Positions 1 to 64,000 of a stretch of DNA of 64,000 bases are shown here, in pieces. The first letter of the stretch is position 1; every line of letters begins with the position of its first letter. Below the pieces are notes generated by a model. That model saw nothing but the letters and a program-made list of their open reading frames with translations, was not told the DNA's origin and did no database searches. This stretch comes from an uncultured Candidatus Saccharibacteria bacterium. GTDB lineage: Bacteria; Patescibacteriota; Doudnabacteria; UBA920. A program made the translations under genes and the position numbers. The DNA is taken from positions 5,354 to 69,353 of the forward strand of contig CAZRKK010000002.1 of NCBI GenBank assembly GCA_964600695.1, read 5' to 3'.

Positions 1-1
1 T

Positions 2-184
2 CGAAGAAACCCAGATTACATAGGTAATATGAATGGTCCAGCGGGGAGTAGTTCAGTCTACGATATCTGTATCGATACAGATGGGAATATGTATTGGAAT
101 GAATGGCTTATTCGTGGGCAGATGTTTAATGATCCAAATTATCCTAATTTCCATCCAGGCTGGTTTTTCCCAGCAAATCAATAA
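2..184 (+). CDS. 3' end of an upstream hypothetical gene (partial, start lies outside the window)
   Basis: Open frame from window edge to TAA at 182-184; host-like codon usage; no recognisable motif. Confidence 0.35.
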   Translation, partial: RRNPDYIGNMNGPAGSSSVYDICIDTDGNMYWNEWLIRGQMFNDPNYPNFHPGWFFPANQ

Positions 185-279
185 TGTCCAGATTTACTGA
201 TTTTGTTTGTGGATAACTTTTTTGGGAAATCTTAATAAACCACTATACTTATAGTAAGTAATTAAACTTTAGAAATAAA

Positions 280-564
280 ATGAAAATAGAGAAGCAGTCT
301 TTGTTTATTGGCTTAGCAATTGGAGCTGTTATGGGCGGGGCAATTATTGGTTATTTAGATGCCAATCGCCCAGAGCCGTTGTTTTCTTCGGCTGATGAAA
401 TGGGTAGTATTTGGATTCCATCTTTTGAATCATGCCCACAAGGATATTCACCAACAGGTGCTGTAAGAACGGTTAAGCGTGGTGGCATAGGTGGAAGTAA
501 TTTGACCCTAAAGGAATGCACAAACGAACCTCAAGAAGGTGGTGGACAACCCCTATTGGATTAG
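280..564 (+). CDS. Hypothetical small protein with N-terminal transmembrane/signal segment
   Basis: 94-aa ORF; hydrophobic N-terminus (FIGLAIGAVMGGAIIGYL); AT-rich upstream region; terminator-like hairpin at 581-618 downstream. Confidence 0.5.
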   Translation: MKIEKQSLFIGLAIGAVMGGAIIGYLDANRPEPLFSSADEMGSIWIPSFESCPQGYSPTGAVRTVKRGGIGGSNLTLKECTNEPQEGGGQPLLD

Positions 565-580
565 TCTAAATAGTTAACAA

Positions 581-618
581 AAACTCTCCTCTACACTTTA
601 AGTAAGGGGAGTTTTTGT
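581..618 (+). terminator. Intrinsic terminator-like hairpin + T-run
   Basis: actctcctc ... aaggggagt stem followed by TTTTTGT. Confidence 0.5.
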
Positions 619-622
619 ATTA

Positions 623-651
623 TTGACTAATTCTTAAATATATCGTAAAAT
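623..651 (+). promoter_or_regulatory. Sigma70-like promoter (TTGACT-N17-TAAAAT)
   Basis: TTGACT 623-628, 17-nt spacer, TAAAAT 646-651; GGAGG RBS at 669-674 precedes the ATG at 684. Confidence 0.55.
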
Positions 652-683
652 AAACGCATTGAAATTTTAGGAGGAATTTATCA

Positions 684-1406
684 ATGATCAGTAATGAAGT
701 TGTAGATGATTTGGAAGACCGGATCACCAGCGCTGTTGATATCCGAGAAAAGGGTAATCCATTGTTAGCAGCCGGCTTGTTAACCGAAATTATAAATTTT
801 TGTTATGACAATTGTCTTGATGTGATTTGTGCAAGCGCACTTGGTGAAAGAATTGTTTGTAGCAAGCACATGTTTCAAAAAGAAGGATTGCAAATATATC
901 TTAATCAGATGCTGGCTGATATCAAAAAAGGAAAGACTTTGAATATTTCCGAGTCAGATCATGCCGTATTCTACCTCCGTCATGGGGATGTTTGTGCGTC
1001 TCTTGGCGAGCATGCAGAAGCGGAGGGTCTGTACTATCAAGCACATTGTTTAGTTAACAAAGGTGGCAGGGAAGAGGCGGAATATCTTGGTCATTATGCC
1101 GAAGCTTTGGCTACCAACCCAGAAGCAACCGAAGAGAAATTAGAGAAAGCTATGGACTTGCTTCGCAAGGCCTTTTTGATTCTCGAGGATGTTCCAGAAG
1201 AGCAGCTCGATATTAAGTATCGTTTGATCATTCTTTCTGGATTACATGGACGCTTAGCAAAAGTTGCTGTTAAGTCACGGTGTTATATCTTAGCGTTTAG
1301 AGCATTAACTGAGTGTTGGCGAATGTCACGCGAGTTGGCTTATAAGCACAATTACCCAATGCGATTAGAGCAGTTTTGGCTTCGCGCGCGAGGTAGAGGA
1401 GCTTAG
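684..1406 (+). CDS. Hypothetical protein (240 aa, helical, no recognised domain)
   Basis: ORF with strong RBS (aggagg) and own promoter/terminator; no motif I can assign. Confidence 0.6.
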   Translation: MISNEVVDDLEDRITSAVDIREKGNPLLAAGLLTEIINFCYDNCLDVICASALGERIVCSKHMFQKEGLQIYLNQMLADIKKGKTLNISESDHAVFYLRHGDVCASLGEHAEAEGLYYQAHCLVNKGGREEAEYLGHYAEALATNPEATEEKLEKAMDLLRKAFLILEDVPEEQLDIKYRLIILSGLHGRLAKVAVKSRCYILAFRALTECWRMSRELAYKHNYPMRLEQFWLRARGRGA

Positions 1407-1412
1407 TTTTTA

Positions 1413-1441
1413 TCCCGGAACGTTGTTTCCGGGATTTTTTT
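1413..1441 (+). terminator. Intrinsic terminator
   Basis: TCCCGGA-acgttgtt-TCCGGGA hairpin followed by T7. Confidence 0.75.
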
Positions 1442-1516
1442 GTACTAAAATTTTTCCTTTGACGACAGAATATTATTGAGTTAAAATCAGCGTAGTTTGA
1501 ATGGAGGTTAGATAAA

Positions 1517-1966
1517 ATGACTCAACCACAATGGAAAAGCGTAGATTCTATTTCGCGCATGTTAAATTCGGCTTCCGTAGTCACTAATATAGTAAATCAT
1601 GTTGCAGAGGAGCTTGTTCAGATACCTCAAGAAAAACTGGTGGAATTATACAGGTTTAGATCTGCTACCATTCCAATTAAAAACCGTCATTTAGAAATTA
1701 ATTTTTCTCAACTGAGTGATAGGCAGAAAGAGGCTGTGATCGAAGGCGTTGGTGCGTTGGGAAGCGAACTAGGTTTTGAAATTGGTATCGAAGCCTGTGA
1801 ATTAGGCAATCCGAATGATTTGGAGTATTGTTTAATAATCTCAGAACCCATTGATGATGTTATTGATGGAGGTGGCGATGATGATAGTGATAGGCGAGTT
1901 GATCTGCCAATCACATCTTCGCAAGATGAAATCCATGCCCCAAAAGTAATGGCAGCTCATGGTTGA
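1517..1966 (+). CDS. Hypothetical acidic protein (149 aa, Asp/Gly-rich C-terminus)
   Basis: ORF; C-terminus DDVIDGGGDDDSDRR; terminator at 1999-2027 follows. Confidence 0.5.
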   Translation: MTQPQWKSVDSISRMLNSASVVTNIVNHVAEELVQIPQEKLVELYRFRSATIPIKNRHLEINFSQLSDRQKEAVIEGVGALGSELGFEIGIEACELGNPNDLEYCLIISEPIDDVIDGGGDDDSDRRVDLPITSSQDEIHAPKVMAAHG

Positions 1967-1998
1967 CGCATAGTTCAATTCAAAAACTGTATATTAAA

Positions 1999-2027
1999 AG
2001 AAGCGTAATCTCGCTTCTTTTTATTTT
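1999..2027 (+). terminator. Intrinsic terminator
   Basis: AGAAGCG-taatct-CGCTTCT hairpin + T-run. Confidence 0.7.
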
Positions 2028-2156
2028 TGTAAACAATAATGCGAATGATGCAATACAATTAATTAACTTATGAGAAATATATTAGTCTAGCATTATGGAA
2101 TATATTGGCTAATATGTCAACAATAGGGAAAAACCCAAAATTTCCTCAATAAAAAC

Positions 2157-2185
2157 TTGACACTAACCAGAATATGGGATAAAAT
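2157..2185 (+). promoter_or_regulatory. S10 operon promoter (TTGACA-N17-TAAAAT) with ~80-nt leader
   Basis: TTGACA 2157-2162, 17-nt spacer, TAAAAT 2180-2185. Confidence 0.6.
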
Positions 2186-2263
2186 TTTGATTAAGTTCTA
2201 CTAGCAATAAAGCTAGTGGTTTTAATTGCTGTAAAGTCCCTTAAATAAGACAAAAACAGCATA

Positions 2264-2602
2264 TTGTCAATCTATTTTATGGAAAAGGCCGAACACAAGC
2301 CAAAAATTCGCATCAAGATTCGCGCATACGATCACAAGTTAATTGATCAAAGTGCAAAGCAAATCGTTGATACTGCCAAGAGAACTGGTGCCAGCGTTTC
2401 TGGTCCAGTACCTTTGCCTACCGCAAAGCGAAAGTACACAGTGCTTCGTTCTACTTTTGTACATAAAGATAGCCGAGAACAGTTCGAAATGCGTACTCAT
2501 AAGCGTATGATCGATATCCTCGACCCAACCCCTAAAACCATCGATTCTCTCACTAACTTGGCTTTACCAGCTGGAGTAGATGTAGAGATCAAAATGAGTT
2601 AA
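2264..2602 (+). CDS. rpsJ: 30S ribosomal protein S10
   Basis: [28 protein letters not shown] matches the S10 signature; first gene of the cluster. Confidence 0.95.
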
Positions 2603-2732
2603 AGGCGTGCCGCAAAATATAGCGGCCGCTCGGTGTGAATCTGTTCTGAAATTTTAGAGTCCAAACAGCTCAAAACTTCAGATAACTATTCGCCAAATAC
2701 AAGCAAAGCATCCTAGATGATGAATTGTTTAT

Positions 2733-2757
2733 ATGTGGTGATTAGCCACATTTTTTT
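2733..2757 (+). promoter_or_regulatory. Terminator-like hairpin + U7 between rpsJ and rplC (candidate attenuator)
   Basis: atgtggt-gatta-gccacat stem followed by TTTTTTT, inside an operon. Confidence 0.4.
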
Positions 2758-2806
2758 ATTTAATAAGACGTGATGTCCACCACTTAAGTGGACCAATCAA
2801 AACCGT

Positions 2807-3478
2807 ATGAAATTTATTGTTGGAAAAAAGTTAAATATGACAACCTACTTCGCAGAAAATGGCGAAGTTATTCCTGCTACCGTAGTCAAAGCCCCAAACA
2901 TGGTGGTTACTCAGATTAAGACTGCAGACAGTAAAGATGGTTATAACGCTATTCAAGTTGGTATTAGCGCAGTTGTAGCTGGAAGTAAGAATTCAAACAA
3001 AGCAAAGACAGGTCACTCTAAAGATCTTGGTAAATTTGGAAAATTTGTTGAATTTCGTGTAGACAACCCTCAAGATTTTACTCTTGGTCAGAAGGTGGAA
3101 GTTTCTCAATTCGAAATTGGTGAAATGGTAGATGTAATTGGTGTGATGAAGGGACGCGGTTTCGCAGGTGCGATGAAGCGTCACGGTTTCCATGGATTCC
3201 CAATGAGTCACGGTCATAACCGTCCTCGTAGTGTAGGATCTATTGGTTCTCGTTACCCACAGCACGTTAACAAAGGCCGTCGTATGGCTGGTCATATGGG
3301 AACTCAACACGTTACTGTAAAAAATCTTCAAGTTGTTGATGTTGATGGTGGAAACGGTTTAATTTTAATCAAAGGTGCGGTTCCAGGAACTCGTAATGGC
3401 ATGGTTCGCATTTCTACAACTGGAGTAAAGAAGCCTTTGTTTGTAGCTGTTGTTGAAGATACTAAGAAAAAGAAATAG
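2807..3478 (+). CDS. rplC: 50S ribosomal protein L3
   Basis: GRGFAGAMKRHGF motif; position after S10. Confidence 0.95.
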   Translation: MKFIVGKKLNMTTYFAENGEVIPATVVKAPNMVVTQIKTADSKDGYNAIQVGISAVVAGSKNSNKAKTGHSKDLGKFGKFVEFRVDNPQDFTLGQKVEVSQFEIGEMVDVIGVMKGRGFAGAMKRHGFHGFPMSHGHNRPRSVGSIGSRYPQHVNKGRRMAGHMGTQHVTVKNLQVVDVDGGNGLILIKGAVPGTRNGMVRISTTGVKKPLFVAVVEDTKKKK

Positions 3479-3490
3479 TCTAATATCTAT

Positions 3491-4240
3491 ATGAAGATTC
3501 AAGTTTACAATCAGAACGCCGAAGCCGTAGGTGAAATGGAAGTTAGCGACAGCATCTTTGCTGTTAAGCCATCTTTGCATTTAATGGCCGAAAGTGTCCG
3601 TGCTCAAGCTAACAACGCTCGTAAAGGTTTAGCTAATACCAAAACTCGTGGTGAAGTTAGTGGTGGCGGTAAGAAGCCTTGGAAGCAAAAGGGAACTGGT
3701 CGCGCTCGCGCAGGTTCTACTCGTAGTCCAATTTGGCGTCATGGTGGAGTAACCTTTGGTCCAACTTCTGATCGTAACTGGAGTGTGAAGATCAACAAGA
3801 AAGCCAAGACTAAAGCTTTATTCATGTCTTTGTCCGACAAAGCTCGTGATGGCAAATTTATTATCATCGAAGGTATCAACCTAGAAACTCCAAAGACTAA
3901 AGAATTCATCAAGGTTATGGAAGCTTTCCATTCTAAGCTTACTGTTTTAGGCAACAAGCAGATGATGGTTCTACCAAAGAAAGATGATTCCTTAATCCGT
4001 GCTTCTCGTAACCTTCAAGAAATTAACACAGCTTTTGCAACTAGTTTAAATATCACAGATATCCTAAAAGCAGATTCCATGCTTGTCATGAAAGACAGCT
4101 TGAAAGTTATCGAACGAACTTATTTAAAAGAAGCAGGCAAAGCAGTTAAAGAAGAAAAGGCAGTCAAAGAAGTTAAAGCAGAAGATAAAGAAAAAGCTCC
4201 TGCAAAATCTGAAGCTAAGAAAGAAGTAACTAAAGAATAA
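3491..4240 (+). CDS. rplD: 50S ribosomal protein L4 (with ~45-aa K/E/A-rich C-terminal extension)
   Basis: KKPWKQKGTGRARAGS motif; C-terminus KEAGKAVKEEKAVKEVKAEDKEKAPAKSEAKK. Confidence 0.95.
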   Translation: MKIQVYNQNAEAVGEMEVSDSIFAVKPSLHLMAESVRAQANNARKGLANTKTRGEVSGGGKKPWKQKGTGRARAGSTRSPIWRHGGVTFGPTSDRNWSVKINKKAKTKALFMSLSDKARDGKFIIIEGINLETPKTKEFIKVMEAFHSKLTVLGNKQMMVLPKKDDSLIRASRNLQEINTAFATSLNITDILKADSMLVMKDSLKVIERTYLKEAGKAVKEEKAVKEVKAEDKEKAPAKSEAKKEVTKE

Positions 4241-4263
4241 TTATTCCCCCTAACACTAATTAA

Positions 4264-4692
4264 ATGGCAATTTTTTCTAAAAAAGAGAATACTGACGAAG
4301 TTGTAGTTGATGCTCCTGTAGCAGATCAACCAACATCTTCTAAAGATACAGCTGTAACAGCTGACTCTGAATCCCCAAAAGCAATGGCGGATGTTGTTAA
4401 TAGTGGAATCGGCACTAAGGGTTTAATTGTTCCTCGAATTTCCGAAAAGGCTGGATTTGTAGCTCGCTTTAACCAATACATTTTTACCATTCACGGTAAG
4501 CTTAATAAAATTGAAGTTAAGAATGCTGTGCAAAAAATGTATGGAGTTAAAATCGCTAACATTAATATGATCCAAGTTGCTGGCAAGGGCCGTCGTTTTG
4601 GTACTAAAAAAGGAATGCGCAGCGGTTTTAAAAAGGCAGTAATTACCTTAACCCCAGATAGTAAGAAAATTGATATAGTAGAACCTAACTAA
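4264..4692 (+). CDS. rplW: 50S ribosomal protein L23 (with ~45-aa acidic N-terminal extension)
   Basis: C-terminal L23 core ([18 protein letters not shown]); synteny L4-L23-L2. Confidence 0.9.
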
Positions 4693-4696
4693 ATTT

Positions 4697-5542
4697 ATGG
4701 CAGTTAAAATTTACAAACCAACTACACCAGGCCGTCGTCAGACTAGCGTTATAGACTACGCTAAAGTCCTCAATAAAACCGAGAAAACTCCGAAGTTTTT
4801 GATTATGAGCAAGGCTAAGCAAGCTGGTCGTAATAATTCTGGAAAAATCACAGTTCGTCACCGTGGTGGTGGTGCACTTAAGAAAGTTCGTATCGTAGAT
4901 TTTATTCGTGCGGACCGAAAAGATATTCCTGGAACAGTTAAGACCATCGAATATGATCCAACTCGTACTTCATTTATTTCTCTAATCGATTACAATGATG
5001 GAGTAAAGCGTTTAATCATCACTCCGATTGGTTTAAAAGTTGGCGATAAAGTCATTTACAGCGAAACAGCAGAAATTCATCCTGGTAACCGATTGTCTAT
5101 TTCTAATATCCCAGTTGGTAGCTTAATCCACGATGTAGAATTAGTTCCTGGTCGCGGTGGTAAGCTTGCTCGAAGTGCTGGAAATAGCGTATTGTTACAG
5201 AACATCGAAGCTGGTTATGCCTTTCTAAAATTACCATCAGGTGAAATTCGTAAGGTTCGCGAAACATGTACCGCTAGCATTGGCCAAGTTTCTAATAATG
5301 ATTGGATGAATGTCCGAATCGGTAAAGCTGGTCGTAAGCGTCACATGGGTTGGAGACCTCAAGTCCGTGGTAAAGTTATGAACCCGGTAGATCACCCTCA
5401 TGGTGGTGGAGAAGGTAGTAACTCGATCGGTATGAAATATCCTAAGACTCCTTGGGGTAAGCATGCTCTCGGTGTAAAGACTCGTGATAAGAAAAAAGGC
5501 TCTTCCAAGTTTATTGTGAAGCGTCGAACTAAGAAGCGTTAA
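4697..5542 (+). CDS. rplB: 50S ribosomal protein L2
   Basis: [10 protein letters not shown] motif. Confidence 0.95.
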
Positions 5543-5554
5543 TTAATATAATTT

Positions 5555-5842
5555 ATGTCTAGAAGTTTAAAAAAAGGTCCATTTATAGATCCTCGAGTGA
5601 TGAAGAAAGTTATCGCTGGTAAGCCTGGTGATAAAATCAAGACTTGGGCTCGCGATTGTGCTATCTCTCCAGAGATGGTTGGTTATACTTTTATGGTACA
5701 CAATGGCAAAACTCATCTCGAAGTATTCGTTACAGAGAACATGGTTGGACACAAACTTGGTGAATTTTCACCAACACGTAAATTTATTGGTCACGGTGGT
5801 AAACTTGCTAAAGAGCAAAAAGCCGAAGCTTCATCTAAATAA
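5555..5842 (+). CDS. rpsS: 30S ribosomal protein S19
   Basis: [12 protein letters not shown] ... [16 protein letters not shown]. Confidence 0.95.
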
Positions 5843-5870
5843 TAATTTCCCGATATTTTAATCCCATTAT

Positions 5871-6524
5871 ATGGCAGAAAAAACTGTACAAAAGAATAAG
5901 AAGACCCCAGCGGCTAAGCCGTCTGTTAAGGCTGGATCTAAAACAGCAACTGCTGTTGTAGAAGCACCTAAGCAATTGGTACGTGCTCATGCTCGTAATC
6001 TTCGAATTTCCCCACGTAAATTACGCTTAGTTACAAACATGGTTAAGAACATGCGTGTTGGTGATGCTTTGGTACAGTTGCAATTTACCAATAAAAAAGG
6101 TGCACCGATGATCGCGAAGTTATTACAATCTGCTGTTGCTAACGCTGAACATAATTTTTCTTTAAATCGTGATGGGTTAATAATTAAGAGCATTACCTGC
6201 GACATGGGGCCAGTTCTCCAACGTGCCTTTCCGCGTGCCCGTGGTAGTGCTTTTGTAATCCGCCGTAAGATGAGCCATGTCAACGTCATCTTAGAAGAAA
6301 AGGCGATTAAGAAAACTGCTGGCGGCAAAAAGAAGCCAGCGGCAGCAAAAGTACCAAAGACTACTAAAGCAGATAAACCAGTACAAACAGTAGAAGGTTC
6401 AGCTGGCTTACCGGTCGAAAAAGTAACCAAGTTACCTAAAGAACAGAAAGTCAAAGAAGTTCATCACGAGAACGAAGGCAATCTAGTTGACCAAAAGACA
6501 GAACCAGAAAACTTAATAAAATAA
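5871..6524 (+). CDS. rplV: 50S ribosomal protein L22 (with N- and C-terminal K/A/P-rich extensions, 217 aa)
   Basis: ARNLRISPRKLRLV core; synteny S19-L22-S3. Confidence 0.9.
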   Translation: MAEKTVQKNKKTPAAKPSVKAGSKTATAVVEAPKQLVRAHARNLRISPRKLRLVTNMVKNMRVGDALVQLQFTNKKGAPMIAKLLQSAVANAEHNFSLNRDGLIIKSITCDMGPVLQRAFPRARGSAFVIRRKMSHVNVILEEKAIKKTAGGKKKPAAAKVPKTTKADKPVQTVEGSAGLPVEKVTKLPKEQKVKEVHHENEGNLVDQKTEPENLIK

Positions 6525-6525
6525 T

Positions 6526-7182
6526 ATGGGAAATAAGATCAATCCAACTTCATTTAGACTTAAGATTACCGATACTTGGAAGTCCAAGTGGTACTCTAAA
6601 GGCAATTACGTAGAACAGCTTAAAGAAGATGTTGCTATTCGTGAATATCTCGAAAAGCATTTACGTAAGGCCGGTCTTGCTCGAATCGATATCGAACGTC
6701 TTAACGACGGTACTATCACTATCGTAATTCGTACTACTAAACCAGGTTTAATTATTGGTAAAGGTGGTGCGGGGATCGAAGAACTTAAGAAGCGCGTTAA
6801 GAAGCAACTTAAGATCAAGAGCGAACTCAAAGTTAACATCGAAGAAATTCGTGACGTTAACATGCATGCTCAAGTGATCGCTAACGGCATCGCCGAACAG
6901 ATCGAACGCCGTGTTGCATTCCGTCGTCTAATGAAGCAATCTCTAGAACAAATTATGCAGGCTGGTGCTAAGGGTGTAAAAGTAGCAATTGGTGGCCGTT
7001 TGAATGGAGCAGAAATTGCTCGTTCCGAACATTTGTCTAGTGGTAAGATTCCTCTTCATACACTTCGCGCAGATATTGATTACGCTAAAGCTACTGCTCA
7101 CACTACATATGGAACAATTGGTATTAAAGTGTGGATCTATCGAGGCGATGTGTTCTCCGAGAAAGCTAAAGAGATTAAGTAG
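6526..7182 (+). CDS. rpsC: 30S ribosomal protein S3
   Basis: KINPTSFRL, KH domain, GGRLNGAEIARSE. Confidence 0.95.
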   Translation: MGNKINPTSFRLKITDTWKSKWYSKGNYVEQLKEDVAIREYLEKHLRKAGLARIDIERLNDGTITIVIRTTKPGLIIGKGGAGIEELKKRVKKQLKIKSELKVNIEEIRDVNMHAQVIANGIAEQIERRVAFRRLMKQSLEQIMQAGAKGVKVAIGGRLNGAEIARSEHLSSGKIPLHTLRADIDYAKATAHTTYGTIGIKVWIYRGDVFSEKAKEIK

Positions 7183-7221
7183 TTAAATAAATTAAGTAAC
7201 GTTTAGTTTTATACAAAGATT

Positions 7222-7629
7222 ATGTTAATTCCAAAAAAGGTCAAACACCGCAAACACCATCGCGGTCATAACAAAGGTAAAGCAACTTCTGGTAATTTTA
7301 TTGCTTTTGGAAGCTTCGCTCTTAAGGCTATGGAAGGCAGTTTCGTAACTGCTCGCCAAATCGAAGCCGCTCGTCGAGCTATGACTCGTAGTGTTCAACG
7401 TGGTGGTAAAATCTGGATTCGTATTTTCCCAGACAAGCCAATGACTGATCACGGTAACGAATCTGTAATGGGTAGCGGTAAAGGTGCCGTATCTCACTTC
7501 GTAGCTGTAGTCAAATCTGGTCGCATCCTATTCGAAATGGATGGTGTCCCAGAAGTTGCTGCTCGCGAAGCGATGAGACTCGCTGCACACAAACTGCCTG
7601 TGAAGACTAAATTCCTAATCAAGCAATAA
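7222..7629 (+). CDS. rplP: 50S ribosomal protein L16
   Basis: [15 protein letters not shown] ... [12 protein letters not shown]. Confidence 0.95.
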
Positions 7630-7630
7630 G

Positions 7631-7825
7631 ATGAAATATACAGAAATCACCTCACAATCTATAGAGGCGTTACGCAAAGAGCTAACGACTTTACAAGAAA
7701 AACGCGAGAACCTCAAGATGAAAACTAAGCTTGGTCAGGTTAAGAACACCAACCAATTGTCTATGGTTAAAAAAGACATTGCTCGCATTATGACCTTTCT
7801 AAGATCTAGCCAAGGGGCTAAATAG
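7631..7825 (+). CDS. rpmC: 50S ribosomal protein L29
   Basis: 64-aa coiled [18 protein letters not shown]; synteny L16-L29-S17. Confidence 0.85.
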
Positions 7826-7845
7826 AGCTAACTAATTATATTTAT

Positions 7846-8088
7846 ATGGAAAAGCAAGTTACAAAACAACAAATGTCCGGCACTGTAGTGTCAAATAAGA
7901 TGGATAAAACCGTTGTGGTTAAGGTTGATATTTTAAAACGTCACCCTAAGTATCACAAGAGTTACACAAAATCTTATCGCTACAAAGCACATGACGAAGA
8001 CAACAGTTGCCAGATTGGCGATAAGGTTGTAATCGAAGCTATTCGTCCTATGAGCCGCGACAAGAAGTTTACAGTTTTAAAGAGCTAA
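7846..8088 (+). CDS. rpsQ: 30S ribosomal protein S17
   Basis: [17 protein letters not shown] signature. Confidence 0.9.
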
Positions 8089-8139
8089 GTCGCGGACAGC
8101 TAGTCGCAAATTACTCGTTACTAAATACTTAATAAATTT

Positions 8140-8511
8140 ATGTTACAAATAAGATCTTACATTAAAATCGCAGATAACACTGGCGCTAAAGTCGTCAACT
8201 TGTTCGCAGTGAACGGAAAAAACAAACGTCGCTTTGCACGAGTTGGGGATATTGTCGCTGGTTCAGTTCGCCAAGCTGCTCCTAATGGGCAGGTTAAGAA
8301 AGGTGATAAGATCTATGCAGTTATCGTTCGTACTAAAAAGGAAATTCGTCGTAAAGACGGTTCATACATCCGATTTGATGAGAACGCTGGCGTATTGGTA
8401 GATAAAGAAAAAGGTGAACCACGTGGTACTCGTATCTTTGGTCCAATCCCAAGAGAAGTCCGTGATGCTGGTTTTTCTAAAATCGCTTCATTGGCTCCAG
8501 AGGTTATCTAA
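8140..8511 (+). CDS. rplN: 50S ribosomal protein L14
   Basis: [19 protein letters not shown]. Confidence 0.95.
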
Positions 8512-8534
8512 CGCGACAAGTAATTTATTTATAT

Positions 8535-8858
8535 ATGACACAGATCAAGTTAAAAATTAAGAAAGGCGATACCGTTAAAGTATTGTCCGGTAAAGACAAG
8601 GGTAAGACTGGTAAAGTATTACGTGTTCTTCCAACTATCCAAAAAGTAGTTGTAGAAAACGTTAATATGCACACTAAGTTCGAGCGTAGCCGCCGAGCTG
8701 GTCAGCCAGGTCAGAAGATTGTATTTGCTGGAGTAATGGCTTCCTCTAAGGTTCAATTAATTGACCCTCATTCTGGTAAACCAACTCGGGTTAGCTTCCA
8801 GACCTTAGAAAATGGCACTAAGCAACGAATAGCTAAGCAGAGCGGAAAGGCCATCTAA
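8535..8858 (+). CDS. rplX: 50S ribosomal protein L24
   Basis: KOW motif KIKKGDTVKVLSGKDKGKTGKV. Confidence 0.9.
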   Translation: MTQIKLKIKKGDTVKVLSGKDKGKTGKVLRVLPTIQKVVVENVNMHTKFERSRRAGQPGQKIVFAGVMASSKVQLIDPHSGKPTRVSFQTLENGTKQRIAKQSGKAI

Positions 8859-8862
8859 TTAT

Positions 8863-9402
8863 ATGAACAGATTACAAACACAATATAATAAAGAGATTGT
8901 CCCTGCGCTTAAAGAAAAGTTTGGTTACACAAATGTAATGGCAGTACCAAAGATTAAGCAAGTTAACCTCAACATTGGTGTCGGACGTTTCCTTAAAGAC
9001 AACAAGTTTATGGAATCAATTAAAAAAGATTTCACAAAGTTGGCTGGTCAAGCTCCGGTAGAAACCATGGCTCGTAAGTCTGTCGCTGGATTCAAAGTTC
9101 GTGAAGGCCAACAAGTCGGTCTAACAGTAACTATCCGCGGTAACCGCATGTACGAATTTCTAGATAAGTTGATCAGTGTGGCTATGCCTCGTGTCAAAGA
9201 TTTCCGTGGTGTGTCTCGTAAAGGTTTCGACGGACGTGGTAACTATAACCTTGGACTTAAAGAACATCTCGTATTCCCAGAAATTTCCCAAGAAGCTCTC
9301 GAACACATCTTCGGTCTTCAAGTAACGATAGTAACAAGCGCAGGTAAAGATGAACCTGCATATGAATTATTAAAGCAGATGAAGTTTCCCTTCAAAGATT
9401 AA
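8863..9402 (+). CDS. rplE: 50S ribosomal protein L5
   Basis: YTNVMAVPKIKQVNLNIGVG; synteny. Confidence 0.95.
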   Translation: MNRLQTQYNKEIVPALKEKFGYTNVMAVPKIKQVNLNIGVGRFLKDNKFMESIKKDFTKLAGQAPVETMARKSVAGFKVREGQQVGLTVTIRGNRMYEFLDKLISVAMPRVKDFRGVSRKGFDGRGNYNLGLKEHLVFPEISQEALEHIFGLQVTIVTSAGKDEPAYELLKQMKFPFKD

Positions 9403-9411
9403 TTAATAACA

Positions 9412-9606
9412 ATGGCTAAAAAATCTCTAATCGCAAAAGCTAATAGAAGTTTGATCAAACCGAAGTTTTCTACTCGGGTGATTCGTCGTTGTTTTAAGTG
9501 TGGTCGAAAAGCTGCTTTTATGAGAGATTTCTCTCTATGCCGTATTTGTTTCCGAGAACTAGCCAGCCGTGGAGAAATCCCTGGTGTATCTAAAGCCTCC
9601 TGGTAA
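9412..9606 (+). CDS. rpsN: 30S ribosomal protein S14, zinc-binding short (type Z) form
   Basis: 64 aa with CxxC...CxxC (CFKCGRK ... CRICFRE). Confidence 0.9.
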
Positions 9607-9623
9607 GAACTAATTAAACTACT

Positions 9624-10016
9624 ATGTACACAGATCCAATTTCAGACATGTTAACAAGAATCCGAAACGCGCTTGGGGCTTCCAAGCAGGATTTAGTTAT
9701 GCCTTACTCTAAGTTTAAACACAGCTTGGCTCAGGTTCTTTTAGAAGAAGGCTTTATTGCTGGCGTTAATGAACTTCCAGGTCGCATCAAGATGCTTCAA
9801 ATTAATTTAAAATATGATCAAACCGGTAATCCAGTAATCTCAGGTGTTAAGCGTGTTAGCACCCCAGGTCAAAGAATTTATATGCCTGTGACTAAAATTC
9901 CTCGTACTAATGGTGGATTTGGAATCACAATCGTATCAACTTCTAAAGGCTTAGTTACAGATAAGCGCGCACGTAAGGATCGTATTGGTGGAGAAGTAAT
10001 TTGCCAAGTCTGGTAA
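9624..10016 (+). CDS. rpsH: 30S ribosomal protein S8
   Basis: MYTDPISDMLTRIRNA. Confidence 0.95.
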   Translation: MYTDPISDMLTRIRNALGASKQDLVMPYSKFKHSLAQVLLEEGFIAGVNELPGRIKMLQINLKYDQTGNPVISGVKRVSTPGQRIYMPVTKIPRTNGGFGITIVSTSKGLVTDKRARKDRIGGEVICQVW

Positions 10017-10034
10017 TTTTTAAAGAATAAATAT

Positions 10035-10616
10035 ATGAGCAGAATAGGAAAAAAACCAGTAATCTTAACTCAAGGCATCACCGCTGAGCTTAAGGATAAG
10101 CACCTCACTATCAAAGGTAGTAAAGGTACTTTAGAGTTGGATATTCACCCAAAAGTTTTAGTTGAAGTAAAAGATGGGGAAATCACTGTTGATGTTGCCA
10201 AGAAGGAAGACAAGCGCGAAAAAGCTCTTTGGGGCCTGTCTCGAGCTTTGGTACAGAATATGGTAGATGGATTAACAACTGGTTTTTCTAAGCAGTTAGA
10301 TATTGTTGGAGTTGGTTTTAAAGCAGAAATGCGTGGTCAAACTTTAGTTCTGAACTTAGGTTTTTCTCATGCTATTGATTTTGAAATTCCTGCCGGAATC
10401 GAAGTTAAAGTAGAAAAAGATCCTTCTAAAGTAACTATTGCTCAGTATCAAACAACTGTATCTCTTTCTGGAATCGATAAGCATTTAGTTGGTCAAGTTG
10501 CTGCTAATATCCGTGAGCTTAAAAAGCCAGAACCTTACAAAGGTAAAGGGATTCGTTATAGCGATGAAAATATCTTGCGTAAGGCAGGTAAGGTTGTTAA
10601 AGCAGTAGGAAAGTAA
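10035..10616 (+). CDS. rplF: 50S ribosomal protein L6
   Basis: MSRIGKKPVIL; two L6 repeats. Confidence 0.95.
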   Translation: MSRIGKKPVILTQGITAELKDKHLTIKGSKGTLELDIHPKVLVEVKDGEITVDVAKKEDKREKALWGLSRALVQNMVDGLTTGFSKQLDIVGVGFKAEMRGQTLVLNLGFSHAIDFEIPAGIEVKVEKDPSKVTIAQYQTTVSLSGIDKHLVGQVAANIRELKKPEPYKGKGIRYSDENILRKAGKVVKAVGK

Positions 10617-10638
10617 CCTCTAATAGAGAAATAATTAT

Positions 10639-10992
10639 ATGAACAAACAAGAGCATAAAATTTTAAAGCACAAATTACGTAAGGGTCGTGTTCGAAGCCG
10701 CGTCAGCGGTACCGAAGCGAGACCTCGTTTAAGCGTGTTTCGTTCTAATTCTCAAATCTACGCTCAAGTAATAGATGATATTTCTGGTAAGACTGTAGCT
10801 GCTACTTCTAGCATCAATATCAAATCAGCAGGTAAGAAAGTTGATCAAGCCACAGCTGTTGGTAAAGAAATTGCTGCTAAGGCAATCGCCAAAGGTGTTA
10901 AAGCAGTAGTGTTCGATAGAGGCGGTTATAAGTATCATGGTCGTGTAAAAGCATTAGCAGAAAGCGCTCGTGAAGCTGGGTTACAATTCTAA
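10639..10992 (+). CDS. rplR: 50S ribosomal protein L18
   Basis: [20 protein letters not shown]. Confidence 0.95.
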
Positions 10993-11005
10993 CTAATTTA
11001 AATAT

Positions 11006-11509
11006 ATGGAAAAAAGAACTCGTAGAAACAATTCAAGAGACGGCGGAGAAGCCCGTGAATTCGACCAAAAAGTGGTTGAGATTAAGCGTGTAACCCGTGT
11101 AGTTGCTGGTGGAAAACGTATGCGTTTTCGTGCACTTGTTGTAATTGGTGACCACAAAGGTAAAATCGGTATCGGTTTAAAGAAGGGGATGGATGTAACC
11201 GAAGCTGTAAACAAAGCTGTTAATGCTGCAAAGAAAAGCATGATCGTAGTACCAATTGTTAACGATACAGTTCCTCATCAAGTTAACATTAAGTATAAGT
11301 CTAGTAAGTTGTTAATGATGCCTGCTCGTCCTGGTACTGGTGTAATTGCTGGTGGTGCAGTTCGTAGCGTACTCGACCTTGCTGGTGTTAAGAATGTAAT
11401 CAGTAAAATGATTGGTTCTAACAACAAAACTAATAATGTCCGAGCCGCTTTCGAAGCTTTTAAAATGATGCGTAGTAAAGAAGAAATTTTAAAGAGCCGC
11501 GCAAAATAG
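11006..11509 (+). CDS. rpsE: 30S ribosomal protein S5
   Basis: KRVTRVVAGGKRMRFRALVVIGD. Confidence 0.95.
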   Translation: MEKRTRRNNSRDGGEAREFDQKVVEIKRVTRVVAGGKRMRFRALVVIGDHKGKIGIGLKKGMDVTEAVNKAVNAAKKSMIVVPIVNDTVPHQVNIKYKSSKLLMMPARPGTGVIAGGAVRSVLDLAGVKNVISKMIGSNNKTNNVRAAFEAFKMMRSKEEILKSRAK

Positions 11510-11536
11510 TTCTCAGTTAAATTTAATTTCAATTAT

Positions 11537-11971
11537 ATGATCAAACTTCATCAATTAAAACGTCATCCAAAAGCTACAAAGCGCCGCAAAGTTGTCGGTC
11601 GTGGTATTGGTAGTGGTCACGGTACTTACTCTACTCGTGGTGCTAAGGGACAAAAGTCTCGTACAGGTCACTCTAAGTCTCCGGCACGTTTTGAAGGTGG
11701 TCGCCAACCATTGATTCGTCAAATTGGTAAACTTCGTGGATTCAAGAGCTTAGCTCCGAATGCATTTGCAGTTAAGTTGGATTTGTTAAACTCATTACCT
11801 GATGGTACAGAGGTTACATTAAATAGCTTAAAGGCACACGGCATCATTGATACTGGTGTTAAGAAGGTAAAGATTCTAAAAGGCGAACTTAAGCGAAAGC
11901 TAGTGGTTGCTGTTCCTGTTTCTGCTACTGCTAAGGCTTCTATTGAAGCTGCAGGCGGTAGTATCAAATAA
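11537..11971 (+). CDS. rplO: 50S ribosomal protein L15 (follows S5 directly; no L30 gene)
   Basis: MIKLHQLKRHPKATKRRKVVGRGIGSGHGTYSTRGAKGQKSR. Confidence 0.95.
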   Translation: MIKLHQLKRHPKATKRRKVVGRGIGSGHGTYSTRGAKGQKSRTGHSKSPARFEGGRQPLIRQIGKLRGFKSLAPNAFAVKLDLLNSLPDGTEVTLNSLKAHGIIDTGVKKVKILKGELKRKLVVAVPVSATAKASIEAAGGSIK

Positions 11972-11981
11972 ACTTATTAAG

Positions 11982-12095
11982 AGCCTATGGCAATTATTAA
12001 TTCCTGTCGCTAAACTGCTACGTCTGCTAAAAATTTCTTCGAAACTTTTGCATACTGGGCAGTGATGCTCCTTGAATCAACAATTGCCATAGGCT
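11982..12095 (+). promoter_or_regulatory. Long-range 14-bp perfect inverted repeat enclosing ~85 nt between rplO and secY (structured RNA or operator candidate)
   Basis: AGCCTATGGCAATT at 11982-11995 pairs with AATTGCCATAGGCT at ~12081-12094. Confidence 0.35.
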
Positions 12096-12142
12096 TTAAA
12101 GTTTAATTAGACCTGATTTGAGGATTAAAGTATAATACAAAT

Positions 12143-13420
12143 ATGAATAAATTAAGCTTAATTTGGAAAACTAAAGATTTGCGTTGGAAGATCTTCATGG
12201 TCATGATGTTGCTTTTAGTGACTCGTGTTTTGGCTCATGTCCCAATTCCTGGGATTAGCGTCACTGGCTTGAAGGCTTTCTTCGAAAGCAATCAATTTTT
12301 AAACTTATTGAACGTTTTTTCTGGTGGTGGACTAAGTAACTTTTCTATCGCTATGCTTGGTGTTGGACCATACATCACAGCATCTATTATTATGCAGTTG
12401 TTGGTCATGATTGTTCCTTCACTTACAGAACTACAGAAAGAAAGTGGAGAAGCTGGTCGAGTTAAAATCAACCAGTACACTCGTTTTTTGACTTTGCCAT
12501 TAGCAGTTTTGTCTGGTTTCGGAACTATTCGATTATTACAAAGCCAAGGTGGGGCAGAGTTACTTGGAACTTTCTCTCCTTTCCAGTGGTTCCTAACTTT
12601 GTTAACAGTTACCGCTGGTACAATGTTGGTTATGTGGATCGGTGAAATCATTTCCGAATACGGAATTGGTAATGGTGTATCTTTAGTAATTTTCGCCGGT
12701 ATCGTTTCTCAGTTACCTAAGAGCGTTGGTTCGTTGGTTCAGTTATATGATCCAAGCCAATTACCAACCATTATTGGATTTGCTATTGTCGCTTTGATCG
12801 TTATCGCCAGTGTAGTATTTGTGACTGAAGCTCAGCGCAATGTCCCGGTTACGTATGCAAAGCGGGTGAGTGGAGATAAACAAGTTGGTGGAGTTAACTC
12901 ATTCTTACCGTTACGTCTTAACCAAGCAGGTGTTATTCCAATCATCTTCGCAATTTCATTATTGTTGTTCCCAGCGATTATTGCTCAGTTCTTCTTAAAT
13001 GCCAAGACTCCTTTGATTGCTGAATATGCCCAAAAAGCTATTGATTTTACAAATAATCAAGGCGTTTGGTATGGCGTATCTTACTTCCTATTAGTTGTTA
13101 TATTCACTTATTTCTACACTAATATTGTTGTAAATCCAGATGAAGTTTCCGAAAACATGCAACGCAGTGGTGGCTTTGTTCCTGGTATTCGCCCCGGGAA
13201 GCAGACTGCTGATTACTTATACAAAGTTTTGAACCGCATCACTTTGCCTGGATCCTTATTCCTTGGTTTAATCGCTATCCTGCCTTTCATCTTACAAACA
13301 TGGACAGGAACCCGAGCATTAACATTTGGTGGTACTGGATTGCTGATTGTAGTAGCGGTAGTAATTGAAAGTATCAAGCAAGTCGAGGCTCAGCTAACTA
13401 TGCACGACTATCAAAAATAA
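12143..13420 (+). CDS. secY: Preprotein translocase subunit SecY
   Basis: 425 aa, ~10 TM helices, typical SecY profile and position after L15. Confidence 0.95.
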   Translation: MNKLSLIWKTKDLRWKIFMVMMLLLVTRVLAHVPIPGISVTGLKAFFESNQFLNLLNVFSGGGLSNFSIAMLGVGPYITASIIMQLLVMIVPSLTELQKESGEAGRVKINQYTRFLTLPLAVLSGFGTIRLLQSQGGAELLGTFSPFQWFLTLLTVTAGTMLVMWIGEIISEYGIGNGVSLVIFAGIVSQLPKSVGSLVQLYDPSQLPTIIGFAIVALIVIASVVFVTEAQRNVPVTYAKRVSGDKQVGGVNSFLPLRLNQAGVIPIIFAISLLLFPAIIAQFFLNAKTPLIAEYAQKAIDFTNNQGVWYGVSYFLLVVIFTYFYTNIVVNPDEVSENMQRSGGFVPGIRPGKQTADYLYKVLNRITLPGSLFLGLIAILPFILQTWTGTRALTFGGTGLLIVVAVVIESIKQVEAQLTMHDYQK

Positions 13421-13426
13421 ATTATT

Positions 13427-13460
13427 AACTCCCTCTAGTAATTAGGGGGAGTTTTTTTAT
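13427..13460 (+). terminator. Intrinsic terminator closing the ribosomal/secY operon
   Basis: aactccctct ... agggggagtt hairpin + T7. Confidence 0.75.
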
Positions 13461-13480
13461 TGGTATTTATTAGGAGTTTT

Positions 13481-13489
13481 GTGGTATAA
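13481..13489 (+). promoter_or_regulatory. Extended -10 promoter (TGgTATAAT) giving a (near-)leaderless transcript for the ORF starting at 13500
   Basis: tgtggtataat; same motif recurs at 18166, 22150, 23637, 48965, 52065. Confidence 0.5.
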
Positions 13490-13499
13490 TATTCATATT

Positions 13500-13874
13500 A
13501 TGGCAGAAGAAATAAGAAAAATTCCTGGATTCGAATCAGAGCAATCTGCGGAACCAAATAGCAACGAGTCCCCAGAATCAGAACAGACTGAATCTCTAGA
13601 AGCATCGTCTTCGGAAACTCTGAGTGATAATAACTTAGACCAGCAGGATTTGAACGAGACACCAATTGAAGAAGAAGTCGATACATCTAACTTATCGATC
13701 GAATCAGCTTTAGAGCCCAAATCAGGAGTGACTGCTTCTGATTCTATTGCTTCCGAAAGTAACGATGAAGTTCTTTCTGAAAGATTGTTAGCCGACAGTA
13801 AAGAATTAGAGACTGCCACCGAAGCCCGTAAACTTTTAAATGATATCTTAGGCACAACCGAAACTAAAAACTAG
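13500..13874 (+). CDS. Highly acidic Ser/Glu/Asp-rich, probably disordered protein (124 aa from ATG 13500; ORF track start 13479 would lie inside the promoter)
   Basis: MAEEIRKIPGFESEQSAEPNSNESPESEQTESLEASSSE...; 36 nt upstream of the ATPase gene. Confidence 0.5.
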   Translation: MAEEIRKIPGFESEQSAEPNSNESPESEQTESLEASSSETLSDNNLDQQDLNETPIEEEVDTSNLSIESALEPKSGVTASDSIASESNDEVLSERLLADSKELETATEARKLLNDILGTTETKN

Positions 13875-13909
13875 GTTTGTAAAATAAAAGCAAAAAATAA
13901 AAATTATCA

Positions 13910-16468
13910 ATGCCTTTTGGATTTGAACTCAATACTGTAATTTATGCATCACTACTACTAGGAATTTTAGTAGTAGTGTTTTTGCTTGTCGCTGCTTATT
14001 ATATTCACAGGCATTGGTATTACAGTCATGTCATTTTACCCCGCACTAAAGAGTGGGTGTTTTTGGAAATTCAAATGCCAAAAGACAACAGCGAGGATAA
14101 AGAAAAATATCAACGCGATGAAGAAAAAAAATTACTAATTGGTATTGCCGAGCAATTATTCACAACTTTATCAGGAATTAGTCACACTAATTGGTTTTGG
14201 CAACCTAAAGAATATATAAGTTTTGAAATTGCGTGTACAGACAAAAAGATTTCCTTTTATATCAATTGTCCGCGTAAGCTTCAGGAGCTAATAGAAAAAC
14301 AAGTTCAAGCTCAGTACCCTCACGCTTTTATCGAGGAGATTAAAGGCTATAATCCCTTTCCAGAAACTGGGGAGATCGAAGCTACCGAGTTAAGATTGAC
14401 CAAGCCTTATATGTATCCTTTTCGTACTTACAAGAGTATGGAAACAGATCCATTGAATGCGTTAACAAACGCTATGTCAAAACTGAGCGATGGTGATGGG
14501 GCGGTTATTCAAATGATTTTGTATCCAGCAGGGGATCACTGGCAGCATCGTCCGCGGCACATGGCTTTAGAAATTCAGCAAGGTAAAAATCCGAACATTG
14601 TTGCCAAGAGTGCGTTTGGAAGATTTGCGCGCGAGGTAGGAAGCACAGCTAAGGATGGTGTCTTAGGTGGAACTCAGTTAAGTAAAGATCAAATGCAACA
14701 ACGTACCGATTTGTCGGGACGTTATTCGGCCATCAACTTAACTCCGATGCAACAAGACATGGTTAAGCGTTTCGAAGAAAAAGCTAGCCGCCCAGGCTTC
14801 TATACCAACATTCGTATTGTCACAGCATCACCAACTCCTGGAACAGCTAAAGTGAATATGCATAATTTAGTGTCTTCATTTTTGCAGTACAACATGCCGC
14901 CGTTTAATGGTTTTAGAGTTAAGCGTCGTGCTAAGAAGCGTATTATTAAAGATTATATTTTTAGAATTTATCGCCGCTACGGACGTAAGTCTATTTTAAA
15001 TACCGAAGAATTAACTAGTATTTGGCATCTTCCGACTCCATTTTTGGAAACACCTAATATTAAATGGTTGTTATCTAAAAAAGCTCCACCACCTATAAAC
15101 TTGCAACCAGAAGGAATATTACTAGGCCGAAATATATATCGTGGGCAGGAGACACCAATTCATATGGCACGTGATGATCGTCGTCGTCACATGTATATTT
15201 TGGGACGTACTGGTGTGGGTAAAACCGAAATCATGAAATACATGTCCGTTCAAGATATCAAGAACGGTGATGGAATTTGTATTATCGATCCTCATGGTGA
15301 TTTTATTGAAGATGTTTTACCTCACATTCCAAAAGAACGAGCCGAAGATGTAATCTTATTTGACCCATTCGATACCGACAGGCCGATGGGTTTGAACATG
15401 CTCGAAGTCACTAGTGAAGGTCAAAAAGATTTTGCTGTTCAAGAAATGATCTCTATCTTTTATAAATTAGTTACAGATCCTGCGATGCTTGGACCTATGT
15501 TCGAGCACAACATGCGTAATGCCATGCTAACCTTAATGGCTGACGAAGAAAATCCTGGAACTATTGTTGAAGTCCCACGTATATTTACGGACACTGAATT
15601 CCAAAAGTATAAAGTCTCTAAATTAAATGATCCTGTGGTAAGAGCATTTTGGGAGAAAGAAATGGCCAAGACTTCCGATTTTCATAAGTCGGAAATGTTA
15701 GGTTACTTAGTTTCTAAAGTAGGCCGCTTTGTAGAAAATTCCATGATGCGAAATATTGTTGGTCAACCAAAGAGTTCTTTTAACTTCCGTGATATCATGG
15801 ATAACAAAAAAATTCTTTTGGTGAATTTAGCAAAGGGTAAAGTAGGGGAGGTGAACGCAAAATTAATTGGCTTAATTTTAGTGAGTAAAATTCAAATGGC
15901 GGCATTGTCCCGTGCAGATATTCCAGAAAGCGAACGCCAAGATTTCTATTTATATGTTGATGAATTCCAAAACTTTATTACCGATGCTTTTTCTTCTATT
16001 TTGAGCGAAGCCCGTAAGTATCGATTGAATTTGATTATTGGTCATCAGTTCTTAGCTCAGTTGGGGCAAGCAGCTGGTGCGCAAGGTGCAGCTAGTAACG
16101 ATTTACGTGATGCTGTGTTTGGTAATGCTGGTAGTATGGTAACTTTCCGTATTGGTGTAGAAGATAGTGAAGTTATGGCAAAGGAGTTTGCACCAACTTT
16201 TAATGAGTTTGATTTATTAAATGTCGATAGATTTAATGCTTTTGTAAAGTTGATGATTAATGGAACAGCCAGCAAACCATTTAACATGGCCACATACCCC
16301 TTAGCTAAACCAACTGAAGATCAAAAGAAGACAGGGGATGCTATTCGACAGTTATCAAGGTTAAAATTTGGTCGTCCACGGGCCGAAGTTGAAGCAGAAA
16401 TCCTAGAAGCCAGCCAAGTTGCTGATATGATGGCGGCTGGTCCAGGGAGTATCGAGAAAACGGTTTAA
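13910..16468 (+). CDS. Membrane-anchored P-loop ATPase of the VirD4/TraG/TraD type IV coupling-protein family, with a ~380-aa N-terminal domain of unknown function
   Basis: Single N-terminal TM helix; Walker A ILGRTGVGKTE; Walker B LYVDEFQNF; C-terminal ARKYRLNLIIGHQFLAQL resembles the coupling-protein R-x-x-G...Q...QL motif. Confidence 0.6.
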   Translation: MPFGFELNTVIYASLLLGILVVVFLLVAAYYIHRHWYYSHVILPRTKEWVFLEIQMPKDNSEDKEKYQRDEEKKLLIGIAEQLFTTLSGISHTNWFWQPKEYISFEIACTDKKISFYINCPRKLQELIEKQVQAQYPHAFIEEIKGYNPFPETGEIEATELRLTKPYMYPFRTYKSMETDPLNALTNAMSKLSDGDGAVIQMILYPAGDHWQHRPRHMALEIQQGKNPNIVAKSAFGRFAREVGSTAKDGVLGGTQLSKDQMQQRTDLSGRYSAINLTPMQQDMVKRFEEKASRPGFYTNIRIVTASPTPGTAKVNMHNLVSSFLQYNMPPFNGFRVKRRAKKRIIKDYIFRIYRRYGRKSILNTEELTSIWHLPTPFLETPNIKWLLSKKAPPPINLQPEGILLGRNIYRGQETPIHMARDDRRRHMYILGRTGVGKTEIMKYMSVQDIKNGDGICIIDPHGDFIEDVLPHIPKERAEDVILFDPFDTDRPMGLNMLEVTSEGQKDFAVQEMISIFYKLVTDPAMLGPMFEHNMRNAMLTLMADEENPGTIVEVPRIFTDTEFQKYKVSKLNDPVVRAFWEKEMAKTSDFHKSEMLGYLVSKVGRFVENSMMRNIVGQPKSSFNFRDIMDNKKILLVNLAKGKVGEVNAKLIGLILVSKIQMAALSRADIPESERQDFYLYVDEFQNFITDAFSSILSEARKYRLNLIIGHQFLAQLGQAAGAQGAASNDLRDAVFGNAGSMVTFRIGVEDSEVMAKEFAPTFNEFDLLNVDRFNAFVKLMINGTASKPFNMATYPLAKPTEDQKKTGDAIRQLSRLKFGRPRAEVEAEILEASQVADMMAAGPGSIEKTV

Positions 16469-16509
16469 GTAGCTGTAAGCAGCCATAATTAGTAATAAGT
16501 CAGTGGGTA

Positions 16510-16538
16510 TTGACAAAATCAACTATTTGTGATATTAT
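16510..16538 (+). promoter_or_regulatory. Perfect-consensus sigma70 promoter TTGACA-N17-TATTAT
   Basis: TTGACA 16510-16515, 17-nt spacer, TATTAT 16533-16538; GGAGG RBS at 16578-16582. Confidence 0.65.
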
Positions 16539-16593
16539 ATTCGCAGTAGTTTTTTTGTAGTTTAAATCAATTTAGTTGGAGGACTTTGTTAAT

Positions 16594-17064
16594 ATGTATA
16601 AAAACTCGTTGGTCATGAAGATGATCCTAACGTTTGCGGCCTTTAGCGCCGTCGTTGTATTCCTGAACTACGTGGTCGGCATGCCGACTACTAAGCGCAT
16701 GAACTTCGTCTTGATGAGCTATGGTGTTGGTTCGGCCACCATCTTGGCTCTCGCGGCCGTTTTTCCGAGCCGTCTGACATCGGCGCTGTGCCGTCTTGTG
16801 CAGATTGGTTGGGCAGTGGCCATCGTTCTCGGTGGTTTTGCTATGATTATTATCATTGTGGTTGGTTTGGGGCAGTTTAACCTGCCGTTCCTATCGCTAC
16901 AGTGGTATAGCCTGTTCATGGCTTTAGGAATCTTGGGGGCCAGCGTGTTCATGTTTGTCAACGACTCGTATTTTGAAGTCGTTAACGAATATGAAAGCAA
17001 AGCTGGGAAGCCTAAGGTGGTGACACCGCCGGCAAACAGCACTTCGTCGAGCGTTTCGGCATAG
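16594..17064 (+). CDS. GC-rich (compositionally foreign) small 4-TM membrane protein (ATG 16594; ORF track uses TTG at 16576)
   Basis: Four hydrophobic helices; codons strongly G/C-ending (TCG, GCC, CCG, GTC) unlike flanking genes; own promoter and terminator. Confidence 0.6.
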   Translation: MYKNSLVMKMILTFAAFSAVVVFLNYVVGMPTTKRMNFVLMSYGVGSATILALAAVFPSRLTSALCRLVQIGWAVAIVLGGFAMIIIIVVGLGQFNLPFLSLQWYSLFMALGILGASVFMFVNDSYFEVVNEYESKAGKPKVVTPPANSTSSSVSA

Positions 17065-17091
17065 AAACTCCGCACAAGGGTTAGAAGTATT

Positions 17092-17128
17092 GGGTAAGAG
17101 CGAAAATATTCGCTTTTACCCTTTTTTT
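17092..17128 (+). terminator. Intrinsic terminator
   Basis: GGGTAAGAGCGAA-aata-TTCGCTTTTACCC hairpin + T7. Confidence 0.75.
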
Positions 17129-17169
17129 ATTGCCTAAAATTGCCATTTTAAAATTTCTGTTATCAGCTA

Positions 17170-17198
17170 TTGACAAAACATCAAAAATAGTGTATACT
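17170..17198 (+). promoter_or_regulatory. Consensus sigma70 promoter TTGACA-N17-TATACT followed by a ~180-nt structured leader
   Basis: TTGACA 17170-17175, TATACT 17193-17198; 11-bp perfect hairpin at 17234-17277; GGTCA/TGACC palindromes at 17276-17293 and 17331-17346; GGAGG RBS at 17371-17375. Confidence 0.6.
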
Positions 17199-17385
17199 GT
17201 TACTTAAACTAAATATTGGTTAGAAAGTGAATTACCTTCAGAAATTCAGATTTATCGAGATATGGTTTTCTGAAGGTCATGCACGTGTATGACTGTTGTA
17301 GCGCTGTAAATAAAAAAACAGCATTGTAACGGTCAATCACATGACCAAGTTTTCAAAAACAGCCTAAGGAGGGCTAATCAATACT

Positions 17386-18102
17386 ATGCAGAAATTCATT
17401 ATTTCGTTCGTTTTTGTCGCAATGTCACTTATGGCTGTTTCGTCGGCCTCGGCCCAGAATCCGGACTTGAACGTTCCGGTGCCTTCGGGAAAGACGCAGA
17501 CCACGAAGAGCCCGGACTTGAACGTTCCGGTGCCTAACAAGTCGGTTCAAAGTTCGGCTAACGTCTATAGGACGTACCGCAACACTACGGTCGTTAAGAA
17601 GTATTCCATGAACGGCGTCGACAAAGACGCTCGTGAAGTGAATGTCGCTCAGGACATTCGTATAAAAAAACTGGAAGACGGCAAGGCTAACTCGTCGGAC
17701 GTCGAAGCAGGATTTAAGTCGGTTGACGATCGTTTCGCGGCTAAGGATCAGGTGGATGCACGACAGGACCGAGAGCTCGGATATACTTTCTGGGCTTTCA
17801 TAATCATCCCGGTAGTCTTTCTGGTTCTGGCGTTGTTGTACTTCATGTTTGGAGGCAACAATAATAACGTTCAGGTTAACGGTGGTGGACATGCACCGGC
17901 ATACGTACCTCAGGCCCAGCCTGCAGTACAGCCGATACCATACTACCAGCCTATTCCTGCACAACCCGTTCCTGCGGCACAACCGGTTCCTGCAGCCAAC
18001 CAACAGCCAAGCGTAAATGTTCCGATCAATATTGCGGTCGAGCCGATTCAGATCGATCTCCGACCGTCGTTGCGTGGAACACCGCCGGCACCCGCTCAGT
18101 AG
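17386..18102 (+). CDS. GC-rich secreted/single-pass membrane protein with tandem PDLNVPVP repeats and a Pro/Gln-rich tail
   Basis: Signal peptide MQKFIISFVFVAMSLMAVSSASA; exact 24-nt direct repeat at 17461-17484 and 17512-17535; TM FWAFIIIPVVFLVLALLYFMF; tail PAVQPIPYYQPIPAQPVPAAQPVPA. Confidence 0.6.
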   Translation: MQKFIISFVFVAMSLMAVSSASAQNPDLNVPVPSGKTQTTKSPDLNVPVPNKSVQSSANVYRTYRNTTVVKKYSMNGVDKDAREVNVAQDIRIKKLEDGKANSSDVEAGFKSVDDRFAAKDQVDARQDRELGYTFWAFIIIPVVFLVLALLYFMFGGNNNNVQVNGGGHAPAYVPQAQPAVQPIPYYQPIPAQPVPAAQPVPAANQQPSVNVPINIAVEPIQIDLRPSLRGTPPAPAQ

Positions 18103-18109
18103 TGAGCAT

Positions 18110-18150
18110 CTCTCTTACAGAGAGCAAGGTAAAACTTGCTCTCTTTTTTC
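18110..18150 (+). terminator. Intrinsic terminator (two tandem hairpins + T-run)
   Basis: ctctcttacagagag and AGAGCAAG-gtaaaa-CTTGCTCT followed by TTTTTTC. Confidence 0.7.
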
Positions 18151-18212
18151 ATTTTTATAAAAAATAGTGGTATAATTAAAACAACTTTAAATTGTTAATT
18201 CGAAACAAAAAT

Positions 18213-21200
18213 ATGGCTAAAGCCGAAATGGCTCGTCAACCAGATCAAGGTCCAGAACCGGCAATTGACTTGTCGAAAACACTCAAAACCAGTGTAGATG
18301 ATGCTAAAAATAGAGCACGACCACGAGGCCGTGATGTTGATTTTGCTATCCAGCAGAATGATATGCGCGAAGCTAATTTAAGACAGGGTCATCCAGACAT
18401 ATCTGATAAAAAAGAGTTTATTCGACGGGAAAAGGCAAAGAACGAGGCGCGTAGTAAGTCTAAATCTGAAAAGGGACCTAAAAAGAATGAAGTAATTCTT
18501 CAACCTATAGCTCCGGCAGAAAAATTAAAAGCTGTAGTTAACCAAGAAAAAGCCGCGCAGAAACAAAAACCAGAGCAAAAGCCGGAAACACAGCCAGAAC
18601 AAAAGATAGCTCAACAAGAACAAAAAGCAGCCCAAGAAACCAGTAAAGTTGTAGAAAGTGTAGTTCAGGAAAGCACTAAAGAGATGTCCGCAGAAGTGGA
18701 CAAGGCACTTGCCGTACATGCAATTAGTCCAGAACATGCTCAGCAAGCCAAAGCAGTTATAAACAATGAACAGGTAAAGCAAGGAGTTTTTTCTAGAGCT
18801 TTTGGTGCTATAAAAGACAAAGCAGTGGGTGTTAAAGAGTGGTTTGCAGATAGTCCTAGGTTAACTTCACTTTTGGTTGGTGCGGGTACTGGTATGGGTG
18901 TTCGTTACGCTGTTAAGGCTGGGTTTATTGCTGCATTTGGAGCAAACTTACCTTGGTTGGTTGCCGCAGGTGCCACTGCAGGTGGTTTACTAGAAGGTGG
19001 GCGTTCATTTTGGCGTGAATCAAAATCCTATCAATCTAAAGAGATTATGGATCGGTTCAGAAGCGCGGATTATCTAGAAAAGGCAGCCATGCTTTCTAAG
19101 CTTGAGGAAGCATACAAAACCCAAAGATTTGATGCGTCTCCAGAAGGTTACCAAGAAATTGGTACAGCTTTGGCTCATGCTCGAACAGAAATGCAACTTG
19201 AATTAGACAAAAAGGATGGCAAGTTTGCTAATCATTCCGATCGAGATAAAATTCAATATATTTTAAATTTATCACAAGGTATTAAGGGTGAAATTCATAA
19301 AGATAATCGTGGTAAGGAAGCCAGAAAGCTTATTCGTGACATCGAAAAGAGCTTAGAGTACAAGCGTGATTTTAAAGGTGTCTTACAGAACAAAAAGATG
19401 GTAGTTGCCAAGGCAGCTCTTAAAGGTGCAGCTTATGGTGGGCTGGGTTCATTAATCGGTGGGGCAGTATCACACTATTTCTTCGAAAGTGGAACAACTC
19501 AAACTGTCAGCCATGTTGTCGAGAACAGACCTACTGTGGCAGATCATTTTACAAAACATTTAGATCATCGAGGTTTAACCGGTGGTGCTCGTGATTCATT
19601 GCATGATTTGATAGAAGAACAAAGAGGTATTGATCCTAATTTTGCCGAAGGAGTCACTGTAGAGCAACTAGTTTATGCAGAAGACACTCTCGCTAAAGAG
19701 GCTATTAAAAATGGCGTTAAGTCTGGCGTTTCGGAGCATACTTGGACTCATGATGAGTTGATGCGAGCCTTAGAAAAATCTGGAGCGGTTGGAGATAGTT
19801 CTACGCTTACTGAAGCAGGAGAAAGGAATATCGGACGATTGATTTCGCATCGACCTCATTTCTTGTCCGAAGCTACCAAAGAGAAAATGCTTGATTTTAC
19901 ACCTAAAGATTTTAATGTAGTTGTTGAGCAAATTACTTCTCAACCAGAAAATATCGTTCTCTCAAACGAAGATTATGCAGCTATTATTGGTGCACTAACC
20001 CTAGTAGCGGCTTCAGAAGTGGCTAGTGCCGCCGACAGAAGAATCGCTAAGAATCGGCTTGAACAAATGCAAGCGAATCCTCCAACTGGCCAGCCAGGGG
20101 ATGGTGTAGAAACAGCTCCAGCTAATAATGTTGTATGGCCTACAGAAGGTGTTCTTACTGCAGAAGAAGCACGTGTGGATAATAGAAAATTCCCTAATGG
20201 CCCACCACCGTCACCATTTGATGGTAATGTAGAAACTACTCCTACACCTAAACCAGAGGGTAGTCCTTTTGATGACGAAAAAAAGCAAAATGCAGAGTCG
20301 ACTACTAATAAAGCAGGTAAGGTTGAGGAAATTGACGAAGATGTTGAAGCTCAAGTGGATGTACAAGATTTGCCTGGTGTAGAAAAAATCAAAGACTCGG
20401 AAGTTACTCCCGATGCAATTAATCGAAAACTGAAGAGTGCAAAAGTTAATGCAGAAGTAGTACCATGGCCTTTAGAAAAGATTACCAACAAACAGAAAGG
20501 ACAAATTAACAGATTAACTGATTTATATATTTCTTCGGCACGCAAGTTAAACGCCTTAAATATTACAAATAAGGTTGTCTTGAATTTTTATCCAACAGGT
20601 TCAAGAGAGTTAGATTTTACAGATTCTGAATTTACCGCTGGTATTCCTCTTAGTGATAAAACTTATAATAAAAAGAGCTTCGAGAGCTTAGTAGATAGGA
20701 TGATTGAAACTAAGATTTCCGAAAAGTTTGCTGAAATACAAAATAACTATGCATTTCAAACAGAGATGCCTGTCATAGGAAATTCAGAGGATGATCAAGC
20801 TGTTGAACAGTATAAAGCTTTAGATAAATTCCAGCGAAACATGGAAGCAATCGACGCAAAAGAATTAAAACGACTAACTTCTGGACTTAAGAAAGTTACA
20901 ATTGGTGACTATTCATTTATAGGTACTGATGAGGTGGTTCTACCAATGTTTATTAGAGACAACAGGGGTTATCATTATAAATCTTTCAAGCCTAACCAAT
21001 TAAAGGGTATGTTGAAAGAGTATTCCAAAGATCGGTTTGCGTTAAAGCCGATGGATTTAAAAGAGCAGAATGATAAATATCCAAATATTGGAGCAGATAA
21101 AAACTTTTACGATAATATCGAGGAAGCTGAGAGGATAAAAGCAGAAGAATTAGTATACAGTGTTATTGAAAATGAATTCAAAGATGGTTTTCCACCAAAC

Positions 21201-21806
21201 GTAAAGGTATTGTTTTCGGATAGATTCCAGTCAAAGCCAGGTGTCTTATACCTCGACATGTCAAAGTTTGACCAAGCATATATTAGTCGTCAGCTTCACC
21301 AAGGATTGCGTCGTTCTGCGCCAGATCGTTTACAGCGCACTCCTGGTCCTGTTAAAGAGCGTTTAAAGCGGGTTTCTCCTGATTATGGGAATAAAAAGTC
21401 TGACCAAGACAAAGCCATTGAAGCAGCTGTTGATAGAATAATTCGACCCGAAGATTGGGAGAAAAAAGAAACTGGGCCAGCTAATTTAAACCATATTGAA
21501 GAACAGAACGGAGAAGATGAGCTCTATAGTTTACTTGGAGACATAGATAAGAAATATCCAGGGTCTATCTCCGAAAGCATGCAAAAAAAGATCTCTAGTT
21601 ACTTAAAAGACAATAATTTATCAGCAGAGGATTTACTAACCGCCGATAAATTACCTAAAATTACGAGTGTTCTTCCTAAAAAACTTGAGCAGTACATAGC
21701 CGAAGAGTCGTTTGCTAAACTAGAAAAACTGGCAATGGCCGACGAGGATTATACTGACGAAGGCATTAGATTAAAAAATCAGTTAGAAGAATTCATCAAA
21801 AAATAA
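18213..21806 (+). CDS. Giant hypothetical protein (~1197 aa): K/Q/E-rich disordered N-terminus, Gly-zipper hydrophobic hairpin, large C-terminal region without recognised catalytic motif
   Basis: Continuous 3.6-kb ORF; promoter atagTGgTATAAT at 18166-18176; hydrophobic LTSLLVGAGTGMGVRYAVKAGFIAAFGANLPWLVAAGATAGGLL; start ATG 18213 (ORF track 18192 is TTG). Confidence 0.6.
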   Translation: MAKAEMARQPDQGPEPAIDLSKTLKTSVDDAKNRARPRGRDVDFAIQQNDMREANLRQGHPDISDKKEFIRREKAKNEARSKSKSEKGPKKNEVILQPIAPAEKLKAVVNQEKAAQKQKPEQKPETQPEQKIAQQEQKAAQETSKVVESVVQESTKEMSAEVDKALAVHAISPEHAQQAKAVINNEQVKQGVFSRAFGAIKDKAVGVKEWFADSPRLTSLLVGAGTGMGVRYAVKAGFIAAFGANLPWLVAAGATAGGLLEGGRSFWRESKSYQSKEIMDRFRSADYLEKAAMLSKLEEAYKTQRFDASPEGYQEIGTALAHARTEMQLELDKKDGKFANHSDRDKIQYILNLSQGIKGEIHKDNRGKEARKLIRDIEKSLEYKRDFKGVLQNKKMVVAKAALKGAAYGGLGSLIGGAVSHYFFESGTTQTVSHVVENRPTVADHFTKHLDHRGLTGGARDSLHDLIEEQRGIDPNFAEGVTVEQLVYAEDTLAKEAIKNGVKSGVSEHTWTHDELMRALEKSGAVGDSSTLTEAGERNIGRLISHRPHFLSEATKEKMLDFTPKDFNVVVEQITSQPENIVLSNEDYAAIIGALTLVAASEVASAADRRIAKNRLEQMQANPPTGQPGDGVETAPANNVVWPTEGVLTAEEARVDNRKFPNGPPPSPFDGNVETTPTPKPEGSPFDDEKKQNAESTTNKAGKVEEIDEDVEAQVDVQDLPGVEKIKDSEVTPDAINRKLKSAKVNAEVVPWPLEKITNKQKGQINRLTDLYISSARKLNALNITNKVVLNFYPTGSRELDFTDSEFTAGIPLSDKTYNKKSFESLVDRMIETKISEKFAEIQNNYAFQTEMPVIGNSEDDQAVEQYKALDKFQRNMEAIDAKELKRLTSGLKKVTIGDYSFIGTDEVVLPMFIRDNRGYHYKSFKPNQLKGMLKEYSKDRFALKPMDLKEQNDKYPNIGADKNFYDNIEEAERIKAEELVYSVIENEFKDGFPPNVKVLFSDRFQSKPGVLYLDMSKFDQAYISRQLHQGLRRSAPDRLQRTPGPVKERLKRVSPDYGNKKSDQDKAIEAAVDRIIRPEDWEKKETGPANLNHIEEQNGEDELYSLLGDIDKKYPGSISESMQKKISSYLKDNNLSAEDLLTADKLPKITSVLPKKLEQYIAEESFAKLEKLAMADEDYTDEGIRLKNQLEEFIKK

Positions 21807-21809
21807 GCC

Positions 21810-22124
21810 ATGATTAAAGATACAATAGACAAGGTTCTTAAAGAGTTAAACGTCAACAATCTATCTGATGATGATAAGTTTGCGGTGATGGAGCAACTTA
21901 CAGAGCACTTTAACAAAATCATTCTAGACACAGTACTAGCTAATCTTAATGACGAGCAACTCCTCGAGTTTAAGAATATGGTTGATCTGGAGGATTTAGA
22001 TAAAATGGAAGAAGGAATTGCTCTTATTGTAGCCAAAATTCCCGCAATAAACTTTAAAATCGAAGAAGCCATTAATAATGAAATCGCTCATATTAAAGAA
22101 TCCAAAGCGATAATCGATCGATAG
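21810..22124 (+). CDS. Small acidic helical protein, translationally coupled (3-nt gap) to the giant protein; candidate chaperone/immunity-type partner
   Basis: 104 aa, Asp/Glu-rich (NLSDDDKFAVMEQLTEHF ... DLEDLDKMEEG). Confidence 0.5.
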   Translation: MIKDTIDKVLKELNVNNLSDDDKFAVMEQLTEHFNKIILDTVLANLNDEQLLEFKNMVDLEDLDKMEEGIALIVAKIPAINFKIEEAINNEIAHIKESKAIIDR

Positions 22125-22234
22125 TTACTTTCTTTTTAAACATAGTTGTGGTATAGTTCTGGTAACTGTCTAGGACTGAATTTATTGCGGAAACAGAAAT
22201 CAAAATTTAAAAATCAAAGAAAACCAAAAACAAA

Positions 22235-22882
22235 ATGGATAAATCAGCAAATTTTGCTTTGATCGTGCAAATGATCGAAGCTGCAGAAAAGAATATTCAA
22301 TCGGCTAAGCATTTATTGCGAGAAATGGCCGGTGGAACTGTATCTAAATCTTCCACTAACTTTTTAGAAAAGGCTAGTGGTCTTGATGTTAGTCAAGGTG
22401 GTAAAGTTGTCGAGGGTGTGTTTGATGGACAAAACATGATTGGTCCGGATAGCAAACAGTACCCAGTTCCAGCTAATTATGCATCCAAATCCAAATTAGT
22501 TGAAGGTGATGTGCTTAAATTAACAATCGCAGATGACGGCTCGTTTATTTATAAGCAGATTGGGCCAGTTGAGCGTCGCAAGTTGATTGGTGTGTTAATG
22601 CAGGACGAAAATGGTGATTATAAAGTTATCGCAGATGGCAAAACTTTTCGGGTTTTATTGGCTTCACTTACTTATTTTAAAGCTCAGGGTGGTGACGAAG
22701 TAACTATTGTTGTCCCTAGTGAAGGTGATACTCAATGGGCTGCAGTAGAAAATGTGATCAAGCATTTAGGTGGTGACGGAAGTTCCGACGGGGAATTTAG
22801 TGCATCCGCTGGGCTGCAAGACCAAAAAGATGAAGACATGGAAGCTGAGGGTTTAGCCTCTGGCGAGACAGAAGAATTTTAA
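22235..22882 (+). CDS. Hypothetical protein with acidic C-terminal tail
   Basis: 215-aa ORF; upstream ttgTGgTATAGT extended -10 at 22148-22158 and CA-rich SD-less leader. Confidence 0.55.
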   Translation: MDKSANFALIVQMIEAAEKNIQSAKHLLREMAGGTVSKSSTNFLEKASGLDVSQGGKVVEGVFDGQNMIGPDSKQYPVPANYASKSKLVEGDVLKLTIADDGSFIYKQIGPVERRKLIGVLMQDENGDYKVIADGKTFRVLLASLTYFKAQGGDEVTIVVPSEGDTQWAAVENVIKHLGGDGSSDGEFSASAGLQDQKDEDMEAEGLASGETEEF

Positions 22883-22909
22883 TTTTTAATCTTAATTAGG
22901 ATTAGTTTT

Positions 22910-23578
22910 ATGGAAGGTCAGTTGCTTACATTCAATCAAAAACTAACTCAATTGCTGGCAAATAAACCAGTTATTTTGCAAATTCTAAAATTTGCTGCTA
23001 TAGGTGCTCTTAACACAGCTTTAGATTTTATTATTCTCAATTATGTTACTAAAGCTTTTGGTGTGGAATCAGGACTTAATTTAGGCCTTTTAAATGTCAT
23101 TAGTTTTGGAGCAGCAATGATTCAGAGCTACTTATGGAATCGGGCATGGACCTTTGCAGCATCTAATTCTTCTCCTTTATCTAATCTATTTCGGTTGATA
23201 GTTGTTGGTGGTTTGGGGTTTGTTAGCTTTTTATTGGTGGTTATAGGTGGAATTTACAGCGTAGTCGATACCTATTACTTATTCATTTTAATAGTATTTT
23301 TAATTGCAGAAATCTTGATTTGGTATGGTTTTAACCTTAATTTAGGTAGTGATTCCAGTGTTGGTGTCGGTCATCAGTTTGGAATATTCATGATTGTTAG
23401 TTTAATTGGGTTATTGATAAATAGCGGAATTGTAGTAATTGCTTCTATGGCTCTAGCCCCGACATTATCTAATTTAATTAATGTGGATTCTGTAAAGAAT
23501 GTAGCTAAGATCCTGGCAACCATGGTTTCTTTGATCTGGAATTTTGTAGGTTATAAGCTATTTGTGTTCAAGAAATAA
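22910..23578 (+). CDS. GtrA-like polytopic membrane protein
   Basis: N-terminus ILKFAAIGALNTALDFIILNYVTKAFGV resembles the GtrA family; ~5 TM helices. Confidence 0.5.
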   Translation: MEGQLLTFNQKLTQLLANKPVILQILKFAAIGALNTALDFIILNYVTKAFGVESGLNLGLLNVISFGAAMIQSYLWNRAWTFAASNSSPLSNLFRLIVVGGLGFVSFLLVVIGGIYSVVDTYYLFILIVFLIAEILIWYGFNLNLGSDSSVGVGHQFGIFMIVSLIGLLINSGIVVIASMALAPTLSNLINVDSVKNVAKILATMVSLIWNFVGYKLFVFKK

Positions 23579-23612
23579 TTTTTAAAAAAGTAGCATAATT
23601 AAGCTAAATTTT

Positions 23613-23636
23613 ACTGGCGTATAGCCAGTTTTTTTA
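23613..23636 (+). terminator. Intrinsic terminator
   Basis: ACTGGC-gtata-GCCAGT + T7; followed immediately by tatggTATAAT promoter (23637-23645) for dnaX. Confidence 0.75.
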
Positions 23637-23722
23637 TGGTATAATATAAGGAGCAAAGACAGTGATTTACTCAGCAAAACACTAGCAAATCTGGTATCAA
23701 AATAAATTAGAAACAAATTTAA

Positions 23723-25273
23723 ATGGCAGTATTTTACCAAACATATCGACCACAAAATTTTTTGGAAGTCATTGGCCAAGAGGCGATTGTTAAAACCCTT
23801 CAACAAGCTGTTGCAAGCGGGAAGATTGGTCATGCTTATTTGTTTACCGGCAGTCGTGGTATAGGAAAAACTACACTAGCAAGGATACTGGCTAAGGCCG
23901 CTAACTGTAATACTCTTAAAGATGGTAACCCTTGTGGGATTTGTGATATTTGTTTAAATATCGCCAATGGTTCCTTCTTGGATGTAATAGAAATTGACGC
24001 TGCATCTCATACTGGTGTAGATAACATCCGCGAACTCATCGAACATATTAGATTTCAACCTTCACAGGGTAGAACTAAAGTTTTTGTAATAGACGAAGTA
24101 CATATGCTTTCCAAAGCAGCCTTTAATGCTTTACTCAAAACTTTAGAAGAACCACCATCACATGTCTTGTTCATTTTAGCTACTACTGACATAGAAAAAG
24201 TTCCGGATACGATTATTTCTCGAACTCAGCGATTTGATTTTAGAAAGATTACTACCGATCAAATTAAAAAAGCTTTGCAACAAATTGTTAAGGTAGAAAA
24301 ATTATCTTTGCCAGAAGAGGCTATTGATGTCATTGTCGAAAATAGTGAAGGTGGTTTACGAGATGCTTTATCTCAATTATCATTAGCTGCTCATTTAGAT
24401 AGCTCTGCAAAGGCAGAAGACATTCATTTGTTGTTGGGAACAACATCACGGTCATCAGTTTTGGAGTTGTTGAATTTAATTTCCGAAGGTAAGACTTATG
24501 AGTTAAACGCTTTTTTTAACAAATTAACTCAAGCTAATTTTGATGCTGTTTCTTTTGCCAGAAAGACTTTAGTTATTTTACAGGAGCATTTAGAGGCAAA
24601 TCTTTCTGCTTCGAGTGACGGTAAAAATGGCGCTAATGATTTGATTGCAAGTCTTAGCCTTGCTCAGTTACTTTACATTATTCGATTGTTTATGCGAGCT
24701 TACAAAGAGATTGATAAAGCCTTAACTCCAGAACTTCCCTTGCTAATGGCTAGTATCGAAGCGGCGTTATTTATTAAACCTAACTCGACAATTTCTGTGG
24801 AAAAAGGCCGAAGTGAGCAAAGTAGCTCCGCGGCTACAGCATCGATAATTTCTACAAGTGAATTAGTGGATATACCAATTCAAAAGCAACCAGTTTTTGC
24901 TACAGAAAATATCGAGCCCGAGCAGGATAGTGATTTAAATTTAACAGCTGAACAGGTTAAAGAGTGGTGGCCTGGTCTTGTAGCAGAAGTGAAGGCAGTG
25001 AACAGCCCTTTGTCTACTTTGTTAAAAAATTCTCCTATCCATGAGGTTTCCGGTAATCGAGTCAGTGTAATGGTTAGATACCTTTTCCATAAAGAACATT
25101 TAGAAAATGCCAAGATTCGCGTGATGATTTCCAATTATCTAGGCGAAAAAGCTGGTGGAAACGTAGAATTTAGAGTAGTGATCCAAAAAGATTCGGTTGG
25201 AGAACAAATCGTTGATACGGCCTCTGCTGTATCTGATGCAATAAAAATATTCGGTGGCGAATTGGTGGAGTAA
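23723..25273 (+). CDS. dnaX: DNA polymerase III subunit gamma/tau
   Basis: GHAYLFTGSRGIGKTTLARILAKAANC; clamp-loader AAA+ motifs. Confidence 0.9.
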   Translation: MAVFYQTYRPQNFLEVIGQEAIVKTLQQAVASGKIGHAYLFTGSRGIGKTTLARILAKAANCNTLKDGNPCGICDICLNIANGSFLDVIEIDAASHTGVDNIRELIEHIRFQPSQGRTKVFVIDEVHMLSKAAFNALLKTLEEPPSHVLFILATTDIEKVPDTIISRTQRFDFRKITTDQIKKALQQIVKVEKLSLPEEAIDVIVENSEGGLRDALSQLSLAAHLDSSAKAEDIHLLLGTTSRSSVLELLNLISEGKTYELNAFFNKLTQANFDAVSFARKTLVILQEHLEANLSASSDGKNGANDLIASLSLAQLLYIIRLFMRAYKEIDKALTPELPLLMASIEAALFIKPNSTISVEKGRSEQSSSAATASIISTSELVDIPIQKQPVFATENIEPEQDSDLNLTAEQVKEWWPGLVAEVKAVNSPLSTLLKNSPIHEVSGNRVSVMVRYLFHKEHLENAKIRVMISNYLGEKAGGNVEFRVVIQKDSVGEQIVDTASAVSDAIKIFGGELVE

Positions 25274-25360
25274 ATATTCTTCAAAATTCCAAGGCTCATA
25301 AGCAACTTAGATCAATCATAAAAATAAAGTTAAAATCTAAATTAAAATAAAAATATTAAA

Positions 25361-26995
25361 ATGTTTACTAACCCAGAACAAAAAAATAAAAAGATTACCT
25401 TTGCAGTAATAGCGATGGCGGTCGTTGCTTTGGCCGTGGTAACAATATGGCAACCAGGAGAGTTAAGCTTCACGGATAAAACAGATTACAATGCTGAGAC
25501 ACAAAGAGCTCAGGCTGAATTAGCACAATACAAAGCCTTTTTAGCGGAACTTGAACCAAATTACGAAGCTAGTCAACAGTTATTAAAAAAGATTGCTAGT
25601 GCAGATGTAGTTCGTGCAGAAGTTGAGCAGACTTTACAGACAAAGCAGAAAATTGTTATTCCACAAATCGCCAACTCCGAATTAAATATCAGCGATCGTA
25701 AGGATAAAGACTTTGTTTTAAATTATTTGAACACAGTTAGTTCCATGGTGGCTAATTACAAAAATGCAGTTCAACCCGGAACTAATGATTTATTTGTTGA
25801 TAATGCCAACTCTGCTAGTTTGGCTAGGGCTAAGTCGGAAACCGATAGATTTTTAGCAAATTTACGCGGTGTGTCTGTGCCTGCTAGTTTAGTTGAATTA
25901 CACAAAGCTAATATTGTTTCTTTTCAAAAGTACGGACAAATTTTTAATGATGCAGCAAGTTATAGCGAGGGAAGTAACATCGATCCATGGCCAAGTTTCT
26001 ACCAGAGTTACGCTGTGATCGATAATAGATTAGCTGTAGTAAGTAACGAATTAACAAAAGTTGGAAATCAGTTTGCTTTAGCCGAAGAGTTAGAGCGCGC
26101 AACAGGGCCACCATTTATTAAAGTAGCTCAAGCTCAATTAGGTGGTGTGGTAGTAGTTTCTACAGATTTAAAGCGTGATATTTTGGAAGGCATTAAAGAA
26201 GGTTTGGCTAAGTCTTTTGCAAACTTTTCCATGAAGATGCTAGATAAATTAGTCTCTCATATCGAAAAAAGTTTTGCTATTGCTAGTCAACTATATTATT
26301 CCAATGAGCTTGGTAGGTTCTATTCTGTTGAGTATATGAAGAAATTTGTTTCTGATCCACTGGACCAAAGTATTATCCAAAAGTTTTTACCCGAATACTT
26401 TTGTATCGCGCCAAACAAAAAAGATTTGAATAAAATCTTTGTAGCCAAGGCAGCCGAAAATGTGGGTAATGATATAACCATTAATCCGAATGATCCAGAC
26501 TTTGTAGAAAAACTAGCACGGTTGGGAAGTGATGAAAAAAATTATCCACAATGGTGGGAAGGTTACTATCAAGGTTTGGCAGCACAAACAAAGGCAGAGG
26601 CCGAAAGTGCTTCTACTAAAGAAGTTTTGAGCCCTGGAGTAAAAACCGGGAGAGACATAATTACTAACCAAGTTAACAAAACAGTTTCGGCAATTTTCAG
26701 TGTACAAGAAGCGGCAATTTCTGGAGCAATTAACTTAGGAACCAATAACACAGGTAGCCCTGTGAGTCAGTTAGTTTCTGGTGTGGTAGAAGGCTTGGTT
26801 AATAAATTTGTGTTTACCCCAATAAGTGGTGGAGCTTCTAGTGGCGGTGGGATTGGCGTTATCCAAGAAAAAAATGTTTGTCTACAAACTCAAGAGATTA
26901 AGCCTTTGATTCCATTACCTTCATCGGAATACGAAACACCTACAGGAACAACTACAGCTCCAGTTACATCACCACCGTTTGTACCACGTAATTAA
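25361..26995 (+). CDS. Hypothetical exported protein with N-terminal TM anchor and Gly/Ser/Thr/Pro-rich C-terminus
   Basis: 544 aa; TM ITFAVIAMAVVALAVVTIW; C-terminal SGGASSGGGIG ... TPTGTTTAPVTSPP. Confidence 0.55.
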   Translation: MFTNPEQKNKKITFAVIAMAVVALAVVTIWQPGELSFTDKTDYNAETQRAQAELAQYKAFLAELEPNYEASQQLLKKIASADVVRAEVEQTLQTKQKIVIPQIANSELNISDRKDKDFVLNYLNTVSSMVANYKNAVQPGTNDLFVDNANSASLARAKSETDRFLANLRGVSVPASLVELHKANIVSFQKYGQIFNDAASYSEGSNIDPWPSFYQSYAVIDNRLAVVSNELTKVGNQFALAEELERATGPPFIKVAQAQLGGVVVVSTDLKRDILEGIKEGLAKSFANFSMKMLDKLVSHIEKSFAIASQLYYSNELGRFYSVEYMKKFVSDPLDQSIIQKFLPEYFCIAPNKKDLNKIFVAKAAENVGNDITINPNDPDFVEKLARLGSDEKNYPQWWEGYYQGLAAQTKAEAESASTKEVLSPGVKTGRDIITNQVNKTVSAIFSVQEAAISGAINLGTNNTGSPVSQLVSGVVEGLVNKFVFTPISGGASSGGGIGVIQEKNVCLQTQEIKPLIPLPSSEYETPTGTTTAPVTSPPFVPRN

Positions 26996-28238
26996 GGAAT
27001 TAATTTTTAGTTTAACCATGAATGATTTAGAAACTCAACAATCAAATAATAATTCAGAAATCACCGGCCAAAAACTTGGTATCGTTGTGTTGGCTCTGGT
27101 GTTTGGTATTGTCGGAGGGTTATACGGATCATTAGATTTAGCTCGTCGACCATTTTTCCAAAAGATATTTGGTGGAAATAATTCAACCAATTCTGGATAC
27201 ACTCAAAATTTAGTTTTAAACGAACAATCAGCTACAACCGATGTTGTAAAAAAGGCTGGTCCAGCAGTGGTCTCGATAGTAGTTTCCAAAGATATTAGTC
27301 AATCACAGCAATTTAGGTTTGACCCATTTAACTTTTTTGGGCAGATGCCTAACCAAAATTTACCTAAAACACCAAATGTTCAAGAAGTGGGTGCTGGGAG
27401 TGGGTTTTTTGTTAGCAGTGATGGGATGATTATGACTAATAAGCATGTGGTCAGTGATACATCGGCAAAGTATTCTGTAATTACTAACGATGGAAAATCT
27501 TATGATGCCACGGTATTATCTTTAGACCCAACAAATGATATCGCCATTATAAAAATTGATATTAAAGACGCACCATTTTTGGAGTTAGCAGATTCTAGTC
27601 AATTGCAGTTAGGTCAACATGTTATAGCAATCGGAAATTCTTTAGGTCAATATCAAAACACTGTAACTACTGGAATTATCTCCGGTATTGGTAGAAGTAT
27701 TACCGCAGGTGGAGCAGGGGAATTGGAACAGCTAGATGGTGTTATCCAAACTGATGCTGCGATAAACTCTGGTAATTCTGGTGGGCCTTTACTTGATCTT
27801 GCTGGAAGAGTTGTGGGTATCAACACCGCTGTTGACCAACAGGGCCAATCTATTGGTTTTGCTTTACCTGCTAATGATGTAAAAATTGCTCTAGAGAGTT
27901 ATAAGAAAGACGGCAAGATTACTCGACCATATTTGGGAGTTAGATATTTTATGATCACTGATGCCATTGCGAAGACAGAAAAGTTACCTAAAGATTATGG
28001 TGCATTTATAGTCGGTGGTAATAATGCAGACGCCGCTGTTGTACCTGGTAGTCCAGCCGATCAAGCAGGTCTTAAAGAGAATGATATTATTTTAGAAATT
28101 GAAGGAAATAAGTTAACAGATAATTATTCATTATCTAGAGCAATGAAGAAGTATCGACCTAACGATCAGGTGAGTATAAAAATTTTTAGAGATGGTGAAG
28201 AAAAAAATGTAACAGTAACATTAGGCGAAACTAAATGA
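26979..28238 (+). CDS. htrA: HtrA/DegP-family serine protease with PDZ domain (true start possibly ATG 27018)
   Basis: GSGFFVSSDGMIMTNKHVV (His), GNSGGPLLD (Ser), C-terminal PDZ. Confidence 0.85.
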   Translation: MYHVIKELIFSLTMNDLETQQSNNNSEITGQKLGIVVLALVFGIVGGLYGSLDLARRPFFQKIFGGNNSTNSGYTQNLVLNEQSATTDVVKKAGPAVVSIVVSKDISQSQQFRFDPFNFFGQMPNQNLPKTPNVQEVGAGSGFFVSSDGMIMTNKHVVSDTSAKYSVITNDGKSYDATVLSLDPTNDIAIIKIDIKDAPFLELADSSQLQLGQHVIAIGNSLGQYQNTVTTGIISGIGRSITAGGAGELEQLDGVIQTDAAINSGNSGGPLLDLAGRVVGINTAVDQQGQSIGFALPANDVKIALESYKKDGKITRPYLGVRYFMITDAIAKTEKLPKDYGAFIVGGNNADAAVVPGSPADQAGLKENDIILEIEGNKLTDNYSLSRAMKKYRPNDQVSIKIFRDGEEKNVTVTLGETK

Positions 28239-28639
28239 AGATATTAGGAATGGATTATGGTACTAAACGAATTGGCTTAGCTATTTCGGACGAGACTCAT
28301 ACTTTGGCTAGGGAATATGCCATTTGGCCAGCAGTAGAAGTTGATGATGAGTTCTGGAAAAAACTTGCTGAGCTTATAGAAGCCGAAGATATAGAAAAAA
28401 TTGTTCTAGGGATGCCACTGAATATGTCTGGTGAGTCAACTCAAAAATCTGAAGAGGTCCAAAAGTTTAATCAAGTTTTACAAGAGCAAGTAAGTGTACC
28501 AGTGGAATTAGTTGATGAAAGACTCTCGAGTGTGATGGCCGAAAACTTATCTGGGCAAATGTCCGGCCAGCACCATCAAATAGATAGCTTAGCCGCTCAA
28601 ATCTTCTTACAAAATTATTTAAACCAAAATAAAAAATAA
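28235..28639 (+). CDS. ruvX: Putative pre-16S rRNA nuclease / Holliday-junction resolvase-like YqgF
   Basis: MKILGMDYGTKRIGLAISDE; ATGA overlap with htrA. Confidence 0.85.
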   Translation: MKILGMDYGTKRIGLAISDETHTLAREYAIWPAVEVDDEFWKKLAELIEAEDIEKIVLGMPLNMSGESTQKSEEVQKFNQVLQEQVSVPVELVDERLSSVMAENLSGQMSGQHHQIDSLAAQIFLQNYLNQNKK

Positions 28640-28641
28640 CA

Positions 28642-29664
28642 ATGTCACAATTTAGACGCAATCCAATCAATAAACAGTGGGTATTAATTGCCCCAGGTCG
28701 CGGCAAACGACCTGAGGATTTTCGAACATACAGTGTAAGTTATGGGCTTCCAGAGCTTGACCCGACTTGTATTTTTTGTCCAGGAAATGAAGGAAAAAAC
28801 CCAGACTTGTCAACTGATTCTAGTCGAATTCCAAATAATAAGGATTGGCAATTGCGTGTGATTCCTAATAAGTTCCGGTCGTTGGAGCAGACTAAAGTTT
28901 ATAGTAATAAGGATTTTTATGAATCTCGCTCTGGTTATGGTGATCACGAAGTAATTATTACTCGTAAACATAATGAACCACCGGCTTTGCAATCCGCAGT
29001 GCTTGTTCAACAAAGTTTGAAGTTATTCCAGGATCGGATTAAAGAAATTCAAAAAGACCCAGAGATAAATTATGTTCAAATATTCCACAATCATGGTCGT
29101 GATGCTGGGGCTTCGTTGGTTCATCCTCATTACCAAATTTTAGCGACTCCAATGGTGCCTCCTCATGTACATGAGGAACTTCGTGGTTGTTACCATCATT
29201 ATCAAGAGACTGGTAAGTGTTTGTATTGCGAGATAGTCAAAGAAGAGCTTAAGCATAAAGATCGAATCGTTTATGAAGATGATTATTTTGTAGTCATGTC
29301 TGCTTATGCATCTCGTAGTCCGTTTGAGACTTGGATTTTGCCAAAACGTCATCATTCCAGATTCGAAACAACTTCTGATGTGGAATTACTTCACTTAGCT
29401 CATGTCTTAAAAAAAGTACTCGGTACATTATATGTGAAGCTTGCTGACCCCCCTTTGAATTATTATATTCATACTATGCCTCGCTCGAGTGATAAGCATT
29501 TAGTGCACGAAGAGAAAAGTTACCACTGGCATTTAACAGTATTCCCACGTTTAACTATTTGGGCAGGCTTTGAATATGGAACAGGGATTCCTGTAAACCC
29601 AATGCCTCCAGAAGAGACAGCTAAGTTTTTAAGAGGGGATGCAAATCTTGGGAGGTCTAACTAA
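28642..29664 (+). CDS. galT: Galactose-1-phosphate uridylyltransferase family (GalT-type HIT) protein
   Basis: CIFCPGNEGKNPD and HPHYQILA (HxHxQ). Confidence 0.7.
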   Translation: MSQFRRNPINKQWVLIAPGRGKRPEDFRTYSVSYGLPELDPTCIFCPGNEGKNPDLSTDSSRIPNNKDWQLRVIPNKFRSLEQTKVYSNKDFYESRSGYGDHEVIITRKHNEPPALQSAVLVQQSLKLFQDRIKEIQKDPEINYVQIFHNHGRDAGASLVHPHYQILATPMVPPHVHEELRGCYHHYQETGKCLYCEIVKEELKHKDRIVYEDDYFVVMSAYASRSPFETWILPKRHHSRFETTSDVELLHLAHVLKKVLGTLYVKLADPPLNYYIHTMPRSSDKHLVHEEKSYHWHLTVFPRLTIWAGFEYGTGIPVNPMPPEETAKFLRGDANLGRSN

Positions 29665-30347
29665 TGTCAAAAATAATTATTGCTAACTGGAAGCTGAATC
29701 CTATGACTGCTCGCGAGGCTACAGATTTAGCAAGAAAAATTGATGTAGTTTCTAAATATGAAGTTGTGTTATGTCCACCAACTCCATTTTTGGGAGTGAT
29801 TGAATATATGCACAAAGGAGCTCAAGATGTCAGCTCTCAAATTAAAGGACCCTACACTGGTCAAATTTCGAGTGCCAACCTAGCAAGCCTTGGAGTGACT
29901 TATTGCATAGTTGGTCATAGTGAAAGAAGAGCTTTAGGCGAAACCGACACACAAATCAACGAAAAAATTCATGCTTTGCTAGATTATAAAATTACTCCAA
30001 TTTTGTGTGTTGGCTATGGCACAGCAGTGAATCAGGACGAACTAGAAGTTACAGATGTATTAGCTTCTCAACTCCGACAAGATTTAGATGAAGTTGATGT
30101 TAAAAAAGTTATTGTCGCTTACGAACCAGTATGGGCAATCGGTTCTGGAAGGCCAGCTACACCAGATCACGCCGAGCAAATTGCTTTGTATATCAGTACA
30201 AAGTTTGGAGTACGGTCTGTGATATATGGTGGTAGTGTAAATAGTACTAATAGCGCTAACTTTTTAAGTCAGCATAATGTTGGCGGTCTATTGGTTGGTG
30301 GAGCTTCATTGCTTGCCGACGATTTTAATAAAATTATTCAGTCATAA
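29664..30347 (+). CDS. tpiA: Triosephosphate isomerase
   Basis: IIANWKLN, GHSERR, AYEPVWAIGSG. Confidence 0.9.
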   Translation: MSKIIIANWKLNPMTAREATDLARKIDVVSKYEVVLCPPTPFLGVIEYMHKGAQDVSSQIKGPYTGQISSANLASLGVTYCIVGHSERRALGETDTQINEKIHALLDYKITPILCVGYGTAVNQDELEVTDVLASQLRQDLDEVDVKKVIVAYEPVWAIGSGRPATPDHAEQIALYISTKFGVRSVIYGGSVNSTNSANFLSQHNVGGLLVGGASLLADDFNKIIQS

Positions 30348-30370
30348 CGCGGCTCAGCCGCAATACAAAA

Positions 30371-30841
30371 ATGATTTACATTGGAGCCGATCACGGCGGA
30401 TACAAATTAAAGGAACATATTAAAAAGTTTTTAGTTAAAGAGTGGAACCGAGAGTCTGGTGGCCAACAGCTCGAACTAAAGGATCTTGGAGCAAGCAAGT
30501 TTAAAGATGGGGATGATTACCCTGATTATGCTGCCAGAGTAGCTAAGCAGGTTTCCGCAAATCCTTTAGCTAATTTAGGAATCTTGATTTGTCGCAGTGG
30601 GCAAGGTGTATGCATAGTGGCTAATAAGTTTAAAGGGGTTCGAGCAGTATTAGTATGGAACGAACTCGAAGCCAAAATGAGTAGAAATGACGATATGAGC
30701 AACGTGTTATGTTTGCCAAGTGATTATATAGATACAAAGATGGCAGAAAAGATTGTTAAGGCGTGGCTCGAGACGCCATTTTCGACGGAGCAGAGGCATA
30801 TGCGACGTGTGAAGAAGATCAGTGCTTTAGAAAATAATTAG
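30371..30841 (+). CDS. rpiB: Ribose-5-phosphate isomerase B
   Basis: MIYIGADHGGYKLKEHIKKFL ... ICRSGQGVCIVANKF. Confidence 0.85.
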   Translation: MIYIGADHGGYKLKEHIKKFLVKEWNRESGGQQLELKDLGASKFKDGDDYPDYAARVAKQVSANPLANLGILICRSGQGVCIVANKFKGVRAVLVWNELEAKMSRNDDMSNVLCLPSDYIDTKMAEKIVKAWLETPFSTEQRHMRRVKKISALENN

Positions 30842-30850
30842 AAAACATAA

Positions 30851-31489
30851 ATGCTTATTCCGGCAATATTAGAAAATAATAAAAAGAAATATTTAGAAAA
30901 TCTAAAAGCAGTTTTAGCATTGAAGAATATCAAGTCTATACAAATAGATTTTGCCGATGGGGAATTTGTGGCCACTAAAACTTTACCAATCGCCGAGATA
31001 GAACTTCCTGCAAGGTCTAAAATTTTGTTCGAAGCACATTTGATGGTTAAAGAACCCAAGGATTTTGTTTTGTATCAAAAGGCTGGGTTTAAAAAAATCA
31101 TCGTTCATTACGAAGCTTTTAAAAGTGAACTTGATTTAGAAGCAGCTATAGAAGAAATAAAAAAGTTAAAAATGATTCCTGCAATAGCCATTTCTCCAAC
31201 TAGTGAAATTTCTGTAATTCGTTATCATACTGATACAATCAAGGACTTCACTTTGTTGGCTGTGGTTCCGGGTAGGCAAGGACAAAAAATGTTACCAGAA
31301 ACTTTTGATCGACTTCGAGAATTAAGAGATCATGCCCCAGGTGCAAATATCGAGATAGATGGCGGAGTTGATGGTAAAAATATTGCTTCTTTAATAGACG
31401 CCGGCGCAACAGATTGCGTAGCAGGTTCAAGTTTACTAAGAGGTGATATTAAAGAGAATTATAAAGTGCTTATGGAGGCTTTAAAATAA
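30851..31489 (+). CDS. rpe: Ribulose-phosphate 3-epimerase-like TIM-barrel protein
   Basis: IQIDFADGEFV and EAHLMVKEP resemble Rpe metal-binding segments; position between rpiB and tkt. Confidence 0.65.
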   Translation: MLIPAILENNKKKYLENLKAVLALKNIKSIQIDFADGEFVATKTLPIAEIELPARSKILFEAHLMVKEPKDFVLYQKAGFKKIIVHYEAFKSELDLEAAIEEIKKLKMIPAIAISPTSEISVIRYHTDTIKDFTLLAVVPGRQGQKMLPETFDRLRELRDHAPGANIEIDGGVDGKNIASLIDAGATDCVAGSSLLRGDIKENYKVLMEALK

Positions 31490-32340
31490 TGTCAAAACTT
31501 TCATCAACAGATTTACAACTAACTGCTAATAAAATTCGAGAAGATATTATCAGTATGTTAGTGGAGGCGGGGAGTGGTCACAGCGCCGGACCTTTAGGTA
31601 TGGCTGATGTTTTCACTGCTTTGTATTTTGAAGTCATGAATATTAATCCTCATGACCCTAATTGGGAAGAACGTGATTGGTTAATTTTATCGTGTGGCCA
31701 TATTTGTCCAGTGTTGTACGCAACAATGTCTGAACGTGGCTATTTCCCAGCGTCAGAATTAAAATCGCTTCGCAAGCTTGGTACTCGTTTGCAAGGACAT
31801 CCTCATAACTTATCTTTACCTGGCATAGAAACAACTAGCGGACCCTTAGCACAGGGTGCTTCTCAGGCTGTGGGAGTAGCTTTAGCAATGCGGATGAGTG
31901 GTAAAAAGAATCGTGTTTATTTAGTGATGTCGGATGGTGAGCAAAATGAAGGTCAGATTTGGGAAGCTGTTATGTTGGCTGGCAAAGAAAAACTTCATAA
32001 TCTTACTGCCATTATAGACCGCAATAATATTCAAATTGATGGTTATACAGAAGATGTTATGCCTTTGGACAATTTGAAAGCAAAGTACGAAGCCTTTAAT
32101 TGGCACGTTATAGAAGTTGATGGACACAATATTCAGGCAGTGATTAATGCCTATCGTGAAGCAGAGGCGGTGTATGAAAAACCAACAGTCATTATTGCGC
32201 ATACCATTCCAGGGAAGGGCGTGGACTTTATGGAGGGTAAGTTTGAATGGCATGGTAAACCACCAAAAGCTGACGAAGCCAAATTAGCTCTGCAAGAGCT
32301 ACGTACATTGCAAGGAAAAATTAAAAGTGAACATGAATAA
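31489..32340 (+). CDS. Transketolase, N-terminal (TPP-binding) subunit
   Basis: GSGHSAGPLGMADV ... DGEQNEGQIWEA. Confidence 0.85.
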   Translation: MSKLSSTDLQLTANKIREDIISMLVEAGSGHSAGPLGMADVFTALYFEVMNINPHDPNWEERDWLILSCGHICPVLYATMSERGYFPASELKSLRKLGTRLQGHPHNLSLPGIETTSGPLAQGASQAVGVALAMRMSGKKNRVYLVMSDGEQNEGQIWEAVMLAGKEKLHNLTAIIDRNNIQIDGYTEDVMPLDNLKAKYEAFNWHVIEVDGHNIQAVINAYREAEAVYEKPTVIIAHTIPGKGVDFMEGKFEWHGKPPKADEAKLALQELRTLQGKIKSEHE

Positions 32341-32367
32341 TTTTATTAATATAATTAACCAAAAATC

Positions 32368-34125
32368 ATGACAATTCTAATAGGGCTTATTGTAATAATA
32401 TTTTTAATTACTTTAAGCAGAAGAGTTTCTAAAATTGAAGATGCTCTTAAAATCAATCCTGCATTAGGTCGGGCTGTACAACAGCCAGTACCACAGCCAC
32501 AAACCGCACAACCATTACAAGTTGCTCAAACAGCAAAGGTTGCCCAAAAAGCTAGTGCTACTCAACCGGTTGTTGTTGAAACTAATCATCTTGATTCAAA
32601 ATCTTTTGTTAATGCCTTGCCAAAAATTGGGGTCATTGCTCTAGTATTTGGTTTAGCATTTTTCCTAAAATATGCGATTGATCAAGGATGGATTAGTGAA
32701 TCTTTGCGTTTGGGTTTGGGTGCAGTGGTTGGTGGATTGTTATTGGTTCTATTTTATTTATGGAAAGAAAAATATGCTAAGTATGCCTTAGTCTTGGCTG
32801 GTGGAGGATTAGCTATTTGGTATTTAACAATTTTTGCAGCAGTAGAAATGTATGCCATGTTGAGCATGAATGGTGGATTAATCATTTTGTCGATAGTTAC
32901 TATAATCGGTTTATTGCTGGCATATAAAACAAAGTCTCCGAGTTTATCAGCTTTGGCTTGGGGAGGCGCATTTTTATCTCCAATCATATTGTCGTTTAAT
33001 TCCAGTTCTTATAGTTTAATGTTGATTTATATCAGCATCGTCGTGTTGGGATTACTAACATCTATTGTTTATACGAAGTCTTACAAATTATTTGCACTTA
33101 TAATTGCTGGAACTGCCGTTAACTTATTATTCGGGTTGTTCGCAGGATTGTTCACAGAAGAATATTATATTAGAACTCTAATCTTTTTAATAATCCATCT
33201 ATGTGCTAATACGTTTGTAATTACTAATCTTATTCGATCCGATAAAGCAGAGAATAAAGAAATAAATCAAACAGAGTTCGGGCTTTTATTAGTTTTGATA
33301 TTTGCAATTTTTGTGTTGCCAACAGCGTTGATTGCATACTTTAAGTTTAATGATTACTCTACACTTATCATGACTGCTTTGGCTGTTTGGACTTTCCTAA
33401 TTTATGCATTTATTGATCGATTAGAGCTCACTAAGCTTAATTATTTGTTGTCTGGGTTTGGCACATCTCTTTTAGTAATTAGTGTGATTTGGCAGTTTGG
33501 TGATAATTCTCAAGTAGTTATGTTTTATATTCTGGGTTTGGTGGGGATTATCGTTGGTTATATTCAAAAACGAGCGGAACTTCGAGCGTGGGGAGTTTCT
33601 ACAGTTATGGTTGGTCTAGTCTCAGCTTGTTTGGTTAGTTATGGTTCTGTTCCACAGTTGATTGTCACTCAAAAATTTGGTCTCGAAATGCTCGGGTTGG
33701 TAGCATTGGGTGTCGCATATATTTTCTTTAAGGAAGATCAACTCTCAGAATTCGAACATGATATTCATTTAGCAATTCAGTATCTCATAGCTGGATTTGC
33801 ATGGTTCTTTATTTCTTGGGACTTGTATAACTACTATTCTGCTTTCGACCAAGTTAATCAAAGAAATCTATCCTTAAGTTTGTGGTGGTTGGTTTATGCA
33901 ACACTCTTACTTGGAGCTTCTGTTACTCACGTTCTTAAACCTTTAAGAAAAGTAGGTTTGTTGCTATTTGGTTTAGTAATTATCAAAGTGTTTCTTTATG
34001 ACGTGCAGAGTCTAGATATGGTTTATAGAATAATTTCATTTATCAGTTTAGGTGTAATTCTGTTGGTGGTCTCATTTATCTATCAACACAACAAAGAAAA
34101 AATTATCAAATATATTGAATCTTAA
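32368..34125 (+). CDS. Polytopic integral membrane protein (585 aa, ~14 TM) encoded between the two transketolase halves
   Basis: Hydrophobic throughout; stop overlaps the next start (TAATG at 34123-34127). Confidence 0.7.
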   Translation: MTILIGLIVIIFLITLSRRVSKIEDALKINPALGRAVQQPVPQPQTAQPLQVAQTAKVAQKASATQPVVVETNHLDSKSFVNALPKIGVIALVFGLAFFLKYAIDQGWISESLRLGLGAVVGGLLLVLFYLWKEKYAKYALVLAGGGLAIWYLTIFAAVEMYAMLSMNGGLIILSIVTIIGLLLAYKTKSPSLSALAWGGAFLSPIILSFNSSSYSLMLIYISIVVLGLLTSIVYTKSYKLFALIIAGTAVNLLFGLFAGLFTEEYYIRTLIFLIIHLCANTFVITNLIRSDKAENKEINQTEFGLLLVLIFAIFVLPTALIAYFKFNDYSTLIMTALAVWTFLIYAFIDRLELTKLNYLLSGFGTSLLVISVIWQFGDNSQVVMFYILGLVGIIVGYIQKRAELRAWGVSTVMVGLVSACLVSYGSVPQLIVTQKFGLEMLGLVALGVAYIFFKEDQLSEFEHDIHLAIQYLIAGFAWFFISWDLYNYYSAFDQVNQRNLSLSLWWLVYATLLLGASVTHVLKPLRKVGLLLFGLVIIKVFLYDVQSLDMVYRIISFISLGVILLVVSFIYQHNKEKIIKYIES

Positions 34126-35135
34126 TGTTTAACCCAACGCAAAAACTTAATCCCAAACTTAGCGTGATGAGCGCAAGCGATCTGGACAACCTAATAGAGC
34201 AAAAACCGACTCGGGATGGTTTTGGCGAAGCTTTGTTGCGTCTAGGTGAGCAAGACGAACGAATTGTTGTTCTAACCGGCGACTTAAAAGAAAGTACGCG
34301 CGTGCAAGCTTTTGCAGATAAATTTCCTGATAGATTTGTAGAATGTGGGGTTGCAGAACAAAATATGATGGGTGTGGCGGCAGGACTAGCGCTTGCAGGA
34401 AAAATCCCTTTTGCTGCTAGTTACGCTACTTTTAGCCCTGGACGTAATTGGGATCAATTTCGAGTCTCGGTTTGTTATAGCAAGGCTAATGTGAAGGTAA
34501 TAGGTGCTCATACAGGGGTTTCTGTGGGCCCTGACGGTGCAACTCATCAAGCTCTAGAAGATATAGCTATTACCCGTGTGCTTCCAAATTTAACTGTACT
34601 GCAACCAATCGACGCCATCGAAGCCTCAAAAGCAGTGATCGCGATGAGTGATATAGATGGGCCAGTGTATATTCGATTAACTAGAGAAAAAAGTCCTGTT
34701 ATTACAACGCCGGATTCTCCATTCGAAATTGGGAAAGCAAATATATTAAGAGATGGTACGGATGTAGCGATAATAGGGTGTGGCCCAATACTGTATAATG
34801 CTATTAAGGCCGCAGTAGAGTTAGAGAAACAAAATATTAGTGTTTTGATAATCAACAACCATACTATCAAGCCAATCGATAAAAATACTATTCTGTGGGC
34901 AGCTAAGTTAACTAAGGCGGTTGTGACAGTAGAAGAGCACCAAATAGATGGTGGCTTGGGAAGCGCAGTGGCAGAAGTCTTAGCCAGAAATTACCCTGTG
35001 CCTGTCGAGATGGTGGGGATGCCAAATACTTTTGGTGAAAGTGGAACCCCAGAAGAATTATTCGAAAAATATGGCATGGGTGTACAGTCTATAGTTAAGT
35101 CAATAAAGAAAGCGATATCTAGAAAACAAAGTTAA
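34125..35135 (+). CDS. Transketolase, C-terminal subunit
   Basis: GVAEQNMMGVAAGLALAGKIPF. Confidence 0.85.
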   Translation: MFNPTQKLNPKLSVMSASDLDNLIEQKPTRDGFGEALLRLGEQDERIVVLTGDLKESTRVQAFADKFPDRFVECGVAEQNMMGVAAGLALAGKIPFAASYATFSPGRNWDQFRVSVCYSKANVKVIGAHTGVSVGPDGATHQALEDIAITRVLPNLTVLQPIDAIEASKAVIAMSDIDGPVYIRLTREKSPVITTPDSPFEIGKANILRDGTDVAIIGCGPILYNAIKAAVELEKQNISVLIINNHTIKPIDKNTILWAAKLTKAVVTVEEHQIDGGLGSAVAEVLARNYPVPVEMVGMPNTFGESGTPEELFEKYGMGVQSIVKSIKKAISRKQS

Positions 35136-35155
35136 AGAAATTATTAAAATAAATT

Positions 35156-36181
35156 ATGCCGAAAACCAAATTTGATTTAATCGCCATTGGTGATCCTACA
35201 ATAGATACTTTTTTGTTGGTCGATGATATTGAAGTAAAAAAAATTAACGGACAACTAAAAGCTATTATAAGCTGGGGTGATAAACTGCCAGTGCAAAAAT
35301 TTTATCGTACAGTTGCTGGGAATGCTGCTAATAATGCTGTTGGAAGTAGTCGATTGGGTCTTAAAACGGCTTTCTATACAGTTCTCGCTCATGATGCAGG
35401 TGGAAGAGAGATTATTCACAAAATGCAAAAAGAAAAAGTTGTTACAGATTATATTGTCATCGATGACAAGCACCCAACTAACGCATCTACAGTACTAAGC
35501 CATAACGGCGAACGGACTATCTTTGTATATCATGAGCATCGAAAATATGTTTTGCCAAAATTGGCACCAGCAAAATGGGTTTACTTAACAAGCTTGGGTG
35601 ATGGCTTCGAAAAAATTTATAAAGATTTGGCTAAGTATTTAGATAAGAATAAAGTCGAGCTAGCTTTTAATCCGGGAACATTTCAACTTCGTAAAGGCCC
35701 TAAGTTTAATAAATTAATGCTCGAAAGAACTTCTGTATTGTCATTAAATAAAGAGGAAGCGCAAAGCTGGGTAGGGAATAGTGAAGATATCGAAGTCTTG
35801 GCGAAAAAATTACAGAAACTTGGGCCAAAGTGTGTAGTAATTACAGATGGTCGTAAAGGTGCTTATAGTTATAGTAACGAAGGTTATTTTTATATCACAG
35901 AATTTCCTGGACCACGCATAGATGCAACAGGGGCAGGTGATAGTTTTACCACTGCGTATGTCGCAGCTTTGGCAAGTGGGCAATCTCATAAGGAGGCCTT
36001 ACGGTGGGGTCCTGTGAATGCTGCTAGTGTCGTTAATAAAATTGGTCCACAGGAAGGCCTGCTCACTAAGAAGGAACTAGCAGGAAAACTTTCTAGAAGT
36101 AAAAGTTATCAGGCCACAGAAATGAAAGACGAAAAAATTAAATCTAAGATTGCTGCTATGGTAGGAAAGATGAAGGATTAA
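35156..36181 (+). CDS. PfkB-family sugar/sugar-phosphate kinase
   Basis: C-terminal DATGAGDSF PfkB signature. Confidence 0.75.
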   Translation: MPKTKFDLIAIGDPTIDTFLLVDDIEVKKINGQLKAIISWGDKLPVQKFYRTVAGNAANNAVGSSRLGLKTAFYTVLAHDAGGREIIHKMQKEKVVTDYIVIDDKHPTNASTVLSHNGERTIFVYHEHRKYVLPKLAPAKWVYLTSLGDGFEKIYKDLAKYLDKNKVELAFNPGTFQLRKGPKFNKLMLERTSVLSLNKEEAQSWVGNSEDIEVLAKKLQKLGPKCVVITDGRKGAYSYSNEGYFYITEFPGPRIDATGAGDSFTTAYVAALASGQSHKEALRWGPVNAASVVNKIGPQEGLLTKKELAGKLSRSKSYQATEMKDEKIKSKIAAMVGKMKD

Positions 36182-36182
36182 A

Positions 36183-37049
36183 ATGTTAGTTCATATCAAA
36201 GAACTTTTCAACTCAGAAGTTAGGGGAAAGTTTGCTTACCCAGCCTTCAATACTATGAATCTCGAAATAACTCGAGGTATTATTGAAGCTGCCGAGGAAT
36301 TAAATACTCCAATTATTATAGAGACAAGTGAAGGAGCCATTAAGTATGCTGGGCTTGAGCCTATGTTCGAAATAATTGCTAGCCTTGCAATTAAAGCCAA
36401 GATTCCAGTAGCTTTGCATATGGATCATGGTAAAGATATGGAACAGTTGCAGAGAGGTATTGAACTCGGATATTCTTCAGTGATGATTGATCATTCTTCT
36501 TTACCTATTAATGAGAATATAAAGAACACCAAAGCAATGGTTGAATTTGCACATAAGGAAGGCGCTTGGGTTCAGGGTGAAGTGGGCCGTATCCGTGGAA
36601 GTGAAGACTGGGTGTCTGTATCTGAGAGTGAAAGTTTGCTGACTGAGCCCCAAGAAGCTTTAAAATTTTGGCAGGACACCAATGTTGATAGTTTAGCTTG
36701 TTCTTTTGGTACAATTCACGGTATTATTAAGATGAGTGGAAAGGCTGAAGCTAATGTAGACATCGACCGCATTAAACAGGTGTCTGAACTAGTTCCAGTT
36801 CCTTTAGTGTTACATGGTGCAAGCGGTGTACCTGATGATGTGATCGCCAATGCAATTAAAGCCGGCATCAGTATTATTAATATTGATACGGAGTTAAGGA
36901 TAGGGTTCACTAAAAATTTAAGACAGGCGTTATTAGAGCATCCTGATGAAGTTGACCCAAGAAAATATTTAACACCGGCAATTGAAGGTGTTAAGGATGC
37001 AGCAAAAAAGAAGTTATTAGCATTTAAAACAATTAATCAACTTAATTAA
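36183..37049 (+). CDS. fba: Class II fructose-bisphosphate aldolase
   Basis: ALHMDHGKD, LVLHGASGVPDD. Confidence 0.85.
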   Translation: MLVHIKELFNSEVRGKFAYPAFNTMNLEITRGIIEAAEELNTPIIIETSEGAIKYAGLEPMFEIIASLAIKAKIPVALHMDHGKDMEQLQRGIELGYSSVMIDHSSLPINENIKNTKAMVEFAHKEGAWVQGEVGRIRGSEDWVSVSESESLLTEPQEALKFWQDTNVDSLACSFGTIHGIIKMSGKAEANVDIDRIKQVSELVPVPLVLHGASGVPDDVIANAIKAGISIINIDTELRIGFTKNLRQALLEHPDEVDPRKYLTPAIEGVKDAAKKKLLAFKTINQLN

Positions 37050-37050
37050 T

Positions 37051-37284
37051 ATGGGAATGGCTGGTTCCGGTTTATCGGACAAAAATGTAAGGTTACGTTT
37101 TTTAATCTATATTTTCATGGGGGTAATTGCTCTCGGTTCTGTGATGTATTGGAAAGTTAAACTTTTTGAGAATTCAGAATATGTAGAACTGACTTTCGGT
37201 ACTCATAAAGAAAAAGATCCATCACTCTTACAATCAGAAAATTATCAAATCGAAACATTCGAGACTTCACCAAGTGTAAAGTAG
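37051..37284 (+). CDS. Small hypothetical single-TM protein
   Basis: 77-aa ORF tightly packed between fba and gap; TM FLIYIFMGVIALGSVMYW. Confidence 0.3.
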   Translation: MGMAGSGLSDKNVRLRFLIYIFMGVIALGSVMYWKVKLFENSEYVELTFGTHKEKDPSLLQSENYQIETFETSPSVK

Positions 37285-37334
37285 TTATACGTAGCAACGC
37301 AAATAGACCGTAGTATTGAAATAAAAATAATAAA

Positions 37335-38366
37335 ATGCAAAATAAAATTAAAATTGGTATCAATGGATTTGGTCGTATAGGGCGACAGGCTTTTAAAATT
37401 GCTTTAGATAAACCAGAAATCGAGATTGTGGCGATAAATGATTTAACTAGCCCAGCAAGTTTGGCTCATCTTTTAAAATACGATAGTAACTATGGGAAGT
37501 TTGATCATACTATAGAGTCAAACGAAACTCATTTAATTGTAAATGGTAAAAGTTATTTAGTGACTGCAGAAAAAGATCCCGCTAACTTGCCTTGGGGCAA
37601 GCTTGGTGTAGATGTAGTTATCGAAAGTACAGGTAGATTTACAAGTGGAGAAAAGGCTAGTGGTCATTTAGCTGCGGGCGCGAAGAGGGTAATTATTTCT
37701 GCTCCAGCTAAAGATGAAGGTATTACTAAGACATATGTTTTAGGGGTAAACGAAGATGCTTATACCGACGAGGCTATCATTAGCAATGCCTCTTGCACCA
37801 CAAACTGTATTGCTCCTGTAGCGGCTGTTATGCATGCAAAGTTTGGAATCGAGAAAGCTATGATGACTACCATTCATAGTTACACAGCCGAACAAAACTT
37901 AGTAGATGGTCCTCCTCCAGGAGGGCACTCCGAAGATTTTCGTAGAGCACGAGCAGCAGCGGTAAATATTGTACCAACTACCACTGGGGCAGCTATTTCT
38001 GCCACAGAAACAATTCCAGAATTAAAAGGTTTGTTTGATGGTATGGCTATTCGCGTGCCTACTCCTGTTGGAAGTTTAACCGATTTTACCATGTTGTTAA
38101 AAAAAGATGTTACGGTCGAGGAAGTTAATCAAGCGTTTATAGATGCAACTACTCATCCTTTATACAAAGGCGTGTTAGTAGTAACAGATGAACAATTGGT
38201 TTCTTCTGATATCGTTGGTAACCCTGCTTCGGCTATTGTAGATTTATCTTTAACTAAAGTTACTGCCGGTAATTTTGTAAAAGTAATTGCTTGGTATGAT
38301 AATGAATTTGGTTATTCCAATAGACTTGTCGAACAAGTAATTTTAGTTGGCCAGAGTATTAAGTAG
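37335..38366 (+). CDS. gap: Glyceraldehyde-3-phosphate dehydrogenase
   Basis: KIGINGFGRIGR ... ASCTTNCIAPV. Confidence 0.95.
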   Translation: MQNKIKIGINGFGRIGRQAFKIALDKPEIEIVAINDLTSPASLAHLLKYDSNYGKFDHTIESNETHLIVNGKSYLVTAEKDPANLPWGKLGVDVVIESTGRFTSGEKASGHLAAGAKRVIISAPAKDEGITKTYVLGVNEDAYTDEAIISNASCTTNCIAPVAAVMHAKFGIEKAMMTTIHSYTAEQNLVDGPPPGGHSEDFRRARAAAVNIVPTTTGAAISATETIPELKGLFDGMAIRVPTPVGSLTDFTMLLKKDVTVEEVNQAFIDATTHPLYKGVLVVTDEQLVSSDIVGNPASAIVDLSLTKVTAGNFVKVIAWYDNEFGYSNRLVEQVILVGQSIK

Positions 38367-38374
38367 GTAAAGTG

Positions 38375-38407
38375 TAAAAAAAAAGAGCAGAAATTTCTGC
38401 TCTGGAT
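38375..38407. terminator. Perfect 10-bp hairpin AGAGCAGAAA/TTTCTGCTCT preceded by A9 (reads as hairpin + U9 on the minus strand)
   Basis: Seen directly; serves the minus-strand micro-ORF and possibly gap. Confidence 0.6.
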
Positions 38408-38422
38408 GAGGTGTAATTTGTT

Positions 38423-38509
38423 TTAGTTAGGGAGAAAGCTTATCCCTACGGCAAGAATTACAATCCCAAATAAGTAAGCGATGATTAAAATTTTAATATC
38501 TTTTCTCAT
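38423..38509 (-). CDS. Candidate 28-aa hydrophobic micro-protein MRKDIKILIIAYLFGIVILAVGISFLPN
   Basis: Minus-strand ATG with GGAGG RBS (rc of ctcctcc at 38513-38518) and downstream hairpin + U-run; below the ORF-track length cutoff; coordinates +/- 3 nt. Confidence 0.4.
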   Translation of the reverse strand: MRKDIKILIIAYLFGIVILAVGISFLPN

Positions 38510-38574
38510 TTGTCCTCCAGTCGATCGATGTAATAATTGATGTAGCACTAGTATTAAATCATAAATTATCAATT

Positions 38575-39822
38575 TTGTCAATAGAAAGCTTAACAAATAT
38601 TCTTAAAAAAGATGCAAAATCTCTCAAAAATAAGAGAGTTTTGTTAAGATTAGATTTAAACGAAGAGATATCCACAACTGGTAAGTTGCTAGATAATTTT
38701 AGGATTCAGTCGGCAATACCTACAATAAAAATTTTGCGTTCTGCTGGTGCAAAAATCATTATCGTCTCTCATTTGGGTCGGCCAGAAGGGAAGTGGGGTA
38801 CTAGCTTGTCCTTAAAACCAATCGCTAATTGTTTAGCAGAGATGTTGGATTATAAGTACGTAGAGACTGATGGTAAGTTACCGACATATTCAATTCCACA
38901 TCTCGTACTTTTTAAAAATGATATTACCAAGCCTGAGTCTTTAGAATTTCTAAATGATCAGTCAGCTCAGGATATTGTGATGTTAGAAAATATTCGCTTT
39001 TACGAAGGCGAAGATCTAAACTCAGATATTTTTTCGGAACAACTTTCTAAGACAGCTGATTTATTTGTTAATGATGCGTTTAGTGTTTGTCATAGAGCAG
39101 CTGCTTCTGTAGTTGGGGTTACTAAATACCTACCTAGTAGTGCAGGGCCCTTACTAGAAAAAGAAATTAAAGCACTAGAGTTCATGCTTTCTAATAAAGT
39201 TGCAAAACCATTTGTTCTTATGATGGGCGGAATTAAGATTGCCGACAAAGAACAAACTTTGCGTAACCTTGGTAAGCGAGCCGACAAGATTTTACTTGCC
39301 GGTGGTTTGGCTAATTTGTTTTTAAAAGCTCAGGGTTATGATGTTGGTGTTGATGTTGCAGATAAAAAAAGCCTGGCTTTAGCCAAAGAGTTATTACTAA
39401 ATTTTAAATCAAAACTAGTATTACCTTCTGATGTTGCAGTTAAAACTATCAAAGCCCCAAATCAGGCACAAGCTAAACAGTTATCAGAAATTGTGGCTAC
39501 AGATAAACTTTATGATATTGGTCCGCAATCAATTTTGGCTTTTAGCAAGATATTAAAAACTGCTGGAACAATTTGTTGGAATGGCCCACTAGGGTATTTT
39601 GAGGATAAGTCTTTTCGGGCGGGGACAATGGCTATCTCCAATGTTATAGGTGGTTTAGGTAAACGCAAAGCTTACGTATTGGTAGGTGGTGGTGAAACCG
39701 TTGCCTCTGTTAGGTTGGCTGGCCAGTTAGAACACATTGACCATGTGTCTACAGGTGGTGGTGCTATGCTAGAATTTTTAGCCGGTGCTAAACTTCCTGG
39801 AATTGAAGCCTTAAGAAAATAA
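38575..39822 (+). CDS. pgk: Phosphoglycerate kinase (TTG start)
   Basis: LKNKRVLLRLDLNEEI N-terminal PGK motif; STGGGAMLEFLAGAKLPG C-terminal motif. Confidence 0.9.
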   Translation: MSIESLTNILKKDAKSLKNKRVLLRLDLNEEISTTGKLLDNFRIQSAIPTIKILRSAGAKIIIVSHLGRPEGKWGTSLSLKPIANCLAEMLDYKYVETDGKLPTYSIPHLVLFKNDITKPESLEFLNDQSAQDIVMLENIRFYEGEDLNSDIFSEQLSKTADLFVNDAFSVCHRAAASVVGVTKYLPSSAGPLLEKEIKALEFMLSNKVAKPFVLMMGGIKIADKEQTLRNLGKRADKILLAGGLANLFLKAQGYDVGVDVADKKSLALAKELLLNFKSKLVLPSDVAVKTIKAPNQAQAKQLSEIVATDKLYDIGPQSILAFSKILKTAGTICWNGPLGYFEDKSFRAGTMAISNVIGGLGKRKAYVLVGGGETVASVRLAGQLEHIDHVSTGGGAMLEFLAGAKLPGIEALRK

Positions 39823-39833
39823 TTTTTCTCTAT

Positions 39834-41087
39834 ATGATTTCCAAAATTAGCAAAATTACTGCTCGCCAAATTTTAGATAGCAGAGGCAATCCAACCTTAG
39901 AGGTTAGTGTGTATGCCGGTAAATCTTTTGCTGTGGCGTCTGTACCAAGTGGAGCCTCGACAGGAAGTCACGAGGCAGTAGAATTACGCGATGGCGGCAA
40001 AGCTTGGCGCGGTTTAGGGGTGCAAAAAGCAGTAAAAAACGTCGAGAAAATCATCACTCCCTTATTAAAAAATATTTCGGTTTTTGACCAAATGGAAATT
40101 GATAGACTAATGTTGGCTAAAGATAATACACCCGACAAGCGACGCTTAGGAGCCAATGCAATATTAGGAGTATCGTTGGCGGTATCACGCTTAGCTGCGC
40201 AATTAAAAAATCAAACTTTATATAATTATTTAGCTAAGACCTATCAGTTTAAAAAACCTTCCTCTCTACCAACACCTTTACTAAATGTTTTAAATGGAGG
40301 ACTTCATGCTGATTCTGGCACAGACGTGCAGGAGTTCTTCTTTATTCCAAAGCGGGGAAAATTTGCCCAAAAGTTAGAAATTGGTAGCCAAGCTATATCT
40401 GCATTAAAACAACTAATAAAAAAGAAAAAACTTTCTGTTGGTTTAGGTGACGAAGGTGGATTTGCTCCTAAGGTTCATTCTAACGAGAAGGCTTTACGTT
40501 TATTACTGGCTGCTGTGCATAAAGCTAAGTTTCGTTTAGGGAAAGATATCGCCTTAGGTATCGATGCTGCTGCCAGTGAATTTTTTGATGCCGAGAGAGA
40601 AGTCTATAATTTTAGTTCTGATAACAAACATTACAAACCTGCAAGTGTTTATAAGTTATATGCAAGTTGGGTAAAACGATTTGGTTTAGAAATAATCGAA
40701 GACGGATGCGCCGAGGATGATTTTGCGGGTTGGCAAAAGTTAACTTCAGCTTTAGGGGATAATATAACTCTGGTAGGTGATGATTTGTTTGTAACAAACC
40801 CTGCACGACTACAGGCTGGAATAATTTCTGGAATAGCTAACAGTGTACTAATTAAACCAAACCAAATTGGATCGGTGTCGGAAACAATGGCAACGATTAA
40901 GTTGGCCAAAAAGTTTAATTATAAAGTTGTCATTTCACATCGAAGCGGGGAAACGGCCGATGATTTTATTGCCGATTTAGCAGTTGCGGTTGGCGCGGAT
41001 TATATCAAGGCAGGTAGCTTAGCTCGAGGGGAGCGTTTAGCAAAGTATAATCGATTATTAAAAATTGCCGACGAACTTAAGCAGTAG
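39834..41087 (+). CDS. eno: Enolase
   Basis: SHRSGETADDFIADLAVA, IKPNQIGSVSET. Confidence 0.95.
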   Translation: MISKISKITARQILDSRGNPTLEVSVYAGKSFAVASVPSGASTGSHEAVELRDGGKAWRGLGVQKAVKNVEKIITPLLKNISVFDQMEIDRLMLAKDNTPDKRRLGANAILGVSLAVSRLAAQLKNQTLYNYLAKTYQFKKPSSLPTPLLNVLNGGLHADSGTDVQEFFFIPKRGKFAQKLEIGSQAISALKQLIKKKKLSVGLGDEGGFAPKVHSNEKALRLLLAAVHKAKFRLGKDIALGIDAAASEFFDAEREVYNFSSDNKHYKPASVYKLYASWVKRFGLEIIEDGCAEDDFAGWQKLTSALGDNITLVGDDLFVTNPARLQAGIISGIANSVLIKPNQIGSVSETMATIKLAKKFNYKVVISHRSGETADDFIADLAVAVGADYIKAGSLARGERLAKYNRLLKIADELKQ

Positions 41088-41115
41088 AGCTTAGTTACGG
41101 GAACTTAATTTATAA

Positions 41116-42735
41116 ATGAAAAGAGTTTACAAAAAAATTGTCTTGGTGGTCTTAGATGGATTTGGTGTGGCTACATACAGTCACGGTAATGCCATTGCTT
41201 TGGCTAATCCAGAGGCGATGAACGATCTCATTGCTCACTATCCATCGTTAACTTTATTGGCTTCTGGTCCAGTGGTTGGTTTGCCGTGGGGTGAAGTAGG
41301 TAACTCTGAAGTTGGTCATTTGAATATGGGAGCTGGTAGGGTTGTTGGCCAAGATTTGCCGCGTATTAATGCGGCAATTTCGGACCATTCATTTTTAAGC
41401 AACCCAGTCTTTTTAGAAGCAATTGAGCATGCTCGAAAAAATAACTCAAAACTACATTTAGTTGGGTTGGTGAGTGACGGTGGTGTTCACAGTAGTTGTG
41501 AGCATTTATACGCGCTATTGGGTGTGGCAGCCGAGCAACAGTTTAATGAGGTTTATATCCATATGTTTACTGATGGACGTGATACAGGGCCAAAAGTCGC
41601 CTTAGAAAGCATTGCTAAACTCAAAGACACAATTGCGAAATTAGGTGTAGGGAAAATTGCTACAATCGCTGGGCGATTTTATGGCATGGACCGTGGTAAG
41701 CATTGGGATCAAACTGAAGCTATGTATAGAGCAATGGTTAAAGGCGCAGGTGCTGCTGCGGACTCTGCAGAAGATGCAATTTTAAATAACTATAATCAAA
41801 ATATTTTTGATGAAATGATTCCACCTACGGTAATTGTTTCTAGGGGTGAAGATGGAAGTATTAAACCTACTGGTGTTGTTTCTAGTAATGATGCAATAAT
41901 ATTTTTTAATTTTCGATCTGATCGAGCTATTCAGTTAACTAAAGCATTTGTGGTCCCACAGGATATGGATATCGAAAAAAAGCACCCTCCTTTGGATAAT
42001 TTATATTTTGCCACTATGACTGAGTATCTTAGTAACTTGCCGGTTCATGTGGCTTTTGCTCAACAGAATCTAAAAAATAATTTGGCCGAAGCTTTATCTA
42101 CCAGAGGAATTCGTCAGTATCACATTGCGGAAAGCGAAAAATTTGCTCACGTCACTTCATTCTTCAATGGGGGAGTAAGTGAGCCGTTTGCGGGTGAGGA
42201 GCGTACTATTGTGCAAAGCCCTATCAATGATAAGAATTATGTGGATCGACCTCAGATGTCGGGAATCGAAGTTGCAGACAAGTTAGTTCATAAGATTATG
42301 GAAGAAGACTTTCAATTCTATTTAGCTAACTTTGCAAACTCAGATATGGTTGGTCATACAGGGAATATTACTGCTGGGATTAAGGCTGTGCAGTATCTAG
42401 ATCGTTTCTTAGAACAAATTCGTAAGGCTGTGCTAAGTGTTGATGGTTTATTAATCATTAGTGCCGACCATGGTAACATCGAAGAAATGATCGACCGTAA
42501 GACTGGTGATATAAACACAGAGCATAGTACTAGCCCAGTTCCATTTATTGCCATGGCTAAAGACTTAGCTTTTCCTGTAGCTAAGAATCGTAACTATTTA
42601 TCATTATCCAGTATGATGCCTTCTGGGGTAGTTTCTGATATTGCGCCAACCATCCTAGAATTTTTTGGTATTCCTAAGCCAGCAGAGATGACTTCTGTAA
42701 GTTTAGTGGATCAAATCGAGGCCCAGCTAAAATAG
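41116..42735 (+). CDS. gpmI: 2,3-bisphosphoglycerate-independent phosphoglycerate mutase
   Basis: LVGLVSDGGVHS, ISADHGN. Confidence 0.9.
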   Translation: MKRVYKKIVLVVLDGFGVATYSHGNAIALANPEAMNDLIAHYPSLTLLASGPVVGLPWGEVGNSEVGHLNMGAGRVVGQDLPRINAAISDHSFLSNPVFLEAIEHARKNNSKLHLVGLVSDGGVHSSCEHLYALLGVAAEQQFNEVYIHMFTDGRDTGPKVALESIAKLKDTIAKLGVGKIATIAGRFYGMDRGKHWDQTEAMYRAMVKGAGAAADSAEDAILNNYNQNIFDEMIPPTVIVSRGEDGSIKPTGVVSSNDAIIFFNFRSDRAIQLTKAFVVPQDMDIEKKHPPLDNLYFATMTEYLSNLPVHVAFAQQNLKNNLAEALSTRGIRQYHIAESEKFAHVTSFFNGGVSEPFAGEERTIVQSPINDKNYVDRPQMSGIEVADKLVHKIMEEDFQFYLANFANSDMVGHTGNITAGIKAVQYLDRFLEQIRKAVLSVDGLLIISADHGNIEEMIDRKTGDINTEHSTSPVPFIAMAKDLAFPVAKNRNYLSLSSMMPSGVVSDIAPTILEFFGIPKPAEMTSVSLVDQIEAQLK

Positions 42736-42753
42736 TGTTGTCGAGTTGGGAGG

Positions 42754-44667
42754 TTGTGTTATGATGCCTATATGGCAAAATACTGGCAATTAAAACAACC
42801 TGTTCCACCGGCAATTTTGGAACAATTTCCAGAAATTTCTACACTGCAAGTGCAGTTGCTTTATAATTTGGGCTTATCCGATCCAGATCGTGTGGATTGG
42901 TTTTTAAATCCTGATTATCATAATCTATACGACCCATTTTTATTCGGACAAATGCAGACTGCAGTCGACAGGACTTGGGAGGCTATAGAAAAAGGCGAAA
43001 AAATCCTAATTTATGGAGATTATGACGCCGACGCTGTGACTGCCAATGCCGTTCTTCAACAAACTTTTCGATATTTAGGTATAAATGATGTAGAAAGTTA
43101 TATCCCAGACCGTTTTTCTGAAGGATATGGGCTTAACTTAGAGGCTTTTCAAAAAATTAAGGACATGGGGGTAAAGTTAGTAATTACGGTTGATTGTGGG
43201 ACAAACTCTGTTGAAGAAGCCAAATTTTGCAAAGCTAATGGCATTGATTTAATTATCACCGATCATCACGAAATTACTGGGGATATCCCGGACAGTTTTG
43301 CTTTGGTTAATCCAAAAAACCCAGAAGAACTTTATCCAGATAAACAGGTAACTGGTGTGGGGGTGGCCTATAAATTTGCTAAGGCTCTATTAAGTAATCA
43401 TGAAAAAGTTATTGCTCAAAAGAAAATTGAACCAGACCAACATAATCCGGAATGGGATAAATGGTTATTAGATTTAGTTGCTATTGGTACCGTTGCAGAT
43501 TGTCATTCTTTACTTGGAGAAAATAGAATCTTAGTAAAGTTTGGATTAAAGGTTTTACAAAAGACTCGCTGGTTAGGCCTTCGTTTATTAATAGAGAATG
43601 CAGGCTTAGATTTTCGTAAGAAAACTCCCGACTCAATCACAATTGGTTTTAATATTGCACCGCGTATCAATGCCGCAGGACGTTTAGAACATGCCGACAT
43701 TGCGTTAAAATTACTTACCACTACCGATTATGCAGAGGGTATTGATCTTGCCAATCGTATCGAAGAAATTAACCGTCGACGTCAAGATATTACCGCGCGG
43801 ATAGTTTCTGAGGCAAAAGAAAAAGCGGCATTAATATCTGATCGAAAAATTTTAGTGTTAGCCGATGAGGCTTGGCCAAAAGGAGTTGTAGGGATTGTTG
43901 CCGGAAAATTAGCCGACCATTATAAGAAACCAGTTATTGTAATGCAAAAGGGCGAAACTGAATCTACAGGATCCGCTCGCACAGCTCGCGGGTTTGATAT
44001 TGTTTCGGCTCTTATTGCTTGTCGAGAAAAGATTAAAAAATTTGGTGGTCACAAGGAGGCCGCTGGTCTGACAGTGGAGAACGATAAGATGGATGAGTTT
44101 TACATGGAGCTGCTTAAATATACAGAACTTCATTGGCCAGAAGAATTACCTCCAGCTATTTTAGAACTAGATGCTGAATTATCAGAAACAGATTTATCTT
44201 TTGATCGATATGCTGAAATCGAAGCCTTAGAACCCTATGGAGCAGGAAACCCTAAACCAAAGTTTATTTTGGCAGAAAGCACTGTAATTTCTCATCGATT
44301 GGTTGGGGCTACTAGTCAGCATTTGCAGTTACAAGTATTATGCGGCGAAACTTTACTAGAAACTATTGGTTTTAGTATGGCGTACGCGGCAATTGGTTTA
44401 GAAGCTGGGAAGGAAGTCTCTCTTGCTGGAGAGCTAATGGTCGACAGTTGGAATGGAACAAAAAAGTTAAAAATGCGCCTAATTGATGTTAAACTTAAAG
44501 AGGCTCTGGAAGAGGCAGAAGCCATTGCAGTGCCGGACGTAGAAGTAGTCTCGGGCGTAGAAGTAGCCTCGGAAGCAGTTGAAGCGCCGATCGCCGTAGC
44601 GCCGGCAGCGTCAGAGTCAAATTTAGAAACAATAACCTTAAAACAAAATGAAGAAATTACAGCTTAG
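42754..44667 (+). CDS. recJ: Single-stranded-DNA-specific exonuclease RecJ-like (DHH/DHHA1)
   Basis: ILIYGDYDADAVTANAV, ITDHHE; C-terminal Ala/Val/Glu-rich tail. Confidence 0.8.
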   Translation: MCYDAYMAKYWQLKQPVPPAILEQFPEISTLQVQLLYNLGLSDPDRVDWFLNPDYHNLYDPFLFGQMQTAVDRTWEAIEKGEKILIYGDYDADAVTANAVLQQTFRYLGINDVESYIPDRFSEGYGLNLEAFQKIKDMGVKLVITVDCGTNSVEEAKFCKANGIDLIITDHHEITGDIPDSFALVNPKNPEELYPDKQVTGVGVAYKFAKALLSNHEKVIAQKKIEPDQHNPEWDKWLLDLVAIGTVADCHSLLGENRILVKFGLKVLQKTRWLGLRLLIENAGLDFRKKTPDSITIGFNIAPRINAAGRLEHADIALKLLTTTDYAEGIDLANRIEEINRRRQDITARIVSEAKEKAALISDRKILVLADEAWPKGVVGIVAGKLADHYKKPVIVMQKGETESTGSARTARGFDIVSALIACREKIKKFGGHKEAAGLTVENDKMDEFYMELLKYTELHWPEELPPAILELDAELSETDLSFDRYAEIEALEPYGAGNPKPKFILAESTVISHRLVGATSQHLQLQVLCGETLLETIGFSMAYAAIGLEAGKEVSLAGELMVDSWNGTKKLKMRLIDVKLKEALEEAEAIAVPDVEVVSGVEVASEAVEAPIAVAPAASESNLETITLKQNEEITA

Positions 44668-45058
44668 TACAGATGGTGGAGCAAGGGGTAACCCTGGTCC
44701 GGCAGGTGCTGGTTTAGTTATAAAAGATGAGAATGGCAATATACTTCTTGAGCACGGTCAGTACTTAGGAGAGACTACTAATAATGTAGCCGAGTATTCT
44801 GCGCTAATAGAGGCTCTGAAGTTTGCAAAAACACTAGGCGGCACCGACTTGGAAATTTTTATGGATTCCGAGTTGATTGTTAAGCAAATGTTGGGTCAGT
44901 ATAAAATAAAACAGCCTCATCTGCAGGAATTGGCTGTTAAGGTTAAAGCTTTGCTAGCGGAATTTGATAGCTATACTTTTAAACATATTTTGCGTGAGTA
45001 TAACAAGGAAGCCGATCGAATGGTTAATCAAGCTATCGATCAAGCATTGGGGCTCTGA
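44648..45058 (+). CDS. rnhA: Ribonuclease HI
   Basis: LSTDGGARGNPGPAGAG ... EYSALIEAL. Confidence 0.85.
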   Translation: MKKLQLSTDGGARGNPGPAGAGLVIKDENGNILLEHGQYLGETTNNVAEYSALIEALKFAKTLGGTDLEIFMDSELIVKQMLGQYKIKQPHLQELAVKVKALLAEFDSYTFKHILREYNKEADRMVNQAIDQALGL

Positions 45059-45061
45059 GTT

Positions 45062-46360
45062 TTAATTAACAATAATTGAATACAATTTTTGGCCAGCTAG
45101 AACAACTAGCTGGTTTTCATTTCCAGAAAGTTGCATCATTGAAGGGGTGTTGTTTTCGAGTAGGGAGTATCTGTTCTGTCCATTGCGGTTGTCTATTTCT
45201 ACTGCTGTAACGTCTTTTGTAGTCGACACAAAGCCGTAACCCAACTCCGGTACAACTACTGCTTGAGTTAATGTTTGGCTGTTGCGATAGAATAATTCGG
45301 TTTTGCTAGAAATAAAATTATAGAAATAAATTTCTGTAGGAGTGGTAAATGTGAGTTCCTGCCGTGTTGAATTAAAATTAACTAATTGAACCTGGTTGTT
45401 TAGTAATTCTGGTTGGCTGTTGATTCTAAATAAAGAAGAATCTACTAACAGAAACAATTCTTTATGGTCTGTTAAGAATAATTGAGTGGACTTTCCCTTT
45501 AATATTTCTCCAGAGAATAGAACACCTTGCTTGGTTAAGGTTTTGCCATCCCAGTAGTAAGTTTGTAAACTGTCTGTTCCAGACTTTGCAGCATAGATAA
45601 TATTATCGCTAAGAGTAAACCCTCTCACATCATCTAGAATAACTTTGGCTGTTCCCTTGGTTTTTAAATTATACGAATAAATGGAGTTATCTTTTAAGGC
45701 AACAATAATATTTTCGGAAATTATATTAATATTGGAGCTATCTTTAAATTGAGTTGGCAAGTCGATTAGTTTTAAATTGCCAACATCTAGTAAGGATAAT
45801 TTTCCAGAGCTAGAAGTTGTTATAACAAAATTGTTAGATTGCGTCTCTTTAAACTTAATAATTTCTTCTGGTAAGGCATTGCTTTGATTAACAACTTTTT
45901 TCTGGCTTAAGTCGTAGAGTGTTATGGTTTTATCAGCACTGCTAAATAAAACTTGGTTGTTAATTACCAAAGCACTGCTTACGATCTTGTCAGTAAAGTT
46001 AATAGGGGTCGAATCTGGTAACAAAATGATTGCCTCGTCGAGACTACCCGCATAGGTTACTTTACCAGCTTCAATAAATAAACTTTTGGACCAGCTTCGA
46101 TAACCGTCTTTTTTTATTTCAATTTGATAGGTACCCTGTTTAACAAAACGCATTGTAGCTGGGGTGGTATCGGATTTCTTTCCATTTAAGTATACTTGAG
46201 CGCTGCTAGGGTCTGTCTGCACATCTAAGATACCAGTGCCATTAGTAGAGTCACTAAAGTTGAGTCCTTTACCGCTCACATAAATTACAATCAGTGGAGC
46301 TAAAGCAAAGAACACTATACAGATAAATAAGAGAATTAAATAACGAGTAATTTTGTCCAT
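45062..46360 (-). CDS. Hypothetical membrane-anchored protein with PEGA-like domain and beta-rich repeats
   Basis: N-terminal TM; QGTYQIEIKKDGYRSWSKSLFIEAGKVT resembles PEGA; convergent with rnhA, stop codons 3 nt apart. Confidence 0.55.
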   Translation of the reverse strand: MDKITRYLILLFICIVFFALAPLIVIYVSGKGLNFSDSTNGTGILDVQTDPSSAQVYLNGKKSDTTPATMRFVKQGTYQIEIKKDGYRSWSKSLFIEAGKVTYAGSLDEAIILLPDSTPINFTDKIVSSALVINNQVLFSSADKTITLYDLSQKKVVNQSNALPEEIIKFKETQSNNFVITTSSSGKLSLLDVGNLKLIDLPTQFKDSSNINIISENIIVALKDNSIYSYNLKTKGTAKVILDDVRGFTLSDNIIYAAKSGTDSLQTYYWDGKTLTKQGVLFSGEILKGKSTQLFLTDHKELFLLVDSSLFRINSQPELLNNQVQLVNFNSTRQELTFTTPTEIYFYNFISSKTELFYRNSQTLTQAVVVPELGYGFVSTTKDVTAVEIDNRNGQNRYSLLENNTPSMMQLSGNENQLVVLAGQKLYSIIVN

Positions 46361-46462
46361 TTGTCTATTAATTATACCAAATTTAGCTTAGTTAATAAAT
46401 CAATTTAGTCACTAGTTTTACTGATTGATGATTTTGGTCGAAACAGCTAGAATATAAGGACT

Positions 46463-47785
46463 ATGTCGGATCAAAAACAAACCCACGGCTCTTCTGATAA
46501 TGACAAGTTTATCATTACCGGAGGACAAAAATTAGAAGGAAATATCTCGGTTCGAGGTGCAAAAAACGCTGCTTTAAAGGCTTTAGCAGTGAGTTTAATT
46601 TTAGACGAACCTTCAAAGATTTTAAATGTTCCAGAAATCGAAGATATTAGTCGGTTGGTAGAAATTATGGAAGATCTTGGAGTAGAAATTAATAAACTCG
46701 ATCAAGGCACAGCCCTTGAACGTGGTTACGAAATAAAAAATCCTCGTATTCAGAAAAATAGTATTGCTCCTCATCTGCATCAGAAGACTCGGTCATCAAT
46801 GATGTTAGCTGCACCAATTTTGCTTCAGCACGGCGAAGTAACTTTTGCTTATCCAGGTGGTTGTGTTATTGGGAATCGACCCATAGATTTTTTCTTACAA
46901 GGTTTTAAGGAATTTGGAATCGAAGTTGAAGATCATGATAATGGTTATACTTTGCGAACTGGTGGTAAATTGCATCCAGCTAAAATTGTTTTTTCTCGTA
47001 TAAGTGTCACAGGAACAGAAGCCATGATGATGGTTGCTTGCAAAGTTGCTGGTCGTAGTGAAATTATAAACGCCGCCATGGAACCAGAAGTAGTTGCATT
47101 AGCAGAATTTTTGAATTCATGTGGTGCAAAAATTTCTGGAATTGGTTCGCCTCATTTAGTAATCGAAGGAGTGGAAAAATTAAGAGGGGGAGTTTACACC
47201 ACTATTTCAGATCGAATTGAAGCTGGTACTTTTGCAATTATGGCAGCAGCAACGAATTCTAATCTTACAGTGATGGGGATTGTCCCAGAGCATTTAGAGG
47301 TCTTATGGCAGTTCTTTAACCAGATTGGTGTTAACTATGAGCTAGGCGAAAATAGTGTTACGATAAAGCCATCAGGACAGTCGCTAAAAGCTGTAGCAAA
47401 AGATATAATTACGCATGAATATCCGGGTTTTCCGACAGACCTTCAGGCTCCAATGACAATTCTGATGACTCAAGCTCACGGTTCGTCCCTAATTTTTGAG
47501 ACCATTTATGAAGGCCGATTATTCTATATCGACAAGTTAAACTCGATGGGAGCAAATATATTTATGGCTGATCCACATCGGGTAATGGTAAATGGTCCAA
47601 CAAAATTAGTCGGTAAAAAAATTGCTTCACCAGATATTCGAGCAGGTATGGCGATGGTTATCGCTGGGTTAATAGCAGAAGGCGAGACAGAAATAGACAA
47701 TATTTATCAGATTGACCGAGGTTACGAACGAATCGAAGAACGTTTACAAGCTATCGGTGCAAAAATTAAAAGGGTGCAAGATTAA
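46463..47785 (+). CDS. murA: UDP-N-acetylglucosamine 1-carboxyvinyltransferase
   Basis: ITGGQKLEGNISVRGAKNAALK; 440 aa. Confidence 0.9.
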   Translation: MSDQKQTHGSSDNDKFIITGGQKLEGNISVRGAKNAALKALAVSLILDEPSKILNVPEIEDISRLVEIMEDLGVEINKLDQGTALERGYEIKNPRIQKNSIAPHLHQKTRSSMMLAAPILLQHGEVTFAYPGGCVIGNRPIDFFLQGFKEFGIEVEDHDNGYTLRTGGKLHPAKIVFSRISVTGTEAMMMVACKVAGRSEIINAAMEPEVVALAEFLNSCGAKISGIGSPHLVIEGVEKLRGGVYTTISDRIEAGTFAIMAAATNSNLTVMGIVPEHLEVLWQFFNQIGVNYELGENSVTIKPSGQSLKAVAKDIITHEYPGFPTDLQAPMTILMTQAHGSSLIFETIYEGRLFYIDKLNSMGANIFMADPHRVMVNGPTKLVGKKIASPDIRAGMAMVIAGLIAEGETEIDNIYQIDRGYERIEERLQAIGAKIKRVQD

Positions 47786-47811
47786 GGTTACACAGCATTA
47801 AGTTTAAGTTT

Positions 47812-48819
47812 ATGTTTCAAAGTAAAATTGGTATCGATTTGGGAACTGCAAATGTATTAGTTCATGTTCCTAAGCGAGGTATTATCATAAATGAACCAAC
47901 AGTAGTTGCTATCTCTGTGGATGACAATCGCGTTTTAGCGGTTGGTCAAGAAGCTAAAGAGATGTTGGGTCGCACTCCCGAAACTATTATTGCTAATCGG
48001 CCGATGCGAGATGGAGTAATTGCAGACTACAGAGTTACAGAGGCTATGCTTCGTTATTTTATTAACAAAGCTTTAGGTAAGGTTCGCTTTTTTCGTCCAG
48101 AAGTAATGATTAGTGTTCCTGGTGGGATCACTTCAACAGAAAGACGTGCGGTTATCGATGCGGCTCGTAGTGCTGGTGCAAAAACTGCCTTTGTAATTAA
48201 AGAAACCGTTGCGGCGGCGATTGGGGCAGGTATTCCTATTTCTTCGGCAAGCGGAAATTTGATTATTGATATGGGTGGTGGCACAACCGATGTGGCAGTA
48301 CTGTCGCTTGGTGGAATTGTAAATTCAACTTCAGTGCGTGTTGCAGGAAATAAAATTGACGCAGCCATCATTGAATACATTCGCAAGAAACATAGTTTAG
48401 CTGTAGGGGAGAGAACTGCCGAAGAAATAAAGATTAATATTGGCAGTGCTTTAGCTTTACCAGAAGAAGAAGTCATGGAAATTAAAGGCCGCGACAACAT
48501 TAGTGGTCTTCCAAAAACTGTAACAATTTCTACTAACGAAGTAGTAGAAGCTATTCAAGAAGAAATTAAAGAAATTGTGAAAGCTGTTAAAACTGTATTA
48601 CAAGATACTCCACCAGAACTAGCCAGTGATATTATTGATAAAGGCATGATTATGACCGGTGGTACTGCGATGCTTCGAAACCTGGATCAGTATATTTCTA
48701 AAGCTGTGGGAGTGCCGTGTTATGTAGCCGAAGAACCTTTGTTGTGTGTGGCTAAGGGCACAGCTATTGCGCTTGAACATCTAGACAGTTACAAGAAGAG
48801 TATTTTGAGTATAAAATAA
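47812..48819 (+). CDS. mreB: Rod-shape determining protein MreB
   Basis: IGIDLGTANVLV ... actin-fold ATPase. Confidence 0.9.
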   Translation: MFQSKIGIDLGTANVLVHVPKRGIIINEPTVVAISVDDNRVLAVGQEAKEMLGRTPETIIANRPMRDGVIADYRVTEAMLRYFINKALGKVRFFRPEVMISVPGGITSTERRAVIDAARSAGAKTAFVIKETVAAAIGAGIPISSASGNLIIDMGGGTTDVAVLSLGGIVNSTSVRVAGNKIDAAIIEYIRKKHSLAVGERTAEEIKINIGSALALPEEEVMEIKGRDNISGLPKTVTISTNEVVEAIQEEIKEIVKAVKTVLQDTPPELASDIIDKGMIMTGGTAMLRNLDQYISKAVGVPCYVAEEPLLCVAKGTAIALEHLDSYKKSILSIK

Positions 48820-48828
48820 TTTCAAAAA

Positions 48829-48892
48829 TAAAAACGGTTGCGGCCGTTTTTTAGGTAAAAAAGAGACGACCGAATTCGGTCGTCTTTATTTT
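48829..48892 (+). terminator. Two tandem intrinsic terminators
   Basis: aacggttgcggccgtt + T6, then AGACGACCGAATTCGGTCGTCT perfect palindrome + TTTATTTT. Confidence 0.8.
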
Positions 48893-49062
48893 CAGGTAAA
48901 CAGAATGTTCTTTAGAAATTTTTTACACTTATTAAAAAGTATAGGAATATAACCCTAAGTATGGTATAATTTATTTAAAGAAAGCTCTGTGAGTTGAAGC
49001 TCTGTCTTAGATATAGACTCAGGCTCAGCAAGCAAACACAGAAGAAATAAATACAAAAAATT

Positions 49063-49632
49063 ATGACTAATGCAAAACGTAAGGCGTTATATTTGTTTTT
49101 GACATCACTGTTAGGGATTTTATTATTACTGATGTTCCATAGATCTCTATTTGTAATCTATGATATCCTCGGTGGATTTTTCCCAACAAACCCATTTTTT
49201 AATGTTCGTTCGGAAGTGGTATTCACTTTAGATTTCTTCACTATGATAATAGCTATGTTTTTGGGTGGATGGTACGGAGTGTGGCTTGGTTTAGATTGGT
49301 ATAAGATGATTTATGAAGAACGTGAAAGCCGAGAATGGTTCCATGGTTTCTTACCTCATCATTGGAGAGGTTATCATGCTCGCAAGCACAAAACACAAAA
49401 AAATTCTGAACCAGAGTTCGAAAAGTTAGATGCAATGTCTAGCCCAAAACGTATTGTGGTAAAAGGACCTGTGGCTGCTTCTCGCCGAGTAGAAAGCTTT
49501 GCCTCTTTTAAAACTGCGCCAGCAGACACCGCTTGGAGCTTTGACGATGTAGCTGCTCCTTCGGAAACTGCTAAGCCAAAACGCAAAGCCGTTGCTAAAA
49601 AACGAGTTGTCAAAAAGAAGGTTGCTAAATAG
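49063..49632 (+). CDS. Hypothetical membrane protein with histone-like K/R/A/V-rich C-terminal tail
   Basis: 3 TM helices; C-terminus AKPKRKAVAKKRVVKKKVAK; promoter gtatgGTATAAT at 48963-48973. Confidence 0.55.
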   Translation: MTNAKRKALYLFLTSLLGILLLLMFHRSLFVIYDILGGFFPTNPFFNVRSEVVFTLDFFTMIIAMFLGGWYGVWLGLDWYKMIYEERESREWFHGFLPHHWRGYHARKHKTQKNSEPEFEKLDAMSSPKRIVVKGPVAASRRVESFASFKTAPADTAWSFDDVAAPSETAKPKRKAVAKKRVVKKKVAK

Positions 49633-49650
49633 TATATCTAAAATATTCGT

Positions 49651-50025
49651 ATGAAGTTAGATCAGTTAATACTCAAGACAATCATTGTTCAAGTTTTATT
49701 AATGATCACAAAGGTCATATTTTTTAGGTTTCTAAATACAGACTTGTTGCCAATATTGATTTTGTATTATTTAATTCTGGCCGCGATTTCGATTGCAATA
49801 GTCAGAAGGATGGGTGTTTTAAATTATTTTGAAGGTATTCTAGTTACCATAATTTGGTTAGTCTTGAATATTTTAATTGATTTACTAATTACTCAAGCTA
49901 TAATCGATAATGGTGTATTCTCCAATGGTCATTTCTGGATATCTTATTTAGTTTTACCTTTAGCTGTTTTAATTTTCCATAAGAAGGCCCATGTTGAAAC
50001 TAGAAAAGCCTTAAGAAATAGCTAG
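49651..50025 (+). CDS. Hypothetical small membrane protein (4 TM)
   Basis: 124-aa hydrophobic ORF. Confidence 0.5.
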   Translation: MKLDQLILKTIIVQVLLMITKVIFFRFLNTDLLPILILYYLILAAISIAIVRRMGVLNYFEGILVTIIWLVLNILIDLLITQAIIDNGVFSNGHFWISYLVLPLAVLIFHKKAHVETRKALRNS

Positions 50026-50114
50026 GACCAACGAACGTAGTTAAAACTTCACCTTTAAATAAGGTGATTTTTATTTAAATTGACTTTAGGTGAACGATTG
50101 TATACCATAACAAT

Positions 50115-51431
50115 ATGCAACCAATCATCGCTCATATTGATATGAATTCGTATTTCGCCACAGTGGAACAGCAGGATAACCCTGCTTGGCGTGGTCATCC
50201 TGTGGCAGTGTGTGAGCACTTGGGTGGAATTATTATTGCCGCCAGTGTAGAAGCCAAAAGATGGGGGATTAAAACCGGTACTCCTGTATGGAAAGCTCGC
50301 CGCATTTATCCAAAAATTATTTTAACTAAAACTAGCCCAGAGAGGTATAGATTTTATACGGCAAGGTTTTTAAAAGTATTTGAAGATTATACAGATAGAG
50401 TCGAAAAATATAGTATTGATGAAGCTTTTTTAGATTTAACTAAGTCTTGTAATATCCGTGGTTACAAAGATGGGATTTTACAAAAGTTGGACCCATGGCA
50501 AGAAGCCGCGCGAGTGATTAATGAAATTAAAACTCGCATGAAGACCGAAGTCGGAGATTGGATTACTTGCAGTGCCGGTGTCTCTTATTCAAAGTTAGTT
50601 GCTAAAATTGCTTCGGATTTGCAAAAGCCAGACGGCTTAGTAATTGTTCGTTCCGAGGACAAAGCCGCTCTGTATGATCGCCTTGCCTTAACAGATATTC
50701 CAGGTATTGGATCTCGCATGGAGATTCGTTTAAATAAGTTGGGTGTTAAAACTTTGTCGGAGTTGCGCGATTTTCCACTAACAAAGTTAGTAAGCTATTT
50801 TGGAATTCAAGGTTATCATTTACATAGCATGGGTCAATTAGAGGGGAGTTGGAAAGAAGAATTTGCAGATAACGATGACCAACCAGAAACTGCTTCCATG
50901 AAGTCTATTGGTCATATGTATACTATTCCGCAAGAGTTCCGTAAACAAAAAATTATGAAGCCGGTGTTGTATAAGTTATCAGAGATGGTTGGGGCTCGAT
51001 TGCGGGTTAATGGTTTAGCCGGTGGTGTTGTACATGTTCACGTGCACGACCCAGAGCGGTTGTGTGCCAATCGTGGTGGTAAAATTGGTTATTCCGTGCA
51101 AGATGGCCGCGATATATATTTAGAATGCCTAGCATTGTTAAAGCAAACCGGTATTAGTATGGAGGAGTTAGAAAGTAAGAGTTACTTAGTTGGTGTAACT
51201 GTGGCAGGTTTACAGCCCGTTATAGAGCAACCAAGCTTATTTAAAACTAAGCGCCATACCGGTAAATTAATGGAAGCACTCGATATTATAAACCAAAAAT
51301 ATGAAGATTTTACCATCGCTCGCGTACCAGCGTTCTTAGCCCGCGACATTATCCGTGACTCAATTGGTTTTGGCCGAATGAAAGAATTTAAAACCACTTT
51401 TATGCGAGGTGGGCAAGGCGGTTTTAAATAA
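50115..51431 (+). CDS. dinB: Y-family DNA polymerase (DNA polymerase IV-like)
   Basis: IAHIDMNSYFATVEQ, SIDEAFLD catalytic motifs. Confidence 0.85.
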   Translation: MQPIIAHIDMNSYFATVEQQDNPAWRGHPVAVCEHLGGIIIAASVEAKRWGIKTGTPVWKARRIYPKIILTKTSPERYRFYTARFLKVFEDYTDRVEKYSIDEAFLDLTKSCNIRGYKDGILQKLDPWQEAARVINEIKTRMKTEVGDWITCSAGVSYSKLVAKIASDLQKPDGLVIVRSEDKAALYDRLALTDIPGIGSRMEIRLNKLGVKTLSELRDFPLTKLVSYFGIQGYHLHSMGQLEGSWKEEFADNDDQPETASMKSIGHMYTIPQEFRKQKIMKPVLYKLSEMVGARLRVNGLAGGVVHVHVHDPERLCANRGGKIGYSVQDGRDIYLECLALLKQTGISMEELESKSYLVGVTVAGLQPVIEQPSLFKTKRHTGKLMEALDIINQKYEDFTIARVPAFLARDIIRDSIGFGRMKEFKTTFMRGGQGGFK

Positions 51432-51472
51432 AATAAAAAACGCTTCATTCAAGGAACAAAGCGTTGGGAATT

Positions 51473-52006
51473 TTAACTACTTGCTGTAACTGCATGAGTT
51501 TCTTTAACTGCAAAAAAGTTTTCAGCCCACTTTTTTATACGGCTCTTTTGCGGTGGCAATGGGGTGCAGGCTAGTAAGATCCAAAATAAAGTATAGGCAA
51601 TATGTTCGACTAATCTTGCTGCACTGACGGGGGTAATAATCCTTGTTAGATATTCATAAATTACAGAATAAGCAAAGTATAATGTCATTCCGTAAAGGAA
51701 AATCCTAACAAATTTATGAAATGAATCGATGCGGTTAGGGTTACAGGTGTTGCTTACTGGTTTTATAGTTTCATCGACTTTATCCGCCCACCATACCAGA
51801 ATTAAAGGGAATAAGAAGATAAATATCGTAAAAATTCCTGTCGAAAGGTCTAAGCCTTTGATCATTATCTTATCTACTGCAACGACACAGGATGCAACTG
51901 CATAAACTAAGATTGCCGCATATTTAATTAACTTTAGACTGATTCCAAAGTTTCTTTGTAATCGATGGCAGGTTTTTTCGACTTTATCACAAATCCAGTC
52001 ATCCAT
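51473..52006 (-). CDS. Hypothetical membrane protein
   Basis: 177-aa ORF, 4 TM; RBS rc of ctcctcc immediately upstream. Confidence 0.5.
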   Translation of the reverse strand: MDDWICDKVEKTCHRLQRNFGISLKLIKYAAILVYAVASCVVAVDKIMIKGLDLSTGIFTIFIFLFPLILVWWADKVDETIKPVSNTCNPNRIDSFHKFVRIFLYGMTLYFAYSVIYEYLTRIITPVSAARLVEHIAYTLFWILLACTPLPPQKSRIKKWAENFFAVKETHAVTASS

Positions 52007-52181
52007 ATTAATTCCTCCTTTTGAAAAATAAGATTACCTCAAAATTTGGGTTTTGTCAATGGTTTGTGGTATAATTAGCTTACAAAATATAGTAAATGAA
52101 AGTGTGGAAGGTGATTTTTTCGCACCTTCTTCCTAGCATTCTGAAATCAAAATTCAAACTAAAAATAGATAACAAAACAAA

Positions 52182-52505
52182 ATGGTTGCGATTCAATTTT
52201 ATAGAAAGTTTATAACCGAATTTGTTCGAGAACAGATGATTGTTCTCGGTCCAAATTTAGCTGTCGACACAGCGAACCGTGCCGAAGGTATAACGATTAA
52301 TAATCGTGGACAGGTTGTAGAAATCGTAGGTGATGGGAGCCAGGTTTTGTATTTGGTCGTGCAGGAGTATTTAAAACTTTCACCACAGCTAACTAACCAT
52401 TCAATCCATTCATTATTCGTTAAATATCCAGACATTGCAGAAGAATATCCAGAACATTTTACAAAAGTTAGCTTAATTTGTCCGTTAATGATTCCTGAAG
52501 CATGA
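52182..52505 (+). CDS. Hypothetical small protein, ATGA-overlapped with the histidine kinase gene
   Basis: 107-aa ORF; promoter tttgTGgTATAAT at 52063-52073. Confidence 0.5.
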   Translation: MVAIQFYRKFITEFVREQMIVLGPNLAVDTANRAEGITINNRGQVVEIVGDGSQVLYLVVQEYLKLSPQLTNHSIHSLFVKYPDIAEEYPEHFTKVSLICPLMIPEA

Positions 52506-54169
52506 TCATAGAATTATTATTACTTGCTGATTTTGCGGTTTTAGGAGTAGTCTTAGCTATCTATTTAAGACGTATTTATCGTGAGCGAAATAAGTTGGTT
52601 GGAGAAGCTAGCCGAACTTTAGAGCTACAGCAGAGAATGTATCAGATTCAGGTGCTTCAGGAGATCAGCGAAAGAATCGGTTACTCATTAGAAGGTAGTA
52701 AGATAATTGAAATCATTACCAACAGTATCGGGAACTTGCTCGAATATGAAACAGTATCATTCATGCTGTACAGCAAGAGTGATTCTGTAGTATTTAAGTG
52801 CCATGTTCATAAAGAAGTTAATCATCGGTTCATTCTTCAGGTCAAAGACCATATGATGGCCGCCACTAACGCTTTGTGTCGTCCTAAAAATCTAAATATA
52901 AAATTGGATGAAAGAATCGGCGGGGCAATTTTAGATGATCAACTTCAAGTTGATGTTAAATCATTTGTAAACATTCCTGTAATTATCGGAACGGAATTAC
53001 TTGGTTTGATAAATATTTCGTCATCTAAACCTGGTTTGTTCGGTTGGCAGCAAGCAGCAGTTTTGTTTACGATTACAAACCAAGCAGCGGTTGCAGTGTC
53101 TCAACTGCAAACCATGTTGGAAAGCGAAAAGGGAAAACTCACAGGGGTAATTTCTGCTATGACAGACGGGGTTTTGATGCTCGATTTAAATAATCAACTT
53201 CAGATTTATAATCCCGCAGTTGTGGATTTACTCGATTTGCCGGTGGGTAGAAAAATTACCATGTTTGATATAGTCGATAGCTTAGCCGGAAAAGTAGATT
53301 TGCGAACTAAAATTGACGAGTCATTAGTTAAGGGAATCCCTATTGAAATAAAAGAATTGTTTGTTCATGATAAAGCTTTAGAGATTACTATCACACCAGT
53401 GCGGGATCATTCCGGGGAGCATCGAGGAGTAGCTGTAATTTTGCATGATGTCACTTCTGATAAAGCTTTAGATAAACTCAGGCAGGAATTTACCGCCATG
53501 ATGGTCCATGAATTACGAGCTCCTCTTACAGCGGTTAGATGGTCAAGCGAAGCGTTGCTTAAAAACTTATCTGGTGCACAACAACAGTTGGAAGCAGTAA
53601 AAGTAAAGGACAGTGTTACCAATATTGATATTGCAGCAACCAACATGCTAGAGCTGGTAAATGATTTGTTAGATGTTGCAAAGATTGAAGCTGGGAAGTT
53701 TGATTTAAATATTCAGGAGTATGATTTGTCGGATGTTATCAATCAAGAGATTCAAACTTTTACACCTCAAGCAGAAGGCAAACACTTAGCTTTGAATTTT
53801 ATTACACCTGGGGTAACGAAAGTAAAGTTTGATAAAGTTCGCATCGGACAAGTATTAGGTAACTTGTTGAGTAATGCTATCAAATATACTGACAGTGGGC
53901 AGATAGATGTAAATTTAACCGTAGATTCTTCTAAAGATGAAGTCGTGATTGCGATAAAAGATACAGGTTTGGGTGTAAGTAGAGAAGATCTCTCTGTATT
54001 GTTTTCTAAATTTAAACAACTGAAAACCTTTGACCGCTCACGCAAAGGCACAGGATTAGGCTTGGTAGTTTCGAGGGGAATTATTGAAGCTCATAAAGGT
54101 AGAATTTGGGCAGAGAGTGCTGGTGAGAACTTAGGGTCCACTTTTTCGTTCAGCTTGCCGATGAAGTAA
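52502..54169 (+). CDS. Sensor histidine kinase (TM, GAF/PAS-like region, HisKA, HATPase_c)
   Basis: H-box MVHELRAPLTAV; G-boxes DTGLGV, GTGLGLVVSRGIIEAHKGRIWAES. Confidence 0.85.
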   Translation: MIIELLLLADFAVLGVVLAIYLRRIYRERNKLVGEASRTLELQQRMYQIQVLQEISERIGYSLEGSKIIEIITNSIGNLLEYETVSFMLYSKSDSVVFKCHVHKEVNHRFILQVKDHMMAATNALCRPKNLNIKLDERIGGAILDDQLQVDVKSFVNIPVIIGTELLGLINISSSKPGLFGWQQAAVLFTITNQAAVAVSQLQTMLESEKGKLTGVISAMTDGVLMLDLNNQLQIYNPAVVDLLDLPVGRKITMFDIVDSLAGKVDLRTKIDESLVKGIPIEIKELFVHDKALEITITPVRDHSGEHRGVAVILHDVTSDKALDKLRQEFTAMMVHELRAPLTAVRWSSEALLKNLSGAQQQLEAVKVKDSVTNIDIAATNMLELVNDLLDVAKIEAGKFDLNIQEYDLSDVINQEIQTFTPQAEGKHLALNFITPGVTKVKFDKVRIGQVLGNLLSNAIKYTDSGQIDVNLTVDSSKDEVVIAIKDTGLGVSREDLSVLFSKFKQLKTFDRSRKGTGLGLVVSRGIIEAHKGRIWAESAGENLGSTFSFSLPMK

Positions 54170-54239
54170 TTAGTATTTCTGTGGATAACTTTTTTTTGCT
54201 CAGAGAGGTATAATATATTTATATTAGTAACTTAAAAAA

Positions 54240-54614
54240 ATGCTGAAAATTGTTTGTGCGGAAGATGACAAAATGATAGCAACTTCTTTGACAGAAGGCT
54301 TTAAAACCGGGGGTTTCGAAGTAACTCCAGCTTATGACGGAGAAGAAGCTTTAGCCAAGATTAAACAAGTTAAGCCTGATGTGGTGCTTTTAGATATTAT
54401 GATGCCAAAGCTTGACGGTATAGGTGTAGTTTGGGAAATGAAGGCAGATTCAGAAATAGCCGACATCCCAGTTGTAATGCTTACTAACTTAAGTGATCCT
54501 GCTACTGTTAGTAAAATTTTAGAAGCCGGTGTTACTGATTATCTTTTGAAGAGTGAACAGACTATAGATCAGATTGTAGAGAAGGTTCATGAAGTAATGA
54601 ACCGCGGGAAATAA
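54240..54614 (+). CDS. Single-domain response regulator (receiver only, CheY-like)
   Basis: 124 aa; DDK...D(VVLLDIMMP)...K receiver residues; no output domain. Confidence 0.8.
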   Translation: MLKIVCAEDDKMIATSLTEGFKTGGFEVTPAYDGEEALAKIKQVKPDVVLLDIMMPKLDGIGVVWEMKADSEIADIPVVMLTNLSDPATVSKILEAGVTDYLLKSEQTIDQIVEKVHEVMNRGK

Positions 54615-54625
54615 ATATTATCTAA

Positions 54626-55249
54626 ATGGATGTAATAGCCCATACACTGTGGACAAACGCAGTTTTTCATTTTAAGTATAAGAATCAACGCAGAATGCGG
54701 TATCTTGCCGCTTTTTTTGGTGTTGCTCCGGACTTAGTAGGCTTTACGCCACTCTTTATTTACTTAATTATTTCCGGACGAGTCTTTAATGGAGAAAGAC
54801 TTTCGTTTTTGTATCAAACTCATTGGACTTTCCGATTTGCAGAGGAGGCTTATAACTACACTCATAGCTTAGTTATTTTCGGAATTTGTTTTTTATCAGT
54901 TTTAATACTAGGTAATTTATACAAACATTTAAAGCGTGGTTCTTTGCAAAGCTTTTCTTGGCGGAAGGCATGGTTTTTTTGGCCAATGTTAGGCTGGGCT
55001 TTGCATATCTTGATTGACATACCAACTCATCCAGATTTTTACTCTACGCCTTTCTTGTACCCAATTTCTAGTTTTGAGAATCATCATGGTATGCCCTGGA
55101 GTCATCCAGTATTTATGGTAGTAAATTACACTTTGCTGGCAATGGCTTACGCAGCAATTTCTGTTTACCATCGCCGTCGCCGCAATGCAAAAATCTTAAG
55201 TAAAAGTTTAAATAAAGATGGCAAAAAAAATCACTCGAACAATAAATAA
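54626..55249 (+). CDS. Hypothetical membrane protein, possibly metal-dependent membrane hydrolase-like
   Basis: 207 aa, His-rich loops, 4-5 TM; overlaps the next gene by 32 nt. Confidence 0.4.
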   Translation: MDVIAHTLWTNAVFHFKYKNQRRMRYLAAFFGVAPDLVGFTPLFIYLIISGRVFNGERLSFLYQTHWTFRFAEEAYNYTHSLVIFGICFLSVLILGNLYKHLKRGSLQSFSWRKAWFFWPMLGWALHILIDIPTHPDFYSTPFLYPISSFENHHGMPWSHPVFMVVNYTLLAMAYAAISVYHRRRRNAKILSKSLNKDGKKNHSNNK

Positions 55250-55745
55250 TCGACCAATAAATAACCAGCCCACAAATAATCACCTGTATGTAATTGCTCA
55301 TAACATTCGGTCTTTGCATAATGTGGGATCGATTTTTCGTACAGCAGATAGTTTTGGGGTAGATAAAGTCTATCTAACTGGTTACACTGGAGCACCAGTT
55401 GATAAAAATGCAGACAAAATTTCGAAAGTTGCACTTGGGGCAGAAAAGTTTGTGCCGTGGGAGCAATCTAAATCTTTGTTAAGAGTGGTAAAAAAGCTTA
55501 AATTAGCCGGAGTCAGGATTATAGCTTTAGAGAATAATGTAAAGTTTAAGACCACTGCTTTAAATAAATATAAACCGCAGTTTCCGTCGGCTTTGATCTT
55601 AGGTGAAGAAACCAAAGGTCATACTAAAAAAACCTTAGAATTAGTTGATGATATTGTGGAAATTCCCATGCATGGCCAAAAAGAAAGCTTGAATGTCTCT
55701 GTGGCTTGTGGTGTTGCATTGTATGGTTTGCGGTCAAACGATTAG
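55218..55745 (+). CDS. SpoU/TrmH-family RNA 2'-O-methyltransferase
   Basis: HNVGSIFRTADSFGVDKVYLTG ... LGEETKGH ... IPMHGQKESLNVSVACGVALY. Confidence 0.75.
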   Translation: MAKKITRTINNRPINNQPTNNHLYVIAHNIRSLHNVGSIFRTADSFGVDKVYLTGYTGAPVDKNADKISKVALGAEKFVPWEQSKSLLRVVKKLKLAGVRIIALENNVKFKTTALNKYKPQFPSALILGEETKGHTKKTLELVDDIVEIPMHGQKESLNVSVACGVALYGLRSND

Positions 55746-55755
55746 TAAAATAAAA

Positions 55756-55793
55756 AATACCGAACCCAAATAAAAATAGGTTTCGGTATTTTA
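55756..55793. terminator. Bidirectional terminator between convergent genes
   Basis: ataccgaaccc ... gggtttcggtat hairpin flanked by A/T runs. Confidence 0.6.
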
Positions 55794-55795
55794 AT

Positions 55796-56602
55796 TTAGC
55801 TACGAGCTAAATTAATAGTATCTGTGGCAGCTTTTAGATAGTTTTTACATCTGTTTAAGCTTAGCTCACCGGTTTCTGGATCGTGCAGATTTCCTTCCGC
55901 ATCAAAGCTGAATGGCTTGTATGATCGATTCCATTTAAGGAAGGGAAGTAATTCTGGGAAGTTATTTGCCGACAATCCTCCTGCGAACCCAAGTCCAAAC
56001 AGTGTCGGTAAATGCAGTTCGTCGAAGGCGGAGATGTATTCGTTTGCTTCATCTGTGTTCAACAATTTTCCTTGACCAGCCGATTTATCAAATAGTAAGT
56101 AATTGGTTATCCCAGCATATTGCCGTAGTCTTTTGGCCAATGATGTAGGGGTTTTAAATCTGTTGATTACTTTGCTATTCAACTGAATGACGATCTTTAA
56201 GTCTGGATTTGAATCTCTGATCTCAAATAAGTCTTCTGGATCTGGGAGATTCATATTGAGTTGAAAACCATCCAGTCTAACATTGGCCTCGCGACAAATT
56301 TGAATGTAGTTATAGATTAGAACGTACATATCACTCGCGTGGTTGGCATTGTCAGGGACATGAAGATGGATTAAATTCAAACATCTCTCGTCATCAATAA
56401 AGATTTTCGGTAGGTCTATTGTTTTAGGATGCCGGGGTGGTTTTTTATCTTCACCTCGGCCATCTTTGTCAAAATAATGGCCGCCGTGGGCTAGGCCTCC
56501 TACCATTAGTTTATAACCTGGTGGTAATGATAAATCCATGAGCACGGATTCAACTTGTTCTCGTTTCATAAACCCTGTAATCCCGATATAAGGTGTTTCC
56601 AT
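55796..56602 (-). CDS. Hypothetical protein, possibly TIM-barrel fold; function unassigned
   Basis: 268-aa ORF with GGAGG RBS (rc of cctccg at 56609-56614). Confidence 0.55.
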   Translation of the reverse strand: METPYIGITGFMKREQVESVLMDLSLPPGYKLMVGGLAHGGHYFDKDGRGEDKKPPRHPKTIDLPKIFIDDERCLNLIHLHVPDNANHASDMYVLIYNYIQICREANVRLDGFQLNMNLPDPEDLFEIRDSNPDLKIVIQLNSKVINRFKTPTSLAKRLRQYAGITNYLLFDKSAGQGKLLNTDEANEYISAFDELHLPTLFGLGFAGGLSANNFPELLPFLKWNRSYKPFSFDAEGNLHDPETGELSLNRCKNYLKAATDTINLARS

Positions 56603-56684
56603 AATTCCTCCGTATTAACTTGGTAGAATAACAGCTGTGCAGGGAAGAGTCAAAAAAAAGAGGCACGGCCTCTTTTAATTAGAC

Positions 56685-56912
56685 TTAATTGAAGAATGAT
56701 AAAACTTTGTCCAACATTGTTCTAAGCTTTTTCTTGAGATTATTTCTCAGCTTCATTTCCTCCGGAATATGATAGTACTTACTATTTTTAACTGCTCGAT
56801 CAAACGCAACCTTGAAGGGGATCCCTTCTTCTTTTGCTTTGTCGAAGATAGAGCGGGTATCGGCAGCTTTTCTAAGTGGTTCTTGCGAAAAAATATTCCC
56901 TAGATCTGACAT
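56685..56912 (-). CDS. Small hypothetical basic protein (75 aa from second Met)
   Basis: AAAGGAGGAGATATA-ATG RBS supports start MSDLGNIF; ORF-track upstream Met at 56933 lies inside the RBS. Confidence 0.45.
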   Translation of the reverse strand: MSDLGNIFSQEPLRKAADTRSIFDKAKEEGIPFKVAFDRAVKNSKYYHIPEEMKLRNNLKKKLRTMLDKVLSFFN

Positions 56913-57064
56913 TATATCTCCTCCTTTTCTCATTAGTATTATACCAAAACCTACTTAACTTAACAAAAGATAACTAGTATTTTGCTGTACTGTGGATAGC
57001 TGGGAAACATCCTTGCGAAACATTTAAATCTCCTTTAAATACAAGGAGTTTTTTAATTTTTTAT

Positions 57065-57161
57065 GTTTGTGGAACCTTTGCTAGATGGGGGAATGTGGGT
57101 TATAATGAATTCAAGTGGTGAGGAGTGGGGACAAGTGGGGACAAGTGGGTGGATAAGTGGA
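57065..57161 (+). promoter_or_regulatory. mraZ promoter (TTGCTA-N18-TATAAT, -10 at 57101-57106) overlapped by phased GTGGG/GTGGN direct repeats (candidate MraZ operator array)
   Basis: GTGGN pentamers at 57085 (ATGGG), 57095, 57115, 57125, 57135, 57145 on exact 10-bp phasing, plus 57149 and 57157. Confidence 0.6.
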
Positions 57162-57289
57162 TAACTCAAAACCATGAATTGCGAATTTCCTAACAAATAT
57201 TAAAATTTGGCTACTAGAATGTGAGTTGGTGTTTACTGCTAAGGAATCACAAACTAACGTTCTACTAGCTCAAGCTGGTAACGTACATT

Positions 57290-57721
57290 ATGTTCATTGG
57301 AGAATACAACGCATCAATCGATGATAAAGCTCGGGTAATTATCCCGGCTAAGTTTCGATCTGATTTAAAAAATAAAGTTGTAGTTACTCGTGGTTTAGAT
57401 AATTCGTTGGTTCTGTATACATTAGACGAATGGAAGAAGCTTGCAGAAAAATTGGCTAGTCTCCCAATTTCTACTGCCAACACACGTGCTTTTTCTCGTC
57501 TAATGCTTGCAGGAGCAATGGACTGCGAAATCGATAAGCAGGGCCGAATCATCTTGCCGGGGTACTTAAAACAGTATGCCAAGATCAACAAAAAAATGGT
57601 CTTCGCTGGTCTTTATTCCCGCATTGAATTGTGGAGTGAAGAACTCTGGACTAAGTACAAGACACAAACAGAAAAACAAAGTAATCAAATTGCAGAACAG
57701 TTAGGTGACTTAGGGGTATAA
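57290..57721 (+). CDS. mraZ: Transcriptional regulator MraZ
   Basis: MFIGEYNASIDDKARVIIPAKFR; two MraZ repeats (DxxGR). Confidence 0.9.
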   Translation: MFIGEYNASIDDKARVIIPAKFRSDLKNKVVVTRGLDNSLVLYTLDEWKKLAEKLASLPISTANTRAFSRLMLAGAMDCEIDKQGRIILPGYLKQYAKINKKMVFAGLYSRIELWSEELWTKYKTQTEKQSNQIAEQLGDLGV

Positions 57722-57723
57722 AC

Positions 57724-58698
57724 ATGACACCTAAGAAATACACCCATATCCCAGTTCTTTTAAATGAAGTACTCGAGCTATTAGATCCTAAACAAAATAA
57801 AAATTATGTGGATTCAACTTTGGGCGGCGGCGGTTACACAGAGAAGTTACTTGAAGCTAATGCCCCGAATGGCAAAGTACTATCGATTGACCTTGACCAA
57901 GCGGCGCTAGACAATGCTAAAGAAAGATTTTCTAAAGCAGGGGATAGGCTGACATTGGTTCATGGAAACTTTAGAGATTTTGATAAGTTGATCAATCATC
58001 ACGAATTTAGCGGGATTGCAGGAATAGTAGCCGACATAGGATTATCTAGCTATCAGTTAGATGAATCCGAGCGGGGGATATCTTTCCAAAAGAAAGAATT
58101 ACTCGATATGCGGTTTGATAGTTCTAGTGATCAACCAGATGCTAGATTTTTACTTCACCATCGTTCTGTAGAAGAGTTAACCAAAATATTCCGAGATTAT
58201 AGCGAAGAAAAGCATAGCTACAAGATTGCTCAGAATATAGCAAAAGCCTTGGATAAAGCTCGAAGCGAGCATGGAAATACTAACGAAGTTCTAAAGTATA
58301 CAACTGACTTAGTAGAAATTATTCAAGATTCGCTCCCAAAGCCAGAAAAACATCGATGGACAGATACCGCTCGCAGAATTTTTCAGGCCTTAAGGATAGA
58401 AGTTAATCATGAGCTGGTTAACCTCGAGACATTTCTCCCCAAAGCTTTCGCTTTATTAGAACCAGAGGGTAGGCTGGCAGTAGTAACCTTTCATTCCTTA
58501 GAAGATAGAATAGTAAAAAAGTATTTTAAAGAATTAGCCACTGGATGTATTTGTCCGCCAGAATTTCCAATTTGCAAATGTGGATTAACTCCTCAAGGAA
58601 AAATATTAACCAAAAAAGCAGTTACAGCAACCGAGGAAGAACTAGAGCATAATCCACGGGCTAAATCTGCCAAGCTCCGAGTAGTCCAAAAATTGTAA
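57724..58698 (+). CDS. rsmH: 16S rRNA (cytosine1402-N4)-methyltransferase
   Basis: HIPVLLNEVLELL ... VDSTLGGGGYT ... FHSLEDRIVKK. Confidence 0.9.
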   Translation: MTPKKYTHIPVLLNEVLELLDPKQNKNYVDSTLGGGGYTEKLLEANAPNGKVLSIDLDQAALDNAKERFSKAGDRLTLVHGNFRDFDKLINHHEFSGIAGIVADIGLSSYQLDESERGISFQKKELLDMRFDSSSDQPDARFLLHHRSVEELTKIFRDYSEEKHSYKIAQNIAKALDKARSEHGNTNEVLKYTTDLVEIIQDSLPKPEKHRWTDTARRIFQALRIEVNHELVNLETFLPKAFALLEPEGRLAVVTFHSLEDRIVKKYFKELATGCICPPEFPICKCGLTPQGKILTKKAVTATEEELEHNPRAKSAKLRVVQKL

Positions 58699-58739
58699 AC
58701 AAAAATCTAAAACCTAAATAAAAATTTAAATCAAAACAA

Positions 58740-59159
58740 ATGTTCAAATCCGCAGCCTTATCTTTTATAGCCCCCCGCGTTAGTTCAAAAATAAAAACTC
58801 AAACCACACCTACTGTTAAAGCCGCAACCATTACTTGGGCAGGTACACGTACTAAGTCCAAATCTGTGGATGTTTTGTCTGGTAATGTAGTTCCTTTAAC
58901 CGCGGTCTTGTTAGTTGTTGCTATTGGTGGAATGATGGCTCTGCATTTATTTTGGATCAACACTTATTCATCTAAAGGTGCTCAATTGAAAAAAGTTCAG
59001 ACTTCCATAGCCGAACAGACAGAAATTCAAAAGAAATTACTAGTTAAGCAATCCTTATTAAACTCTACTGTAAGTTTGAGTGATTTAGAAAATACCGGTT
59101 TGGTTCCTGTAACCGAAGCGGAAAATTTAGTTAGTAATACTTTTGCACAGGCCAAATAA
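58740..59159 (+). CDS. FtsL-like single-TM cell-division protein
   Basis: 139 aa, one TM (LTAVLLVVAIGGMMALHLFWI), coiled region; position between rsmH and ftsI. Confidence 0.45.
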   Translation: MFKSAALSFIAPRVSSKIKTQTTPTVKAATITWAGTRTKSKSVDVLSGNVVPLTAVLLVVAIGGMMALHLFWINTYSSKGAQLKKVQTSIAEQTEIQKKLLVKQSLLNSTVSLSDLENTGLVPVTEAENLVSNTFAQAK

Positions 59160-59186
59160 TAGGCCATATCACTAAAATAATTTATC

Positions 59187-60917
59187 ATGGTTGCAGCGCA
59201 AGCTTCATTTGAAAAAGTTTTTAAAAAGAGAATAGTCTTCCTGGCTGTTTTTTTCATTTTCTGCTTGTTACTGATAATTGCGCGATTAGCTTACATGCAA
59301 CTTTTCCGCCAATCATACTACAAGGCGATGGCGAATAATCAGCATTTAGGTGAACAGACCATTTTACCAACTAGGGGTGAGATTTTAATACAAGACAGTT
59401 TCACTGGCCAACCATACACAGTCGCGACATCAGACGAAAAAATTCTAGTGTATGGCAATCCGAGTGAGATTACAGACATGGGAGCGGTTCTCGATAAGCT
59501 TTCGCAGATTTTAAAAATTGATCGAGCTGTATTAGAAGAAAAATTAAAAGATTCTGAAAAACACTACATTGTTCTAAAGAAAGATTTGAGCGAAGAGGAA
59601 GAACAGCAGATTAAAGATGCCAAGCTTGCAGGTGTAAATTTTGATAAAGAAACTTCACGCTTATATCCAGAAAGTACGATGTTGGCCCAATTGTTAGGAT
59701 TCGTAGGTTATAAGGGTGATCAGAAACAAGGTGTTTATGGCTTAGAGTCCGCCTACGATAAAGAATTGGCTGGATCGGCTGGGACTTTGTTGCAAGAAAA
59801 AGATAATAGCGGCAGTTGGATTTTTGGAGGGAAGAGAGATCGGATCCCTGCTAAAGATGGGGATTCACTCCTTTTGACAATTGATAAATCTATTCAGTTA
59901 AAGGTGGAGGCTGTTCTTAAAGAGACTGTCGAAAAACATGGAGCAGATAGTGGAAGTGTGGTAGTTATGGATCCTAAGACAGGCGCGATTCTGGGAATGG
60001 CTACATATCCAACCTTTGATCTAAACACTTTTTCTAAGGTCAGTGACCCAGAGATTTATAACAATCAAGTTGCTTTGGGAGCTTATGAGCCAGGTTCAAT
60101 TTTTAAACCATTAACAATGGCTGCTGGAGTTAATGAAGGGTTGGTTTCGGCTAGTACCACTTTCGTTGATACTGGTGAGGTTAATGTTGATGGCTACACA
60201 ATTAAAAACTCTGACGAAAAAGCCCATGGTACTCAGACAATGAGTCAGGTTTTGGAGGAGTCATTGAACACAGGTACTGTGTTTGTTCAAGATAAAGTTG
60301 GAAACAAAAAGTTTTTAGAATATATTAACAATTTTGGATTTGGAAAGAAGACTGGCTTTGAAACTCCAGAAAGCGCTGGAGACTTAGGAAATTTAAAAGG
60401 TAATATCCAAGTCAACTATGATACCGCTAGTTTTGGACAGGGGATTAGTGTAACTCCACTGCAGTTAGTTCAAGCTTTTTCTAGTTTAGCTAATGGCGGT
60501 GTTATGACTAAGCCTTATGTTGTTAAGCAAATTATCAGAGAGAATGGAAAAGTGGAAGACGTTGCAAAGACCGAAAAGAAACAAGTTATTTCTGCTAAAG
60601 CGGCTAGTGAAGTTGCGGCAATGATGGTCAATGTGGTAGAAAAAGGCCATGGTAAAAAAGCCGCCGTATCTGGGTATTATGTAGCAGGAAAAACTGGAAC
60701 AGCTCAAGTGCCATTGAAGAATGGAAAAGGTTATGACCCAAATAATAATATTGGTTCCTTTATTGGATTTGCTCCTGTAGAAGATCCTAAATTTGTAATG
60801 TTAGTTAGGGTCAATCATCCGCGCAGTGTTAAATTCGCAGAGAGTACAGCCGCACCAGCGTGGGGTTCTATCGGTGCATTTTTACTCCAGTATTTTAAAG
60901 TGCCACCAACTCGTTAA
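59187..60917 (+). CDS. ftsI: Class B penicillin-binding protein (FtsI/PBP2-type transpeptidase)
   Basis: SIFKP (SxxK), SLN, KTGTAQ. Confidence 0.85.
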   Translation: MVAAQASFEKVFKKRIVFLAVFFIFCLLLIIARLAYMQLFRQSYYKAMANNQHLGEQTILPTRGEILIQDSFTGQPYTVATSDEKILVYGNPSEITDMGAVLDKLSQILKIDRAVLEEKLKDSEKHYIVLKKDLSEEEEQQIKDAKLAGVNFDKETSRLYPESTMLAQLLGFVGYKGDQKQGVYGLESAYDKELAGSAGTLLQEKDNSGSWIFGGKRDRIPAKDGDSLLLTIDKSIQLKVEAVLKETVEKHGADSGSVVVMDPKTGAILGMATYPTFDLNTFSKVSDPEIYNNQVALGAYEPGSIFKPLTMAAGVNEGLVSASTTFVDTGEVNVDGYTIKNSDEKAHGTQTMSQVLEESLNTGTVFVQDKVGNKKFLEYINNFGFGKKTGFETPESAGDLGNLKGNIQVNYDTASFGQGISVTPLQLVQAFSSLANGGVMTKPYVVKQIIRENGKVEDVAKTEKKQVISAKAASEVAAMMVNVVEKGHGKKAAVSGYYVAGKTGTAQVPLKNGKGYDPNNNIGSFIGFAPVEDPKFVMLVRVNHPRSVKFAESTAAPAWGSIGAFLLQYFKVPPTR

Positions 60918-60995
60918 AGTTAAGCATTCTTCCTATTTGACAATATTGCTAGATTCGATACAGTATAGGCGTCAGACTATTCTAAAATAAGGAGG

Positions 60996-61319
60996 TTGAT
61001 TATGAATAGTACCGAAATTGCTAGGGTCAAAAGGCGTTTTGATAAGAAGAGAGTAAGACATCACAAACCTTTGTTGATGGTAACCAGGGAAGATTTGAGG
61101 TCTGTGAGGATCATTGGTAACGAAGTTATTCATCTAACTGATTTACCCGAAGGTGTTTACGAGGTTAGGGTTATAGCCAATCCAGATCGTTCTAAGCGTC
61201 GCAGAGGAACGAGTTGGGTGGTTACTCTCAGAAATAAACGGCTAATCGGAGCCGCAAAAAGCTACTTTAAGAGTTTAGTTCGAGATGGGGTAATCGAATT
61301 TTATGTCGAGAAGCGGTGA
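60996..61319 (+). CDS. Small basic Arg/Lys-rich hypothetical protein with atypical AGG/AGA codon usage
   Basis: 107 aa; strong RBS aaggaggttgattATG; terminator hairpin at 61319-61352. Confidence 0.5.
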   Translation: MIMNSTEIARVKRRFDKKRVRHHKPLLMVTREDLRSVRIIGNEVIHLTDLPEGVYEVRVIANPDRSKRRRGTSWVVTLRNKRLIGAAKSYFKSLVRDGVIEFYVEKR

Positions 61320-61352
61320 GCATGAAGGAATTATAAACTTCATGCTTTTTCT
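61319..61352 (+). terminator. Intrinsic terminator
   Basis: gagcatgaag-gaattataaa-cttcatgctt + T-run. Confidence 0.65.
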
Positions 61353-61394
61353 ATTTCCACAAGTTGAGTTTTTAAGCTAAAATGGAGTAAAGAG

Positions 61395-63521
61395 ATGAAC
61401 TTCAAAAATATTTTTTACTGGGTCAGAAAATCAACTTTGCTGTTAGTTGTAACAGTGATTTTTGGATTTGGTTCGGTGTTCTTAGTTATCGGCTTAGCCT
61501 CTGGTGCCTACCTGATTGCTGTGAATTCATCTTTGCCAAACTATCAAGAAATCGAAAATCGTAACGTACCAGAATCAAGTAAATTATATTCACGTGACGG
61601 AACTTTATTGTATGAGTTTTACGGTGAGTACAAACGTTCTAAAGTTTCTTTGGATAAAATTTCCCCAACACTAAAAAATGCTACCATCGCTATAGAAGAT
61701 AAAGATTTTTACAATCATGGAGCTATTTCTTTACCATCGATTGCCAGAGCCATGCTTGCGAACTCTAAGTCCGGTGCTGTTTCTCAAGGGGGAAGCACTA
61801 TCACTCAACAGTTTGCTAAGAATGCTTTATTAGATAGGCAAAAACTATACAGTCGCAAAGTCCGCGAAGTTTTACTTGCCTATAAAATTGAATCACATTT
61901 TAGTAAAGATGCTATTTTAGAATTATATTTAAATGAAATTCCTTACGGGCGTAATAGCTATGGCGCCGAAGCTGCAAGTAAAACTTATTTTGGAAAATCT
62001 GCCACCGAGTTAAGCTTAGCCGAAAGTGCTTACTTAGCTGCATTACCTCAAGCTCCAAGTTTCTATAGTCCAACCGGTGCGAACACAGAAGCATTGGATA
62101 ATCGTAAGGATTTGGTTTTACAAAAAATGTTTGAGCAGGGCTATATCTCCGAACAAGATATGTATCAAGCTAAAACAGCTCAAGTGGCTTTCTTGCCAGC
62201 AACTAATAAAATGATTGCCCCATATTATGTGTCTTGGGTTCGTAACTATTTAGTAGATAAGTATGGAACAGAATTCTTAAAAGAAGGTGGTCTAAAAGTA
62301 TATAGTTCCTTAGATTTAAATTTACAAAAATTAGCCGAACAAGTTGTTAAAGAAGGAGCAGAAATCAACAAAACTAAATATCGAGCTTACAATGCTGCTA
62401 TCGTTGCCGTTGATCCTGTCACTAACAAGGTCGTGGCTATGGCCGGTGGAAAAGATTATTTTGGTGAAGCCGAACCTAGTGGTTGTAAAGTAGGGAAGAA
62501 TTGTAAATTTGAACCTAATGTTAACGTTGCATCGAGTATGCGTCAGCCGGGGAGTAGTTTTAAGCCTTACGCTTATTTAACTGCTTTCAAACCAGAATTT
62601 GGTTACACACCACTATCAAAAGTTTTGGATGTACCAACATCTTTTGGAACAGCTGGTGGACGACCATATATTCCACGAAACTATGATGGTTCTTCTCATG
62701 GTTTGATTACAATTCGAAAAGCATTGGCTGGGAGTTTGAATGTTCCTGCTGTTCGTACGTTGGCTGCTGTGGGAGTAGAAAATGTTGTGGCTACCGCAAA
62801 AAGTCTAGGCATCACATCACCCTTAAAGAATTGTGGATTGTCTTTGGTTTTGGGTGGATGCGAGGTTCAACTAGTTGATCATGTCACAGCATTCTCTGTG
62901 TTAGCTAATGGTGGAAAAGGGGATCTTAGTAGTCCATTTATCAGAATCGAAGACAAACACGGCAAAACTTTAGAGTCATCAAGTGGTAATCCAGAGCAGA
63001 TTGTAAATCCAGAAGCAGTATATGAATTAATAAGTATTATGACGGATGATCTATCACGTCAATATGTTTTTGGAAAGAAAAACCCTTTAACTTTACCAGA
63101 TCGAGTTGTTGCGGCTAAGACTGGAACTACTCAAAATTGGAAAGATGGATGGACATTAGGTTTTACTCCTCAATTAGCAGTTGGTGTTTGGACTGGTAAC
63201 AACGATAGTTCCTTAATGCGCGCTGGGGCTGATGGGGTATTTACTGCAGCACCTATTTGGCATAAATTTATGGAAGCTGCTATGGCTGGTCAGCCTGTGA
63301 AGGATTTTGAAGTTCCTGCTGGAGTTATTCAAGTAGCGTATGATATTTATTCTAATAAACCAGTTTCGAAGGATTCAAAAAATGTACGCATGGAGCCAGT
63401 GCCTTGGTACGCTTTACCAAAGGATATTCAAATTTCTGCTGCTCCAAAGAATTTACAGAAATCTTTAATAGGCCCAATTGGTCAAGTTGCAGGTGCAGTT
63501 ACTACCGAGCCTTCTCAGTAA
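61395..63521 (+). CDS. Class A penicillin-binding protein (glycosyltransferase GT51 + transpeptidase)
   Basis: GSTITQQFAKN (GT51), SSFKP (SxxK), KTGTTQ. Confidence 0.85.
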   Translation: MNFKNIFYWVRKSTLLLVVTVIFGFGSVFLVIGLASGAYLIAVNSSLPNYQEIENRNVPESSKLYSRDGTLLYEFYGEYKRSKVSLDKISPTLKNATIAIEDKDFYNHGAISLPSIARAMLANSKSGAVSQGGSTITQQFAKNALLDRQKLYSRKVREVLLAYKIESHFSKDAILELYLNEIPYGRNSYGAEAASKTYFGKSATELSLAESAYLAALPQAPSFYSPTGANTEALDNRKDLVLQKMFEQGYISEQDMYQAKTAQVAFLPATNKMIAPYYVSWVRNYLVDKYGTEFLKEGGLKVYSSLDLNLQKLAEQVVKEGAEINKTKYRAYNAAIVAVDPVTNKVVAMAGGKDYFGEAEPSGCKVGKNCKFEPNVNVASSMRQPGSSFKPYAYLTAFKPEFGYTPLSKVLDVPTSFGTAGGRPYIPRNYDGSSHGLITIRKALAGSLNVPAVRTLAAVGVENVVATAKSLGITSPLKNCGLSLVLGGCEVQLVDHVTAFSVLANGGKGDLSSPFIRIEDKHGKTLESSSGNPEQIVNPEAVYELISIMTDDLSRQYVFGKKNPLTLPDRVVAAKTGTTQNWKDGWTLGFTPQLAVGVWTGNNDSSLMRAGADGVFTAAPIWHKFMEAAMAGQPVKDFEVPAGVIQVAYDIYSNKPVSKDSKNVRMEPVPWYALPKDIQISAAPKNLQKSLIGPIGQVAGAVTTEPSQ

Positions 63522-63524
63522 ATT

Positions 63525-63560
63525 TTTTAAAAACCACCGTATTGAGCGGTGGTTTTTTGT
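63525..63560. terminator. Bidirectional intrinsic terminator
   Basis: A-run, ACCACCG-tattgag-CGGTGGT, T-run. Confidence 0.75.
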
Positions 63561-64000
63561 TTAAACTGATTTACGATATAGATAAACTGCCAAAGGCACA
63601 AAGACTACCAGAATTGCATCAATCCAAATAATTGAGTACCAGATATCCGGTGTAGATGGTAAGCCTAATGTTAGGTTGCGCACAGCATTTACGGTTACTG
63701 TGATAGGGCTGATTTTAGCAAAAGTTTGTAGCCAGTTTGGCATCGAGCTAATTGGCACAAAAATAGAACTTGCAAAAACTAAAGGAAACACCCAAATGAA
63801 TCCTGCTACTTGGGCAGTTTCAACATTTTTTACTAATAAGCCAATTGTGGCCGAGATCCAAGAAAAAGCGAATCCAAAAGCTAAAGTTAAACCAATTGCT
63901 GCTAAGGCTGCGCCAATTCCTTGGTTAAATCGATAGCCAATTAATAGTCCCACACCAACCATTAAGAACATGGTAAATAGATTGCGAGCCGTGTCAGATA
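63561..64000 (-). CDS. ABC-2 type transporter permease, C-terminal part (gene continues beyond window end)
   Basis: Hydrophobic helices; ABC-2 permease-like SPITVTVNAVRNLTLG; frame remains open to the window edge. Confidence 0.5.
   Translation of the reverse strand, partial: SDTARNLFTMFLMVGVGLLIGYRFNQGIGAALAAIGLTLAFGFAFSWISATIGLLVKNVETAQVAGFIWVFPLVFASSIFVPISSMPNWLQTFAKISPITVTVNAVRNLTLGLPSTPDIWYSIIWIDAILVVFVPLAVYLYRKSV

Follow-up and report, generated by a model that had tools for sequence, protein, structure and literature searches.

Two adjacent genes at positions 18213 to 22124 of the window (the whole 64,000-nucleotide stretch of DNA analysed) encode a giant protein and a small acidic protein, and are best explained as a bicistronic operon that is passed on vertically and confined to Patescibacteria. 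The window comes from the chromosome of a member of the Saccharibacteria (CPR). In this explanation the giant would be a resident, polytopic membrane protein and the small protein its dedicated cytoplasmic partner; we assign it, taken as a whole, a probability of about 0.45. Patescibacteria, which live attached to other microbes, make up much of bacterial diversity, and most of their conserved lineage-specific genes have no assigned function. Two 'hypothetical proteins' can now be described as a defined, testable module: a rare giant family whose conserved core is mapped and whose topology is predicted, in strict linkage with a small protein from the Patescibacteria-enriched DUF5663 lineage. 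Annotation as a toxin/immunity pair or as a type IV secretion system (T4SS) effector is tempting but unsupported, and was removed by the analysis.

The giant open reading frame (ORF) runs on the + strand from ATG 18213 to TAA 21806 (1197 aa). An in-frame TTG at 18192 would extend it to 1204 aa; the homologue P0003 starts with the same MAKAE. The small ORF, on the same strand, extends from ATG 21810 to 22124 (104 aa), and the junction reads TAA-GCC-ATG with a spacing of 3 nt, so that the sizes and the gap given in the initial annotation hold. Because each has conserved homologues of conserved length, both ORFs are taken to be real genes. The missing Shine-Dalgarno sequence at the pair is uninformative, since merely 11 of 53 window genes carry one. 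In the window the two ORFs share a reading frame, but a stop-codon readthrough fusion was rejected because they are out of frame in L001, L003, L007, and L008. No fusion of the small protein to the giant (Rosetta-stone) was found among ~100 family members, nor were DNA repeats found in this region of the window. Two features lie just upstream of the pair:

18119..18152, + strand, intrinsic terminator of the upstream 238-aa gene, with a 10-bp stem, 5 G-C pairs and a T-run
18168..18176, + strand, TGGTATAAT, extended -10 promoter element of the giant-small operon, from sequence

The terminator is predicted to insulate the pair from the upstream genes. The promoter element occurs seven times in the window, where 1.67 occurrences would be expected, and every copy lies just 5' of a gene. 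As read from the DNA, the pair is served by a promoter and a terminator of its own and would form a separate transcription unit. The initial annotation had called the two genes translationally coupled. Coupling is probable and has gained evidence, as the intergenic gaps are -4 to ~+30 nt across related loci and no promoter-like site was found between the two ORFs.

Core protein and small-protein homologue were found adjacent in 17/17 distinct informative loci, which were reached from giant searches and independently from small-protein searches. Gene order is reversed once, in L011, where the small gene lies upstream of the giant. The giant core family comprises 86 clusters, almost all of 600-2300 aa. 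Averaged over pairs of members, the small proteins are 41.7% identical, the cores 37.0%, and the regions that follow the core 20.0%; by this measure the conservation of the small protein is no lower than that of the core, and the divergence of the two is correlated (r=0.87). The identity of the C-terminal region declines smoothly with that of the core, from 86% at 97% core identity to 34-37% at 53%. In Saccharibacteria the position of the pair is fixed between secY and dnaX, among housekeeping genes. A functional pair is supported, and the suggestion that the small protein is a dedicated chaperone or partner is plausible.

The two proteins can be divided as follows:

18213..18812, + strand, giant residues 1-200, basic (pI 9.4) and K/E/Q/A-rich, predicted cytoplasmic
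18861..18992, + strand, residues 217-260, hydrophobic hairpin of the Gly/Ala-zipper type, flanked on either side by K/R-rich stretches, predicted in-out-in
18999..19391, + strand, residues 263-393, conserved basic helical region (20-25% K+R), predicted cytoplasmic
19392..19472, + strand, residues 394-420, third hydrophobic Gly-zipper helix with invariant G405, G409, and G412, predicted in-to-out span
19530..19952, + strand, residues 440-580, small alpha/beta domain, best-conserved part of the giant (pLDDT 70-85), K/R-poor, predicted extracytoplasmic
19968..20030, + strand, residues 586-606, fourth hydrophobic helix, predicted out-to-in span
20070..20372, + strand, residues 620-720, Pro-rich, acidic linker of low confidence, from sequence and pLDDT
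20373..21806, + strand, residues 721-1197 and stop, subfamily-specific C-terminal region (pLDDT ~80-86)
21810..22124, + strand, 104-aa acidic five-helix partner, a divergent relative of DUF5663

The disordered, K/Q/E-rich N-terminus of ~200 aa described initially is borne out by a pLDDT below 50 and a conservation of just 12-16%. The Gly-zipper hairpin was likewise correctly seen, with invariant positions G223, G227, K235, AAFGA240-244, P247, A252, G253, and G257. In the alpha/beta domain, G454, T456, R460, E484, H549, S552, and T555 are invariant family-wide. The C-terminal region is predicted to consist of three alpha/beta modules, each with a helix, 3-4 strands and a long helix, followed by a helical tail; comparison of the three modules with one another by hhalign, as a test for internal repeats, gave no relation.

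The topology was derived from the distribution of charge. Summed over nine diverse members, the K+R counts in the 20-aa flanks of the segments are 41/42/50/11/11/30, of which 41/42/50 are assigned to the inside, 11/11 to the outside, and 30 to the inside again. This positive-inside pattern predicts a four-pass membrane protein with the conserved domain outside and both termini in the cytoplasm. A three-segment hydrophobic pattern is kept across the giant family, and the position of the fourth helix is kept in 9/10 members examined. The 19-residue Kyte-Doolittle peaks of the segments are 1.15-1.75 here and 1.1-2.0 in the family, compared to 2.2-3.1 for 13 clear membrane proteins of the window and no more than 1.6 for its soluble proteins. 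Because the segments are only marginally hydrophobic and their AlphaFold pLDDT is below 50, constitutive insertion into the membrane is not certain.

On this basis, the basic disordered N-terminus would stay in the cytoplasm, and the Gly/Ala-zipper helical hairpin would enter the membrane and turn back. The basic helical region would again be cytoplasmic, with the third helix then spanning outward and exposing the best-conserved alpha/beta domain (~440-580) outside. The fourth helix would return, leaving the Pro-rich linker and the fast-evolving C-terminal domain in the cytoplasm. This last placement speaks against the model, as Pro-rich linkers and rapidly evolving domains are expected outside the cell more often than in the cytoplasm. 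The small protein would be made in step with the giant through tight translational coupling and act in the cytoplasm as a partner dedicated to the conserved core: it would either remain bound as a stable subunit or serve as a holdase that keeps the Gly-zipper segments, which are only marginally hydrophobic, until they insert. Residues 263-393 would be its likeliest docking site, and the pair would most likely take part in an envelope-associated process.

The small protein contains 23 D+E against 12 K+R (pI 4.46) and is predicted by AlphaFold2 to fold confidently alone, as a five-helix bundle (pLDDT 82.8, pTM 0.72). It has no signal peptide, no transmembrane or hydrophobic segment (peak Kyte-Doolittle value 1.32), and no tryptophan. 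The window protein has no Pfam match at all, TPR-repeat families included, and does not match PF18908 (DUF5663) even at E<=0.1. Its homologues score 14.9-28.9 bits against PF18908, whose gathering threshold is 23.7 bits; only the L014 protein (28.9) passes, while those of L016 (23.1) and L001 (21.6) come near. Over its full length the window protein is 42% identical to the L014 protein and 37% to the L016 protein. It is thus linked to DUF5663 by transitive homology, its own direct threshold test having failed, and its size and all-helical character match the family. DUF5663 is an uncharacterised, Patescibacteria-enriched family, and membership explains no mechanism.

Searches of Pfam, NCBIfam, PADLOC, and PHROGs with both whole proteins and nine giant segments gave no match, in keeping with the initial remark that the remaining ~900 residues hold no recognised motif. 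Neither of the outcomes that the initial annotation named as refuting it was seen: the giant falls in no housekeeping family found by these searches, and the small ORF is conserved in related loci. The best Foldseek match of the giant in the PDB has an E of 0.7. A PDB sequence search with the core and small-protein profiles yielded nothing usable; one marginal match, 7o97 (E 0.004), was discarded because it covers 37 helical residues. The small-protein profile is unrelated to the core profile. When homologues were sought again with the core profile by a word index, low-complexity candidates dominated and one fragment came back.

A TrwB/VirD4-like DUF8128 ATPase is encoded at 13910-16468, 1.7 kb upstream of the pair (Pfam TrwB_AAD_bind 1.2e-10; PDB 1e9r TrwB 5e-8); these matches place it in the single-domain TrwB type. 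The position noted initially is correct, but the functional link it implied is not supported. Between the ATPase and the pair lie two other genes, which encode two small membrane proteins, with two strong terminators and separate promoters. Moreover, the ATPase is absent within 6-10 kb of the pair in 6 of the 16 loci with upstream sequence (L011, L015, L020, L022, L023, and L024), so the pair does not track with it. The link between the two is synteny only.

An exported giant is the first alternative, possible but unlikely. It would be a membrane-inserting translocator or effector, and the small protein a secretion chaperone that shields the Gly-zipper segments in the cytoplasm and passes the giant on to an export apparatus, either the neighbouring ATPase or a separate T4SS, for insertion into the envelope of the producer or a host membrane. 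Marginal Gly-zipper hydrophobicity is typical of proteins kept soluble before insertion, the small, acidic, adjacent, tightly coupled helical partner varies with the conserved core and not with the variable end, and a variable region is joined to that core. The ATPase also lies 1.7 kb upstream in most Saccharibacteria loci, and Saccharibacteria are epibionts with an essential T4SS that lacks known substrates (PMC10633639). However, the positive-inside pattern seen family-wide fits a resident Sec/YidC-type membrane protein, the C-terminal divergence is gradual rather than modular, and the vertically inherited housekeeping position likewise tells against the secreted effector proposed in the initial annotation. 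The ATPase is separately transcribed, missing near the pair in 6 of 16 informative loci, and non-essential in S. epibionticum; no VirB4-type or other T4SS structural gene was found among 30 window ORFs scanned.

Three known systems could serve as models for export by analogy. Type III secretion (T3SS) translocators have a hydrophobic helical hairpin, and their chaperones are small, acidic, all-helical, and encoded adjacently. The pair resembles the T3SS translocators and class II chaperones (IpaB/IpgC, YopB/SycD) in combining a large hydrophobic-hairpin protein with such a partner; it differs in having no T3SS, no sequence relation, a partner without a TPR-family match or a fold match to known secretion chaperones, and a resident-type charge pattern. 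Likeness to type VI (T6SS) prePAAR effectors and their Eag (DUF1795) chaperones lies in the adjacent genes and in a partner that tracks the N-terminal region with its TM segments and not the variable C-terminus. Eag chaperones are not known to be all-helical bundles, whereas the partner here has five helices; PAAR, Rhs, T6SS, toxin domain, and immunity gene are all missing. The VirD4/TrwB systems with small chaperones (VirE2/VirE1; Dot/Icm IcmS-IcmW) share a TrwB-family ATPase, here upstream, and a small acidic partner adjoining a large protein, but here the linkage to the ATPase is non-obligatory and the giant is unrelated to the T4SS substrates described so far. Type VII secretion (WXG100, or LXG-Lap with EssC) was rejected, given five helices and no tryptophan in the small protein and an ATPase that is not of the multi-domain FtsK/SpoIIIE kind.

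Alternatively, a single CPR-specific translocation apparatus could be built from the giant, the two small membrane proteins, and the VirD4-like ATPase, with the Gly-zipper helices oligomerised into a channel and the small protein as accessory subunit or substrate. Glycine zippers are typical of oligomeric channels, and the order ATPase, small membrane proteins, giant, small protein is kept in 10/16 informative loci. Most patescibacterial T4CP-like genes are orphans, for which exaptation has been proposed (PMC12102498). This reading is rather improbable: secY, p215, GtrA, and dnaX also retain their order in this block, and the ATPase linkage may therefore be mere conserved gene order. Every gene has its own promoter and terminator, the pair occurs without a nearby ATPase in the six loci named above, and the ATPase family is far commoner, with 5713 copies in 2918 genomes (PMC12102498) against 86 giant clusters.

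More speculative and improbable is that the pair lies at the centre of a not yet described machine in the envelope of ultra-small epibiotic bacteria, needed for epibiotic growth. The Gly-zipper helices would oligomerise into a channel that the DUF5663-like partner gates or loads from the cytoplasmic side, and in Saccharibacteria the neighbouring orphan VirD4-like ATPase would power it. The requirement for epibiotic growth is drawn from likeness to a look-alike pair in S. epibionticum, SEML1_0161 and SEML1_0162.

A polymorphic toxin with its immunity protein, in which the variable C-terminus is the toxin that the small protein neutralises, is highly improbable. The immunity role raised in the initial annotation would call for co-variation with the variable C-terminus, but the small protein shows none; its conservation equals or exceeds that of the core, and it is common to members with unrelated C-termini. 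Pfam, NCBIfam, and segment searches revealed no toxin, peptidase, or nuclease domain, PADLOC gave zero matches, and the C-terminal region has no fold match by Foldseek; the giant contains neither HExxH nor Cys. Identity in this region declines without cassette swapping, the housekeeping position is fixed with no orphan immunity arrays, and in L011 the small gene stands 5' of the giant. Two other candidates for the C-terminal region were rejected: a zincin-like metallopeptidase, as the weak Foldseek matches of the modules were unconfirmed and HExxH is absent, and a diversity-generating retroelement, suggested by a reverse transcriptase near the L011 member, as no template/variable repeats were found. 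Barely credible is a domesticated phage protein of the tape-measure kind, encoded with its chaperone. Tail tape-measure modules do resemble the pair in their long helical proteins, Gly-rich hydrophobic segments, and small acidic chaperones, but neither protein matches a PHROG family or has a relative in the viral contig collection, the neighbours are conserved housekeeping genes with no phage genes nearby, and tape-measure chaperone genes are normally 5' of the tape-measure gene.

The giant and its partner may have a counterpart in S. epibionticum. There, SEML1_0161 is a large orphan of 767 aa with no Pfam or Foldseek match, followed 14 nt later by a DUF5663 gene, SEML1_0162 (PMC10633639). A large orphan protein followed by a DUF5663 gene is the likeness to the window pair, and SEML1_0161 is a candidate homologue of the giant core. 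The locus differs in having IF-2 upstream, fmt downstream, and two tandem DUF5663 genes, whose products are ~140 aa against 104 aa here. Family members matched in size to SEML1_0161 (P0061, P0070, and P0097) lie in other genomic contexts. The TrwB-like ATPase of S. epibionticum is encoded elsewhere in the genome, far from the DUF5663 genes, and is non-essential (PMC10633639). SEML1_0161 and SEML1_0162 were both classed as GD/ES/ES in Tn-seq (Wang et al. 2023, PMC10633639), and if this essential look-alike pair is homologous, the function of the module could be studied directly in a genetically tractable organism.

The giant, a 1197-aa protein, is encoded from an ATG at 18213 to a TAA at 21804-21806, and the small protein (104 aa) from an ATG at 21810, 3 nt (GCC) past the giant's stop, to 22124. 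The ORF list and translations agreed with the initial annotation's description of both. An in-frame TTG at 18192 is a less likely start for the giant because homologue P0003 opens with the same MAKAE. The giant begins with ~200 K/E/Q/A-rich, basic residues (pI 9.4) that show almost no conservation (12-16% identity to distant homologues) and are modelled with low confidence, and the Gly/Ala-rich hairpin quoted in that annotation occupies residues 217-260. The small protein is acidic (pI 4.46), with D+E = 23 versus K+R = 12. At 21804-21812 the two ORFs lie in one frame with TAA GCC between them, and readthrough would join them; this relation is probably coincidental, since it is not kept elsewhere (gaps of 4 or -4 nt in other loci).

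Both proteins fall outside the characterised families. Among 5.8 billion proteins, a word-indexed search picked up only 12 giant homologues (26-97% identical), whose alignment concentrates conservation in residues ~196-625 (the core), with the N-terminus and C-terminal half diverging fast. In an exhaustive search of 1.84 billion cluster representatives, the core profile matched 86 proteins (51 with E<1e-10) from Saccharibacteria, Parcubacteria, and Doudnabacteria. With few exceptions they are 600-2300 aa long, and 100-250 residues usually precede the core; in P0043 it lies near the C-terminus, preceded by a 1100-aa N-terminal extension. Apart from two incidental matches, no Pfam domains were found in 39 distant members. 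A profile of residues 720-1197 matched only the 12 close homologues, and this C-terminal region is therefore subfamily-specific. In homologues P0007 and P0009 its first alpha/beta module is tandemly duplicated (profile positions 1-99 matched twice). PF18908 (DUF5663) did not match the window's small protein even at E<=0.1, and homologues of the small protein score 14.9-28.9 bits against it (threshold 23.7); the small protein is a divergent branch at the edge of this uncharacterised family. No mention of DUF5663 or DUF8128 was found in the literature searched.

Genomic contexts were sampled from close and distant giant members and from an independent metagenome search starting from the small protein, each locus being scored by HMM searches of six-frame ORFs. 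In 17/17 distinct informative loci a single core protein was found, always with a single small-protein homologue next to it; the sole exception, a 1.1-kb contig (L018), is too short to judge and was left out of the 17. Gaps between the genes range from -4 to about +30 nt, and L011 has the two in reverse order, the small gene lying 13 nt before the giant. The small proteins share 32-61% identity with that of the window, also where the neighbouring giant has a core only ~25-30% identical. As the small ORF is neither absent nor non-conserved, the proposed pairing stands. The expectation that the pair would track with the upstream TrwB/VirD4-like ATPase gene failed. In a presence/absence matrix, the ATPase, a 215-aa orphan, GtrA, and DnaX are found with the pair only in Saccharibacteria-type synteny; none of the four is near it in L011, L015, L020, or L022, and in L023 and L024 the 6-7 kb upstream hold no ATPase gene (L006, whose contig begins at the giant, is uninformative). 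The distant member in L011 lies in a variable region (16000-24500) with reverse transcriptase (RVT_1), Fic, SLFN/AlbA_2, PP2C phosphatase, and kinase-like genes, where DGR-type template/variable repeats were sought and not found.

Three Gly/Ala-rich hydrophobic elements occur in the giant: the hairpin (217-260) and two helices, 394-420 (invariant G405, G409, and G412) and 586-606. Their spacing is repeated in 9/10 diverse members. Their hydrophobicity is only marginal, with 19-residue Kyte-Doolittle peaks of 1.15-1.75 in this giant and 1.1-2.0 family-wide that fall between those of clear membrane proteins (2.2-3.1) and soluble proteins (<=1.6) of the window. Despite this, the charge distribution around them is very regular, and K+R make up 19-25% of residues between the hairpin and helix 3 and 6-12% between helices 3 and 4.

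K+R in the 20-residue flanks of the hydrophobic elements, summed over nine members
Hairpin: 41 before, 42 after
Helix 3: 50 before, 11 after
Helix 4: 11 before, 30 after

Positive charges mark the cytoplasmic flanks of membrane segments (the positive-inside rule). The flank charges therefore predict a giant with its N-terminus inside, the hairpin running in-out-in, the basic helical region 263-393 inside, a conserved alpha/beta domain (~440-580) outside, and a Pro-rich linker and the C-terminal region inside. An AlphaFold2 model from a 13-sequence alignment (mean pLDDT 53) is confident at 440-530, 720-1050, and 1100-1197, with the C-terminal region modelled as three helix/3-4-strand/long-helix modules and a helical tail.

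The best-supported reading, given a probability of roughly 0.45, is that the pair is a Patescibacteria-restricted, vertically inherited two-gene operon. One gene would encode a resident Gly-zipper protein that crosses the membrane four times and has a conserved domain outside the cytoplasm, the other an acidic cytoplasmic partner dedicated to it and bound to its core. The partner might act as a stable subunit, or as a holdase for the weakly hydrophobic giant segments. The marginal hydrophobicity of those segments and the properties of the small partner would also suit an exported translocator or effector with its secretion chaperone; the giant's charge pattern and the loose link to the ATPase speak against this, and it appears unlikely.

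The window comes from a bacterium with a small genome and is a housekeeping region of 38% G+C in which almost all genes share one strand; the labels on related contigs are Candidatus Saccharibacteria or Patescibacteria.

Gene order and signals around the pair
Upstream end: ribosomal proteins S8, L6, L18, S5, L15, then SecY
After SecY: short acidic ORF, then the ATPase (852 aa; a single TM helix plus a P-loop domain of TrwB/VirD4 type)
Between ATPase and giant: 162-aa polytopic membrane protein; 238-aa exported, anchored protein
18119-18144: strong intrinsic terminator, 3' of the 238-aa gene
18168-18176: TGGTATAAT, after that terminator and ahead of the giant
Giant, small protein, 215-aa orphan, GtrA, DnaX, 544-aa orphan, HtrA, RuvX, GalT, TIM
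Farther downstream: glycolysis genes, PBPs, other housekeeping genes

The extended -10 motif TGGTATAAT occurs 7 times in the window versus 1.67 expected (13482, 18168, 23637, 46371(-), 48962, 52067, 56938(-)), every copy lying shortly before a gene start. Only 11/53 window genes are preceded by an SD-like motif; promoters here seem to rely on the extended -10 element, and translation starts seem mostly SD-independent. A promoter-like site or terminator of its own goes with each of the ATPase, 162-aa, and 238-aa genes, and the giant and small ORFs are thus a separate bicistronic unit, not co-transcribed with the ATPase. The latter truly belongs to the TrwB/VirD4 family of P-loop proteins (Pfam TrwB_AAD_bind 1.2e-10; PDB TrwB 1e9r 5e-8), and its homologues carry an N-terminal DUF8128 domain. 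A published study reports 5713 T4CP homologues of this type from 2918 Patescibacteria genomes, only 148 of them near virB4, and suggests exaptation (PMC12102498). No other T4SS genes were found among 30 window ORFs scanned. A combined translocation apparatus of ATPase and giant is rather improbable. The ATPase (13910-16468; TM, DUF8128, and TrwB-like parts) is extremely conserved across Saccharibacteria loci and matches phrog_5156 (function unknown) almost full length (E 2.8e-94), so its architecture also occurs in phage-derived protein families.

Across 12 genome pairs, pairwise identity averages 41.7% for the small protein, 37.0% for the giant core, and 20.0% after the core. Small-protein and core divergence correlate (r=0.87, partly from shared phylogeny). 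The C-terminus loses identity gradually as the core does (86% where the core is 97% identical, 34-37% at 53%, ~19% at ~41%), and no abrupt cassette replacements of the C-terminus were seen in the 12 pairs. In toxin/immunity pairs the small protein is hypervariable and tracks the toxin domain; the pattern here is the opposite. A toxin/immunity pair is very improbable. A domesticated tape-measure module, with no PHROG matches and no viral relatives, is also very improbable.

A look-alike was found in Tn-seq calls for S. epibionticum ML1 (supplementary tables of Wang et al., 2023; PMC10633639). SEML1_0161, a 767-aa orphan without Pfam or Foldseek match, was called GD/ES/ES (99 insertions in input DNA; 12, 0, and 0 at T0-T2). 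SEML1_0162, a DUF5663 protein 14 nt downstream, was also GD/ES/ES and was flagged as a core family and Patescibacteria-enriched. A second DUF5663 gene, SEML1_0163, was NE/GD/GD, and the TrwB-like ATPase SEML1_0293, ~117 kb away, was NE/NE/NE; the paper's main text is silent on all four genes (PMC10633639). In gene layout SEML1_0161/0162 mirrors the giant-small pair; the size-matched core-family members that were inspected lie in other contexts. Orphan conserved gene pairs are common in Patescibacteria; no description of the strict giant-DUF5663 coupling was found in the literature searched. Its interest would be considerably greater if the essential S. epibionticum pair were homologous, or if the giant were a channel or translocator at the epibiont-host interface.

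Several features of the surrounding genes were also observed. The spc ribosomal-protein operon (9624-13453) stops at secY with a strong terminator (13427-13453), and the usual adk-map-infA continuation is missing, the ATPase/giant block standing there instead, as in L001, L003, L007, L008, and L016. Between this terminator and the ATPase, under the latter's promoter, lies an acidic, Ser/Glu-rich ORF of ~125 aa (13500-13874), probably disordered and barely conserved (detected in L008 only). The orphans at 22235-22882 (215 aa, soluble) and 25361-26995 (544 aa, one N-terminal TM) have no Pfam/NCBIfam match. Both are very strongly conserved, the first in 12/12 Saccharibacteria-type loci (E 1e-85 to 1e-137), always paired with GtrA, and the second in all nine loci reaching far enough (E 4e-40 to 0).

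Follow-up and report, generated by a model that had tools for sequence, protein, structure and literature searches.

A DUF2339-family membrane-protein gene between the two halves of a split transketolase in a Doudnabacteria-like CPR lineage

Why does a gene for a large membrane protein lie between the two halves of a transketolase, and does its position tell us anything about what the protein does? The question arises from a 64,000-nt stretch of DNA from an uncultured CPR bacterium (the window), for which a sequence-only reading had proposed that the enclosed protein is either a transporter for pentoses or nucleosides or a membrane scaffold for the enzyme.

Gene layout and the split transketolase

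The locus is part of a long co-directional pentose-phosphate/glycolysis gene array, in which an ORF check confirmed TktN, the DUF2339 gene and TktC in tandem on the + strand at all coordinates first reported, including those of the 585-aa polytopic membrane-protein gene between the halves:

30851..31489, + strand: RPE, ribulose-phosphate 3-epimerase (PF00834, E 1.4e-30), with a 1-nt overlap of its stop with the TktN start
31489..32340, + strand: TktN, transketolase N-terminal subunit, TPP-binding domain, 283 aa (PF00456, E 1.7e-60)
32328-32355, + strand: candidate sigma-70-like match, TGAACA-16-TATAAT
32341..32367, + strand: AT-rich spacer of 27 nt, 5' of the DUF2339 gene
32368..34125, + strand: DUF2339/Arc3A-family polytopic membrane protein, 585 aa (PF10101, E 3.7e-58)
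34123..34127, + strand: TAATG, with one base common to the DUF2339 stop and the TktC start
34125..35135, + strand: TktC, pyrimidine-binding and C-terminal domains, 336 aa (PF02779, E 6.4e-42; PF02780, E 2.3e-32)
35156..36181, + strand: PfkB-family sugar kinase, next gene of the array (PF00294, E 1.2e-39)

The PfkB-family gene 3' of TktC is also kept in relatives. Because 39 of the 41 large ORFs of the window lie on the + strand, the shared orientation of the three genes is weakly informative. The host is a tiny-genome CPR bacterium.

The description of the transketolase as split was borne out, with PF00456 in one protein and PF02779 and PF02780 in another. TktN (positions 15-286 of 627, 300 bits) and TktC (positions 315-625 of 627, 342 bits) jointly span the NCBIfam transketolase NF004559 end to end, and TktN has a dN/dS of 0.004-0.02 against near relatives. 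The two halves are separate genes in 80/80 CPR relatives sampled, where they mostly overlap or lie side by side (no more than 60 nt apart in 33/69 relatives); those of the window are not adjacent, lying 1784 nt (1.78 kb) apart.

A DUF2339 protein with many predicted membrane helices

The sequence-only reading had guessed at a DUF2339-like protein, and HMM search agrees: the PF10101 match scores 198.3 bits against a curated cut-off of 33.6. It falls in two stretches, the best of which aligns residues 82-478 with profile positions 3-391 of 659, and the 585-aa protein thus matches the profile in part only. All 77 homologs found carry PF10101, and an alignment of 16 subfamily members has 41 invariant columns. 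The dN/dS of the gene is ~0.05-0.07, and its sequence argues strongly for a working gene under purifying selection.

An AF2 model (pLDDT 77.5, pTM 0.67) contains 20 helices, ~18-19 of which are hydrophobic and of membrane length when hydropathy is also consulted, a count that replaces the ~14 TM helices first suggested. The predicted architecture comprises an N-terminal TM helix, a disordered Q/P/A-rich linker (residues 30-78) and then ~17-18 TM helices in close packing, joined by loops that are mostly 2-6 residues long; the many densely packed TM helices that mark DUF2339/Arc3A proteins are therefore present in the model.

The proposal of a pentose or nucleoside transporter fared less well. 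There was no transporter family among the Pfam or NCBIfam matches of the protein and no sequence relative of it in the PDB, and a Foldseek search of the AF2 model against the PDB gave nothing below E 0.01, the fold likenesses there being helical-repeat/solenoid proteins only, with no natural transporter fold among them. PADLOC found no anti-phage defence family at E <= 0.01.

Stop/start overlap and expression

At the 3' end of the DUF2339 gene the letters read ...GAATCTTAATGTTTAAC..., and TAA (34123-34125) and ATG (34125-34127) have one base in common, in agreement with the TAATG described earlier. An alternative TktC start at 34167 would remove the overlap, and was ruled out by a conserved N-terminal motif: M-x-N-x-x-QKLNPK lies upstream of ATG 34167 and is kept in ~25 relatives, which identifies ATG 34125 as the true start. 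Overlaps of 1 nt also occur at RPE/TktN (31489) and GalT-like/TIM (29664), so this is a general habit of the gene array and nothing special to DUF2339/TktC. Besides the window, three carriers (L089, L090 and L003) have the overlap with TktC; in L039 the spacing is -4 nt, and in others it lies anywhere from +2 to beyond +800 nt, so that among carriers the overlap is not conserved.

No terminator-like site was found on the + strand within 31489-35135. Promoter-like matches numbered 45, compared with 43.9 expected from shuffles, and because this is no enrichment, we treat the sigma-70-like match at 32328-32355 as a mere candidate. TktN, the DUF2339 gene and TktC are probably co-expressed.

A probable single insertion, inherited and repeatedly lost

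The order TktN-DUF2339-TktC is found in ~20 independent assemblies and is thus neither an assembly artefact nor chance. In NJ trees all carriers fall within one Doudnabacteria-like clade of the TktN+TktC tree, with none in the outer CPR clades, and the pairwise identities of DUF2339 and Tkt correlate (Mantel r 0.90, 0/5000 permutations). The insertion is present in only 5/80 TktN-anchored species representatives, where absence is scored at the TktN-anchored junction and for most genomes may be loss or relocation.

In most close relatives TktN and TktC are adjacent with no DUF2339 gene between them, which shows that the transketolase does not need the DUF2339 protein and speaks against the earlier idea of a membrane scaffold for the enzyme. 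These relatives include a genome, L009, that is ~91% identical to the window DNA over 12 kb, yet is without exactly the segment 32342-34115 of the window, its junction being continuous. L009 lies closest to the carrier L089 (TktN dS 0.14), and since L090, the outgroup to the window, L089 and L009, carries the gene, L009 has lost it. An apparent RPE deletion or fusion in L009 proved to be a stretch of Ns in the sequence entry and not biology.

Could the gene instead have arrived recently, by horizontal transfer or on a mobile element, in the strain of the window alone, or its placement there be a chimera of the assembly? Presence and absence do differ between genomes this similar, the DUF2339 gene has a G+C of 0.32-0.36, below the 0.40-0.43 of the flanking Tkt genes, and the segment missing from L009 has a short imperfect direct repeat at either end, with AAGGAAAAATTA at position 32312 and AAGAAAAAATTA at position 34094. 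However, the many assemblies that share the layout, with DUF2339 co-diverging with Tkt, and the presence of the gene in the outgroup both run counter to this explanation, and the low G+C of the gene, like its negative AT skew, is in keeping with the codons that a hydrophobic protein requires. The usual marks of a mobile element or genomic island (repeats, an integrase or transposase, a tRNA target, an incongruent phylogeny) were lacking: repeats flanking the gene are short and at chance level, no tRNA and no mobility genes were found nearby, and an Rfam search returned nothing meaningful. We regard a strain-specific origin as largely refuted and give it next to no credence. A single ancestral insertion followed by vertical inheritance and repeated deletion is, by comparison, well supported.

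Position between the transketolase halves

We then asked whether the TktN/TktC junction is in itself unusual. Gaps of >200 nt occur at TktN/TktC in 38% of cases, compared with 38% at TktC/PfkB, 39% at PfkB/FBA and 48% at RPE/TktN, and the junction is therefore no more insertion-prone than its neighbours in the operon. In other lineages the cargo between TktN and TktC comprises PIN, AbiEii, 23S_rRNA_IVP, NUDIX, DUF5671, DUF4349 and unknowns.

The placement of the DUF2339 subfamily is nonetheless narrow. It lies at the TktN/TktC junction in ~20 of ~23 readable contexts, a position kept while DUF2339 diverges to ~30% identity. There are two clear exceptions, L005 and L092, in which the gene directly follows 6PGD, near G6PD, and one distant homolog (L096) sits 1.2 kb upstream of RpiB-RPE-TktN-TktC. 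A candidate degenerate TktC after DUF2339 in L005 was rejected (Transketolase_C Pfam E 5.7e-4, below threshold; BLASTP against the TktC of the window, E 8.9). Near-exclusive placement beside tkt or 6PGD ties the gene more closely to the pathway than would be expected of pure hitch-hiking, and the 6PGD context in particular hints at a residual pentose-phosphate link.

These contexts bear on the possibility that the protein is functionally coupled to the enzyme, being made with Tkt as a pentose or nucleoside importer, as an anchor or scaffold for Tkt, or as a pentose/NADPH sensor. The long-kept placement, the second conserved context after 6PGD, the distant homolog near RpiB-RPE-TktN-TktC and the TAATG overlap in four carriers all point in this direction. 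Yet Tkt occurs without DUF2339 in 75/80 species representatives as well as in the ~91% identical relative; outside the Doudnabacteria-like clade, distant homologs adjoin DUF3999 and not Tkt; and neither a transporter family nor a transporter fold was detected. The overlap, moreover, varies among carriers, other lineages place unrelated cargo between the tkt halves, insertions are as frequent at neighbouring junctions, and the argument from pentose-phosphate adjacency is post hoc, drawn from two or three events. We consider such coupling distinctly improbable, and transport of pentoses or nucleosides and scaffolding of Tkt are not favoured as functions. A related idea, to which we give a slim chance, is that a short Arc3A-like protein is tied to the pentose-phosphate pathway in one CPR clade, where it would tether or regulate enzymes of the pathway at the membrane, or link host lipid or nucleoside uptake or turnover to pentose/NADPH metabolism.

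Preferred explanation and its significance

Our preferred explanation combines one ancestral insertion, vertical descent, repeated loss, an Arc3A-type role and a hitch-hiking position, and we put the probability of the whole at roughly 60%. The gene would have entered a single time, in the common ancestor of one Doudnabacteria-like CPR/Patescibacteria clade, at an ordinary tktN/tktC intergenic junction whose flanking halves were already separate genes; it would then have been inherited in place under purifying selection and deleted repeatedly, L009 being one case. It is probably transcribed within a constitutive sugar-metabolism array, and in the lineage of the window translation of TktC would begin at the DUF2339 stop, while the Tkt halves would form the usual enzyme with or without the intervening gene. 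With a single insertion and subsequent losses at an ordinary junction, the position is best read as that of a hitch-hiker, at a place in the operon that is permissive and well expressed. As for function, membership of the family suggests, for this distant 585-aa CPR homolog, Arc3A-type membrane homeostasis, in which dense TM hairpins would limit lysophospholipid or phospholipase damage.

A variant would keep this history and hold that the gene is placed for expression only, for constitutive growth-coupled output or for tuning of the TktN:TktC ratio, without any biochemical link to Tkt and with the protein perhaps serving some other role, e.g., in lipid uptake or as a structural part of the envelope peculiar to CPR cells. 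Strong purifying selection on the gene is consistent with this, as are the tight gene packing on a + strand without a terminator and the fact that the CPR protein is far shorter than Arc3A and is found without Arc3B. Frequent loss, however, speaks against an essential structural role, and we found no specific support for another function; the variant differs from our preferred explanation mainly in the role assigned, and we think it unlikely.

What was found is a gene-order curiosity, assembled from a known enzyme layout and a known, partly characterised family. The sequence-only reading was to fall if the insertion was not conserved among relatives and the protein matched an unrelated, well-characterised family: the insertion is in fact conserved, though patchily, and the protein does belong to an unrelated family, one that is partly but not well characterised. 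The locus nevertheless defines a compact Arc3A-like subfamily in CPR bacteria (~585 aa, ~18 TM helices), a minimal form that could aid mechanistic or structural work on the DUF2339 family, and as CPR bacteria depend on host lipids, a protein that handles lysophospholipids would matter to their biology. It also documents the free gain and loss of accessory genes at the junctions of the CPR pentose-phosphate/glycolysis array, including a junction between the two halves of a single enzyme. The recurrent closeness to pentose-phosphate genes is a hypothesis that can be tested cheaply genome-wide; if true, the link would give the DUF2339 family a metabolic role, in organisms unable to make their own lipids and nucleotides.

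Comparison with known systems

Two-subunit transketolases occur in many archaea, Firmicutes and CPR bacteria. The domain division elsewhere is the same as in the window, where a membrane-protein gene lies between the halves. In Methanocaldococcus jannaschii a gene presumably also lies between the tkt halves MJ0681 and MJ0679, which we take as a lead only; our literature search returned no match for split transketolase or for the M. jannaschii MJ0679/0680/0681 arrangement.

For the membrane protein, the closest known system is Arc3A (PA5114) of Pseudomonas aeruginosa, which is PF10101 in Pfam (Ting et al. 2022, eLife, PMC8926400). Arc3A, the single family member to be characterised, protects against the lipases Tle3, TseL and Tle1 and prevents lysophospholipid accumulation; experiments have demonstrated such protection for the Pseudomonas protein and for a few proteobacterial homologs only (PMC8926400; bioRxiv 10.1101/2024.10.26.620397). 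The hallmark of its family is densely arrayed TM hairpins without obvious catalytic residues (PMC8926400). The window protein shares the Pfam family, the unusually many, dense predicted TM helices and the want of obvious catalytic residues, but has 585 aa and ~18-19 TM helices compared with the ~35 TM of Arc3A, and its gene is embedded between tkt halves in a pentose-phosphate/glycolysis array of a CPR host. Unlike for Arc3A, Gac/Rsm control is not possible.

Gram-negative Arc3A members typically have Arc3B (DUF3999, PF13163) as a neighbour, although Arc3A also occurs without Arc3B, which is therefore not required for family membership (PMC8926400). Unlike arc3A-arc3B, the window gene has no such neighbour, and no DUF3999-like ORF was found anywhere in the window. 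A conserved small Arc3B-like partner after DUF2339 was also considered and rejected, the downstream ORFs of L001, L029, L101, L106 and L108 being mutually unrelated. Distant relatives of the window protein do, however, occur in DUF2339-DUF3999 pairs like arc3A-arc3B.

Within CPR bacteria, a Gracilibacteria genome encodes a 990-aa DUF2339 protein with 32 TM helices (Sieber et al. 2019, mBio, PMC6851277). Like the window protein it is DUF2339-only, TM-rich and from a CPR genome, but it is much longer, has another genomic context and stands among the long DUF2339 forms, whereas the protein between the transketolase halves belongs to the ~585-aa subfamily.

The transketolase locus and its gene array

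The sequence-only reading placed a membrane protein gene between two transketolase genes, joined to the second by a TAATG overlap, and the ORFs, their Pfam matches and the sequence at 34118-34130, which reads TCTTAATGTTTAA, bear out this gene order:

31489-32340, + strand: TktN, N-terminal transketolase subunit, 283 aa (Pfam Transketolase_N, E 1.7e-60)
32368-34125, + strand: DUF2339 membrane protein, 585 aa (PF10101, E 3.7e-58, 198 bits vs. a cut-off of 33.6)
34125-35135, + strand: TktC, C-terminal transketolase subunit, 336 aa (Pfam Transket_pyr and Transketolase_C)

On the 627-position NCBIfam transketolase model NF004559, TktN aligns to positions 15-286 and TktC to 315-625, which adds up to one complete enzyme. 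An AT-rich spacer of 27 nt separates TktN from the DUF2339 gene, while the last base of the DUF2339 TAA is the first base of the TktC ATG. TktC truly begins at the ATG at 34125, since the N-terminal motif M-x-N-x-x-QKLNPK is conserved in ~25 relatives; an alternative start at 34167 was ruled out, as the motif precedes that ATG. The same one-base stop/start overlap occurs at RPE/TktN and GalT-like/TIM, and is thus a habit of the locus.

The three genes sit in a co-directional array (HtrA, RuvX, a GalT-like HIT protein, TIM, RpiB, RPE, TktN, DUF2339, TktC) that continues 3' of TktC with a PfkB kinase, class II FBA, a 77-aa ORF, GAPDH, PGK and enolase. Across the whole 64-kb window 41 ORFs reach 180 aa or more; 39 of these are on the + strand, so that co-orientation is weak evidence for any operon. 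Co-transcription of TktN, DUF2339 and TktC is plausible: 31489-35135 contains no terminator-like site on the + strand, and its promoter-like match (32328-32355) is of a kind no commoner than in shuffled sequence. Searches of the 64-kb window for tRNA and Rfam elements found none. The DUF2339 gene has lower G+C and a strongly negative AT skew, as expected from the codons of a hydrophobic protein.

Two other members of the array deserve mention. The 77-aa ORF (37051-37284, + strand, between FBA and GAPDH) contains a single predicted hydrophobic helix and matches no Pfam family; six relatives (L001, L003, L004, L007, L090, L170) have called ORFs of 68-82 aa directly upstream of GAPDH, and judged by this shared position the glycolytic array may include a genuine, conserved small membrane protein. 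The GalT-like/HIT-superfamily protein (28642-29664, + strand) matches PF01087, PF02744, DUF4921 and, weakly, the Ap4A phosphorylase N-terminal family, and its gene keeps this place, flanked by RuvX and TIM, in every relative examined.

An Arc3A-family protein with densely packed helices

The membrane protein shares Pfam family PF10101 with Arc3A (PA5114) of Pseudomonas aeruginosa, the factor most critical for survival of the phospholipase toxin Tle3. Arc3A prevents lysophospholipid accumulation, and divergent homologs can replace it in an arc3A mutant; the authors of that study trace its function to how many TM helices it has and how densely these are packed, both being unusual (PMC8926400). 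That it also protects against two lipase effectors, TseL and Tle1, was confirmed by a second, independent screen (bioRxiv 10.1101/2024.10.26.620397).

In an AF2 model (pLDDT 77.5, pTM 0.67), the window protein begins with a TM helix, continues with a disordered linker (residues 30-78) and ends in TM hairpins that stack compactly and are joined by very short loops. Model and hydropathy give ~18-19 TM helices, instead of the ~14 first counted. Foldseek returned no PDB match below E 0.01 for this model; no sequence relative was found in PDB, no PADLOC match for the protein, and no DUF3999/Arc3B gene in the 64-kb window.

Some subfamily members are longer by ~130 aa, such as P0021 (L173:951-3119, 722 aa) and those of L104/L105 (~710 aa). 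In P0021 the additional TM hairpins form an internal insertion that duplicates the neighbouring segment, suggesting that DUF2339 proteins grow by addition of hairpin modules, which may be a source of the family's 18-35 TM range.

Distribution of the insertion among relatives

A TktN-anchored scan with one genome per species yielded 80 loci, all from Patescibacteria (CPR) MAGs, in which near relatives with more reliable names are labelled Candidatus Doudnabacteria. Each of the 80 encodes TktN and TktC separately, so a split transketolase is the norm here and no finding in itself; the two genes are adjacent or overlapping (gap ≤60 nt) in 33 of the 69 loci with both visible.

DUF2339 occupies this junction in 5/80 species representatives (L029, L030, L033, L038, L039). 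The tight subfamily's members in the database (~575-620 aa, one of 722 aa) share 30-100% identity with the window protein, and where the context of a member can be read it is nearly always TktN-DUF2339-TktC: in L089 (95% identity), L090 (93%), L001 (53%), L003 (42%) and L004/L007 (36%), in L170, L172 and L173, and in metagenome loci L091/L101, L093, L102, L104/105, L106 and L108. More distant homologs form DUF2339-DUF3999 pairs. Of the members aligned, P0022 (L006:6001-9216, 26% identical) is the most distant; a DUF3999 (Arc3B-like) gene comes after it, and its neighbours include a 23S_rRNA_IVP gene, of a family recurrent in CPR loci. Arc3B homologs are reported to occur in Gram-negative phyla only (PMC8926400).

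A TktN+TktC neighbour-joining tree places every carrier, interspersed with non-carriers, within a single large clade, and the outer clades (Daviesbacteria, Woesebacteria, Parcubacteria-type records) contain none. DUF2339 and Tkt co-diverge in pairwise identity (Mantel r 0.90, 0/5000 permutations; Spearman 0.48), with much of this signal coming from three near-identical genomes. The simplest history is that the gene was inserted once, in an ancestor, then inherited vertically and lost many times. An artefact or a recent mobile insertion is essentially excluded.

Loss in a near-identical genome, and selection

The species-representative MAG closest to the window, L009 (~90-94% identical over 12 kb), lacks exactly window 32342-34115, with a junction reading GAATAATAATGTTTAAC and 0 Ns. 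Because its nearest relative by synonymous divergence (L089, TktN dS 0.14) and the outgroup (L090) carry the gene, L009 has lost it at this site. An apparent second deletion, in RPE, was rejected: L009:5878-5977 consists of 100 consecutive Ns, from a scaffold gap or masking, and these give the false look of an RPE deletion and of a fused RPE-TktN ORF.

No meaningful repeats flank the DUF2339 gene. The segment absent from L009 is bounded by an imperfect direct repeat of ~30 nt at the 3' ends of TktN (32312-32345) and the DUF2339 gene (34094-34127), AAGGAAAAATTA...TGAAT..TAAT; slippage between short repeats is compatible with the deletion, and in AT-rich sequence the repeat may be chance.

Where present, the gene is under strong purifying selection (dN/dS 0.05-0.07, vs. 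0.004-0.024 for the Tkt halves); it is a working gene that seems dispensable.

An ordinary junction with lineage-specific coupling

Gaps >200 nt occur at similar rates (38-48%) across the array, and the TktN/TktC junction is not special.

Loci with a gap >200 nt, by junction
TktN/TktC: 38%
TktC/PfkB: 38%
PfkB/FBA: 39%
RPE/TktN: 48%

Unrelated accessory genes fill the TktN/TktC gap in other CPR lineages; among them are toxins of toxin-antitoxin type and several 275-432-aa ORFs without a Pfam match.

Cargo in the TktN/TktC gap of relatives
PIN: L073:7824-8330; L038:2179-2634
AbiEii: L083:7126-7743; L081:6153-6704
23S_rRNA_IVP: L032:6894-7259; L007:5401-5712
NUDIX hydrolase: L063:7016-7558
DUF5671: L058:6821-7747
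DUF4349: L087:6856-7779
ORFs without Pfam match: L016:6864-8162; L034:5365-6291; L036:6873-7700

The tkt halves thus behave as two ordinary neighbours, between which cargo comes and goes. Spacing from DUF2339 to TktC is -1 nt in the window, L089, L090 and L003, -4 nt in L039, +2 to +17 nt in five loci and +275 to >+800 nt in five others, which makes translational coupling a lineage-specific trait.

Function and relation to known systems

The main rival is a real functional tie of DUF2339 to the pentose-phosphate pathway. Long retention at the tkt junction speaks for it, as do locus L096 and a second conserved context beside 6PGD, in which subfamily members of L005 (5064-8459) and L092 (1884-5213) lie away from the tkt junction, after 6PGD and before a soluble protein of ~210-229 aa (60% identical between the two, no significant Pfam family), with G6PD upstream in L005. 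L005 and L034 belong to one MAG (CAZFQP01), whose tkt junction (L034) holds 308- and 112-aa ORFs with no Pfam match, which suggests that DUF2339 relocated within this genome. Against such a tie stand the many Tkt loci without DUF2339, the absent transporter signature and the fact that independent events are few, and we consider it unlikely. A minimal Arc3A-like protein with a metabolic, pentose-phosphate-linked role in CPR bacteria likewise seems improbable.

We favour one insertion with losses, after which DUF2339 would be expressed by read-through of the constitutive sugar-metabolism array and would serve membrane homeostasis in the manner of Arc3A, with transketolase assembling and acting independently of it. 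As a rule CPR cells make no lipids of their own and use those of their host, and this dependence makes an Arc3A-like membrane role plausible. We give this reading as a whole a probability of roughly 0.6, its evolutionary part ranking higher and the assigned function lower.

Both the split transketolase and the Arc3A/DUF2339 family were already known, and we found no report of the TktN-DUF2339-TktC order in literature mentioning DUF2339. What is new here is a member and a context of a known kind of gene, rather than a new system.
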